Positions 1 through 64,000 of a DNA stretch of 64,000 bases are shown here, one piece after another. The notes under the pieces are model-generated. The model did no database searches. It was not told the origin of the DNA and saw only the letters and a list, made by a program, of their open reading frames with translations. A program made the position numbers and the translations under genes. Source of the stretch: Selaginella moellendorffii (Eukaryota; Plantae; Lycopodiophyta); assembly GCF_000143415.4 (NCBI RefSeq), contig NW_003314374.1:500561-564560 (forward strand), in the 5' to 3' direction. Each line of letters opens with the position of its first letter. The stretch's first letter is position 1.

Positions 1-1105
1 CGTTGAAAGCTACGTTCTTCTCGGTGGCGCAGAATTTCTAAGTCGTCATGGTGCTGGTGTAGCCAGCATCTTCAAGATGGTGATTGGTCATGTAAAAGAA
101 AAAGGAACAATTCGCGCGTTATCGGTTCTAGATACGCTGATTCAGGTACTTTACACCTCATTTTGGATCACGCTGCCCTTACTACGTGTTCCTCTCGTGC
201 AGTGTTTTCCTGTGGATGCACCGCCGCTGTTGGAAGAGACCTTGCAGGTAGAGTGTGAGATCAGAATCGGGCTTTGAAGTAACGCTCTTTTGTTTATGTC
301 GGCAGTCGCTCTTCGTGATTGTAATTAATGGCCGGGATGAAAGTGACGCTGTGAGGGCAATGGCGGGAGCTATTCTGGCACGAGTTCTCGTTCAAAACAG
401 TAACTTCTTTGCCCATTTGAGTGAGCAGCCATCTCTGTCGCTCAAGTTGCAACAATCAGGAGTGTCTCTCAGCGCAAGTCCGGTGGTGCTATTTTTCGAT
501 TCCTGGCTAGAGAAGGTCGATGTCTGGGCTGACTTTTAAATTTCCACAGCCTCATGACTCGTATGGCAGGTCGATTCCTTGACAACCGCGTCAAAACGAA
601 AGGTGTGCGGGCTTGCGCTTTGCATTTGGTTGACGTCCCGGGAGCCGCTTATACTCGACAGACTGGAGCAAATATTGGGGTGAGGTTTCTGGCTTTGTAT
701 TCTCTCTGTGTTTATGGGATTGTTTCCAGAGTGTGCACAAGCATTCTCGAAGATGAGAAGAGCGGAGTTGCAACAGGCAGGTCAGGATATCTTTGCGTGC
801 GTTGTTTTGTCCACTCACCGCCATCTCCTTCCTACAGTGGTGATTACAACTGGCAAAACACAGAAGACGGGAGCGAGTCTTTCAGGAAGCAACAGGTGTG
901 GTTGTGGTTTCCATTCTCTACTCATTGTAACTTGTGATGAAATTCCTTCCAGATTATCAACTCGGATCCTGTGAACAATCTCTCGCTCGCTCCCTTGCTC
1001 AAGGAGCAGCTGCGGACTTGTGCCAGCCTCCACGGCGAGGCGGCATTCAACGTTGCTCTGTCGAGATTACACCCCAGGCTGATCACGCAACTACAGCAGC
1101 TATGA
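1..1105 (+). CDS. IPO11: Importin-11 / KA120-like karyopherin beta, 3' exons (5' end outside window)
   Basis: Spliced exons read VESYVLLGGAEFL...DTLIQ|CFPVDAPPLL...AILARVLVQN...DSWLEKVD...GLALCIWLT...SDPVNNLSL...LHPRLITQLQQL*, resembling the plant importin-11 C-terminus. GT-AG introns; stop TGA 1103-1105. Confidence 0.85.
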
Positions 1106-1401
1106 CGGCGATCTCAAATCTCTGGGTGCTCGGTTCTCAAGGACACGCTGTAAAAAAATGCGAGCTAGGTGACAAGTATTTTTTCTCGGGTTTCAAGTAA
1201 GTCCATCGTCTATGTACTTCGCTTACCTTTGTGTGCAGGATTTTACTGAGCAAGGCGGGGGGTAAAAATAAATTTTGTGTCGCGTGTTTCGTGTGATGGT
1301 CCAAAATGGGATCATAATAATCGTGTAAAAAAAATCAAATTTGTTTTGTTTTAAATATCAACGCTGATTAAATTAAGTTTTAATAGCGAAAAGTCACTTT
1401 T

Positions 1402-1811
1402 TTAAGAGAGGAAGGTAGAACAGATCATACCACGCGCCTTTTCCTTGCCAAGCAGTCCAACTTTCTCGAGCTTGGCATCCAAGAGCTTGATATCCTTGTC
1501 TTTAACTTGGAAAGTTGCAATGGGCACCACTTCATAGCCCGATATGTGCTGTCCACACCTCTCGACACATATGTAGATGTGATTTTCCCAATCGTTCCCG
1601 GAGCAACAGTCCACCGAGTCCAACACTTCAAAGCTCTTGCCCAGGTAAAAAGCCACAGCCTCTGTGAAACCCATTTGGCCCACAGCTCATCAACGACAGA
1701 TCTTTTTCGCTTTCTTCTGCCGTGGAATCCTCTCTTTGGGATACTTTGCTCAGTGCTTTTCACCACGTCCCTTGAAAAGGCACCGTAACACAACCCGTCG
1801 CATCCACCCAT
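1402..1811 (-). other. Small orphan ORF pair, possibly one frameshifted gene of unknown function
   Basis: ORF 1402-1683 has a protein-like composition and overlaps ORF 1425-1811, which starts with ATG. No family recognised. Confidence 0.3.
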
Positions 1812-1881
1812 GATGGAACTAAGAGAGAAAAAAGGACTTGGATACTTATAAGAGCGAGTAGTACCTCTAAGCTGGAGAAAA

Positions 1882-4828
1882 CTATTGGTTCATCGGTGGC
1901 TTGAAGAACAGCAAAAGCCTGTGAGCCTCTCCAAATCCTCCTCTCACCACCACAAGGTGCTCTTTGATCCATTCCGGGAGCTTTGCTGCCGGCCCTCCCG
2001 TGGTTACGTAGCGTCCATCCAGCAAAAGTATGGCAGCGTAGTCTTTTGCATGCCTGATTGCTCGTCCTGTTTGTCACGCTCATTAGATCCCGTGAGAGGG
2101 AGTAGCGAGACGTCTTACCAATGGATTGGTTCACGGCCTTGATGCACAGGTTTTCGTAGTAGTCCCTGCCTCTGTGGCCACACTGCTGGAGCGTGAAGCC
2201 TGTTCGCTGCTGAGACGGGGGCGAAGAGGATTCTTTCCTGTTCTTGGTGTTGTTTAGCTCGTCGATGTACTTGATCTTCTCGAGGAGTTCCGGATCTCTT
2301 GAGCTTGGATACGGTAGCCCGACCATCACCACGCACCGTCCCATTCCATCGCTGAAGTTGATGCCTTCGGACATCTTGCCACCCACGACTGACAGTAGCA
2401 AAGCACCACCACCTGTTGTTATGCTTGTCTTGTATTCCTGTAAAACTGCCTCCACTGCGGACGCGTTTCGTGGCTCCCGGAAGATATTTTTCTTTTTGAG
2501 AATCGAGGAGAGGATGCCGCTCTTGTCCCAGCACTTGTGTACTTGAGACTCGTACTCGAACGACGGGAAGAAAACCACGATCCCTTCGGGAACAATGACG
2601 GATATATTTACCAATAGGCGTCCGAGCTCTTCAATCTGGAAGAAAGGTGTTGAGATGAAAGCAAAACGAGAGTAAGCAAAGGAGAGAACTAACCATTTGT
2701 GGCGAGCTGCGAGACTGGTACGTGAAGTCGAATGTCTTTCCTGACGGACCTTTAGCTATCGCCAAGGGCAGGATACTTTCTCCGGGAACAATATGTCCAC
2801 ACGAAAAGAAGTGCAAGCTTTCGTCTGGCACTTGAAAGAGCAAACGATCACGCATCTCGGCAACGGGTTGAAGAGTTCCTCCAGCCAGAATAACTGTTCG
2901 TGCCTGCTGGACAACCTGAAACAAGCACTTAAGCTAATAAGATTGAGATGTAGACGTACCTCAGAGAAATGTTTTGCTGCATCCAGCATAAGAAACTTAA
3001 ACATGCACTCCCCATCCGAGCTTTCAACGATCAAAACGCGGCCATCACTTTGAGCCGTCGTCAGTGACACTAAGAAAGCAGCAAGAGCATGAAACCCGGC
3101 TGTGCTACTGGGCGAAAGCTCGTTTTGTTGCGAGAGATACTTGTCTCCATAGCCACTCACCTGAGACGAGAGAAACAGATTAAAATGGACACATCGCGAA
3201 ACAACAACATAAAAAAAGCACCTTGTTGACGATGTTGCTCTCTTTGATATACCGACATAGCTTGAATAGATTGATGTTGTCAATCCCAAGGGAGAACACA
3301 AAGTCATTGATCGTTGTGATCGCTGCTGGAGTTTGAACATCTTGCACCCCTGGTTCTTTCTCTCGAGACCCGACTGACATTAAGCGTTCAAGGAGAGCCT
3401 GAACGAGGACAAGCAGCGTCTGAATATAGCGACGATTTGCGGGTGCCAGTCGAGTTCTAAACCTTGAGAGATACTCTGATAGCTGCGAGCTGACTTGCCT
3501 AAGCTGCACACCACGACCATTTTCTTAGCAGGCTCCACAAGAAGTAATCCAGCATTTTCCGATATAGAACCTGGAGGGTCGAGAGTTGAGAGCTGTAGGT
3601 GTTCGTGACGGTGTCTACCAGGTTGTGTGCCTCGTCGAAGATGACCACCGAGTCCTTCAAGTTGATTCCCAGTGACTCGCGAGTGGCAGCGTGAAGGAGG
3701 GACTGATACGGTAGCACCACGACTTGAGCCATCGGAAGTGAATTCCGAGAGCCATAATAGGGACAGCTTCCAAGCTTCTGGCCGAGATGCACCAAGTCTT
3801 CAATGTCCATAGGCTGGGAAGCCACCACTGCTTCCTTGAATTGCTTTCGCTGACGCTGCTTCTTAAGAAAAGGACATGCCGAGGTTTTCGACTTGATCAC
3901 TCTTTGGTCATCCACCTGAAAGAAGTTGTGATGAGAAACAAAGGAAGGAGAGTTCCGTGTAGATACCTTTTGGCTCGACGACTTCTTTTTCTTTTGAAGA
4001 TCTAGGCAGCGGTCATTGATCCTGGAAGCACTCCCTAGCTTGAGTACGTCTACGCAAGCCAGCCCCACGTCAAGAGCCAGCTAAAGAGAACCAGCCAAAC
4101 CTTGGTTGACGCACAGAGTTTTTCGCGATCCGAGAGCGATGGTCTTCAAGGAGGTAGAGAAACTCGTTCGTTTCAGCTCTCTGATAAACTGGGACAGCTG
4201 CGAGTGTGTCCGGCTGCAAAAGAAGATTTTAAGCGGCACCGCTTCTCCTTCGTCACCCTCTTCGTCGTCTTCGTCACTGTCACTAGATTCAGGCTTTCGT
4301 TTCATGGTGGTGGTCGATTCACCAGCACCACCGTCACTGCTGTAGTCTTCCAGCAAAAACTCCTCATCGTCTTCGCCTTCCACAGCAGCCTGTAAAGATT
4401 TCGATTTCCTGTGTGAATCTCTCTGCCTTCTCTGCGAGGAAGAATCGTCCGGAGTGCCAAAGAAATCACCGCATTTCTTCTTCACCACTTTTGCCTTCGT
4501 GCCTACCAGCTTGTCTCGCTTTGTTGAGAATTCTTTCATCCACTCCGGCTCATCAGAATCCTTGTCATCTCCTCCTCTGCTTGAATCACTACCTCTATCT
4601 TCCAGCCACTGGAGCACGCTGCAAATAAGGCTCAGAGTCTTCCCAGTCCCTGCGGCAAGAGACCTCTCCTCACATTCGTTCCCCAAGCAGCAAAAGGAAG
4701 CCATTACCTGTAGGACTCTCGACGATCGCGACGCCGCCTTTCTCCAATGCGCCATAGACCGCTCGCATCAGCTGGAGCTGGATCGCGTATGGCTGGAAGG
4801 GGAATGCCGGGAATTGTTCCCTCGCCAT
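1882..4828 (-). CDS. DDX11: DDX11/ChlR1 Fe-S DEAH-box DNA helicase (multi-exon)
   Basis: [18 protein letters not shown] (Walker A, split by an intron), [60 protein letters not shown] 4828, stop 1882. Confidence 0.95.
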
Positions 4829-5021
4829 GGGAGCAAAAACCCTAGTTGGGTTTAAGAAAAAAAGTTGACTTGACTGCAAAGATTGCGTTGACTGACTGCA
4901 TTGATAGATTTTGAGCATTGCGATTGCTAAACCCCATTCATTTTCTGGATCATGAGTCAGAGAATATTCCTTCTTGGATAAACCCTAATAACAGTCAAAT
5001 GGTTGACTGGCCCTCGTTGAC

Positions 5022-5868
5022 TTAACTCCGTTCGCTTAGACCATGTCTAATGAGGCATTTTTTTGTTTCTTGCAAGGCACTACCACAAAGACAAGAGATA
5101 CGTCAAGAGCAGAGAAAAAGAGAAGAAAGAACAAGGATTACCTTCCAGCTCGAAGAACTTTAAAGCTGGCTTCTGCCGTGAGATCCACTATTGTCGATCC
5201 CGCTCGGCCAGCCGAGAGCTCCCCGGCATCGAAAACCGCGGCGCACTGGGGCCACAAGTGCTCGAATTCCTCCACGCAGATGCTGCTGGGCCTGCTGCTC
5301 GTGTTGGCGCTGGTGAGAGCGAGCGCTCCGTCGAAAGCTCTCGCAACCGAGCGTATGAAATCGCTGTCTGGAATCCGGATGCCAATGCTCAGCAATCCAG
5401 GATTCAGCGATTTCTCCAGCTCGCTCTTGTCACCTGCGATCAAAATCTGTAAGTTTCTATCATCTCTCGCGCTAAAAGAGAGAGTTTGCTCTCGCCCACC
5501 TCGATTCAAGACGAGAGTCACGGGCCCCGGGAGCAAATCGTGCAGGAGAGCGTCTGGAAGATGATCGATCCGAGCGTATCTCTTCAAGTCGGGGACGTCG
5601 GCCACGCACACGGCCAGGGGACTGCCGGCATTCCGGCCCTTGATGTCGTAAATCCTCTCCACGGCCACTCTAGAGCTGGAATTCGAGATGAAGAAAATGG
5701 AGGTAAATTCTTTGCGAGAGAGAGGATTAGTTACCACGCATCCGCCGCCAGGCCATAGAGTGTATCGGTTGGGACGGAGATGACATCGCCTCGGCGGAGC
5801 GCAGCTATGGCGTGCCTCACATTCTCCTGGGTCGCCGCCAAAACCTTCTCCGACACAAAGCTCCCCAT
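5022..5868 (-). CDS. YRDC: YrdC/Sua5 threonylcarbamoyl-AMP synthase
   Basis: VPTDTLYGLAADA, IYDIKGR, LLPGPVTLVL, IGIRIPD, ALTSAN, GSTIVDL; three short introns. Confidence 0.93.
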
Positions 5869-6459
5869 TCACAACACACGTAAGCCCTAAAATTTCTAAA
5901 ATGGGTTTAAAGCGACTGGGGTAATGAAAGGAGATTTTCTCAATTATCTCGTGGTGATAAAACTTGCAAGTTTTAGCAGCTTAGCGTTTGTTCTCTATTG
6001 GGTGTGTCTTAAAGTGTAGATCGAATCAATAACATTCTAGAAAAACATTGGAGCTCTTCTACAAATGAAGCTTTGATCGCTGTCTTTGTTTTTGTTGGTA
6101 GAGTATCGAAATTGAGCTGGAGAGGTTAGTAGTCCTACTTTTCCTATTTTCTTCGTCTTCTTTCCAAAAGAAGATGTGACTGGAAGACAACGAGTTCCTC
6201 AAGAGCTTAAACCGGAAAAGTCTGAAGAATAATTGGTGTATTCTCAGAATTATTACGATTTAAAAATGGATTCATCGAGCCGACTCCAACAAAAAAAATC
6301 CCTGGATTTGTTCTTGAGTAGTGGCAAGTCTTACTGAAGACACGTCAAGAGCGAGAAAAAGGCGCCATATAAAGTTAAAACCAATACTGACCGTTGGTAG
6401 CAAGTTTAAACCGTGGCCGTCGATGCTAGGGTACAGAATTTAAATTCTTTCATGTTTAG

Positions 6460-7943
6460 GGCGACGCTACGACAGCTTCTTCCGCTCAAGGTACTGGATC
6501 CAGGCCGCCTCGAGTTTCCAGCGATTCCGCTTCCACCCGCGAGCGATCTCCAGCGGCGCGGTAGATATTCTAGTGGTGGAGCAGCCACAGGGCGGATTGA
6601 AATGCAGCCCCTGGCATGTCCGGTTTGGTCGATTCCAGGGCTTCTTGCGCAGGGAAGAGAGGATTGTGGGGATAGCAGTGAACGATGTGGATTCGGGGTT
6701 TCATATGTATTTGAATCGCAAAGGGCAGGTCCATTTCTTCAAGAACAGTGAGGAGGAGGAAGAAAGGAAAGTAGTGGGCGGTTTTGTGAGGAGCTTCTAT
6801 CGGAGAAAGAGATGGTTTGTGAGGCGTAGGCTTGCAAGTTTGACACCGACATCGCAGCAGCTAGAATCGCTCAACTTGAAACAAGGCAGGAACAAGATCA
6901 CTTTCACGTTTGCGACTCGCGTTCTTGGTAAGAGACAGGTACAAAGCCATGGTTTTTTTTTCTTCTTGGTGTTGTTCTTTCTTACGGAAGAATGCACAGG
7001 TTGATGCTGGAATTTATTTGCTCCACTGGAGATCCAAGCTTGTGGTCTCGGATGTTGATGGAACAATCACAAAGTAAGGATTTTTCTGCGTTTGAAGTTT
7101 TGAGTTCGCGAGTTTGTCTTGCTGCAGGTCGGATGTTCTTGGCCAATTCATGCCTTGGATCGGCCGAGACTGGTCACAAGCTGGAGTGACACCACTTTTC
7201 TCTGCGATTAAGGTTTCTCTTTTTATGATTCGATTGAATTTTACGTTTATTTATTTATTTATTTTCGACCAGGACAATGGATACAAACTTATATTCCTCA
7301 GTTCGAGAGCAATTACACAATCTTCCAGTACTCGCAAGTTCTTGACAGATCTAGAACAAGTAACTTAATCGAGTTTTCTGGTTGATAAAATCTCTCAGTT
7401 CTTTGATCTTGAAAACACAGAATGGTGTGAAGCTTCCCGATGGACCTATCGTCATATCTCCGGATGGAATTTTTCCATCTTTGTATAGAGAAGGTCAGTG
7501 GATTGCCTCGATTGTTTGTTAAACTCAAGCGTGTTTTTCTCTCTTCTTGCAGTGGTGCGACGACTTCCGCAAGAATTCAAGATCGCGTGCTTGCAGGTAA
7601 ATTAGTTGAGCTCTTTGATCGTTGGTTTTGAAACGCTTCACCAGGAAATCAGATCTCTTTTCCCTCGGGATTGCAATCCATTCTATGCGGGGTTTGGGAA
7701 CCGCGACACTGATGTGATAACCTACCTCGAAGTTGGAATTCCTAAAGACAGGATCTTTACTATCAATCCAAAGGTACTTTCGATCGTCTTTTTTTTTTTT
7801 TTTCGTTTTTCTCGTGGATGGATCAATCAAGTTTGATGTTTCGGAAGCAGGGCGAGCTCATTGCGAGCACTGCAGTGAACGTTAAGTGCTACTTATCTCT
7901 GCACAAGCTCGTTAACGAAATGTTTCCTGGCATTTGTGAATAA
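6460..7943 (+). CDS. PAH: Lipin/PAH phosphatidate phosphatase, compact form (start codon uncertain)
   Basis: N-LIP motif [10 protein letters not shown]...[12 protein letters not shown]; C-LIP catalytic [37 protein letters not shown]; stop 7941-7943. Confidence 0.9.
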
Positions 7944-8061
7944 ACAGAAGCAAAGCAGTGCTTATATACTTACTATCCTCCCCTGCTAGCTATGGAAGAT
8001 CTACATTCGCACAAAGTATCAAACACGGGTACCATCGACGTCAGAAATCCTTGTGCAGTTT

Positions 8062-9034
8062 TTAAGCTCCAGTGTAGTAACGCGTTTCCTGCATCAAGAG
8101 CAAAGATCTGAGAACGAAGTAGAGCAGAAAAAAGGCGTTATACTTTTGTAGATTTGGCCTGGCTCGCAAAATATCGCCAGGCTGTGGCTCATCCACTGTC
8201 AATGGATCAATCTTCTTCTGGAAGAACGAAAACCAAAATTTAAGATCACGAAACAATGCGTGAACTTACTTTTTGCTTCACCAGCTTGAACTCGGCAGGG
8301 AGCTCCTCGTTTGGATAAAGCTGCGAGGAGAAGTAAATTCTCCGGATCCGACAATTCGCATGGACTTGCACTCGAAGAGCTTCCACATATTTCGTACCAT
8401 AAGCACGCCGGGTATAGTCTGCCAAGTTAAACTCAATCTGGTTCCATCCCGGTTGCAATCTCACAGGCGTAGAACATATCAATGGTCTCACCCTCGAGTT
8501 GGACTGTGCAAAGCAGGCGTTACACAGAACAGAAAGAGAAATTTTAACTGACCGCTGAATACCTCAAAGTTGGAGACCCGGAGATACCGCATCTCGTTGA
8601 CACTGTCAAGTATCAACACCTCGAAACCAAAGTACGTCCCCAGGTTCTTGACAATCATCACCAAGTGGTGGTGCTTGATTCCCAGGGACAGCTTCGGATC
8701 CGAGGGACAAGTGATAGAATTCTTCTTGACATTCTGGCCGATGATCTCAATCGTGTTCAGCTCGCAGTCCTCGTCCACAACTCTTTTGATGTGTCCATTC
8801 TCCACTGCTCAGGACGAGAATGTATGAGTACAGTGGATCCAAAAGCCAAGAATAAGAGCTACGATACCTTCGTGCCTCCATATGTAGAGTGGCTTGAGCC
8901 TGCAAGACTAACGAAGAAAAGAAAGCACCAAAGAATCAGCAAAACGCCCAAAAAGGATTGGATCAAACTCAGTATACTGACCAGTCACTGTAAAGCAGCG
9001 TCAAAAACGCGTACTGGGGAGTGTTCTTGAACAT
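8062..9034 (-). CDS. CFAP20: CFAP20/BUG22-like protein, divergent, with C-terminal extension
   Basis: MFKNT...[50 protein letters not shown]...ELPAEFKL. Confidence 0.9.
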
Positions 9035-9239
9035 GGCTGCTGCTGCTGCTGCTGCCGGGAGGAAGACGAAGTCATGTGAAAGGCAGTTAGGATTCCACGT
9101 GGATCGATTCTTCGGCCGTTCGATCTCATTCCTTATCAGTTTCTATGAAAATTCGGATGAATCGACAAAACAAAGAAAATGAAGAGACGATTAGATCAAA
9201 CTCTCAAGAATGTGTGTTACCTATGCTTTCTTTCTCTCT

Positions 9240-10812
9240 CTATTTTTTGTCTCCGAGAGCCTTCTCAATGTCTGCAAAGGAAACGGTTCCGGAGCCTCTT
9301 CTTGCGGGTTTTTGTTGAGAGGAATGTGGACTCCATCCTCCCATATAAATAACCTGTTTGTTCATAAAGTTAGTGAAGGGAAAAGGAACTTTAAACACAC
9401 CTGAAAAGTCGCGGGGATTGATCCATCTTCCTCTCGAAACATGGACTCGTAAATGGCGGCCGCAGCCAACGCAGTGTCTCGCTTCAAGATCTGTGAAAAC
9501 GCAGTTTGCACAGGTTCAGAAAAGAAATATAAAGTCCAGCTTTGCTGACGTACCGGGTTTCGCTGAATCAGGCAGTTCATCTCACCCATTTGTCGGATGT
9601 GATCGATTAAGTCCATAGCTGAGAGGTAGCATATTAAGAGGCGATCGCATAAAAAAAGGTGGAAGATTTACTGACCACTAGAATATTTCATAACGTAGTC
9701 CTGGATGTCCACAGCTGGAATTGCAAAGCCTGCCCGTGTTAAGAGATTTCCAGCATCACTGACCTGATGATCAGCACTGCCAGGTTTAATCGGAAAAACT
9801 TGTCTAGCAAACTTACACGAGAGAATGGAGAAACTCGTGGACTGATTCCACCTTCTCTTTCCAGCTGAGCCAAATGACACGAGATTCTGAGCTCTCTGCG
9901 TCGAAGAAACAGTCCGGTGTGAAATTTAAAACGAGAAAGGTGAGAACGCACCGGAGAGTGTCTCCGCCAAAGATTGATGCCAGAAAGAAGCCGTCCGGTT
10001 TCAAGGCTTGTCGAAACTGCAGCAAAGATTCCATCATCACACATGGAAATCTTCCTAGAAAAATGAAAACAAGATTTTCACTTACCTGTGTCATTGCACC
10101 AGGAACGTTGTTTACCCAGTGTAGTCCCAAGCAAGAAACAACCAAGTCCAGGGAGCTTAAAAGCCATGAAGTTAGTTTTTCAACTCTTCGTTTCACGCAA
10201 GTAGTACCCTGGTTTGATGGGAAGAAACTCCTCGTCGGCAACGAGATGGACGCACTCCATTTCAGAGGCGCTTGATTCCGCGCATTTGTTCAGCATTGGG
10301 AGTGATAGATCCATCATGAAAAGTTTCTCCACGCCGCCTGTATAGATCGATCTTTGCCATGAGCCAAGCTTTCACGAAAGCAAAGAAAGAAAATTACCTC
10401 TTCCTTTGAGAAGTTTTTGGACATAGTCCAGAGCTCCACCTACATTGAGAGCAACTGGAAATTGTCGCTTACAATCCTGGAAGAACGCAAAAATCTAAGA
10501 AAAAAGAACAAAGAAAGAAAAGATCGATGTGTGATTGTTACCAGGAGCCGATCGAGAAGAGTCTCAGTGACGGATTCCATCAAAGAATTATCATCCGCGC
10601 GCAGCACCGCTGCCCTGTCCCTCTGGAAATAGGAGGAGAGAAATATTTCCCAGAGAGAAGAGAAGAGGTTCTAGCTCTCTAAGTACCTGGCTGCGCTTAA
10701 GCTTGCGATCGAAGATATTCATGGGCGCCTCGCCTGGATCTTGCGACGCCATCGCCAGAGCTCGCCGCCATTCTCTCAGCGCCTGCCGCCGCGACGCCAT
10801 CGCCATCGCCAT
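9240..10812 (-). CDS. NDUFAF5: NDUFAF5-like mitochondrial SAM-dependent methyltransferase-fold protein
   Basis: Transit-like N-terminus, [73 protein letters not shown]. Confidence 0.92.
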
Positions 10813-10887
10813 GGAGACCAAATTCCCGCGATGGAGAGAATATACCCTCTTCCCAGAGGCTAGGGTTTTTCATCCATCAGGCACAAA
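10813..10887. promoter_or_regulatory. 75-bp bidirectional intergenic region with telo-box
   Basis: Head-to-head ATGs at 10812 (-) and 10888 (+); TAGGGTTT at 10861-10868. Confidence 0.6.
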
Positions 10888-11997
10888 ATGGGAAATTTGT
10901 TCGTGAAGAAGCCTCGCGTCACGGATGTGGATCGGGCGATTCTCACGCTCAAGACGCAGCGGCGACGCCTCGCGCAGTATCAGCAGCAGGTTAGCGAGCA
11001 ACCGCGGTGGAAGTTTTCTTCTCTCGCGATCGCGCATTTTGCTCACCCATTCGTCGCGTTTTCTAGGTCGAGATTGTGATCCAGAAGGAGCAGGATGCCG
11101 CGCGGCAGCTGGTTCGAGAGAAGAGGAAGGATCGAGCGTTGCTAGCTCTGAAGAAGAAGAAGGCGCAAGAAGAGCTACTCAAGCAAGTGGATGTTTGGCT
11201 TGTAAATGTCGAACAACAGGTAGAATTCGATCGAACTTTGGTATTGTCCATTGCTCACGGTTGGAAAAAAAAAAAATCACTTGACTTGCAGCTAGCAGAT
11301 ATCGAGATCGCTGCCAAGCAAAAGGCTGTTTTCGAGAGCCTCAAAGCTGGCACCCAAGCGATCAAAGACCTCCAAAGCGAGATCAACATCGATGACGTCC
11401 AAAAGCTCATGGATGACACAGCGGAAGCCAAGGCTTACCAAGACGTGACGCTTCTATGCAATCTCTTTCTTTGCATGAATTCACAGAGCTTTTGCGCTTG
11501 TGTTGCAGGAAATCGATGCCGTGCTGGGACAGAAGCTCTCAACAGAAGACAACGAGGAAGTTCTAGCTGAACTTGCCGAGATGGAAGTGAAGGTATTACT
11601 CAACTCAATATTCCTCGCTCTCTCGTTTACTCGAAAGTTTCTTCTTTTTGTAGATGGCTCTGGAGGACATGCCCGCCGTTCCAGACGTCCCGATGACGGA
11701 CAGACCCGAAGCAGCGGAGCCAGCTAAAGTTCCAGTTGCCGAGCAAGCCGAGACACAATACTCCGACATCGAGGCAGTGATGGGAAGCAACCAGAAGAAA
11801 CTCGTAGAGGACGACGATGTAGATATGCTCGATCTTCCAGAAGTTCCCAGCACAATACAGAGAAGGAAAAAAGAAGCGGCCAAGGGTAAGTGCTTCCATC
11901 CATCTCAGAGGATTAAAAGCGTGTTCTTATCACCTCTTTTTCTTTTTTCGTTTTGTTCTTCTTTTTCGCAGCGCGCGTGGATCCATTGGTAGCGTAA
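10888..11997 (+). CDS. VPS20: VPS20/CHMP6 ESCRT-III Snf7-family protein
   Basis: MGNLF myristoylation-type start, [49 protein letters not shown]; stop 11995-11997. Confidence 0.95.
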
Positions 11998-12626
11998 GAA
12001 CAGTAGGTGAGGCTCACGCCATTTTCTATGTTTGATTCTAACGGTTTGATAGGTTTGTAGATTTTATTAGGCGGCCACTGTTCCTGGCACCAAAAGCAGC
12101 CATTACGCGATTGTCTGTATTAACTTCTCTAGATTTAGCGGCATTTTTCCGCTTTCTTTTCCTTCTTGATTGATTGACATTTGCCGCGGTACTTTGATGT
12201 TGGTTAGGTGCTCTCCTGATCATGACGTGTTTTTCTTCAGCCAGGTAAAACTTCCAAGGAATCGAGATTAGTTTAACTGCAAATCTCTAATACCGTTTTT
12301 TCTTAAGATGGCTGGACTGGACGGGTGATTTATTCAAAGCCAAAGACGACAATCACGCAATGCGGGCAGCGGAGAGATTGATGAAGCGGCCGGGATTTTT
12401 CCCTTTCACTCCATGAAGAAAGTAAAGTAGAAGAAAGCTCGGTGATTTCTAGTAAAACCATGCTTATAAGCCGATGGGTCGTGTGCAGGCCATGCATGGA
12501 GGAAGAGATGGCGATTAAAAAGGTGAGCCAACCCAGTGGTTGGTGCTAGCCGCCCTATTGGAAAAAGGAAGGAGGTGGTGGTGGTGGTGGTGGTGGCTTC
12601 TCTCTTTTAGGGGAAGAGGGAAGGCG

Positions 12627-13853
12627 ATGAAGCTCGAGGAGCCAAGGAGGCGGCGGCGGTGGTCGGGCGAGGACTGGGCGGTTCTCCCGTCGGAGCTCCT
12701 CGATCTCATCCTCCTCCGCCTCCCGCTGCTGGCCATCGTCCGAGCACGCAGCGTCTGCAAGAGCTGGAACGACGCCATCCAATCGCCGGGCTTTGCTCAC
12801 AGGAAAGCGCTGCTGGATCACGAGCTGGGCTGTGTCCCAAAAGGCTGGCTCGTCACTCTCATCGGGCGTTACAAGAAGAAATGGGTGTGGCTGTATGATC
12901 CGCGCTCGGGGCTTCGCCACCAGATCACGCTCCCGGCCTCGCTCAAGGGGACCTTTTACGAGGCGGTGGTCGTGGGTGGATTCATCTTCATCGAGGCCGG
13001 CTGCGTCAACTGCGATGACAACTTTTCGTCGAGGTACCTGGCCTGGAACCCGATCACCGGCTTCGTCAAGGAGCTCTTCGTCCCCCAGGCCGGCTGCCTC
13101 GCGGTGGTGTCCACGAACCGCAGCCTCAAAGTCTACTCGCTTAAACCCAGCGGCGGTGGTGAAGAGAGCAAGAAGATCTTGTCCGGCCTGGCGGGGTCGT
13201 GGCACAGGGTCGCCTTCCTCACTTACCGGAACCAGTTCTTCTTCGGTACGTACAGCAACGGGCTTGTCTACAGCACTAAGGCCTTCCGTGACAGGACGCT
13301 CACGGCACAGGACATGATCACTTTGAAAATCTCGGGAGTGGAGCTTCCGCCGCAGCTGGAGAGGAAGTGCCGGTGGGGGCTCAAGCTTCTCAACTCGGAG
13401 GGGAGCTTGCTGCTGCTGGTGGCATGCACGCCGCTGAGGCGCGATGGGAACCGAATGCAAGTGTGGAGGCTCATCGATGGCGCTCCTCCGGGGGCGAGGT
13501 GGGAGTTTATCAGTGCGATGCCGGAGGAGTTTTACGAGCTGGTCTTCCGGGGCAAGGTGACGCAGCACAACTGGAGGTGCGCGGCGGTGGATCATCTGGT
13601 GTACGTCTCGAGCTCGCACCGCCGGGTGGAGCAGCAGGAAGGGGTGGTGGTGCTGGACTTGAGGACTTCCAGGTGGAGCAACGTGGAGCCGGTTCACCAC
13701 GAGAGGCAGCATTGCCCGTGGTCGGCTCCCGCTGCGTTTTATCCCTCGTTCGCTTCGCTGGACGACTCGGCCATGCCTCCGCAGCCAAAGTTCTCGCCGG
13801 AAGACGTTGGGACAAGCCAGCCGAGGCCGGCGTTTCTTCGATCAATGGTGTGA
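12627..13853 (+). CDS. F-box protein, intronless
   Basis: F-box WAVLPSELLDLILLRLP...RARSVCKSW followed by a beta-rich domain; GC-rich single exon. Confidence 0.88.
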   Translation: MKLEEPRRRRRWSGEDWAVLPSELLDLILLRLPLLAIVRARSVCKSWNDAIQSPGFAHRKALLDHELGCVPKGWLVTLIGRYKKKWVWLYDPRSGLRHQITLPASLKGTFYEAVVVGGFIFIEAGCVNCDDNFSSRYLAWNPITGFVKELFVPQAGCLAVVSTNRSLKVYSLKPSGGGEESKKILSGLAGSWHRVAFLTYRNQFFFGTYSNGLVYSTKAFRDRTLTAQDMITLKISGVELPPQLERKCRWGLKLLNSEGSLLLLVACTPLRRDGNRMQVWRLIDGAPPGARWEFISAMPEEFYELVFRGKVTQHNWRCAAVDHLVYVSSSHRRVEQQEGVVVLDLRTSRWSNVEPVHHERQHCPWSAPAAFYPSFASLDDSAMPPQPKFSPEDVGTSQPRPAFLRSMV

Positions 13854-13988
13854 GGTCTGTGGAGATTTGGAAGAGAGATTGGAGCTCTGACTGTGTTTTT
13901 TGCTTTCCTTTGCAAGGCGATAAGAAGAAGAAAAAAGAGTACACAAGTCTTATCCTGCGAGTTGGAGGTAACCAAATCGGTTTTGCTT

Positions 13989-14688
13989 CTAACTGTAATG
14001 CTGCTTTGGCCAGATGAACCGACTGCCTTTCTTGTCCAAGTGCTCGTTCTCCGTTGCGTCAATCGGGTCTTGATCGTCCTCGCCGTGATTCACTTTATTT
14101 TGCGACCACTGCAAAGATGTCAGTTCAGTCCACCCTTTTTCTTTCCGGAACATTTTTTCATTCCTCTCGGTTCGCGTTTTGTTTACCATTTCCACGAGTA
14201 CTTTGTACTTGAGGTCCATCAAGTTTAGCTTCTCCTTGAGGTTCTTCATCTCCTGTTCTTGCCTGGCGTACTTGATGATCTCCCTCTCCTGTTTGATCGT
14301 CAACAGGTTGCTATCCATTTCGAGTCGAGCGGGTTTACCAGTGAGACTTTCTCCTTCCGGAGCCGTAAAACTTCCTCGTGCATTTTTCCCGCGGTGGGCT
14401 CACTCACTGGAGAAACAGGAAGAGATTCAGCGCAAGAAGCAAAACGAGAATCGATTTTTTCCTCCGACCTGGACACCAGTGCCCGTGAGAATTGCACTGG
14501 AACTGCTGGCTGTTGAGATTGATCGTGATCGGCTCGAGAGTGGTGTCCAGTTTCTTGACATTCATCACCTCGCTCGGAATTTGCTGCTGCTGTGGCGAGG
14601 AAACTCTCTTTCTCATCAAATCTCTGCACAAAAAATGTAAGAACCAGAGAATCAAATCTATGAATGAATGTTACTTGAAGAATCCCAT
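13989..14688 (-). CDS. Chibby-like coiled-coil protein (5 exons)
   Basis: Four GT-AG introns splice to MGFFKDLMRKR...LEPITINLNSQQFQCNSHGHWCP...EEVLRLRKEK...KEKLNLMDLKYKVLVEMW. This resembles the Chibby motifs PTMNLAGQSLKFENGQW, EVQRLRRR and NNLLRLKVDILLDML. Confidence 0.65.
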
Positions 14689-14807
14689 TGCGAGAAGATC
14701 AAGCTCTTTGTTTGTTTCAGAGGAGCCCTAATCAGATGGACCAACGGCCGTGTCACAGTCATGTGAAAGTGACATGGTAGTTGGGCCGAGAATACCGGCC
14801 GACTGGT

Positions 14808-14864
14808 GCCACGTGGCTGCATGCCATCGAAGAGAGATTTTTAGGGCTCATTTGGAAACCCTAA
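14808..14864. promoter_or_regulatory. Palindromic G-box and telo-box in the divergent promoter between the Chibby-like and CML genes
   Basis: GCCACGTGGC at 14808-14817; AAACCCTAA at 14856-14864. Confidence 0.45.
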
Positions 14865-14875
14865 CAGCGCTGGGG

Positions 14876-15803
14876 ATGGGCATCAAGGGGAGCAAGGATG
14901 TGCAATTGAATGACGTCTCCAAGATCGAGAGGAGAATGGTGGAGGCGATGCGCAAGCGCGCCAAGGCTGGACCATCGCCCTTCAAATCCTTCAACAGCAT
15001 TCTCATGAAATTCCCAAAGATTGACAAGTCCTTCGAGCAAGTGAGGGGCGTCTTCAAGAAATTTGGTAACTTCCCCTCTCTCTCTTTCGCGATAGCTTTG
15101 CTTATAAGATCCGTGTTCTTTGGATCTATCGCATCGCAGACAAGGATGATAGTGGAACCATCGATCTGGAGGAACTCAAGACGTGCTTCCGAGAGCTCCA
15201 GGTGGAGTTTACTGATACCGAGGTGAAAGCGTTCCATGAGGAGAGCGACATGGACAAGAGCAAAGGTGTGGACTTCAAGGAGTTTATCATCGTTCTAGCG
15301 TTGGTTTATCTGCTGGGCGAGACTGGCGCCAAGCCCGTCAAGCAAAAAGAGGAGGACAAAGGCAAGGGGTCTCAACTGAAAAATCTCGTAAGTGCTAAGC
15401 TTTCCTCTTGCTGCTTTTTGTTCTTCCAAGCTGAGAACCTTCTCTAGAAATCTCGCATTGGTTTAGCGGAGCTTGAGTCGACTTTCGAGACGATTGTAGA
15501 CACTTTCAGGTTTTTCGACAAGGATGGCGATGGCTACGTGAGCAGGAAGGAGATGATCACGGCCATTAACGAGGCTTCTCCGGGGCAGTCCTCGTCGGGC
15601 GAGAGCATCGGCGTCAAGAGATTTGGTAACTCTCAAGAAAAAACCAGAAACTTCCGTAACTTTCTTCATGCTTCTCGTACTCGACAGAGGAAATGGATTG
15701 GGACAAGAATGGGATGATCACGTTTAAGGAGTTTCTGTTTGCTTTTACTGATTGGGTTGGGATCGAAGAAGAAGAAGATGCAGACGAAGACGAGGAAGAA
15801 TGA
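14876..15803 (+). CDS. Calmodulin-like EF-hand protein (CML21/22 type)
   Basis: KSFNSILMKFPKID and four EF-hand loops: DKDDSGTIDLEE, DMDKSKGVDFKE, DKDGDGYVSRKE, DWDKNGMITFKE. Confidence 0.92.
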
Positions 15804-16080
15804 AACGTGAAGCCAAACTCGTTGTCCGGATGAGTTTTTTTTTTTTTTGTTCTCCTAACACATTCTCTGGAGGTAATTCGCTACTAGACCAAAGGTGGAC
15901 ATCGCTTTAGAGGTCCCTCCCTTGACAAGCTTGATATGATTTACTAGCAATATAAACAACAGCATTTGATCCCAAGTAACTCAGGAAACCTGTGCCAGAA
16001 ACAGAAACGGGAAGAGAATTGAAATACAATACCCTGAGGGATGCCATGCTACGTAACTTCGATCATGGCCACACAAACAC

Positions 16081-17860
16081 TTAACTTGCAAAGTTTGTGA
16101 GCATGTTGTGGAGTAGAGAGTATGCACCAAGGTGGCATGGGTTCAACTGCAGAACACGCCGCACAATCCTGCACCCCAGACAGAAGTCATTCTGCATTCT
16201 GCACGCACCCAGCAGCGCCATGTACGTTTCTACATCAACTTCAAACGGAATCACCCGAATCAACTCATCGGCTTGAGTTAGCCACCCCGCCCTCGCCAGG
16301 AGATCCACAACACACGCGTAGTGTTCCACCGCTTGAGAGATCTTTCGGTCATCGGCCATGGAGGAAAAGAAGTCTCTTCCTCGATCAATCATCCCCGCGT
16401 GGCTGCATGCAGTGAGAAGGCACACGTAAGTTACAGCGTCGAAATCCACCCCGTGGAGCTCCATTTCGAGATAAAGCTCGAAAAACTCCGGGAGTCTGGA
16501 TTCGTGAGCGTATGCCGCCAGCGTCGTCGTCCATGCGCAAGAATCCGGAATTCTTTGCTCCTCGATGATCCTCTGAGCTCGATCCGGGAAGCCACACCCG
16601 CAGTACATCTCCACGACCGCGATCGCGAGCTTTGAATCGCGAGCGAGCGTGATGGAGCCTTGGCGATCGATACGAGCGTGGATCTCGCAGCCCAGATCAA
16701 AATCTCTGGCTTGCGAGCACGACGCTAGCACGCTCTGGAATGTGATCTCGTTGGGTTCCAGCGCTGATTCCATTCTCTGGAAGAGATGGATCACTTCACG
16801 GTGATTGCCCTGTTGGACGTACGCTGAAATGATAGAGTTCCAGCTTACAACATCTCTGTTCTTGATCAAATCGAAAACTTTCCTTGCGTCTTCTACGCAG
16901 CCACACTTGCCGTAGAGATTGATGAGCGAATTCGCCACGAATTCATTCTCTTCCAGCATCGATCTTCTCTTTTGATCCCTCGCGATCATCCTGTGTATCT
17001 GTCGGCCCTCTTCTAGGCACCTCAAGATCGAGCACGCATTTAGAACCGCAACGAACGTCACCGCATCAGGATGGATCTCTCGGATGCTGGCCATTTCTCT
17101 GTAGATCTCGAGCGCTCTGGCCGGATGCCCCGATCGTGTGTAGGCCGATATGATCGCCGTCCAGACGTGGGCGCTTCTCGATCTGTGCTTGATCCGATCA
17201 AACACCCCTCTCGCCTCGTCCAGCCTACCGCATTTGCCGTAGAAATCGATGAGCGCGCTCGCCACGATCGCGTTCTCTTCCAGCCCCATGGATCGAACCT
17301 GGCAGTGGATGATCTTTCCCTGCGAGAGATCCAGCAGTCCACAGCACGCAGCGATGGCATTGACGAACGTCGCGGGCGTCGGCCGCAAATCCATCTCTTT
17401 GTATAGCTCCAAAGCCTTGCCAAAATGTCCACACTGGGTATTTGCTCTAATCATCGTGTTCCAAGATATTACGTTTCTTTCTTTTACATTTTCAAATATA
17501 TTCCTCGCTAGATCTAAGAAACCGCAATTCGAATACATGTTCATCAGCGCATTTGCAACTGCGGCATTGGATTCGAGATTTCTTTCTCGAATCTTTGAGT
17601 GGAGTGCTTTGCCCTGTGTTAGATCCTTGCTCGATGAGCAGGCGTCCAGAGCGGCGGTGTAGGTGAAGGCATCGGGATGGAATCCCTGCGATTCCAGCTC
17701 ATGGTAGAGGTGGATCGCTTGGCGGCCATGTCCATTTCGGGCATAAGCAGTGATGATGGCAGTCCACGACACTAAATCTTTGTTGGGGATGGCATCAAAA
17801 ACATCCCACGCGCGCTGCAAGCTGCCGCATTTGCCATACATTTTTATCAGTGTGGTGGCT
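16081..17860 (-). CDS. PLS-class pentatricopeptide repeat protein with E-like C-terminus; 5' end apparently truncated by repeat DNA
   Basis: Repeated MYGKCG...A..VFD...VSW..II.AY motifs, LLTACSHAG, EHYACVVDLLARAG, LLGACR; no DYW domain. PPR-like sequence stops abruptly at about 17860. Confidence 0.9.
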
Positions 17861-20249
17861 TGTGCTAATAGCACCATAAAAGAAGCTAACCATAAGGCTT
17901 GGACTTGCCACCTTTTTCTCCTAGAGGTCCTGGGTTCAATATTTAAAACAAGATTTAAAACATATAAGATTGAATTGATTCTATAAATATGCTCATGCTT
18001 GCACTAATTTTCCTAAGGTCTTATACTAGCAAATGATTATAGGATGGAGGTTTTGTTTGAGAATACCTACCTGAAATAGTCCGGAAATCTTAGAACCATC
18101 CCCAATGCCTATCAAAAGCTACAATTGTTGAGGATCAAGGAGACGAAGAATTATCAAAAGCTTTAAGCTTTTGCATTTTAATTTTTTCTTATGTTTGTGG
18201 TTAGCTTTTACAAAATTTCTTTTCCCTTTTTAACAAAGGGGAGAATTCTTTTATTTTCCTTTAGTTGAAGGGAAACTCACCACCCTTCAAATTTATGTCT
18301 TGCACCTTAGCACAATAGAATAGAGTGGGTGGCACCATTTGGCCCACCCTTGACTAACATGGCAAAACCCTAGTGAACCCAGTTATAATCACTTGTCCCA
18401 GTAACATCAATTGTATGCAAACATGCTGACTTGAAAACTAGTTTCTTTGTCACCACCACCAGATTTATACTCCCTTACATTGAGAGACTTGTGCTGGAGC
18501 TCATGGATCTTGACGACTGTGGACATTGAGGCCAGTTGAGCATACAATCCCAGCTTCACCATCCAGCCATAGGGGATGGCCCTCGATGTATCTTCTTCTT
18601 CCCAGTTTTTCCAAATTTTCTAGGATCATTATTTTCATCCTTGATGTATCCTTTTGGTTCCATAATAAAGGCTCTACTTTGCTAAGTTTAGAGGGTGTTC
18701 ACTTATAGTAAATGTAAGTTCTTGAGTTTGGACTTCCCATCACCTAGCCTAATACTATTCAAACTTAAGGACACTTAATCTTAAATATCCTAAAACTCTT
18801 AACCGAATGGAAAAGGAGGTGCATTTTTGTTCATGGGCCCTTTCCCTTTATATTTGAACCCTATAGATCGTCTCTTAAATTGTTTTTTTTAGTTATTTTA
18901 TAATCCACCATGCTTCCCTGCAAGTTCATGCCTTCCTGAACGGAAGTTGAGAGCTGCAACTCTCCTGAGAGCCCCGCTCTCTTGACACCCTACCCCTTGA
19001 GTCAAGCCCAACGGGAGCAAATTGGACCTGCCAAATGTCAATTAACATGTGGTGTGATTCCCCTAGCCAACCAACAAAGTCAGACCCAAGACCCTTTTGA
19101 TACAACATGTAAACTCCTAAGTTTGGACTTCCCGAGAGGTCACTTAACTTAGTACTATTCAAACCCAAAGACGCTTAACCCCAAATATCCCAAGATTTTT
19201 AACCGATTGGAAAAAGGGGTGCATTCTTGTTTATGGGCCCTTTCCCTCTATATTTAAACGCTATGGATCATGTCTCAAATCGTTCTTTTTGGTTGTTTAT
19301 AGTAAATCTCCATAATATTTTCTATTGTGGGCTTTATCTAAGCCCAACCTAAGGAATAAGGTTCTTAGTTCAAAATGTTGATTTAAACTATTGGTAATGG
19401 TGTGGCTTGGTCAAGGTGACCAAGTGGGAAAGACATCTAAGGGAAATGAACTACGATAATATAATGGTATCATGAGTTCAAAAAAATAATCTCTATAGAA
19501 AGACTCATGGGTGAGTCGCAAACTTCACAAGGATTTTATCTTTATTTAGCCATAAAATCACTTAGTGATCTAACTTTGACACTTTAATAAATTTGCTAAT
19601 AGGTACTAAGTCTTCCAGAACTTTAAGTTGTTGACCATGACCCTAAAGACATCCCCTACACTTGGCAGTGCGCCCAAATCAACCCTTTTGGCCAGAGGTT
19701 CATAGCAACTAAGCTTGGTTTTTTCTATTTCATTCACCACATCCTTAGTGCCACTTGCACCAAAGTGTTCAAGTTAGATATTTTAAGCTTTAACACTAAG
19801 TAATATAACTATGCATCACGACTCTAAGCCATCCCCCACTTGGCAATATGCCCAAGCTAGTCTCTTTATTGAGAGCCCATTATGATCGAAAAATCAATGT
19901 CCTCATATTCTAAACTATCACCATACCTTAGTGAATGGGTTGCTTGGGTTACTTGAACCCAAGCACTAAAGGGTTGGGACTCAAACCCAACCTCTGTATA
20001 TGCATCTACGGATAGCATCACCTAGAATAACTAGTGTGACTCCCCACACCGGTGCACCAATTTAATCCCAAAATGTGCTATTGATCACAATTTATGAACT
20101 TAATTCCTCCGAATTGCTAAGTCCTCTCATCTAACAAGTCTATGATCATGCATGGACTCCTCCATGCTCGGCCCTATAGGCTACCCTTTTGAAGTCAACA
20201 CCTTCATCTAGGGTCTTTGTTCCCTTGACTTGTCAATCTTGCTTAGCAA
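17861..20249 (-). mobile_element. Old degenerate Ty3/gypsy-like element, left part (integrase side)
   Basis: Decayed pol-like peptides on the minus strand. The sequence joins to 28635 across element A, giving SEDLLSKI (like VADALSR). Confidence 0.45.
18711..19300. repeat. Diverged ~190-bp direct duplication
   Basis: 18711-18900 and 19107-19300 share GTTTGGACTTCCC...TACTATTCAAAC...ATGGGCCCTTTCCCT. Confidence 0.8.
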
Positions 20250-22471
20250 TGTAAGGAACCAACTCCCCGAGGTGTCGTAGGCTAAAGGATCCCCAAAAGC
20301 ATGACCAGAATGACAAAGAGTTCATCAGATGGGACCGAGTCTGAGATTGAGTCCAAGATTGACTCTGAGACCGAGTTCGAGATGGAGTCCGGAATCGAGT
20401 CCGAGGCCGACTTGGAGACCGAGTTCAAGACCGAGTTCGAGACCGAGTTCAAGACGGAGTCCGAGATCCAAAAACGGGTCTGAGACCAAGTCCGAGATCG
20501 AGTCTGAAGTCGAGTCGAGACCTAGTCCGAGTACTAATACAAGTCAAGGGGTGAAAGCCCAAAGCGTGCATCTCCCGGGGGGGCTGTAGGGGGTTCCAAA
20601 AGTATAGTAGGGATAGTGAGGTCTAGGAACCAATCTTGAAGGAACTCTCCAGTGGTGCTTCCAAACTGACTTGAGGTTGAGACTGGGGTTGCGGGGCCTT
20701 GGGTGGGAGTGAGCATGGACTCGGGTAGTGCTGGAGGGGCCACCCAGGGAAGTGCTCAAGAGCAGCTCATACTCCCGAAAGGGAAACCAACTGTAGTGCT
20801 CCTGGCTTATATGGAGTGGTGCCCCACTTGAGTACTTTGTGGCTCATTGGTCAGGGACTTGGGCCTTCCCTTTGGGATGGAAGTGGGGGGGGGGGTAGAG
20901 GTACCCATACCTGGCCGTTAGGCGACGGTGTTTCGCCTCGGCATCCTAAAGCAAGTGTTGCACCCAAGACTTGAGATTTAGAGGGTCCCATGATCAAGTC
21001 TTGTGGTACCAAAGGATGTTAAAAACCTGGAGGCTTGGTGTGCTTGGCTGCTTGTGCCTGCGGGGAGTGTAGCCGAACCTTAAGTCCAGTCTAACCCGGG
21101 GAGGGGGATTGAGAGAAATTTGGGAATCCGTGGATGGATGGCTGTCGCGAATGTGACTTCGGGTATCGAAAGTTACCTGTCGACCAGTCCTTTCGGATAT
21201 TCTTTCCTTACTGCCACGACGGCAGGAGGTCGGTATTGCTGGACTCGTTATCAGTCTCCGCCTGAGCTAGTTGAGAAACTGGTCATCACATGTGCACTTA
21301 GACCGGAAGGGCACTAAGGAAGGAAATCCTAAGTTGTCATTTGTCAAGCAGACTTGATACGGTGATGAGAAACTCATGATGTTAACTTGCACTTGCTAGT
21401 GTTGGGAACCCCTGCGATAATGAGCTTGGTCCCTCAATATCGCTAGATAATAGCTTACCGTGTCTGCCAAACACCCTTGCTATCATGCTTTTTGTGTTAG
21501 TATCAATTCGGTCCCAAATGCTATTTATGGAAAGTGTCTAAATTTGCTCATTTGGCATATTTACGGAATGTAGAGATCATTCTGAACACAATGGTGTTTG
21601 TCCCATGTCCAAATTCGCAATCTAAGGACATTCCATATTTAGTAAGTTTCAAGCTTGTCCCAGAGACTAACTCCTGATACTAAAGGAGGCTTGGGGTGAA
21701 AGCCCAAAGCGTGTGTTCCTCAAGGGGGGGGGGGGGGGGGGGTTATGGGGGGTTCCAAATGTATAGTAGGGATAGTGGGTAGGTCAGGCATGGCCGACCA
21801 ACCTGAGGCATAATCTAGCTCCCGCTTGCGTGCCTGTCCTTGTTCTGCATCCGGCTTGGGTCTAAGCCCAAGTTCCATTCCATGCTAGCTAGTGGAGTAC
21901 CCATATCTTCACATTAGGCCACCGGTATGCCGAAATAGCGCCAGACTCCGTTTGGCACTGTTTTGCGTGCTGGTCCTAGCATTAGGATGCTGGTTACTCT
22001 AGGACTGTTCCAAGTTGCTCTAGGCTCCTGTCCCTTCGCTCTTTGGGCTGTATGCTCGGGAGTTGCTCCGTGGTTCGGTTCCGTCACTCCTCAGTTCCAT
22101 GCTTGGGAGTTTGACACCGTTCCTTCGTTCAGTGGCCCAAGGCCCTGAACCTTGGGTTCCGCACCACTGTCCTTTGGACACATGGCATATGACACATGGC
22201 ATGTGTCACGTGGCAGAAAGAGGGTTTAGGTTCCGCTTCGTGGTGTTATCCTATGGTAAATCACCATAGGATAAAGGGTCAAAACCACGTGTGCTACAAT
22301 GGCTAACACTCCGTTGCTCGTGTAGTGAGAAGCTGAAACCGAGTAGGACCAAGTAGGAGCTAGTACCATAGGCAGGGACCTTGGTGAGGGAACTTAGCAA
22401 AAGCCAAGGCAGTGTTGGACGGATAGATGAGGTAAGCTGGCAAATTGGAAAGGAAAAATTTATGGCTTACA
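20250..22471 (+). repeat. 5' LTR of element A (interrupted by a solo LTR)
   Basis: Matches the 3' LTR on both sides of 21143-22298; contains a 12-bp GAGACCGAGTTC-type tandem array at about 20330-20530. Confidence 0.93.
21143..22298 (+). mobile_element. Solo LTR related to the element B LTR, inserted in the 5' LTR of A
   Basis: TG...CA ends; perfect TSD ATGGC (21138-21142, 22299-22303); absent from the 3' LTR of A; similar to 53926-54775. Confidence 0.92.
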
Positions 22472-22530
22472 ATTTTGTATCGGAGCTTTTTCCTCAGTTC
22501 TAGCGAAGGATAAAGGCAGATTGCTAGGAG

Positions 22531-25500
22531 ATGGCAAAAGGAGGGTGTAAGCGAACCAAGGCAGAGACAGAACCTCCGCCAGAGCTGGAGCCTCTGGTCG
22601 AACAAGAGGTTATGGATGAGGATCCTTACATGAGGAGGACTCCAGTGAGGAAACTTCTAAACAGGAATTCGATAGCGAGGTTTGGTCATCCAAGGCTCGA
22701 TTGGATGTTCTAGAAGGACAATTGGCATAGACCAATGACCTGCTGGAGACTCTCGTACACAAGGTAAAGCGTGACGAGAAGCAGAAGAAAAAACGAAAGA
22801 TTGTAGATACTGGCAACATAGAAGGTGCGGACCCTTCGGTTGGGACTGAGGTAGAACCAAACAAGGTCAAACAAACTGAAGTGGAATCAATCCCTCAAGC
22901 AGTTCCCAAGTACAAACCAAAACCCTCACCGGTCTTCAAGGGAGTTAATGACTATAAGGTGGTAGAGGATTGGTTTTACTATATGGAGGACTACTTCCGA
23001 GCGTTGCGGTTACCAAGCTCGGAGAAGGTCCCATATGCAAAACCATACTTGGTAGATAATGCCAAGTCTTGGTGGAGAACGACAGAGGCCAACGAAGGAC
23101 CAGTGGCCACTTGGGAAATGATGAAGGCGAGGATCCGCGCAACTTACGTTCCCCCAAATGCTACTCTACATCTAAGAGATGAGCTGAGTACGCTGAAGCA
23201 AACCGAAACCATTCAGGAGTATGTGAATGCATTTATGGCAAAGAGGATACTTGTCATGGACATGGGTGATATGGATGCATTCCATGCCTTCATATCAAGC
23301 TTGCAAACCTGGGCTCACGGTGAGGTCATGCGTTAGAACCCGACCAACTATAAGGAAGCATTGGATGCGGCCATCAAGGTGTATTTCAACGATAACCTGC
23401 GAAAGGGAAACACGACGGGGTCGGGGTCCACGTTTAGCAAAGGGGCCAAACCAAGGGGAACATATAGCAAAGGGAAATTTAAGAAGAGTTTCTCTAAGAA
23501 TGAGTCTTCGGGGTTTTAGAAAGGCAAATCCGGCGGCCAGCGAGCAAGTACGTGGGGGAGTCAAACAAAAAGAGACAAACCCACAGATAAGAAGGTCAAG
23601 TCGTTAAACAGCGTGGGAAACAACGTATGCTACAACTGCAGTGAAGTGGGACACTTTTCGAGGGAATGTCCCTACCCGAAGAAGGCCAAAGCCAATATGG
23701 CCATTAAGTCAGGTGAAGTCCAAATTGAGGTATGTGATCCAATCCCTAGTTCAAAGTTACTCATTACACGAGCAACTTTAGTAGAGAGTCGTTCACGACA
23801 TCTACTAGCCCTCCGAGGGAAGCTCGGAGGTAGCTTTGTTAAGTTCCTTATTAACACAAGTGCATCGGATAATTTTGTGGTTGCAGATATAGTCCAGCAA
23901 GCCGGACTAACGGTGCAGCGGCTGGGCGAACCAACGACTATAGAGTTTGTTCAAGGCAGCCAAAGCACCGATGAGGTACTTCGACAAGCGAGAGTCGAAG
24001 TGGGGACATGGAAAGTAGACATGGATTTCACCGTGTTGGATATGGCGGGATTTGACATGATCTTCGGGATGGATTTGTTCAATTGGTTCGTGGTAGCCCT
24101 GCATGGACAAGGTAAGAACCTTGTGCTACTAGCGAATGCTCAAGGAAGAAGATCTAAGATGGAGGCTCAAGATCTAAAGGTAGGGCAATGCAAGGCCAAA
24201 GATTCCTACCTAAACCTAGTGTCCACGAGAGGACAACTCACTAAAGGAACCAAGGCAGCATTTTTGTGGTTACTCTTGGTGAAGAGTGACAAAAAGACGG
24301 GACCGGAAGAAGTACCTTTAGTGATCTAGCGGGTGTTGGACCAATTCCAGGATACCATGCCGAAGGAGTTACCGGCGGGGTTGCCCCCCGCACGACCGAT
24401 AGAACATAAGATTGAGCTAGCCGAGGGTGTTGAGGCAGTGGTTCATCCGCCCTATCGTTTGAACGAAAAGGAACTCGAGGAGCTCAAGCGCCAACTAAAG
24501 GAGTTGGTGGACAAAGGGTATGTTAGGTTGAGCAAGTCCCTGTATGGGGCGCCGGTGTTATTTGTAAAAAAGAAAGATGGATCTATGCGCATGTGCATAG
24601 ACTACCGGTTGCTCAACAAGTATACAAAGAAGAACAAGTACCCTTTGCCAAGGATCGAAGACCTATTCGATAGGTTGGGAAAGGCAAAATACTTCTCGAG
24701 GATTGACCTAAGGTCAGGATACTACCAAATCAGGGTAGCAAAAGAAGATGTTGAGAAGACAACCTGTCGAACAAGGTATGGGAGCTTTGAGTTTCTGGTG
24801 ATGCCCTTTGGGCTATGCAATGCGCCAGCAACATCTTTGTACCCTATTTAGATCACTTTGTGGTCATCTATATTGACGACATCTTGATCTATAGCGAAAC
24901 GCTAGAGGAGCATGCCGAACACTTAACGAAAGTGTTTAAGAAACTAAGGGAACATCAGCTGTATGCTAAAGAGAGAAAATGTGACTTTGCTCAACAAGAG
25001 GTAAAGTTTCTCGGGTATGTGGTGGGCAAGGACTGGCTCAAAGTGGACCCTGAGAAGGTCCAAGCGATCCAGGATTGGGAGCGACCATCAAATATACACG
25101 AGTTAAGGGCATTCTTGGGGCTACGCAACTACTACTGAAAGTTTATCAGACACTATTTGAGAGTAGCCCTACTCTTAACGGACCAAACGGGAAAAGGGAA
25201 GATGGTATAGACAGTAGAATGCGAGGCAACATTTGTCCACCTCAAAGGGAAGTTGAGGAAAGCTCCCATGTTGGCATTACTAGACTTTGGTAAGGACTTT
25301 GAGGTAGAAACGGATGCTTCAGACTTTGCATTGAGCGTAGTTTTAAAGCAAGACAACCATCCAGTAGTATTCTTCTTGAAGAAGTTGGACAAGGCTCAAT
25401 GGAAGTGGCCTGCCCACCAGAAGGAATTGTTTGCGGTGGTCAAGGCGCTCAAGGAGTGGTGACACTACCTTGGGAGACACTTCAAGGTTTACATGGACAA

Positions 25501-27190
25501 TGTGGCAATGAAACACTTCTTGTCACAACCCGACCTGAGAGGGAAACAAGGTCGGTGGGCCAATGCTTTAGCTGAGTTTAATTGTGAGATTCTGTACAAG
25601 CATGGGAAGAGCAACATCGTGGTAGATGCGCTAAGTCAAAAAGCGAGCTTGAAGTTGGCGATATCCAGTGTGACAGCAACCTTTTGGGATGATGTGCAGA
25701 CAGCATATGAGACTGATGGTCTAGCACAAGAAGTGTTGCTGAGGAATCTGGAGGCACGAGAAGCTCACTAGAGAGGTGAGCTGCCAACGGAAGAGAAAAC
25801 GGGCTATGCGGAACGCAATAGACTCATCTATTACAAGCAAACGAGGGTGTATGTTCCAGAAGGGGAACTAAAAAAGGTAGCCTTGGAAGAGTGTCATGAC
25901 AGACCTCTTGCGGGACACGGCAGAGTGCCCAAAATGATGGGCTTACTCAAGAGAAAGTACTATTGGCCAGATATGGCTAAGGACGTCCAAGACTATGTAA
26001 AGACATGCCCAACATGTCAGCAGGTCAAAGCTGTGACTAAGGCTAGTGGGGGCTTGTTGGAAAGCATCCCAATTCCAGATCATCCGTGGAAATGTCTTAC
26101 GATGGACTTCATCACGGAACTCCCCCCAAGCGAAGGGTTTGATGCAATATTCGTGGTGGTGGACCGATTTTCAAAGATGGCACATTTCATACCCACCACA
26201 ACGGAAGTGGATGCGGAAGGTGTGGCAAAGTTGTTTTTCAAACAAGTTGTTTGAGTGCGGGGAAGGCTAGAAGAGATTATCTCATATCGAGATAAGATCT
26301 TCACCAGTAGGTTCTGGAGAACTCTCTTAGAACAGTATCGCATCAAGTTGAAATTCAGCACAGCCTATCACCCATAGACAGGTATTGGGTATTAAGTCAA
26401 GTTTGATGGCACTAACACTTCTTGATAGACAGACAAACGGAAAGGGTGAATAGGCAGCTGGAGGATTATTTGCGATACTATGTCTTAGGAGACCAGACTG
26501 ATTGGGTAAGTCATTTGGGACTTGTGGAAATGTGTTATAACAACTCACTGCATTTGAGTATCGGGGTGAGTCCATGGAGAGTTACCCGCAGTGGAGGCAT
26601 TCACAGCGGAAAGACTCAACATTTGGAATCTAGTGAGGGATTCCTTGGAACGGGCTCAACAAAGGCAAACCAAGTATGCGAACCAGAAGCGGTGGGATGT
26701 TGAGTTCCAAGCTGGGGAGAAGGTGTGGCTGAACACCAAAAACCTCAGGCTACCAAGTGGGATCAGCCGGAAGTTGACCCAAAGGTAAAAATGCATGTAT
26801 TCCTGTAAATGAATTGATCTTGATTTCCTTAAGTAGGTTTCTAGGGCCTTACGAGATTGAGGCACGAATCGGTAAAGTGGCTTACCGTCTTCGACTTCTT
26901 TGAGAGATGGGGAAGATACACCCAATGTTCCACGTGAACTTACTCAAGCCGTACTTTGAGGATCCGCTTCGCAAGGACCAAGTAAGACCTTTACCTGAGG
27001 TTATCCAAGGGGAAGAGGAATACGAAGTCGAGGCCATCCTCAAGGCGCGCAAGAGCAAGCGACAAGGACGCGAGGTGAGAGAGTTCCATGTGAAGTGGAA
27101 AGGATTTTCACACTACGAAGCAACATGGAAACAGGAGGAGAACCTAGCGAACGCGTGAGATCTAGTGGAGGAATTTCTACAAAGCAGAAC
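22531..27190 (+). pseudogene. gag-pol of element A with stops, frameshifts and two intron-like inserts in integrase
   Basis: CYNCSEVGHFSREC; LINTSAS (protease Asp to Asn); [24 protein letters not shown]; ETDAS; H-H-CPTC, MDFI, VVDRFSK; YEVEAIL...VKWKGF. Confidence 0.93.
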
Positions 27191-27597
27191 TCTATGTACT
27201 TATGCAAAGTTCAATTAAAGTATCAATTTGTGAAGTTGAGCAATGGCATATGTTAGGACCCAAAGGCGCGCCAAAGGTAAGCTAATTAGCATGGGTTAGC
27301 TAGGTCAACCAGGCATAGGGAAACTACGCCTGACTCCCTGCGGGGATGTTGAATCTGTAGATGTATTCTACGGAGGAGTAAAGCAAGGCTGGGTTCAAGT
27401 CCCAACCCCATACTAAGGCATGGTTAGGTGAGGGGTATAGGGACACCTATATTCCATTGTCATGGGCTCTTGGCCGGGGAGGCTAACTTAGGCACACCAC
27501 TAAGTGGGGGGATGCCCCTAGAGACATGGTCAACAAGTCGTAGGATAAAAAGAGATGTTCGATGTGGGCATCAAACTTCTTCTATGGGTGGTGGAGT

Positions 27598-28629
27598 TGT
27601 AAGGAACCAACTCCCCGAGGTGTCGTAGGCTAAAGGATCCCCGAAAGCATGATTGAAATGACAAAGAGTTCATTGGATGGGACCGAGTCTGAGATCAAGT
27701 CCAAGACTGACTCTGAGACCGAGTTCGAGATGGAGTCCGGAATCGAGTCTGAGGCCGACTTGGAGATCGAGTTCGAGACCGAGTTTGAGACGGAGTCCGA
27801 GATCCGAAAACGGGTCCGAGACCGAGTCAGAGATCGAGTCCGAAGTCAAGTCCGAGATTGGGTCTGAGATCAAGTCCGAAATCGAGTCCGAGACTGAATC
27901 CGAAGTTGGGCTGCAAGGGGTTCCAAAAGTATAGTAGGGATAGTGAGGTCCAGGAACCAGTCTTGAAAGAACTCTCCAGTGGTGCTTCCAATTGACTTGA
28001 GGTTGAGATTGAGGCCGAGGGGCCTTGGGTGGGAGTGAGCATGGACTCAGGTGGTGCCGGAGGGGCCACCCAAGGAAGTGCTCAAGAGCAGCTCCCACTC
28101 CCAAAAGGGAAACCGACTGTGGTGCTCCCAGCTCATGTGGAGTGGTGTCCCATTTGAGTACCTTGTGGCTCATTAGTCCTCGCCCTTCCTAGGGGCTTGG
28201 GCCTTTCCTTCGGGATGAAAGTGGAGGGGGGGGGGGGGGGGGCATACCGGGCTGTCAGGCCATGGTGTTTTGCCCTGGTGTCCCGAAGTAAGTGTTGCAC
28301 CCAAGACTTGGGATTTAGAGGGTCCCATGATCAAGTCTTATGGTACCAAGGGATGTTAGGAACCTGGAGGCTTGGTGTGTTTGGCTGCTTGTGCCTGCGG
28401 GGAGTGTAGCTGAACCTTAAGTCCAATTTAACCCAGGGAGGGGGATTGAGAGAGATTTGGGAATCCGTGGATGGATGGCTAACACTCAGTTGCTCGTGCA
28501 GTGAGAAGCTGAAACCCAGTAGGACTAAGTAGGAGCTATTGGCGAGGGAACTTAGCAAAAGCCAAGGCAGTGTTGAATGGATAGACGAGGTAAACTGACA
28601 AATTGGAAAGGGAAAATTTATGGCTTACA
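27598..28629 (+). repeat. 3' LTR of element A
   Basis: Follows a degenerate polypurine tract; same termini as the 5' LTR; 12-bp repeat array at about 27680-27905. Confidence 0.93.
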
Positions 28630-28634
28630 AACAA

Positions 28635-30870
28635 GTCTTCTGACTAGTGTAACATTGTTTCATGCATAAGCATGAAAGCCCTTAACCATTGACTTTCATG
28701 CAAAGTTATCTCTTTTAACACTCAGGAACTTGTTCCTTAATCTTAATAGCCTCACCTCATGACAAGATTCAAGACCATACTTCTGCTATGCCACTCTAAT
28801 TTTTGCCTAATTCTATAAACCATTTACATTTATCTTTCTAAATGTTAATTTACTTAGAATTATCTTTGGGAACTTTGAAGGGACTCTCTCCCTTAGTTTG
28901 CTAAGGCCTTTCCTTTCACAAGCTTTTTAATCACTATATAGTCTAACATGAATAATTCCATACTTTATATAGCATTACGGTTGTCAATAGCAACACCTTT
29001 AAACACCCTCTTAATTCTCCATTCCTAACTTGCATAACCACTTTTAGCTATACCCTTTAATATTTATAATTCAGTTTTATTCTTTTATTATTTGTTTTTT
29101 GGTTTTACACCTTCCTTTTAGTTATTCTCCTTCTGGCTATGAGGGTAGTTTTGCACTTTCTACCATGCCTTAGTAAGTATTCTTAGGGATGAATTTACTC
29201 AATAATTTAAGGAGTGGTTCTTCAATTTGAGTATACTCACTATGTAATCCCACACACCAGAATTACGTATGCGCCTTTTTATGCGTATTGCTAGCCATGC
29301 TAAAATCCCTTTTGGTTTTGTTTAATTCGAATAGATGGACTTTTCTGTCTCCGCAACTTTGGATATTGGATAGCACCTTCTATCCATTATTAGCTAAAGA
29401 CTTTGTTTCTTAGACTTTATCTAATGCCTTCATGATACCAAACACCACTTCTTGGTATTTTAGAGTGTTTAAGTATCTCAATAATGGTCTTCTTTGATAA
29501 TGAGCATTTCTTTTAACACATTGACTTACTATATCTCAATATAAGTAATTTATCCCTCCAAGGAATATATTTAACCTCCTTATCCCAATAAAAAGTTTTA
29601 GAAAGTTAACTTCCACTAATCCAATTAATTATGTTTGCACCTTTTGCTTAGTTGCCCCATAGTTGACAAGTACTACAACTCATTGCTAGTGCTTCCACAC
29701 CTTCATCATTATCTGGGTCACCACACTCTAACCGTATGCCTTCCAACTTAAGTTATACTATTCTCATTTCCATTGGGATTCCTTTGGCAAGGGGCTTTGG
29801 TGAACCTCACTAACTTGACCTTAAGGCATCATCTTTTGAGACACTTGGGGTCTCTACATTGTTAGCTTCACAAGCTTACTTTCATGATACTTTCCATTTG
29901 TGTTTAGGTCTTTGCCAAGGCCAAAGCAATGATTTCTCATGCCAACTATCAGTTAATATCACACTATAGTGTTCACACACAACTCTATACCAAAGTTGCT
30001 TTCTTCTAAGGACACCTTTTTTATGACATTAGTATAGCACATTCTATCATTAACAAAATACTTATTATTCTTATATTTGGATTTTATTATCCTCCCCATC
30101 CTTTGTATAGTACAACACACCTCAGTCCAAATGTTTTTATTGATCCTTTAGGACCATTCTTTGATTCCACTTAAGTCATCCAGCTTTTTTGGACTTTGTT
30201 AATTTGACGACCCATAAGGTCTTACCCTTATAACTATTTCTAAAATGCTAGCTTATTAAAATATAACTTTTTGTATTTATGTTCTACTCAGAAGGACCAT
30301 ATTTGCAAGTGTTATTCCAACACTTGATTATTCCTTATTCTATATGGGTTAACTTTGCCCCTTAGGACTATCTGTCTATATTATGAGAGTACCAAATCAT
30401 CTTTTAAGTATATCCCAAATTCCTTGGGTTGTTCCAACATTTATTAAAGATAGCCCCGGCTACTATTTCAAGGACCTATGTCATCAGCTATATTTGACCT
30501 ACTACAGTTACTAACTCCAGTCTCAAATTCTTGAGCACCATCCTCAACTTTATAAAGACAACTTTATGACTCCTTTATTGTCTAGGAGTTTCTATCATTC
30601 TCATGATCTAAACTGTAGTTGTTTACTATAACCACATAAATTAGTTTGTTAAGTCAAACACTTATATAGATCACTTCCTTAACTCTTTGAGAAAAACATT
30701 TTACTGTTCCCAAGATCCTAAAGTTGTTCTCTTGTTAGCCCCTTTATATTCACCATATGGCCTACCCATTTGCATGAACTATAGTGGAGAGCTATGTCCT
30801 CTTGACATAGTACTTCTCGAGGAAGGCCCACTACTAGGACCTTCCAATGCTAATATATTTAACCACCAAT
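28635..30870 (-). mobile_element. Old degenerate Ty3/gypsy-like element, right part (RNase H/RT side)
   Basis: Minus-strand relic motifs DYIVSIL (like YIDDIL, ~29240) and YQEVVFGIMKA (like YRVMPFGLKNA, ~29440). Confidence 0.45.
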
Positions 30871-30877
30871 AAAAGTC

Positions 30878-32050
30878 AGATTTGGGATTTAGAGGGTTTT
30901 ATAATCAAACTTTGTTATACTAAAGGATGTTAAAAATTTGGAGGCTTGGTGTGCTTGGCTATTTGTGCCTGCGAACCTTAAATCCAATTTAACCCAGAGA
31001 GGGGGATTGGGAGAGAATTTGAGAATCTATGAATGGATGGATAATATATTATTATTTGTGTAGTGAGTAGTTGAATCCAAATAGAACCAAGTATGAGTTG
31101 GTACAATATGTAAAACCTTGACAAGGGAATTTAACTAAGGCCAAAGCAGTGGTGGTTGAATAGATAAAGTAAACTACTGAAAATAAATATTTATAACTTA
31201 TACGTATCAGAGTATTTTCTATAGTTCTAATAAAGAATAGAAGCAAATTGCTAGGAGATGGCTAAAGCAAAGCATAATTGAACTAATGTAGAGATGGAAT
31301 CTCTTCCAGAGATAGAGCCTCTAGTTGAACAATACATTATGGATGAGGAATCTTTGCATAAGGAAGACTTCAGTGAAGAGATTTCCAAACAAGAGTTTTG
31401 GGGTGAGGTTTGATCATTAAGGTTTAATTGGACACTTTGAAAGGACAGTTGACACATACCAATGCCCTATTAAAGACCCTCGTATACAAGCTAAAGTGTG
31501 ATAAGAAATGAAAGAAAACACAAAAGATTGCAATGTTGGCAGTGTAGAATTTGTTGACCCTTTAGCAGGGACTGAAGCAAAATTAAACAAAGTCGAACAA
31601 ACCAAAGTAAAATCAATTTCTTAAGCAGTTCTTAAGTACAAACCAAAACCCTCACTGCTCTTCAAGGGAGTGAATGACTATAAAGTGGTAGAGGATCGAT
31701 TTTACGATATAAAGAATTACTTTCGAGCATTATGGTTATTAAGCTCAGAAAAGGTCTTATATGCAAAACCATACTTAACAAGTGGTGAAGGTGAGGATCC
31801 GTGCAACTTATGTTTCTCCGAATGCTATTCTGTACTTAAGGGATGAGTTGAGTAAACTAAAGCAAACAGAAACCATTCAAGAATATGTGAATGTATTTAT
31901 GGCCAAAACAATCCTTGTCATGGATATGAGTGACATGGATGCATTCCATGCCTTACTGACCTAGGTTTGGGGTGAGGTAATGCATTAGAACCTAACCAAC
32001 TATAAAAAAGTATCAAATGCAACTATTAAAGTGCATTTCAATGATAATCT
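30878..32050 (+). mobile_element. Decayed second copy of the element A family: LTR 3' part, PBS and gag
   Basis: Colinear with 28308-28629 and 22472-23400 (e.g. LRDELSKLKQTETIQEYVN); differences are largely transitions. Confidence 0.9.
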
Positions 32051-32065
32051 ATGAAAAAAGGATCA

Positions 32066-33720
32066 AAGTCGGAGTTCTTTCATGGGAATCCTAAGGATGA
32101 TATGTACCATTGGTTCGATCACTTCACAATGATTGTTATATATCATTCTTGGGATGATGCTCGACATTTGCATGAGTTTCCCATATCTTTAAGGTATAGC
32201 GCTACAATGGTACAATGGTTTGAGCAAAGCCACTCATAGGGATTAGAGTGTTCTCCCAAACGTCTTCAAATGTGCATTTAGACATGCTGATGATTGTGAT
32301 GATGCCTTCCAACAATTGCATCATCTTTGTCAATGGCCATTTGAGTCGGTGATGCAATTTGGCATCCGTTTCCGAAGCCTCTTGCTTCTTACAAAGCCAA
32401 ATATGTTGGAGCGGATCAAGCTAGGAATGTTGTGGCCAGCATATGAGGTTTGTGAGGCTCAAAAGATTGAGCTATGGATTCGAAGGCTTCGAGAAGAGTT
32501 TGAGAATCTTACATCACTTGCTGATGACTTGCCATTCTAGCATTTACATTTTCAATATCGCCTTGAAAACAACTTTCTTTATTGTGTGGGGACAGATGCT
32601 AATGATCATTTATGGCCAATGGTGCCTTCAATCTTTATTCCATAGTTTCTCTAAGCTTACCATAATTTTCTTGTTCTAAGTGGGTATATAGGACATTGTC
32701 GTGTGACTGAGAAGCTGTGTATGTCTTTCTATTGGCTAGAGATATGCCATGATATTATCCAGTATGTACGTATCTGTGTTTGGTATCAAGCGTTGTAATA
32801 CTCCCCCTCATGCTACAGAAGGACAGTGGAGTCAATTGTAGTTTCCATATAATGTATTCCACGAAATACGATTTTATAGAACATTTTTCACGATCAATTG
32901 CTAGTAATGAAAGTGTTATTATTGCTTCTGACTACTGACTTTGTTGGGTGGAAGTTGATGCTTTTGCTAGCACCTCTGCAACTGCTATTGGATACTTCCT
33001 CTTCAATCAAGTGGTGTTTCAGCATTTTTGTCCAAAACGGATTTTTTTGGATAATGGTCTTGCATTTATGGCTAAGGCATTTCATGTTTTGACATCTTGG
33101 TTAAGGATACGCTACACTTTTGCGAGTGCTTATCATCCACAATCAAACAGTTTGGTAGAATGGCTCATTTGGACGTTCAAAGAGATGATCACGAAATATG
33201 TAAACTTTTAGCATTTGGATTAGGATGGTTATTTGCCATCTCTTTGGTATATATATGTCACAGGGGTGCAGAGTTCTGTTGGTGTTTCACCATATAAACT
33301 CTTATATGGTTATGATCCAATATTATTAATGGAGGTAGGTTTACCTTCACAATTGCCACGAGCTGCTAATGCTATGTTGTGGGATCAATATATGATGAGC
33401 ATTCTTCCACTTATCTGAGCAAAGTGTGCCAAACACTTAGGCTGCGTACAAGTGGGACAACAACGGCACTACAATTCTCACCATCGTCCATCTACGAAAT
33501 ATAAAGTGGATGACTTTGTGTTAGTCTGTTTTTCTTGTCTTACAATATATGGTTTATCTAAGGGGCTTCTTGTTTAGTGGAAAGGACAGTATTAGGTGTT
33601 GTGGCAAGTTGGACCACAAATTTATAAGGTTCAACATGGTCCAACAAGCCAATCCTCTAAAAATTATGCATATGCAACGATTGAAACATTTCATATAAAG
33701 GGATTAAGAATAGTTAATAT
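32066..33720 (+). mobile_element. Gag and integrase fragments of another Ty3/gypsy element
   Basis: FHGNPKDD..HWF gag-like motif; FCPKRIFLDNG...SAYHPQSNSLVE; SPYKLLYGYDP. Confidence 0.75.
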
Positions 33721-36559
33721 CACTTATAGACCACGATGCCTCCTCCTGATGTTCTTCCAGATCCCAACCCATTTACACAAGAACCCTGATGGTCTTCCAT
33801 TATTTTGAGAAAAGGGGATGATGTGGCTACGATGCCATATACTAATATTAGCTAATACTAGTGGGATTTTGGTAGCTATCGGATTGATTTCAATCCGGAC
33901 CACTATATAAGTTAGGGTTTTTAGGCTAATGGATATACACATTTTTGTATTCCATTTTCATATTCCATGCACTTATAGTGCTTTGTAATTTAATAGTTAA
34001 ATGATTTGGTGATGTGCATTTAAAAAAAGAAATATACATATAAATACAAATAATTTTCTAAGCTATGAAGAATTATAAAAGTAACAATTTTTTCTAATTT
34101 TTTTTTTCATTTTATATTATAAAAATTCATTGCACTTTACATGCAGTAACACTTGGTTTACTTAGTAGTAGTGTCAATATTATTTAGTATTTGTATGATC
34201 AATAATTAGAAATATTTTTATAATTTATAAATCAAGATTAATCTTATTTTATATCAATTATTAGATCATAGAATAAAAAGGAATATACTAGACAGTGTTT
34301 AGGGAAGTATATAAATTATAAACATGTTTATAATTATAAATACAAAATTAACCTAAACGAATAACAACAGTTAGATGGTAAAATATCCTAAAATATCCAA
34401 ATATATTCTAGGTATATTCTCTAGTCCCCATTTAGGTTTTTCTTAACTAAACCAAAAAAGAGGCCCATATCAATTGGAAAGTATTTATACATAGTATTTT
34501 TAACAGTTTTGAAATCATCAAATGATCTAAGTTTTGTTTTATGAAACATTATTAAGCATAAAGCTCAATATTAGATGGAGAAATAAAATACACCTGAGGA
34601 ATTACATGTTTTTTCTTCTAGGATTATTTTTTAAAATATATAATAGAAAGGAGTTTCTTCATATATATATAATGTCTTGATCATAAATATTAAGTTATAA
34701 CCATTTTATTAATATTTTTTTCTGACCCTTTTAAAAGTTTTACATTTTAATAATTTGGAAGGTGAATTAGAAGTCATGTTTTACGTTGTGTATTTTAAAT
34801 ATCAAACATTTTCAAACAGCTTCAGGTTCTAAAATATATTGATTATTTATATAAGTTTTTATTTCAGCCCTATGTATTGTTGTTTGCATTTGTATGATAA
34901 CATAATTATATTATTTATAAATATATTTAAATAAGTATTTAATTCTTTTAATAGATGGATTTTTGAATTTTTTACATAAATATTTATTAAAATAAAAACC
35001 TAATTATTATCAATAATATGATCAATGTTTTAAAAAGTACATTAATATAACATCATTGAATTTCATCTTCCATGTAAGGACTATTATAATTTAGGAAACC
35101 ATATAGGCCATATATCATAAGTGAGTTGACTATTTGATAACTTTAAGGTTTTGAATAAGGATCAAGTAATTTTCCTGTTAGATATTGATCAATTATCTCT
35201 AGTTTTATCATCATAAGGATAATATTCCTAAGAAATGACAACTTATAAATCCTCTTTTTTGAAATGAAATTACATAGGAATTTTTTAATTTAAAATAAAA
35301 CACCCAGGATATTCTATCACATCGTCCCTTTAAAGTAATTTAAAAGTTTCCATCTTATTTATATTTTAAACACCAAGATCATCATCTGTAGATTTACAAT
35401 GTATTTCTCATTTTGAACTTAATCTATTATAAAATCTGAAAAATCTTCTAAAACATGAAGTATAAAGTAATAAATAAAGATAAATATAAAATGTATTGAA
35501 ACAAGATAATAAATTATTGACCATAGATAATTTAAATCCATTAAGAAGTACAGTCAAACTATTATAATATTGTGGTTGCATAATTAAAATTCTAATATAA
35601 CTATATTTTATCATTTTATTCTCTTACTTTTGTTAAATTTTAATTTTAATTTTTATATAGTACTATATTCAACCTCACATAGATGGAATTTTAAATTTGT
35701 TTCTTGGGATTGATGGTTTATATATTTGTAATTTGCTTATATGTTGACACTATATAAGTCTACTAACATTTCTCCCTTTCATGTGTTACCTCCTGCTATG
35801 GGTTTGATGTCAATCCCTCTACATTGAGAGTATGGTTGAAGTATTTAGATAAAGTTTTACCAATGTTACATGCACAATATTTAGAGACTTTGATGTGAGT
35901 TTCAAAGGAATTCTTATGATGCACAGCATAACTCAAAAGGTAATCTAGTGTTTGAGCTGATTTGTGGATTTGATCGTACCGAGCAGAGGCTAAATTTAGT
36001 CTACTAGTTTATCAAAGGATTTGGGTGAAACAATATGATTTGTAGCATATGGCACATGTTTCTCAGATTTAACCATTTTCACCAATGACAATATTTGAGG
36101 GAGGACTAGTCATATGATATATATATATATATATAGATACCTCTTAGATATGGTCAAGACTAATTACGCTAATCTAGGTTGCCTAAGTTAGTGACTGTCA
36201 GTTATCAAAAAATGAAAATAACCTCTTCCTTTGAAGAAAATGAAAAAAATTCCCTTTATAATCATATCTCATTTGACATAAATTATTTTGTATGACCAGA
36301 AAAAAATTAGGCAAATCTTACAAATTACACTATATATCATCTTTTATACTTGATAGATTAAAAATAAAATTTTAATTTTGAAAAATAAATTTCTCAGTAA
36401 CTATAATATGTGTATATTATAAGAGAAAATTTTATACTTTTAGTTTATAGATTTTATTAGGATGGAAATTTAAGTCTCCTAGTTTTTATTTTATATTAAG
36501 AAGAGAGATATAAATCTAAAATAGGAAAAGAAGGTTTGGTTTAAGTTGTTTTCCAAAAT

Positions 36560-37050
36560 TTCTATTTATCATCTTAATAGTTTAAATATTGCAAATTTAA
36601 ATACTTCATAATCATGGCTGATAAAAAATTGCTTAATAGTATGCCATTGAGTCAACATTTTAATAACTTTAGAGGCTAGACTAGGACCTTGATATAAAAG
36701 GATGCACTTAGGACAACCATACCATGTGCAAAGCCATAATTTTCTTGTCATATCTGGTAGTTTAGGCACTTCAATCCTCCAAATTTGATAATTAATGATG
36801 ATGTATTAATACCTTATAGTAAACTTTGGAAAATGCCCCATGTTACCAATCCAAATAGACAAGAAACTACTAACAACCCTATGGAGATATTTAATTGCTA
36901 ACACTATTTTCAACACATTATGGTATCCCAAATAGCCAGACATAGGATTATATATGATTATGGAAGAAAAAATTGATAAAACATATTGGTTATACCAAAA
37001 AGTACTTAGCATTATCACCAATATATACTAACATATCCTAAACCACTTTA
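36560..37050 (-). mobile_element. Degenerate integrase fragment
   Basis: YGCPKCILLYQGPSLASKVIK resembles the rve motif FGxPxxIxSDQGxxFxS. Confidence 0.5.
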
Positions 37051-39347
37051 CAAATTTGGCATACATTAAAAAGTAGATATGCTAAATGAGCAAATCTAAA
37101 CACTTTTCAGAAATAGTATTTGGGATCAAAATAAGACTAACACAAATAATTTGATTCTCATTGGGCTATGTCACTCCTTGTTTTACGTCTGGCTTGGGTC
37201 TAAGCCCAAGCTCCACATTGCTCTAGTCGGTGGGGTACCTTCCTCCTTGCATTAATCCACCGGTATGCCAAAATCATGCCAAACACCATCTGACACCATT
37301 TTGCATGTAGGTGCTACATACAGGGAGCTGGTGCTTATGAGATTGTATTGGACCCTTGTTTCATAGCATAACAAGCTTGGAGTTTGGCTTCAAATTTAGG
37401 TGCATTACATTTGGTATTAAAGCAATTGTCTCAAAGATTCCTATCCAACTTTTATCAGTTTTTTGACTCAAGTTGCATACACAGAGACTTTTTTAGTAGA
37501 TCCAAAGAGATCTGTTTAGTATTAGTTGGATTGTACCATTTGGTAACAACATTGTATGCATGTTTAGTTACTGATAGAGGTATGTATGCAGCTAGTAGGA
37601 TGGTGAAAAGTAACTGTATTGATAGACGGACAAATCAAGAGGAAGAAACTCTTGAGGCTAAGTTAAAAGAGGAAGAGCCAAATATTGCAACATTGCAACG
37701 TACAACTCAAGAAGTTGAGATTGAGAATTTATGAAGGAAAGTTCATAAATTGAAAAAGGAAGAGAACAAGAAGTGGAAGAAAGAAATTGAGGCAACTAAA
37801 CCAACTAAACCTAAGCAACTGGACTCCTCTTCAAGTTTTGAGAATAATGAAGTTCCACAACCGCCCCTAGTTGCACGAGTTTTAAAGTTCAAGCCTCCAA
37901 AACCACCCAATTTCAGAGGCATGCAAGACTATCAGGTTTTGGAAGATTAGGTCTAAAATATGGAAAGCTATTTCATAACAATAGACATAAATGATTGTAC
38001 AAAAGTTGTGTGCATGCAATCCTTTTTCATTGATCATGCCAAAATTTGGTAGTGCTAAGTGTGTGCTAAAAAAGGGCAAACAAGAAGTTGGACCAAGATG
38101 CAGTCTCATATCTGTAAGGAATACTTCTTGGTTTGAGACTTTGCATGGAGCTGTAGTGGTTAAAGCAACGCAGACATAAGGAACCGAGCGNNNNNNNNNN
38201 NNNNNNNNNNNNNNNNNNNNNNNNNNNNNNNNNNNNNNNNNNNNNNNNNNNNNNNNNNNNNNNNNNNNNNNNNNNNNNNNNNNNNNNNNNAGAGTGTAAG
38301 GAGGCAGCACAACAAGTTGCCTTTAGTCACTCACTCATGGAACAATATCAGTAGCCGTATACTGGTACCTTAGACAAGAATAAAATTTTTGGGAATAAAT
38401 AAGGTGATCGGAAATAAAGGGTGGAAGGAAAGTTTCGCCCTAGAGGCTCATAAGCAATGGTTAACAAAGGTGGTGGTTAACAATTACTTGTAGCTTCTTT
38501 TGGTCCTAGGCCCTTTATTCCTCCTCCTGGTGGGTACAAGTAGTAGCAATCTGCAAAATCTGCTCCTAGCAGAATGGGTAGCGTGGGTTATTGCTTCTAT
38601 TGTGGAGAGTCAGGATATAGATTTTTGGAATGTCCCAACAAGCATAAAAGAAGGTCTCGTATTAATATAATGAGAGAAGACGGTGGTAGTGAAGTTGAAG
38701 GGGTTAACAAGTTGGTCAATGTAGACTATGAGGAAGAGGAGGTGAATTACTTTCATTACTTTCCTCAAGTTTTTCTCATAGTTAATGAAAATATCTGGTA
38801 GACTTTGTTTGCAAATATTGAATCTAGTTGTTAGGATTGAATGCTGAGAAAATGTCGCCTATACACTTCAGAAGGTGGAAGGTGTTTGCGGAAGGTGGGC
38901 AAGTAGCCAGAAAATTTGTGAGTGATGTTCAAATAAAAATATCCAAGTGGAAAGAAAGGGGATGGTCCAAAGTTGAGTTGAGCTCAATTCAGCTCAAGTC
39001 AATGTTAGTTAACATAGTCAACCATAAGTCTTATAAGGAAATATTAAGTCAGAAAAATGTTATTCTTTGGTGAACTTGAAATTTATGAATTTAAGTATCA
39101 ATGGCTCAGAGAAATTTTATTTTTTGAATCTTTCTAATGCAATTTATATAATAAAATACTGTTTCTAGAATTAGAAGTTCGTCTTTTTGGGCTTTATTGG
39201 TCCCAAATAAAATGGGAATATTAAAGTTTGAATGAACCTAAAATTTTTGTTATATATTTCAACATTTTAACATTTCAACAATTGACCAGAAATATATAAA
39301 TAATTCAAAACACTAATTCACTCATTCATTCTTTAGGGTTTATAGAG

Positions 39348-39569
39348 ATGGGAAGCAAGGAAGACAAAAAATTTGTAAGTAGTTCTAGCATATAGAAATG
39401 TGAGAATGTTAATTTTGTTTCACTACCACAATCTCTATATTACATGCCTGGTTTTTATTACCCATCCGGGAATATAAAGACCACTGTCACTATTGATAAA
39501 AATGCTCCTATTACTTCCAAAATAACAGTCTAGAGCAAGAGAAAAGAAGAAATGAACAGCACAACATAA
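39348..39569 (+). pseudogene. Possible small two-exon cargo gene
   Basis: TTAGGGTTT just upstream, ATG...TTT|GTAAGT donor, then a reading frame with one TAG. Acceptor not clear. Confidence 0.25.
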
Positions 39570-40039
39570 AGCACTAATAAATCCACTCTATAAACCTTTC
39601 AATGACTTTTATAATCCACTAAACTATTATAAAAAAAAAGTAAGTTTTTTATATATATCTTATTCCTTTTGATATGTTTTGTCTTTGCAAAGAGTACAAG
39701 TATATATGATGTGGACAAATCAAGAGTTAAATCTATATATGATTTTGGGATTGAAAGGTAATCTTGCAAAAAGGCATACTCACGTGCTTGTGTGTATTCG
39801 CTATTATTATATATGGCCAACTATATAAAATAAGGCTACGTATTAATTATGTGCTAGTTTTTAGCTTCTGAAACCCTATAGCCACTGGTCTGTCATAATA
39901 GGTTGTAATTACTGAGACTGATAATTATCATTCAATATAGTGTCATATCATAATAAAACATCATTCCCAAGATTGAAATATAGTATATTAATTAGAGAAT
40001 TCTTATTGTTGGGAAGTTTAATTTTTCTTATATCTTGCA

Positions 40040-40593
40040 ATGGTTAGGAAGAAGTTTACTTTTGGTCCTGAAAGCCTTTCATATGAATCTTTACCTCCAT
40101 CTTCAATTTCAACCAATAATCCACCTTCACCTTTATGCAATAATCCTCATTTTCATTTTGAGGGTTATTGTGAGGCTCTTCCATTTGTGACCTCGAGTGC
40201 AACTAAACAAGAATTTGTTCCTTATGATATTGTTAAAAGAGTTAGATTGCCTCCATGCTCCAAGAGCAATGTTAATATTTTCTTCAAGATCTTGCTCCAG
40301 ATATGGCAAGAGATCTTAATGTAAATATATATTATCTTCAGTGTTCTATATGCAACTTTTATTTAAACAAGACAGATAGTTGCATGGGTTTGGTAAATTT
40401 TATTGAGCATTGTCGTAAATGCTCAAGAGCGGGTTTGGAAGGTGTGCACACGTGGATGTATAAGAAAATCAAGAAAGAATTAAAAACACACAGCTATTAT
40501 GATTTCATGGTGAAGAACAATATTCCATTGGTGAACACTGCATCAGTAAGGGCTGAATATGGGATATTTAGGCCACCTTTTAATATAATGTGA
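40040..40593 (+). pseudogene. Cargo zinc-finger gene 1 (zf-XS-like), one frameshift
   Basis: CSIC...GLVNFIEHC...H...KKELKTHSYY. Confidence 0.6.
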
Positions 40594-40836
40594 AAGTCAT
40601 GCATAGTTTTTTGAAAAGTTTAATAAAGTGGAGAATCTTATATTTTCGAGAATGATAGTATTCTAGCATAAAGATATTATTATATATACAAGTGGTTTTG
40701 GTACTATTATAATTCTAAAGTCCCATTTTTGAGATTGACAATCTAAACTTTCAAGAACCCCTAGATCTTTTCTTAGTATAAATACTGATAAGGGATGCTT
40801 TCAACATTGGAATTTCAATTTGTTTACAGTGTAGGA

Positions 40837-41385
40837 ATGGCTAGGGAAAATGTTATTGCTACTCGCACTTGGCCCCCATGCATTTCATATGAGTTTCCAC
40901 CTCCATCTCCAACTTTTACCAACATTCCACCCTTCCCTCCACATAACAATCTTTGTGAGGCTTTTTCTTTTGTAGCCCCAAGTGTGACTAAACAAGAGAT
41001 CCCTTTTTCAGATAATGTTCTAGATGTTGTTACTAAAGATGAATTGTTTCATGTGCTTCAAGAATGATGCCAAATGTTTCTTCAAGATCTTGCTCCAGAT
41101 ATGGTTGAAACTTTTGAAAGAATGAACACATATTATCTCTAGTATCCCATCTACTACTTTTATTTAGATAAAACGGAAGGCAATATGGGTCTAGAAACTT
41201 TTTTAGAACACTGTCACAACTGCCCAAGAACTAGTGTGGAAGGTGTGCATAAATGGATGTATAAGAAAATCAAGAAAGAATTAAGAACACACAACCATTA
41301 TCATTTCATGGTGAGGAATAATATTCTGTTAGTAAATACTACATCTATAAGTGCTGAATATGGTATTTTTAAGCCATTCTACTGA
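40837..41385 (+). pseudogene. Cargo zinc-finger gene 2, tandem paralog of gene 1
   Basis: Shares CEA...TKQE, FFKILLQIW, GL..F.EHC, EGVH.WMYKKIKKEL.TH and AEYGIF.PF with 40040-40593. Confidence 0.65.
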
Positions 41386-43629
41386 AAGTTCTAGCTACTA
41401 ATAAATCTTACACTATAATATTATCCATCCCCCCCCCCTCTCTCACCTTTTTTTTATTAACAAAATTGTATTATCTATAGATAATAAACTCATAATACTA
41501 GTAATTATTAAATTTGACAGATTAACACTGTAACTCTGTCATCTCTGACACTGACACTGTCATTGTCACTATCTGCTGCACTGACACTATCACTGTCACA
41601 ATCATTATCACATTAACATGTGACATATCTTTCTCATTGCAAGTGGATGCATTCAATTGTCTTTTAATGTATTATTAATAAATAGATTTTTCATACCACT
41701 CCTCAATTTACACATTGTATATGATGTGCCATATATACCTAGAAAGACTTCTAGAAAACTAAATATATATTGTATATAAGTTTTTAAAACATTATAAATC
41801 ACTTCCTAGAAGCAATTGATAGAGAAGGACGAAAACCTCTAAGACGGCGTTTGAAGAACTTATATTCTTCAATCACAAACACCGATTTACTAAAGTCACG
41901 TGCTACCTTGACCATCGAACCACTACCTACTATGCAATCAATGACAACACCCCTAGTTGGGCAATAAAGCTCAAGTAGGACATGCATCACCAATGGAGAT
42001 TAGAACCGATACCCAGACAATGTGTTGTGGATATCGTTGTCTACGAGATTTAGTATGATGTTAGTAAAGCTATCATACCTTGGCAAAACCCTTGCAATGT
42101 GCTTGCTATCATGAAACCGTCATTTTCTCTTTTGCAGAACACATGGTAGGTCCACATCATAACCTGAATAATAAAACTTTAGAGATAACCGAAACAGAAG
42201 ATGATTTCTTAACTTCTCTAGCATGCCTAGGATGCCTTTGGTCTTGACCCCAACACTATCCATGATGCGCCCGAAAGAGAACCTCTTGAAGTTGACTCGA
42301 GTTGCATACCTCATAAGGCAGGACATCCAAAGGGGTCATTCGCGAGAATGAAAGCAACTTTACCAGTTGTGTGAAGGAGAATTGCTACCAAAAGGAATGC
42401 ATCCTTCAAGTGGTCTTTAGTTAGGATTTTCTAGCTTGGGACATCACCATTAGCATCTGAAAGACCATCTGGCATGTCAAAGAGCATAAAGTTTGTGCTC
42501 TTGAGTGCTCACTTATGGATCTTTTGACAAAAGTCCTCCCACTTTTTCCGGATAGCTATATTCTTAGCATCCTCCTCAAAAGATGCCATCAATGAATTGT
42601 AGGAGCCAATAAAGATCCCAACTTCACCATGGAATGCTACTGGAGAAACATGGTGAATCTAGGGGGAGAATACAAAGATAAAATGGAACTTACTTGGAAG
42701 AACATACTTTACTTCATACGGCTGTCATAAAAGCTATTGGATTCTTATACTATCTATTGGCATCTTGACAACCTCGTTGATGCCGAATAAGTGATGCTAA
42801 ATCATCACCATAGTGGCTACGAACTGCATTCTCGTTGAGATTGGCAAGAAACCAGATCTGCTCAATATCATGTACTAGGCTTTGTTTCTACACTGCAAAC
42901 TATCCCAACCTACAAAACACAAATTGTTAAATTGATTGAAGGAGAGGTACTCACGTATTAATTTTGTGGCAAGCTATCACAAGCCTTGCCATATCTAGAG
43001 ATCCTCTCACGTGTACATGTCCAACCGAAACATTGATGTGATAGACAGGATCGTCTCGGAAGCATTCATTGATGCACTTCATCCACGCACACCAACAATG
43101 ATTCCCGTTGATAATGTAGAACATTTTCCCCACAAATTGTTGAGTCTCAAGATGGCTTATAAGCATGATGTCAAATTCGCGGGACTTCATTTTCCAAATG
43201 TCATCCCAATCCCTCTCAATTTCTAGTGACATTGAAAAGGTATTTGTTGTTCCTGGCTTGAAGACCAAAACAAAGAACATACCTATGTTTGTCCTAAGGC
43301 CATTCTGTTTGTATAGACTATAGATGTCCATGTTAACGAAGTGAGGTGAAGCAAACCGAACAATGTTTGTCTGAGTGAATCGACATAAGGGGATTTCTCA
43401 AATCATGTCTCTTGGGCCTTCCCACTTGAGAGATCCAGAGTCGTGCGAATGGCCTTCTCTTTGGTTCTCAAAAATGTCTCTTGGAAGCGCTTGTTTACAA
43501 TGTGTTCAAGGAGCTTCACTTCTCTTTCAACTTCAACAACACCTCTAGTAGCACCATTATCAAATCTATCCCCCAACTCGGGCCCAACACCTCTTTCAGG
43601 CGCACTTGGGCATTGCTCCGTAATGTAGC

Positions 43630-43870
43630 AAGTTTTTGCCATATTTTGCGAATATGTTAAGAGTAGTGGCATTTGTGGTTGTGGCAGCAATGGTAGTGAT
43701 GATAATGATTGCAATGGCACTGGTGGTGGTGATGATGGTGGCGGTGGTGGTGGTAATAGCGATGATGGCGGCGGTGGTGGTAATGGTGGTGATGACGGTA
43801 GAGGTGGCAATGGTGGTGAAGATGGTGGCAGTGGTAATGGTGGTGGTGGCATTGATGGCGGTGGTGGGGG
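43630..43870. repeat. GGT/GGC/GAT trinucleotide low-complexity tract (poly-Pro on the minus strand)
   Basis: Directly visible; in frame with the methyltransferase-like gene. Confidence 0.85.
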
Positions 43871-44084
43871 TGCATATGGACTAGAGCTATTTGGTTGCGA
43901 AGACAGTAGAGTTGTCACTGTAGAAATCTATATCTAAATTTCAAATTGATTGTCATCTTGGATCTTATCTTCCTCATGTTTTGTTCTCTTTGATGCAACA
44001 TCCTTCTCCTTTTGTAGTTTCCGTTTAAAAAAAAAAAAAAAAATCATTATAAAATAAAACATGCATAAGAAGAGTAGGGACATA

Positions 44085-44825
44085 AGTGGCCGGTCTGTGC
44101 CAAGTGCCCGAGCTGGCCTACACGGAGTGCCCAGGCCGGGCACTTGGCGCGGGGGCTTGGTGCGGGCTCTGGTTTGCCGGCGTACCGGCCCACCCTCAAG
44201 CGTCGTGGCCGGCCTGTGCGAAGTGCCTGGCCCGGACACTTGGCGCAGGGGCTTGGCATGAGCGCCGGTTCGCCGGCGTACCAGATAACCCCCGAGCGCC
44301 GTGGGTGGCATGTGCCAAGTGCTTGGCCCAGGCACTTGGCGGGGGGAGATGGCATCGTTGCCGGTTCGCTGGTGTACCGGCCCGTGCCCAGCCTGGGCAC
44401 TTGGCACGGGGGATTTGGCACAGGCGCCAGTTCGCCGGCATACCGGATAGCCTCTGAGCTCCATGGCCGGCCTGTGCGGAGTGCCCGGCCTGGGCACTTG
44501 GCGGGGGGGCATAGCGTGGGTGCCAGTTCACCGGCGTACTGGCATGCCCCTGAGAGCCTTGGTTGGCCCGGGCACCTGGCAGCAGTGGCGCTGGGCACGG
44601 CAGCGGTAGTGCTGGGCATGGCAGCGGTGGCGCTGGGTGTGGTGGCACTAGGCGTGGTGTGGGAGTGGCGGTGCTTGGCGAGGCGTGGGCACGGTGGCTT
44701 TGGGCAGCGGCGGCACTGGGCATGGCGGCACTGGGCATGACAGCGCTGGGTCAGGCGTGGGCATGGCGGCACTGGGCAGCGGCGGTGCTGGGCGTGGCGG
44801 CGCTGGGCGTGGTGTGGGAGTGGAG
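44085..44825. repeat. CpG-rich island: ~96-bp tandem repeats followed by 15-bp repeats
   Basis: CACTTGGC at 44141, 44237, 44333, 44398, 44495 and a variant at 44573; GGCGGCACTGGGCAT-type units at 44580-44825. Confidence 0.9.
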
Positions 44826-45715
44826 GAGATAAAACTTACTCTTGGTGGCATTCTATTCAACGCCGATGGATCTTATAGTCACTCCCAATCTCCCGCTCTA
44901 CTTTCTGTAAAACTCTAATGCTAGCAGCTGCCCTAACCCTAACCTAACTTTCATCATAGCCGTTCATCATGGATGCAGTAAATCTTTATTACATTCTGCA
45001 AATATGTGCTAGCAATGTACAATTTCTATTCCATCCTAGATTTGATCACATGACAAAGTCCTTTTGAGTTGTAATTTAATAATCGAGGCATGCTTTAATA
45101 CGACTATGCCATAATGTGGAAATAATGTCATAGACGCATGCATTGAATTGATCATAGTACGAAATTATAAATGAGAATTATGTGTTTCTTGCAAGTCATA
45201 GAATCTTGTCAGAAATTATAAGATTATTAAATCGTAAGGTGTTATTTCCAAAGCAATGTATATATATAATTTGCTATAGGTGATAGATGGTAGTACAAAG
45301 ATGGAATATATTTAAATGAGTTCAGAAGAATATGATGATTTCTGGCTTTAATGAAGTATCAAAAATATGTACAATATTTAATTTGTTTAGCAACAATTGG
45401 TTGATGTTAGATCCTAGAATAAAATCATTCCTATCTTTCATATTATGGCACATATTTGAAGTGATATTTCTTTTCGTTCTACCAATAGTTTGTCCATATA
45501 ATAACTTTGAGGATGTTTTTGAATTCAATGTATACAGACTTTTAATATTGTACAACATAGTCCTTTATACTTTATACAGAATTTATTATAACAACATTAT
45601 TTGATGTTAGATCCTAGAATAAATTCACCCTTTCTTTTCATATAATGGCATAGCACATGTTTGAAGTGACATTTCTTTATAAAAGTTCAAAGTTCCAAAA
45701 CCTAAAGGCAATAAA

Positions 45716-47334
45716 ATGAAGAGTTCCTTTTGCATTACCAAGATCACCCACCGCTTTTTTTCTCCCAAAGTCTTATTTTAGAAAGTTTTCTTTGCCAACA
45801 TTTTGATCTTTCTCTTAGTTCTATTTCATTGGAAGTTATGATTCACAACAATATTGGTGTTGTTGAACGATCAGAATTTCTTCTTTCGGGTATAGGTGAA
45901 GGTGGACCACATTGGGATTTGCAACATTCTAAATCGAAGAAGATTCAAGTTTTTGGATCTCCAATCAAAGTGCGAGGTTGCAATCCTACCAAAGTGAATG
46001 TGAAGCAAGAGTCGATCGTCATCATTTCTTCCTCTTCTAGTTCTAGTGCAGTGTGAGCCAAGAATTTCCAAACTCCAACTTCACCGATATTCAAAGATGT
46101 TTGCAATGTTTTCCAGTTTTCCTGCCTCTCTATCGACGTGCATTCCTTTCTACATAGGCCCATTAGCAAGCTCCCATCTACATACAATGGCAATATCTTC
46201 TTTGAACTACCACCCTTGTCAACTCAAAAGGAAAGGGGATGGAGACCAAGCAAGACGTCTACAATTAGTGCAAGATCAAGACCACACATTTCCAGCATTT
46301 CGAAGGCACAGTGTCCATGGTTCATTGTGGTAGGTATTTAGATTGTGTGAATAAAACATGCAATTGAGAGTGTGGTGAAAACTCCATATTTTTTTAAGGA
46401 TCTGCAACCAATTCTCCCATTTGTAACACCATTGGTGTTTGATTCAAGTTTCAGTTTTGCAAGAATGCTCCATTGTGTCGTGCCATCTGCGGGGCTAAGA
46501 TGTACTATTTTCTTGCATGGGATGGAGAGGCTAGTAGAGCTACAGTACATATTGGCACACACACACACATCCAATGCAGGAAGGGATACAAAGGAGTTCA
46601 ATCAATTGTTTCAAAGATGTAGTGTAAATAGAGACTATGAGAAACTCATATACAACTCCGAAGCATGTTCAAAAGATAGTGCTCAAGGATTTTATTGCAA
46701 GCACTTTACTTGATCCAGACTGCAAGAATACTCAACTGGATGAGGCTAGCTTGCGGGAGTATACGACTGTCCGGCTAGTATCACAAATCCCCAAAGTCAC
46801 TTCTTNNNNNNNNNNNNNNNNNNNNNNNNNNNNNNNNNNNNNNNNNNNNNNNNNNNNNNNNNNNNNNNNNNNNNNNNNNNNNNNNNNNNNNNNNNNNNNN
46901 NNNNNNNNNNNNNNNNNNNNNNNNNNNNNNNNNNNNNNNNNNNNNNNNNNNNNNNNNNNNNNNNNNNNNNNNNNNNNNNNNNNNNNNNNNNNNNNNNNNN
47001 NNNNNNNNNNNNNNNNNNNNNNNNNNNNNNNNNNNNNNNNNNNNNNNNNNNNNNNNNNNNNNNNNNNNNNNNNNNNNNNNNNNNNNNNNNNNNNNNNNNN
47101 NNNNNNNNNNNNNNNNNNNNNNNNNNNNNNNNNNNNNNNNNNNNNNNNNNNNNNNNNNNNNNNNNNNNNNNNNNNNNNNNNNNNNNNNNNNNNNNNNNNN
47201 NNNNNNNNNNNNNNNNNNNNNNNNNNNNNNNNNNNNNNNNNNNNNNNNNNNNNNNNNNNNNNNNNNNNNNNNNNNNNNNNNNNNNNNNNNNNNNNNNNNN
47301 NNNNNNNNNNNNNNNNNNNNNNNNNNNNNNNNNN

Positions 47335-47397
<63 letters not shown>

Positions 47398-49554
47398 AGG
47401 ATAAAGTCTTGGATATGTGAATCTTGAGAGGGGAAACTTCAATAAAAAATCAACTCAATCCTTGAACTAAAACAGACTTGTCCCTACGAATTTATCCATG
47501 GGAGTTTATTTCTAGATCAAGTCATTAGTGAGCAAGAGCACTTGTTCGTCTTCAAAATGTCTACCATGGGCCCCCACCTCTGGTGTGGATTTTATTTCCC
47601 TAATGGATATGTCTGGGTCAAGTGACCTTGTTAATGCATGGGTATATTTTGACCATATGGAGTGGGTGGCAGGTTGGACAACCATGGGAGCTTATGTGTA
47701 TGATCTGAGATAGTTTTTTTTCTCATTATCTTAAAATGGTTTTAAGCATTGCCCTTTTCATAGGCTATATTGTAACATGACAATTGCAACAGCAGAGTTT
47801 AAAATACAAAACCAAATGGCTCAAGAAATCTTTTGGAAGTCCCTCTCCAACATTGTATTGAAGTGGACTGGTAAGCCTACCAACTTTCACAATTTCATAG
47901 CAGATGGGGTTAAGGCTAATTGGAATGGTGTTCGGGTAGTCTTTGGGAATGGTTAACCCCTAGAAGGTTGTGAGAGGACTTGTGAGATCCATTGGGCTCA
48001 AACCCTAAACCAACATTGCCACCTTATCAAGCCAGATTTCCAATTAGCATTTAAGAAGTTGTGTAAACAATGGCAGACTGCACCTTCTAAAGAAGAGCAT
48101 GAGGCAAAAGCAAACAAAATCTGAATGTGGTGGCGTGAAGATGGCCATATTGACGTAAGTTGTCTACCACAACTTGAGTCATGGTTGGGAAGTTAAGATG
48201 TTCCAATGAGGACATCACTCTTTTCAGGTTGGTTTTTCTTTTTTTCCTCTCTTTTTATTGCTTTTTAATATCATCTTTTATAAGGATCAACCACTTGAGG
48301 ATCTTGCATACACCCCAACTGTGAATCTCTCAGAGAGTAAGCATTGGATCTAGTGTTCCTCTGAGGCAGGGAAAGGGAAAATGAGTCTATATGAAGCATT
48401 TCTATTAGATTTGATATGCACTATAGAGCAGTCTTCAAAAGCCTTGGCATTTGAGGAAGGAAGATACATGGGAATAGGACCTTCGGTTGAAATGTTACAT
48501 GATCAAATGAAGAAGAAAGTGACTCCACCAGCACAAACAGTGGCAACTGCAGTGGAGGAAGTGGTCCATGGCACATCTATAGAGTTCTCTCCCCGGGCTT
48601 CTATTGGTGACATGAAGACTGTCCACTCAAAGTGTCGCTTTTCCTTTGTTGGTGAAGATGTTGGCACGAATCTTGGAGTAAAAAGCTCTCACAGGCCTGA
48701 TGTTGAGTACCATTCTGCTCCAAGACATTGCCCCCAAACTGAGCCACCTCAAGTGGCTGATGAAAAAAGTGCATCACAACAGTTGAAATTGTTTATCGTA
48801 GCGTGGAGCCAAAGTAATAGGCAATCCATCAAGTGCCAATAAAATCAAATGTAAGGTGTGTGGGGATGCTTTCAAGGGGCAAGTGTTGGGCTTGGATCCA
48901 TGGTGACAAGTCTGCTTCTGTTCCAGCCCATGGTTTCCATGGGGAATGAAAGCAAGCAGGATTTTCAAGATGGTGTTGGCTATATTGCTGCAACACTGAT
49001 GTCAACCATACAAAGCGGCTTGAAGACACTATAGTGACTAAACCTTATGCAATACCTAAAGAATGGCTGGTTGCAATTATGCAATCCCGGATGAGATTGA
49101 AAACCTTGAGAAATTTGGTTTCAATCTTGAAATGAGAGTTAAAGACACGAGTGATAAAACCAGGATTGTTCCTGCGGAGATGCACAGGAGGCTAGCAAAA
49201 AAAGGAAAGGCAATTAAATTTATTGGCATCATCTCTAAACAGAAGCAAGGTAAAATAAACTTAGCTCAAACATTTGACTGTGAAATTCTCTCCACGAAGT
49301 ACATCACTATGCTTGCAAAAGAGTACATAGTCAAAACAAAAGGTGGAGAGTACACAATTGCCATTCAAGACTTTCCTTTTTACACATATCTAGACTTTAT
49401 GAAGTGCGAGGAACATGGGAAGGCATATGTTCCTTGCAAGCATATATACTACATCTTCATCAATATCTTGCATTAGGATCCTAAAGTGGATATTCATATA
49501 CACCAAGTAAACTTTACTATTGCCAAGTTGTAGAAAATTTTTAGAGCTAATTAG
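45716..49554 (+). pseudogene. Mutator-like transposase of copy 1, decayed (contains assembly gap 46805-47334)
   Basis: Colinear with 60484-63822 (reverse complement); many stops and frameshifts. Confidence 0.9.
47335..47394. repeat. (TA)n microsatellite abutting an assembly gap
   Basis: About 30 AT units directly visible. Confidence 0.95.
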
Positions 49555-49654
49555 ATTTTCCAACACTATTGATGTTTATTCTCTATCAATAATATAAACT
49601 TATTATACCTTATATAATTAATAAAAATATTTTATTATTTCACTTTTCATTTCA

Positions 49655-49805
49655 TATTCTTGCGAGTGTTCTTTTTTGCAATACTACCCATAGTATTTGT
49701 GAGTCTCTATTTTTGTCTTTACCATCTCAAAAAATATTTCATGGTAGTCTTTTGAGTGCGTGATGTTGCAATGTGTTGCGAGAGTATATGTACCATTATA
49801 GTTGT
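49655..49805 (-). pseudogene. 3' remnant of cargo zinc-finger gene 3 in copy 1
   Basis: Reverse complement matches 60238-60392; about 450 bp present in copy 2 (about 59787-60236) is missing here. Confidence 0.8.
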
Positions 49806-52800
49806 TTTTTTTTCCTTTAAAATGGTTATATGGCCTTATATAGAATCTTAATTCAAATTTAATAATTTTAAAATTCTGACAAACTTGACATTTACTAGAT
49901 AGAAAGTATAAAGTACAAATTTAAAGAAGTGACAAGAATACTCTTTTTGCAAATATTTTATTTTATGTTCTAACAAACGTCCCTATCATTGCATGTAGTA
50001 AATATTTAAATTATTAGAACAAGAAGTGTCCTTTAGAACATTTCTACTATATAATATATAAAGAGTTATGAAATTATTAGGTTATAATGTTTTACTAAAT
50101 TACAATTGAAAATTGAGCTCAACTCTTTAGCTCGTGAGCTCAAGTATGGTACACGCTTGAAAGAAAGAGTGGACTTAGTAGTGTTGAAGATACTAGATTT
50201 TCAGATGGTGTTTGGTATGGATTTCTTCAACAAATATATTAAAGGGATTTATGGTGCTAGACAAAATCATATCACATTAAGGTTAGAAGGACATCTTAAT
50301 ATGTCAGTTCAGTTGCAAAAGCATTCCTCGAAAGGATTGGGATGCTAAGTTTGTAATTGTGAGAGCCGCTCAAAAAGTAGCTAAGAAGGGATGTTAAACC
50401 TTTTGGGTTCAAGTGATGGAAGCTGAGAGTGTTAGTGACTTAGTTCAAATAAATGATAGGGTTGATCCTATACTAAAAAAAATATTAGAGTTGTTAGCGA
50501 GGAATCAGGATATTTTTCTGAAGGACTTGCCACTAAGGCTACCTCTTAGCTGTGAGGTTGATCATTGGATTGAGGTCATTTCGGGTTCTAAATCACCTAC
50601 ATAAGCTCTATATTGTTTGAACATCAAGGAAATGGTTGAACTCAAGAAGCAACTCATTAAGCTTCTTGACAAAAGTCATATCTGACCAAGCAAGTTACAT
50701 ATGGAGCATTAGTCCTTTTTATTATGAAAAAGGGTGGAATCATAAGGATGTGTATTGACTATCGGGCACTTAACAAGATCATAGTCAAAAATAGTTATCC
50801 TTTGCCTCACATTGATGACTTGTTTAACCAACTCTTAAAGACTAAGTATTTTACATGACTTGATTTGCAGTCTAGATGTCATCAAATATGGGTGGCAGAT
50901 TAAGATGTATAGAAAATAGCTTTTAAGACTCAATATGAATCTTATGAGTTCCTCGTTATGCCATTTGGGCTATGCAATGCTTCAACAACGTTCAACACTA
51001 TGATGGATAGAATATTTAGAGATTATTTAAACATATTTGTTGTCCTATATATCAACAATGTTTTAGTCGTTAATGAAACATTGGAGGATCATTTGAAAGA
51101 CTTGGAACTGGTGTTTTAGAAGTTGCGTAAACACAAATTATATACTAAGGAAAGTAAATGCACTTTTGGACAATTGCGTATGAACTTTCTTGGATATATA
51201 GTTGATAGTGGCATAATTGAGGTGGATCCAAAGAAGGTGGAAGGGGTGAAGTCTTAGGAAGTCCTAACCACTATATCAAATGTTCGTTCCTTTCTTGGTT
51301 TGGCAAGATACTATTGCAAGTTTGTCCACAATTTTGCAAGAATTACTCTTTTGTTGACCGAGTTAACAAAGAGTAGTATACCATTTCATTGGACACCGGC
51401 TTGTCAACATGCTTTTATGTGGTTGAAAGAAATCTTGATTATGGTTCCTATTTTCAAAATCCCAAATCTTGATAAACCCTTTGAAATGCATTGTGATGAT
51501 GTTGCAACAAGATTGTAACAAAGTGGTTGGTGTTATGCTAAAGTAACATGGTTGTCCTATTGCATTCTATTCCAAGAAATTGGATGAAACTCAACGGAGA
51601 TAGCCAACACACGAGAAAGAAATGTTTGTTATAGTGTCGGCATTGGAACATTGATGACATTATTTGGGTGGACATACCAAGGTTTATACAGATAGTAACA
51701 CACTTAGCTATTTTGCTACGTAGCCTAAGCAGGCTTGTTGGCAAGAGAAGCTTGCCAGATTTGATATTGAAATCATATATAAACCTAGTAAAGACAATAT
51801 TGTTCCGAATTCATTGAGTTATCAAGCTCAGTTCCAAGCAATATTGGCAATTAGTTTAGGCTGGTTGGAGGATGTTTGGGCTTTATATAGAAGTGATCCA
51901 TTAGCAAAGGCAATCTTGCTCTGTGCGAAGTTGTCAAAGTAGAACCCTAGTAGCGAAGCGGCAAAAGTTACTAGTAATGCCAATGCAAAGCTTCACTTCT
52001 TAGTTGAGGATGGGCTTATATTCTATAAGCTAGAAAGATTGTATCTTCCCTCTAAGGAACTGTAGCATCTGTTTCTGCAGGAACATCATGATGTTCCAGC
52101 AACAAGACATAGTGGAAAGCAAAGGACTCTTGTTTCATTAAATTGGGATTTATTCTTGTCTTGTATGGAAGATGATATAGCGGACTATATCTATTTTTGC
52201 CCTATATTATAGGTCATGAGAATTTGTAATGAGGTGAACCTATGTGAAGTTGTTTGTAGGAGGAAGTTGGTTGAGTCTTGAAAATGGCCATGCTGGTGCT
52301 GAAAAGCATTACAACTTCCTAGCCTGCTTCTCAGTTTTGCACTTACATTGCTAGCATAGAGTGTGACACTTGATTTTGTCACTTGTTTGCTGAAGTCTAA
52401 GGGTTATGATACTTTGATGGTGGTTGTGGATCGGTTGTTGAAGATTGCATACCTCATTCCAACTATAGAAATAATGAATGCGAAACAAGTAGCAAAACTC
52501 TTTTTCCATGAAGTTTTGGGGCATATTATTCCAATTGTTTGGTACTAACTTGAAGTTTAGTATGGCTTATCATCCTCAAACTGATGGGTAAACCGAATGT
52601 GTGGATGCTCAAGTTGAGGATTATTTACAGTACTATGTTGCGGTAGACTAACGTGATTGGGTTGAGCATTTGGATACAGTAAAAATCTGTTATAACAACA
52701 TATTTCACAATGTTATTGGTTGTTCTTCATAGGAGATGTTGCAAGGGAATGCTTGTGGGGTTCCTCAATAGATTGTTATACTTAAACTAATGTTTGAAGT

Positions 52801-55800
52801 GTTAGTCCTGACCATTAAGACTTATGTGGAGAAACTACACCAAGGTTGGTCTAGAGTTACTAAGGCAATGGGCAAAGCTTAGGATAGGTATTGGTGTGAT
52901 AAAAATCAACATTGTCAAGATGTATCCTATCAAGTGGGAGATTAGGTGTGGTTATCTTCCCAGAACTTGAATGTTAAGGGATCTTTGTTTTGGAAGCTAT
53001 TACCAAGATATGTTGGGCCCTATCGGGTTTTGAAATGAATTGGTGATGTATTCTATCGATTGGATTTTCCTGCAGACATATCTAATATTCATAATGTATT
53101 TTATGCCAATTTATTAGCTCCTTACAATATGGATGTTGCATATCACGAGGGGATTTGTCCGCTACCTGATGTTGTGGACGGTGAACTTGAATATGAAATT
53201 GAAACTATCTTGGATTCTCAATTTTGGAGACGGGCTCGTGCGAAGGAATATCTAGTTAAGTGGAAAAATTACCCAACTTGTGAATCAACTGGGGAATCTC
53301 TTAGGAATCTTACACATGCTCGTGAGCTTATTATAGAATATGAGAATCGTAATAAAGAATAATTTTGTAAATCTTGTAATAAATCTTGCAAATCAATAAA
53401 GTAATATATTTATATAAATCAAAGTTTCATTTTTCTCATTCGTTAGTACTTGGGTCAATTTTGGCAGGTTGACTTCTCACTTCAGTTCAATCCATAACCA
53501 TAGGGATAACTATTATAGACTGATCACAAGTCCCCACCTCTTTCTTGATGACTTATTTTTGAAAAGGGGTGTGGTCGTGTAAATAACTTCATCTACTAGT
53601 TTATAATAGTTGTTTAAATCTTCTCGACAGAGTTGATTTCTTGCTCAAGGGAAGTTGGGCATTTGGCCCTCTCTCTATGTCTCTACAGGTAGGGATGTAT
53701 CATTTCTTTGTAAGTTGAGTGGTACTTAGAGTAGCAAGGGTGGTTAACTCTATCTAAGTTTTAATGTCTTTGGATGTAGAGGAAAGATTGTTCCATAACT
53801 CATTTAAGTCGGTGTGTTTCCCACATAATGTGCTTTCCATTAACTTTTAAAGTTGTTTCCTTGACGGTTTGCTAGACTCGGGTATGCATTAATAAGGACG
53901 TCAATCTTCCTTAAGAGGGGGAGAATGTTATGAATGTGACTTCAGGTATCGAAAAATACTTGTTGGCTAGTCCTTATAGACACTCTTTCCTTATTGCCAT
54001 AATAGCAAGAGGTCGGTACAGTTGAATCCCTTTGGTAGCCCCTCTTATACTAGTGGAGTTAACTAGGCATTTCAAGTATACTTAGACCAAACGAGCATAA
54101 GGATAGAATTCTTACATGCTATTATCTAAACATACTTAGCTTGGTAAGGAGTTCTTGTCTCATTATATCTTGTATTAGCTAAGACAAAAACCCTCACATA
54201 TTGAGATTAGTCCCTCAATATCACTAAATAATAGCTTATTGTATCTGCCAAACACCCTCGCTATCATACCTTTTATGTTAGTCTCATTTTTGTCCTAAAT
54301 AGTATTTATGAAAAGTGTCTAGATTTGCTCATTTGGCATATCTACGGAATGTAGAGATTGTCTTGAACACAATAGTGTTCGTCCCATGTCCAAATTCGCA
54401 ATCTAAAAATATTCCATATTTAGTAAGTTTTGAGTTTGTCCCAGAGATTAACTCTTGGTACTAAAAACGGCTTAAGGGGAAGCCTAAAGCATGTATTCAT
54501 GGACTGAGATATTAGTTTAACTCCCATCGGGCTATGTCACTCCTTTTTCTATATCCAGCTTAGGTCTAAGCCTAAGTTCCATGCTGCTCTAATCAGTGGG
54601 GTACCCTCATCCTCATGTTAAGCCACTAGTATACCAAAATTGTGCCAGACACCATCTGACACTATTTTATATGCAAGTGCTAGATATGGGGAGCTGGTGC
54701 TTGTGGGATTCTACTAGACCCTTATTTTGTAGCGCAATAAGTTTAGAGTTCGGCTCCAAATTCAAGTGTGTTATATATAGATATACAAAGGATAAAACTT
54801 TGAGAGAAGATATGATAGTGCAGAATTTGTGTAGCTTCTTAAGCTCTTTAATAGCCCTCTAGTATTTATGAGACAAAAAAAAGTTCACGTCATGCCAAAG
54901 AAGATTTCAGAAGACCTAGGAAAACTGTGGTTTAAAAGGTCTTTCCCAATTTACAGCCAAAAATAACTAATTTGACCCTAGATAGTGTGGAAATGTCATG
55001 GGGCATTAAAAACTTTTAGGACTCTTGTTTAAGGTATTGTATAATGAATTATCTAGGGTAAGATTTTAGTATTACACTTTGGAACTCTTCACTCCCAGCA
55101 ATTCTCACAACTCTACTCTCACACTTGGAGAGGTAGGCCCCTCTAGGGTTGTTTTACCTAGACTCTTTTGGGTGGGGATTTCCATTGCCTTTTGTTTTCA
55201 CTAGCACTCATTAACAAAACAGCCTTAAAGGGGTTGCCTTCATGTAAGTGCGAGAGCTTCTAGTTAGTCTTGTGAGGCACTAGGGTGTGATCGATGGTGC
55301 TTAGGCCAGACCCATGGCACTGAGACAGAGTGGCACTCATGCAATGACATCCCAAGTCAAATTTCCTTACTTTTGCACATAGGCTAATGATCATGACAAC
55401 TAACAAGGTAAGCTTTTGATAACTTTAAACTCCAGTTTTAAATTTATTCTTTAGACATCAAGTATTATTAAATCCTATAAGTGTGGAGGAAAACCTATTC
55501 TACTAGAATTGTCTGGCTAAGAGTCTTTTTGAGAGAGCTTCTTTGAAGTGGCATGGTACCATACTTTTAGAGAGAATTATGTCTTAAATACACTCATCAA
55601 ATCTGCCATCAAAGAGGGTGTATTTTCCTTATCTCAAAAGACATAAAGACAAGTTTGTATCACTTGATTTTCAAAAGAGTGGGTAATGCATCATATGGAA
55701 AATTGAGGATAAGATTTTTAAGGTATCAGAGATTAAGCACTAGTTTGTGTAGCTCCAAAAGGGCTGGAAAGGAAGAAAGAGAGCCATGAACTTAGAGCTC

Positions 55801-56789
55801 ATTGAGAATATAATTATTATCAAGCTTTTAAGTGTTTCATACCCTAACATGAAAACTAACACTTGCTACAAGAAGACAAAATAGTTCAAAAGTAGTAAAC
55901 CTTTCTTCTGGATATGAAGTATTGGGAGGTGGATGTCAAGGAAGTCCTTGCAACGTCTAGATACTTGCCTACTCCCTCGAACTCTTTATGGTTTTGACAT
56001 GAGATTTCCTACCTGAAAGTGGTATGTAAGCTTGATTTTATATTCATTAATATAATTTTATGAGGGGGATTTAAGTTGGCCTAGGGTTCATTTCATTATG
56101 GTAGCGACAAAGAATGGCACAGGAATATCAGCATTGATGCCCTAGCTTGTGGGACAAATCCTATGCAAGCTTCCATTCTCAGATGTTCTCACCTCTAGAT
56201 GCATGTGCTGCACATGGAAAGTAGCCGTGGATGAGCCCAGCTTCTGGAGCTCCTACAAGGCAGATAAGTTTATCATCCTAGCTTCCTATACATGTGAATA
56301 TGTAATATACTTATGAACCAAGAGTCTCTTTTCAAGTTTATTTTATCCAAGGTAGCAAATCCCATGTACCTCTTCATTACCAATCAGGCCAACAACCACA
56401 GGTATATAGCTTGGTTTTCCTGGTTTGAATTAGACACAAGACTTCCAGCATAATCATTGATGGTTATCACAGCACCTCTCACCTTTATCATCACCTGAAT
56501 AAGTATAAGTATACTCATTAGCTTTCTAATGTAACTTTTATTGTTTGTTCTCCATGAAAGAAGTAAGCAGCAAATGAAACAATAGAAACCTCGAAAACAC
56601 ATCCAACATATAAGCGCTTCTAAATTCTAATATTAGTTATTGCTAGCTAGAGATATCTTTTTGCTTTTTACTTCTAAGAGGAAAGGAATATGCTCTATAA
56701 TTCTTGATCACCCATTATGAAAGAGGAAAACTAACAAGTACTTGATAATAGCTTTTAATATGTTCCAGCTCGAGTAGGTCAAATCCAAG

Positions 56790-56960
56790 GTAGCTATCAC
56801 CCTGACATCCCAATAGCTCCCAATGGCTTAACATTTCAATGGCTCCTAATGGCTATCACCCCATACTAGCAACTCCTAGTGATTGTCACCTTAATATCCC
56901 AATAGTTCCTAGTAGTTGGCACTTTGACATCTTAAGAGCTCCTAAAAGTTACCATTGTGG
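56790..56960. repeat. Degenerate ~33-bp tandem repeat
   Basis: Recurrent GCTATCACC...CATCCCAATAGCTCC-like units. Confidence 0.55.
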
Positions 56961-57149
56961 TATATATGAACTTTGAGTCAAACTCTAAGCCCATTGCATT
57001 GTGAAAAGATAGTTTGTTATGCACTTAATATCTCTTATGAGCATGAACTCCTTATATCTAGCTCCTACATGCAAAACAGTGTCAAACAAAGTTTGGCACA
57101 ATTTCAATATATTAGTGGCTTAATCCAATCAGCATATCGGTGGTCTAAT

Positions 57150-57330
57150 GCGAAGAAGGTATTCCACTGACTAAAGCAATATAAAACTTAAGCTTAGGCC
57201 CAAGTTGGACATAGAACAAAAGAGTGATACAACTTAATAGATGCCAAACTAATGTTTTAAATGGTTGGCTATACTTTCAACCACTATCCCTACTATTTGA
57301 ACTCCCCCCCCCTCCCCCCCCCCCCCCTGG
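57150..57330 (-). repeat. Inverted fragment of a B-family LTR
   Basis: Reverse complement of TTAGGTCTAAGCCTAAGTT-like and poly-G...TAGTAGGGATAGTGG segments. Confidence 0.65.
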
Positions 57331-57674
57331 ATGAAGTGTTTATAAATATGTAAATATATAAAAGCCAGTTTAGATGGATATGACTTTGGTCAAAATGGAC
57401 ATTTCTAGCTGTGATTAAATTTGATATAAATTTGCAATATTGTGAAGAGCTGAAAAGTCATTAATTTATTTATTTTTATATATTTCAATTACACACCATC
57501 ACAAATCCCAAGTACTTCAAAGATTTTCACCCAAATTTACACTTTGGATATTTAAGTTTGGGAAAATATTTATCAAACTACTAAAGCACCCACTTGATAT
57601 ATTATAAAATGATCTTGCCATATTATACCGTTGATCAATGTTAATCAACAAATCATCCATATAAGCATGCATAA

Positions 57675-59388
57675 TGTTAGGCACCAGCTTTGACTACGTG
57701 GTCAACGTCAGTCAAAGGGAGGCTCAAGGGTATATTAAGGCATGTTAGGGTAAGGGACTTAACTACCCTAAGGCTCACAGTGGAGCTTTTGAGGTAGCTC
57801 GGGGGTGGTTGGGTAGTGAGGAACCTCAAGAGGTGGCATAGCATAGTTTAGGGTGACTAGATTTCTGTCTTTTTGCGCCGGATCATAACATTGGTATCAG
57901 AGGGAGGTTGGTTGCGATGGCCGACCAAGTTGAACGCTGGAATCCTATTGTCGATGGTGGTGCCAACGATGGTGCTGACGAAGCTACGGAGATTTGGACC
58001 ATTCAAGATGTGGTTCATGAGCTGTGAGCCCTTAATCAAAATCAACAAGAGATGCAAGACGAGATGCATGGCATGATGGATAGAGGCGTGTTGAGGCACT
58101 CGAGGCTAAACGGGGTAGCACTCCAAGTAAGCCTTCTTTGGTAGATCAATTCAAGATTCCAACTTTTTCCGGTGATGGTGGTGTGGACGAGTGTCTCGCT
58201 TGGCTAGCCAATGTGAAGAAGTTCTTGGCTGCTAGAGGAACTCCAAATGCAAAGGCTTTAGTGGCTATTCCGATGGTTTTGCGTGATGCGGGTGGGTATC
58301 CAATCACACCCATCCATATCGCCCCCCTCTAGTCGCCCCGAATAACCCTATACGGATGTTGGGGTGGTGGAATTGGCTTGAGGAGTCCTGTGTTGTGGAT
58401 AAGAAACCACCAGTGTCTACCATGGATGAGTTTGAGGCTGCTTTCCGTTTATGTTTTGCCCCTCATTACGATGTGGAGAATGCTTGTACGGAACTTCGAC
58501 ATTTTCAGCAAGGGAAAATGATGCTCGGGGACTATATTGAGAAGCTTACTCGCTTGATCAGTCGTGTTCCAACAAAGGATCCAGATCAGAACAAGTCCTA
58601 CTTCATTAATGGCCTACATAGTGAGAGCATGCGGCAACATTTGCGTCATTCTCAACCTACAAAGAGTTTGGAGGAGCTCTTTGATACAGCTCGTCAACTT
58701 GACAATGACAAGCACAAGTCTCGCAAGCATTCGTGGAGTCCTTCTGTCGAGAATTGTCGTGATGATCGCCGTGGACACAAGGATGGGAACAAGCATCACA
58801 AGTTGAAGTTGGTGGTGACTACTTCAGATGCAAAGGGGTCTAAGAAGTAGAAGTTCTTTGTGAAGAATTATAGACAGGGTTGTCATCATTGCGGCGAACT
58901 TGGACACTACAAGGCTGATTGTCCACAGTTGAAGGACAAATAGCAGGACAAGAAGAATGGCCAATCTTCTTCTCACGGTAAGTCAGATACTAAAAAGTTG
59001 CAAACTTTGTAGTATGAGGATGAGGAGAACGACCATTCCGGTCAGAGGAAGCGACTTTCGATCGTTGCTCGTCAGCTCAACTGTGTGTGGAACAAGATGG
59101 AGCTCAAGGATACGCGTGAATCAGCTTTAATGCTGGAGGGCATGTTCCGTGGCAATCCAGTGCCGATTTTACTAGATAGTGGGAGCAATGACAACTTTGT
59201 TTCGGCAAAGTTTGTTGCGGAGCATGGCCTGGTCATATATGGCATTCTTCCATACACAGTGGAAGGTGTAGCTACCTCTACTCAGCATTTCGATGTTTGT
59301 GTTGAGGGGCTAGAAGTGTTGGTTGGCAAAACCACACTTGTGGAGACTTTTTATCTCGGGATATCCATTGTGTGGATCTCATTCTTGG
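57675..59388 (+). mobile_element. Ty3/gypsy element C: short LTR, PBS, gag, protease; interrupted by Mutator-like copy 2
   Basis: TGTTA...TAACA 57675-57890; PBS TGGTATCAGAG at 57892; CHHCGELGHYKADC; LLDSGS; ends at VDLILG. Confidence 0.88.
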
Positions 59389-59930
59389 GGGCGCGGACCA
59401 TACTTGAGCTCACGAGTTGAAGAGTTGAGCTCACGAGTTGAGCTCAATTTTCAATTGTAATTTAGTACAAACATTATAAATTTTAAAATTTTAAGGTTAT
59501 GGCGAACCTAATAATTTAATAACTCTCTATATATTATATAGATAAAAATGTTCTAAAGAACACATTTTGTTCTAATAATTTAAATATTTACTACATGCAA
59601 TGATAGGGACATTTGTTAGAACATAAAATAAAATGTTTGAAAAAAGAGTATTCTTGTCACTTCTTTAAATTTGTACTCTATGCTTTCTGGCTAGTAAATG
59701 TTAGGTTTGTCAGAATTAAAAAATTATTAAATTTGAAATAAGATTCTATGGGAAACCATATAACCGTTTGAAAGGAAAAAAAATAACCGTTGATGTAAGC
59801 TTATTGCATATAAAAGAAAGACTTGGTTCTTTGTAGAATACATTCTTGAGGGGTTTGTCGTAGCATACTGTCTAGAATTTATAGATCTTCATTCACACTC
59901 TCATTCGAAAAAAGGGAAATACACCCACAA

Positions 59931-60392
59931 ATGTCTATGGGTTCTAGTGTTGGTAATTTTAACTCTCACAATCTTTCTTCCCAGGGCTCAAGGGCTAGGA
60001 GATGCAATAACTATCCCATTGCACAACATAACCAAATCACACAAGAGAATGAAAGAGAGGATAGAGAGGATAGTGAGGATAGTGATCATGAGTTGGAAAT
60101 AAATGCAATGACAGAGGGTGCAACAAATTGGGTGAAAAAGAATGCCCTCTTACTTGTTTTAGAAAAGTGCAATTCTGCCACTTTCAAGAAGTGCCCCATA
60201 TGTTTTCAAGCGTCTGGTGGAAACAATGGCAATGATCAGTATGATGGTATATATGCTCTTGCGACACACTGCAACATCACGCACCCGAAAGACTACCATG
60301 AAATCTTTTTTGAGATGGTAAAGACAGAAATGGAGACACACGAGTACTATGGGCAGTATTGCGAGAAGAACACTCGGAAGCATATAAAATGA
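59931..60392 (+). CDS. Cargo zinc-finger gene 3 (zf-XS-like), intact ORF convergent with the transposase
   Basis: 153-aa open frame with CPIC...DQYDGIYALATHC...H...KTEMETHEYY. Confidence 0.7.
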   Translation: MSMGSSVGNFNSHNLSSQGSRARRCNNYPIAQHNQITQENEREDREDSEDSDHELEINAMTEGATNWVKKNALLLVLEKCNSATFKKCPICFQASGGNNGNDQYDGIYALATHCNITHPKDYHEIFFEMVKTEMETHEYYGQYCEKNTRKHIK

Positions 60393-60483
60393 AAAGTGAA
60401 ATGAAAAAGCACATTTGTATTAATTATATAAAGTATAATAAGTTTTATTGATAGAGAATAAACATCGATAGTGTTGGAGAAAT

Positions 60484-63400
60484 CTAATTAGCTCCAAAAG
60501 TTTTCTGCAACTCAGCAATAGTAAGGCTTGCTTGGTGTATATGAATATCCACTTTAGGATCCTGGTGCAAGATGTTGATGAAGATGTAGTACATATGCTT
60601 GCAAGGAGCATATGCCTTCCCATGTTCCTCGCGCTTCGTAAAGTCTGGACATGTGCAAGAAGGAAAGTCGTGAATGGCAATTGTGTACTCTCCACCTTCT
60701 GTTTTGACTATGTACTCCTTTGCAAGCGCAGTGATGTACTTCGTAGAGAGAATCTCACACTCAAGTGTTTGAGCCAAGTTTATTTTACCTTGCTTCTGCT
60801 TGGAGACGGTACCAATAAATTTAACTGCTTTACCTTTTCGTGCTGGCCTCCTGTGCATCTCTGTAGGAATAGTCCTGCTCCTGTCACTCATGTCTCCAAC
60901 TCTCCTCTCAAGATTAAAACCAGATTTCTCAAGGTTTTCAATCTCATCCGAGGTGAGCGCGACCCCATTAACAACTGGCCATTCTTTAGGTACTGCATCA
61001 GGTTTAGTCACTATAGTGTCTTCAAGCCGCTTCGTATGGTTGGCGTCGGTGTTGCAACAATATAGCCAGCACCATCTTGAAAATCCTGCTTGCTTTCGTT
61101 CCCCATAGAAACATGGGGCTGGAACAGAAGCAGATTTTTCACCACGAATCCAGGCCCAACACTTGCCCCTTGGAAGCATCCCCACACACCTTACATTTGA
61201 TTTTGCTGGCACACGTCGGATTGCCCATTGCTTCGGCTCCACGTTACGGTAAGCAATTTCAACCTGTTGCGATGCACTCTCTTCATCAGCCACTTGAGGT
61301 GGCTCAGTCCGAGAGCGGTGTCTTGGAGCAGAATGGTACTCGACATCAGGCCTGTGGGAGCTTTTTGCTCCAAGGTCCGTACCAACATCTTCCCCAGCAA
61401 AGGAAAAACGACGCTTTGAGCGGACAGTCTTCATATCACCAATAGAAGCTCGGGGAGTGTACTCCATAGATGTGCCACGGACCACTTCCTCAACTGCAGT
61501 TGCCACTGTTCGGGCGGGTGGAGTTAATTTTCTCTTCATCCTATCATGTAACATCTCAACAGAAGGCCCTGTTCCCATGTATCTTCCTTCCTCGAATGCC
61601 AGTGCTTTTGAAGATTGCTCTATAGCACATATCAAATCTGATAGACAGGCTTCGTATAGACTCATCTTCCCTTTCCCTGCCTCAGAGGAACGCCAACTCC
61701 AATGCTTACTTTCGGAGAGATTCACAGTTGGGGTGTATGCGAGGTCCTCAAGTGGTTGATCCTAATGGAAAAGGCAATATTAAAAGGTAATAAAAGGAGA
61801 AGAAAAAATATAAACCAACCTGAAAAGAGTGATGTCCCCATTGGAACATCCTAACTTCCCACCATCCTAACCATGACTCAAGTTGTGGTAGGCAACTTAC
61901 GTCTGTATGGCCATCTTCACGCCACCACATTCGGATCTCGTTTGCTTTTGCCTCATGCTCTTCTTCAGAAGGTGCAACTTGCCATTGTTTGCACAACTCC
62001 TTAAATATTGATTGAAACTCTGGCTTGATAAGGTGGCAATGCTGGTTTAGGCTTTGAGCCCAATGGAACTCACAAGTCCTCTCACGACCTTCCAATGGTT
62101 GACCATTCCCAAAAACTGCTCGGATACCATTCCAGTTTGCACCAACCCCATCTGCCATGAAACCACGAAAGTTTGCAGGCTTACCAGTCCGCTTTAGGAC
62201 AATATCAGAGAGGGACTTCCAAAATATTTCCTGTGCTGTCTGGTCTTGTACTTTAAACTCTGCTGTCGCAATTGTTAAGTTACAACGTAACCTATGAAAA
62301 CATAAATATTATAACAATTTCAATATAATGAGAATAAAAATTACCTTGGATCATACACATGAGCTCCCATGGTTGTCCAACCGGATACACGCTCCATATG
62401 GTCAAAATGTACCCATGCATTTGCAAGGTCACTGGACCCAAACATGTCCATTCGGGAGACAAGATCTACGCCAGAGGCAGGGCCCATGGTAGACATTTTG
62501 AAGACGAAGGGGCGCTCTTGCTCATTCACAACTTGGTCTAGAAACAAACTTCCNNNNNNNNNNNNNNNNNNNNNNNNNNNNNNNNNNNNNNNNNNNNNNN
62601 NNNNNNNNNNNNNNNNNNNNNNNNNNNNNNNNNNNNNNNNNNNNNNNNNNNNNNNNNNNNNNNNNNNNNNNNNNNNNNNNNNNNNNNNNNNNNNNNNNNN
62701 NNNNNNNNNNNNNNNNNNNNNNNNNNNNNNNNNNNNNNNNNNNCGTAGTAAGTCCCACAAGCTAGCCTCATTTAGTTGAGTCTTTTGGCAACCTGGATTG
62801 AGTAAGGTATTTGCAATAAAATCCTTGAGGACGGTCTTCTGAATATGCTTCAGAGTTGTAGATGAGTTTCTCATAGTCTCTTCCTGTACAGCATCTTTGA
62901 AATGGTTGAGAGAACTCCTTTGTATCCCTTCCTGCATTGGATGCATATGTGTGCCAACATGCACTGCAGCTCTTCCAGCCACTCCATCCCGTGGAAGAAA
63001 GTAGTACATCTTGGCCTCGCAGATAGCACGACATAGAGGAGCATTTTTGCAGAATCGACATTTGAATCCAACAGCAATGGTGTCACAGGCTGGAGGATTG
63101 ACTGCAGACCCTTCGAAAAATATAGAGTTTCTAGAGCGGTCTCGATTGCATGCTTCATCCACACAATCTAAATGCCCGCCACAATGAACTATAGACACTG
63201 TGCCTTCAAAATGTTGAAAGTGTGTGGTCTTGATCTTGCACCAATTGTGGACATCCTACTTGGTTTCCATCCCCTTCCGTTTGGAACCTGTGCTGCTGAC
63301 AAGAGGTGGTAGCTCGAAGAAAATGTTGCCGTTGTAGGAGGATGGAAGCTCACTCACAAGCCTATACAAAAACAAGTGCACGTCGATTGAGAGGCGTGAA

Positions 63401-63822
63401 AATTGGAAAGCATTGCTAACGGCTTTGAATATTGCTGAAGTTGGAGCTGGAGCTGGTGAATTTGGCGCCGACACTAGCATGACATCTTCACTTGAACTAG
63501 AAGAGGACGAGAGGATAACGACTGACTCTTGCTTCACATTCACTTTCGCTGGAGCGCATTTTGGCATTTTGACTGGAGATCCAAACACTCGAATCTCCTT
63601 CGACTTGGAATTTTGTAAATCCCATTGTTGTCCACCCTCGCCCACACCAGAAAGAAGAAACTCCGAGTATGCAACTATACCGGTGTCGTTGCGGATCACA
63701 GCCTCTAAAGAAATAGAGCCAAGACGAAGATCAAAACGCCGACATAAAAAACTTTCAGAAACAATACTCTGAGAGAATGAAAGAGGTGGGTGATCTCGAA
63801 AATGAAGAAGAAACCTCTCCAT
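60484..63822 (-). CDS. Mutator-like transposase (WRKY/GCM-like zinc finger, DDE, SWIM), near-intact
   Basis: QDVHNWCK...CGGHLDC...CRFC...C...GTHMHP; FDH, FMAD, CEFHW, TVNLSE; CTCPDF...PCKH. Introns 62292-62344 and 61762-61819. One in-frame TAG at 63256; gap 62554-62743. Confidence 0.88.
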
Positions 63823-64000
63823 CCTTCTCAATAGGTTTTGGAGTTCTCTCTCTTTATGCTACTTGTAAAAATCTATAGTGAAACATAATTGAAATTTAAA
63901 TAGAGTAATAAGAAGACAACGTACAAAATGAATTTAAATTCTATAGCAAATTTAACATGTGTAAGTGTGACAGTATTAATATTACTGTCATCTATTATGA

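What the first reader, a model, noticed from the sequence alone, without database searches (positions are those of the whole stretch)
59931..60392. Stand-alone SGS3/zf-XS-like zinc-finger protein encoded by the transposon
Seen: intact ORF with CPICFQASGGNNGNDQYDGIYALATHCNITHPKDYHEIFFEMVKTEM. From memory this parallels the SGS3 finger pattern CPAC..GPGAIDWY.GL.PL..HA.......H..LAE.L..EL. Established: zf-XS occurs in the RNA-silencing proteins SGS3 and IDN2/FDM. Inference: a finger without the XS RNA-binding domain could act as a decoy suppressor of silencing.
Basis: partly seen in the sequence, partly recalled or inferred. Interest (0 to 1): 0.72.

Follow-up and report, generated by a model that had tools for sequence, protein, structure and literature searches.

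The report
Orphan zinc-finger gene of a transposon
A small intact gene for a Cys/His-rich (zinc-finger-like) protein really sits just inside one end of a large cut-and-paste transposon, but no test links it to the plant silencing protein SGS3, so it is best read as a lineage-restricted helper gene of unknown job.

Summary
An intact 153-codon ORF lies at 59931-60392 (+) and carries the quoted peptide. It sits about 540 bp inside the terminus of a Mutator-like element (copy B) and converges on that element's SWIM-finger transposase ORF.

The SGS3/zf-XS reading is not supported:
- Pfam scans of the whole ORF, the isolated finger and its paralogs give no zf-XS hit, even at E<=10.
- A word search and an exhaustive phmmer of 1.84 billion representatives give no true relative; the three hits are repeat-protein artefacts.
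- PDB and ESM-Atlas searches give only sub-threshold leads to generic C2H2 fingers.
- Both AlphaFold models are too poor to use (pLDDT 45 and 54).

Evidence that this is a real transposon gene:
- Two remote paralogs lie in the other arm of the second in-window copy (copy A, 38959-50158, 9-bp target-site duplication). They share the skeleton CxxC..G..HC..[CH]..H..K..THxY (hhalign E 7e-4).
- Differences between copies fall mostly on third codon positions.

Copy A has lost the ORF's first two thirds by a 456-bp deletion, and its remnant carries a stop.

The scan has already found this gene family on other pieces of the same genome (reportedly Selaginella), with the same verdict. Function is unknown. 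The best guess is a nucleic-acid-binding helper placed like mudrB or VANC.

The parts
59931..60392 (+). Intact 153-aa ORF (17.5 kDa, pI 5.7): polar/acidic N-terminal part (residues 1-60), predicted helix, Cys/His module, C-terminal helix
   Evidence: secondary structure from low-confidence models
60192..60350 (+). Cys/His core, C88-x2-C91 ... G106 ... H113-C114 ... H118 ... H123 ... K131 ... T136-H137-x2-Y140. These are the columns kept in the paralogs
   Evidence: alignments; hhalign
60051..60085 (+). 9-bp tandem repeat x3 that codes the acidic stretch EREDREDSEDSD
59809..59816 (+). TATAAAAG, a TATA-box-like motif 115 nt upstream of the ATG, with no ATG in between (inferred promoter element)
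   Evidence: read from the sequence; open frame
60457..60462 (+). AATAAA 65 nt after the ORF stop (inferred poly(A) signal). The converging SWIM ORF has its own AATAAA at 60449-60444 on the - strand, so the 3' ends would overlap
   Evidence: read from the sequence
59389..59447 (+). Terminus of element copy B with three TTGAGCTCA motifs. The homologous end of copy A is at 50158-50105
59784..60239 (+). 456-bp segment (TATA motif, start codon, acidic region, CPIC) that is absent from copy A. Read as a deletion in A, because the left-arm paralog has CxxC and HC in one continuous ORF
49672..49806 (-). Remnant of the same ORF in copy A (equivalent to residues 102-146): 76% aa identity, in-frame TAG, later frameshift
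40303..40593 (+). Remote paralog u1 in the left arm of copy A (96 aa, open): CSIC..G..HCRKC..H..K..THSYY
41122..41385 (+). Tandem duplicate u2 of u1, degenerate (stop; both Cys of CxxC changed to Tyr)
60484..61725 (-). C-terminal transposase ORF of copy B with the SWIM signature CxCx15CxH. It converges on the finger ORF, with the stops 91 bp apart
38959..50158 (+). Copy A of the element, 11,200 bp, flanked by a perfect 9-bp target-site duplication GAAAGAAAG (38950-38958 and 50159-50167)

Best explanation
The ORF is a real accessory gene, or a recently real one, of an 11-kb Mutator-like DNA transposon, and it is restricted to this lineage. It encodes a 17.5-kDa protein with a disordered acidic N-terminus, one zinc-binding Cys/His module and a conserved C-terminal helix ending in THxYY. 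It belongs to a small orphan family. Other members lie in the opposite arm of the element, and both arms read inward from the termini. It is not detectably a member of the zf-XS family. By position it corresponds to mudrB of maize MuDR: it lies between one terminal repeat and the 3' end of the transposase gene and is transcribed convergently. Most likely (inference) it binds nucleic acid, either the element's own subterminal DNA or its RNA, and so helps the element's transposition or expression. Shown here: the ORF, its place in the element, the paralogs and their shared skeleton, the lack of any outside relative, and a coding-type substitution pattern. Inferred: zinc binding, expression, nucleic-acid binding and any role in the element's life cycle.
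For: The ORF is intact and longer than chance predicts. It lies inside the repeat unit shared by two copies, about 540 bp from a terminus marked by TTGAGCTCA motifs that occur only at element ends. The element has a 9-bp TSD, imperfect TIRs and a SWIM-signature ORF. Profile-profile alignment of ORF plus remnant against the left-arm paralogs gives E 7.4e-4 over 57 columns and aligns CxxC, G, HC, H and THxYY (alignments). At one ligand position H118 is replaced by Cys in the paralogs, as expected for a metal ligand. Differences fall by codon position 9/1/12 (ORF tail vs remnant) and 17/13/29 (u1 vs u2). There are fewer amino-acid changes than in resampling that preserves the substitution types (P 0.03-0.13 and 0.02-0.03), while the two wrong frames give P>0.6. 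Nei-Gojobori dN/dS is 0.16-0.17, though this is inflated in significance by transition bias. No homologue appears in any host proteome, which argues against a captured host gene. A TATA-like motif and AATAAA flank the ORF. Earlier follow-ups on other pieces of the same genome reached the same reading; these are AI notes, not independent proof.
Against: Only one intact copy could be examined. In the other copy the ORF is deleted and stopped, and the left-arm paralogs are themselves truncated or broken. Intactness over the roughly 7% divergence of this lineage is not unlikely by chance (own estimate, about 0.2). The selection signal is modest and rests on 45 and 85 codons. The ESM-Atlas 'recognition' value of 2153 is below the level that 91% of known-family proteins reach. 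The AlphaFold models have low confidence (pLDDT 44.6 and 54.2). No domain or relative gives any handle on function.
Confidence: 0.55

Rival explanations
1. A highly diverged stand-alone zf-XS finger, derived from an SGS3/IDN2-type host gene, that competes with SGS3/IDN2 partners and weakens silencing of the element.
For: There is a skeleton likeness: CPxC, then 18-21 residues ending in aliphatic-x2-H, then 9-12 residues to an invariant His, followed by an amphipathic helix. H123 is invariant in all four family members. zf-XS is described as a C2H2-type finger, and SGS3-family proteins may carry only some of the family's domains (PMC3378875). Mutator-like elements are known to encode anti-silencing proteins (VANC; PMC5735166, PMC10398659).
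Against: There is no PF03470 hit at E<=10 for the ORF, its finger segment, the remnant or the paralogs. Exhaustive phmmer and word searches find no SGS3-like protein. Language-model neighbours are generic C2H2 families, none of them zf-XS, and all score under 0.9. The invariant Cys next to the first His, and the His/Cys exchange 3-4 residues later, point to a different ligand set.
Confidence: 0.08
2. A relic or chance ORF with no present function: either an open frame that survives by luck in a decaying transposon copy, or an accessory gene that is now dead in every copy.
For: Copy A has lost it. The left-arm paralogs are broken or truncated. Copy B's transposase is split into several ORFs and crossed by an assembly gap. 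No expression data are available. Atlas recognition and model confidence are both low. A 153-codon ORF is expected about 0.2 times per 64 kb at this composition (scaled).
Against: Paralogs keep the Cys/His skeleton although no DNA similarity is left between the two arms. Differences between copies avoid second codon positions in the ORF tail and favour third positions in u1/u2, in the correct frame only. The ORF has a first-ATG start, a TATA-like motif and a poly(A) signal. Earlier notes report the ORF at the same place in other copies and under selection (unchecked here).
Confidence: 0.27
3. A fragment of a host gene captured by the element, as in Pack-MULE cargo.
For: Mutator-like elements often capture host gene fragments (established knowledge). 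The 456-bp segment carrying the ORF's 5' part is present in one copy and absent in the other.
Against: No protein in 1.84 billion representatives, or in the word-indexed collection, resembles it. The reading frame runs smoothly across the indel boundary. The paralog u1 has both halves in one ORF, so the indel is a deletion in copy A rather than a capture in copy B.
Confidence: 0.05

Closest known systems
zf-XS domain (Pfam PF03470) of SGS3, IDN2 and FDM proteins
   Same: A single short Cys/His module starting with CPxC, a long spacer to a His that follows an aliphatic residue, and a further His followed by a helix. It occurs in plants.
   Different: There is no profile or sequence match. There is no XS, coiled-coil or XH domain in the protein or beside it. 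The family's invariant 'HC' and the His/Cys position 3-4 residues later suggest Cys-containing second-half ligands. It is transposon-borne and has no host orthologue.
mudrB (MURB) of maize MuDR (own knowledge of the element's structure)
   Same: A small second gene of a Mutator-superfamily element, placed between one terminal repeat and the 3' end of the transposase gene and transcribed convergently with it. It is lineage-restricted and has no recognisable domain.
   Different: No sequence relation was detected. MURB is not a Cys/His finger protein. Here further paralogs sit in the other arm, and the element also carries other cargo (a ParB-like/methyltransferase-like gene, noted by other findings).
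VANC (and VANB) of Arabidopsis VANDAL Mutator-like elements (PMC5735166, PMC10398659)
   Same: Accessory proteins encoded by a Mutator-like element beside the transposase.
   Different: No Pfam hit to the VANB or VANC domain families appeared in any scan. The size and architecture differ. No functional data exist for this ORF.
Generic C2H2-type fingers (zf-C2H2_2, zf-met, zf-C2H2_jaz, zf-Di19, DUF629)
   Same: These are the nearest named clusters by protein-language-model features for residues 76-153. The pattern CxxC ... H-x4-H can be read in the ORF.
   Different: All scores are 0.83-0.87, below the 0.9 lead threshold. There are no hmmscan hits. The Cys-to-His spacer is 21 residues rather than about 12. 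The second His is a Cys in the paralogs.

Membership tests
zf-XS (PF03470; SGS3/IDN2/FDM) | Match to the family profile | tested here: not met
   hmmscan against Pfam-A at E<=10 gives no PF03470 row. This holds for the whole ORF, finger segments of 55 and 74 aa, the u1 finger and the copy-A remnant, and u1/u2. Caveat: HMMER's filters drop most matches above E of about 0.1.
zf-XS (PF03470; SGS3/IDN2/FDM) | Sequence relatives among SGS3-like proteins | tested here: not met
   Word search is blank. Exhaustive phmmer of 1.84e9 representatives gives only three tandem-repeat surface proteins, which match residues 60-111 without any Cys/His correspondence.
zf-XS (PF03470; SGS3/IDN2/FDM) | C2H2 ligand pattern (PMC3378875 calls zf-XS a C2H2-type finger) | tested here: inconclusive
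   C88, C91, H113 and H118 or H123 could form a C2H2 site. However, C114 is invariant and H118 is Cys in the paralogs, so CxxC + Cxx(x)[C/H] fits equally well.
zf-XS (PF03470; SGS3/IDN2/FDM) | Adjacent XS RNA-binding domain, coiled coil or XH domain | tested here: not met
The protein has 153 aa and no other Pfam domain. Its neighbours are the element terminus and the transposase ORF.
zf-XS (PF03470; SGS3/IDN2/FDM) | Fold like a zf-XS finger | not testable with these tools
   The models have pLDDT 44.6 and 54.2 and are too poor for a fold search. To my knowledge no solved zf-XS structure exists to compare with.
Classical C2H2 zinc finger (PF00096 and relatives) | Profile match and C-x2-4-C-x12-H-x3-5-H spacing | tested here: not met
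   There is no hmmscan hit. The spacer is 21 residues in the ORF and 18 in u1. Only sub-threshold language-model leads appear.
Mutator-like element (for the carrier) | 9-11 bp target-site duplication | tested here: met
   A perfect 9-bp GAAAGAAAG flanks copy A at 38950-38958 and 50159-50167. Copy B's far end lies outside the window.
Mutator-like element (for the carrier) | Terminal inverted repeats | tested here: met
   The termini are imperfect and share GAGTTGAGCTCAATT..TCAA..TTAGT..AACAT. TTGAGCTCA is found only at the three termini, 9 hits against 0.9 expected.
Mutator-like element (for the carrier) | MULE transposase domain and SWIM finger | tested here: inconclusive
   SWIM scores E 0.014 and 15.4 bits against a cut-off of 19.6, with the CxCx15CxH signature visible. 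No MULE-domain hit appears in the ORF pieces scanned. The core is crossed by assembly gaps at 62554-62743 and 46806-47334.
MuDR mudrB / VANDAL VANB-VANC accessory genes | Sequence homology to those proteins | tested here: not met
   No Pfam family of those proteins appears in any scan, and phmmer finds no relatives. Only the position and orientation in the element are alike.

The most novel reading that the evidence does not exclude
The inward-facing finger mini-genes in both arms are sequence-specific binders of the element's own terminal or subterminal DNA or RNA. Together with the ParB-like/methyltransferase-like cargo gene, they protect the element from host silencing or regulate its expression. 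That would be a lycophyte counterpart, by function and not by descent, of the VANC anti-silencing system, built on an orphan zinc-finger fold.
Probability: 0.12. Interest if true: 0.7.

Novelty: new variant of a known kind. Interest (0 to 1): 0.3.

Why it matters
Few plant DNA transposons are known to carry genes beyond the transposase, and those studied (mudrB, VANB/VANC) show that such genes can control insertion or defeat host silencing. This is an orphan zinc-finger family carried in both arms of a high-copy Mutator-like element of an early-diverging vascular plant. It is a candidate for another such helper, and testing it is straightforward. As it stands, though, it is an unannotated gene of unknown function. 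The scan has already met it several times in this genome, and the attractive link to SGS3 does not survive testing.

Tried and rejected
1. Pfam scans for zf-XS on the whole ORF, finger-only segments, the remnant and the paralogs gave nothing.
2. The word-indexed protein search with the ORF and with u1 was blank.
3. Exhaustive phmmer gave three hits (P0002-P0004). I rejected them as artefacts of tandem-repeat proteins whose repeats each weakly match residues 60-111.
4. PDB phmmer and profile searches gave no significant hit. The best was the UTY/KDM6 zinc-binding segment CSIC..HCHDC at E 0.33, which I use only as a hint about the ligand pattern.
5. ESM-Atlas feature searches returned no family at 0.9 or above.
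6. Two AlphaFold runs, on the full ORF and on residues 76-153, each with the 4-row alignment, gave pLDDT 44.6 and 54.2. I did not send these models to fold search, because low-confidence models give meaningless matches.
7. Several routes to more copies gave nothing. The look-up of encoding contigs for the ORF and for u1 found neither on record. The transposase ORF gave one soil-metagenome protein at 25% identity on a 2-kb contig. The search for related loci and an exact DNA pattern in metagenome contigs were blank. The search of earlier findings by sequence and by relatives was blank.
9. A sensitive blastn between the two arms of the element found no DNA similarity, so the paralogy is visible at protein level only.
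10. A short 'NLNIYYMQ' match upstream of the ORF to the start of u1 was judged chance (E 7.5, not collinear).

Full report
**Observation.**
- The ATG is the first in its open frame, which opens at 59850.
- The protein would be 17.5 kDa with pI 5.7, Cys at 25, 80, 88, 91, 114 and 144, and His at 13, 33, 53, 113, 118, 123, 137 and 151.
- In first-order Markov resamples of the local 13.6 kb, an ATG-ORF this long appears 0.04 times per region. Length alone is therefore suggestive but not decisive.
- A TATAAAAG motif lies at 59809-59816 with no ATG between it and the start. An AATAAA lies at 60457-60462, 65 nt after the stop. Both are consensus matches, not evidence of use.

**Setting.** The window holds two inverted copies of one large repeat.
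- Copy B: 59378-59783, 60240-62553 and 62753-63842 match copy A at 50169-49806, 49800-47500 and 46758-45694, with 77-86% identity.
- Copy A is bounded by a perfect 9-bp target-site duplication, GAAAGAAAG, at 38950-38958 and 50159-50167.
- Its ends are imperfect inverted repeats. The motif TTGAGCTCA occurs nine times in the window, only at the three element termini, against 0.9 expected.
- A 413-aa ORF on the - strand (60484..61725) ends with a CxCx15CxH SWIM signature. Pfam SWIM scores E 0.014, below the gathering score.
- No MULE-domain hit was obtained from the other transposase pieces, which are crossed by assembly gaps.
- The 9-bp TSD, the TIRs and the SWIM signature make 'Mutator-like' a fair label, with the transposase domain itself unconfirmed.
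- Copy B's terminus lies at about 59389, inside a Ty3-type gag/protease fragment.
- The finger ORF therefore starts about 540 bp inside the terminus and reads inward. It converges on the SWIM ORF, with the two stop codons 91 bp apart. This is the position and orientation of mudrB in maize MuDR (my knowledge of that element).

**Conservation between copies.**
- Copy A lacks 59784-60239, which holds the TATA motif, the start codon, the acidic stretch and CPIC. Its remnant (49806-49672, - strand) is 76% identical in protein and carries CAG>TAG and a frameshift.
- Twelve of the 22 nucleotide differences are G>A in copy A, the mark of deamination decay.
- The 456-bp indel is best read as a deletion in A, for two reasons. 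The frame runs across its boundary, and a paralog (below) has both halves in one ORF.
- The 22 differences fall 9/1/12 on codon positions 1/2/3.
- Resampling that keeps the substitution types gives P(simulated amino-acid changes <= observed) of 0.03-0.13. The two wrong frames give 0.66 and 0.93.

**Paralogs.**
- The left arm of copy A holds two tandem units on the + strand.
- u1 (40303..40593, 96 aa, open) reads CSIC..G..HCRKC..H..K..THSYY.
- u2 (41122-41385) is 64% identical to u1 but has a stop, and both Cys of CxxC have become Tyr.
- No DNA similarity remains between the arms.
- BLASTP links the ORF and u1 over only 18 residues (E 0.001 for the single comparison).
- A profile of ORF plus remnant aligns to a profile of u1 plus u2 over 57 columns with E 7.4e-4. 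It pairs CxxC, G106, H113-C114, H123, K131, T136-H137 and Y140.
- H118 of the ORF is Cys in u1 and u2, an exchange typical of a metal ligand.
- u1 and u2 differ 17/13/29 by codon position, with resampling P of 0.02-0.03 and P>0.78 in the other frames.
- Simple Nei-Gojobori dN/dS is 0.16-0.17 for both pairs. The strong transition bias makes that figure look better than it is.
- Together these results say the family was protein-coding and constrained for part of its history. They do not show that the copy-B ORF is functional today.

**Test of the SGS3/zf-XS reading.**
- Pfam-A (24,736 models, zf-XS among them) gives no zf-XS row at E<=10. This holds for the whole ORF, 55- and 74-residue finger segments, the u1 finger and the remnant, and u1 and u2. 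The only rows are noise (DUF6044, PHD_ash2p_like, zf-FLZ and others, all far under their cut-offs).
- The word-indexed search found nothing.
- Exhaustive phmmer against 1.84 billion representatives returned three proteins. All are long tandem-repeat surface proteins whose repeats each weakly match residues 60-111, with no Cys/His correspondence, so I reject them.
- PDB searches by sequence and by profile gave nothing significant.
- The best non-significant profile hit was the UTY/KDM6 zinc-binding segment (CSIC, about 20 residues, HCHDC). It suggests that the invariant C114 and the H118/Cys position may be ligands. That would give a CxxC + Cxx(x)[C/H] site, not the C2H2 site described for zf-XS (PMC3378875).
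- ESM-Atlas features gave no neighbour at 0.9 or above. For residues 76-153 the nearest named clusters are generic C2H2-type families (zf-C2H2_2, DUF629, zf-C2H2, zf-met, zf-Di19, zf-C2H2_jaz) at 0.83-0.87, and none is zf-XS.
- Two AlphaFold runs gave pLDDT 44.6 and 54.2. I did not use them for fold searches.
That is a lead from memory, not a test.

**Search for more copies and for expression.**
- The ORF and u1 are not on record as called genes.
- The SWIM ORF has one 25%-identical relative on a 2-kb soil contig.
- Two metagenome scans were blank.

**What the scan noted before.** Earlier notes (AI notes, used as leads) say the genome is Selaginella moellendorffii. They also say the same kind of finger mini-genes has been followed up on other pieces:
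- three related mini-genes near both ends of a 12.7-kb transposon (s1-348968);
- one in an 11.7-kb transposon (s1-405349);
- a right-arm ORF at the same place in three decaying copies (s1-353473);
- a tandem pair under selection in a high-copy repeat (s1-374911).

Each follow-up found no link to SGS3. My in-window results agree on every point I could test: the two-arm arrangement, the right-arm position, the weak selection signal and the lack of zf-XS kinship. I did not verify the species.

**Interpretation.**
- The most likely reading (0.55) is an orphan, lineage-restricted accessory gene of a Mutator-like element, encoding a small zinc-binding protein.
- Its acidic, repeat-coded N-terminus (9-bp repeat x3 at 60051-60085), its single finger and its mudrB-like position suggest a nucleic-acid-binding helper of transposition or of the element's expression. 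That mechanistic step is inference only.
- Rivals are a relic or chance ORF without present function (0.27), a truly diverged zf-XS decoy (0.08) and a captured host fragment (0.05). The last is disfavoured by the complete lack of host homologues.
- VANC of Arabidopsis VANDAL elements (PMC5735166, PMC10398659) shows that Mutator-like elements can encode anti-silencing proteins.

**Verdict.** It is a new variant of a known kind (a DNA-transposon accessory gene), and the scan has already seen it elsewhere in this genome. Interest is modest.

Noticed in passing
window 38950-38958 and 50159-50167: A perfect 9-bp target-site duplication GAAAGAAAG flanks element copy A, fixing it at 38959-50158 (11,200 bp). 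This TSD length is typical of the Mutator superfamily.
   Followed up: yes
window 38978-38987, 50113-50143, 59404-59447: The near-palindromic motif TTGAGCTCA occurs nine times in 64 kb, only at the three element termini (0.9 expected). It is a likely transposase-binding or other protein-binding site.
   Followed up: partly
window 40040-41385 (+): There is a tandem duplication in the left arm of copy A. Each unit has a Pro-rich ORF (40040-40324; 40795-41067) followed by a finger ORF. In unit 2 both parts lie in one frame broken by two stops, so the ancestral gene may have been about 190 aa. In unit 1 they are in different frames, through a frameshift or an intron.
   Followed up: partly
window 58138-59380 (+): A Ty3-type gag (Retrotrans_gag, E 1.3e-10) plus an aspartic-protease fragment ends where element copy B begins. 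The DNA transposon appears to have inserted into the retrotransposon.
   Followed up: partly
window 60390-60486: The finger ORF and the SWIM ORF converge, with stops 91 bp apart. Each has an AATAAA inside the spacer (60457-60462 on +, 60449-60444 on -). Their transcripts would overlap by tens of bases and could form dsRNA.
   Followed up: no
window 49672-49806 vs 60234-60368: Twelve of the 22 differences between the ORF tail and the copy-A remnant are G>A in copy A. This is a deamination-type bias that fits long methylation and decay of copy A.
   Followed up: partly
window 60051-60085: The acidic stretch EREDREDSEDSD of the ORF is coded by three 9-bp tandem repeats, so this part of the protein probably grew by slippage.
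   Followed up: no
L001 (soil metagenome contig, 2034 bp), gene 319-1812: The only database relative of the 413-aa SWIM ORF is a 497-aa protein (P0001, 25% identity, 98% coverage, no Pfam domain) on a short soil-metagenome contig.
   Followed up: no
window 46806-47334 and 62554-62743: Runs of N (assembly gaps) fall at the same homologous place in the transposase region of both copies, next to an (AT)n tract in copy A. This hides the putative catalytic core.
   Followed up: no
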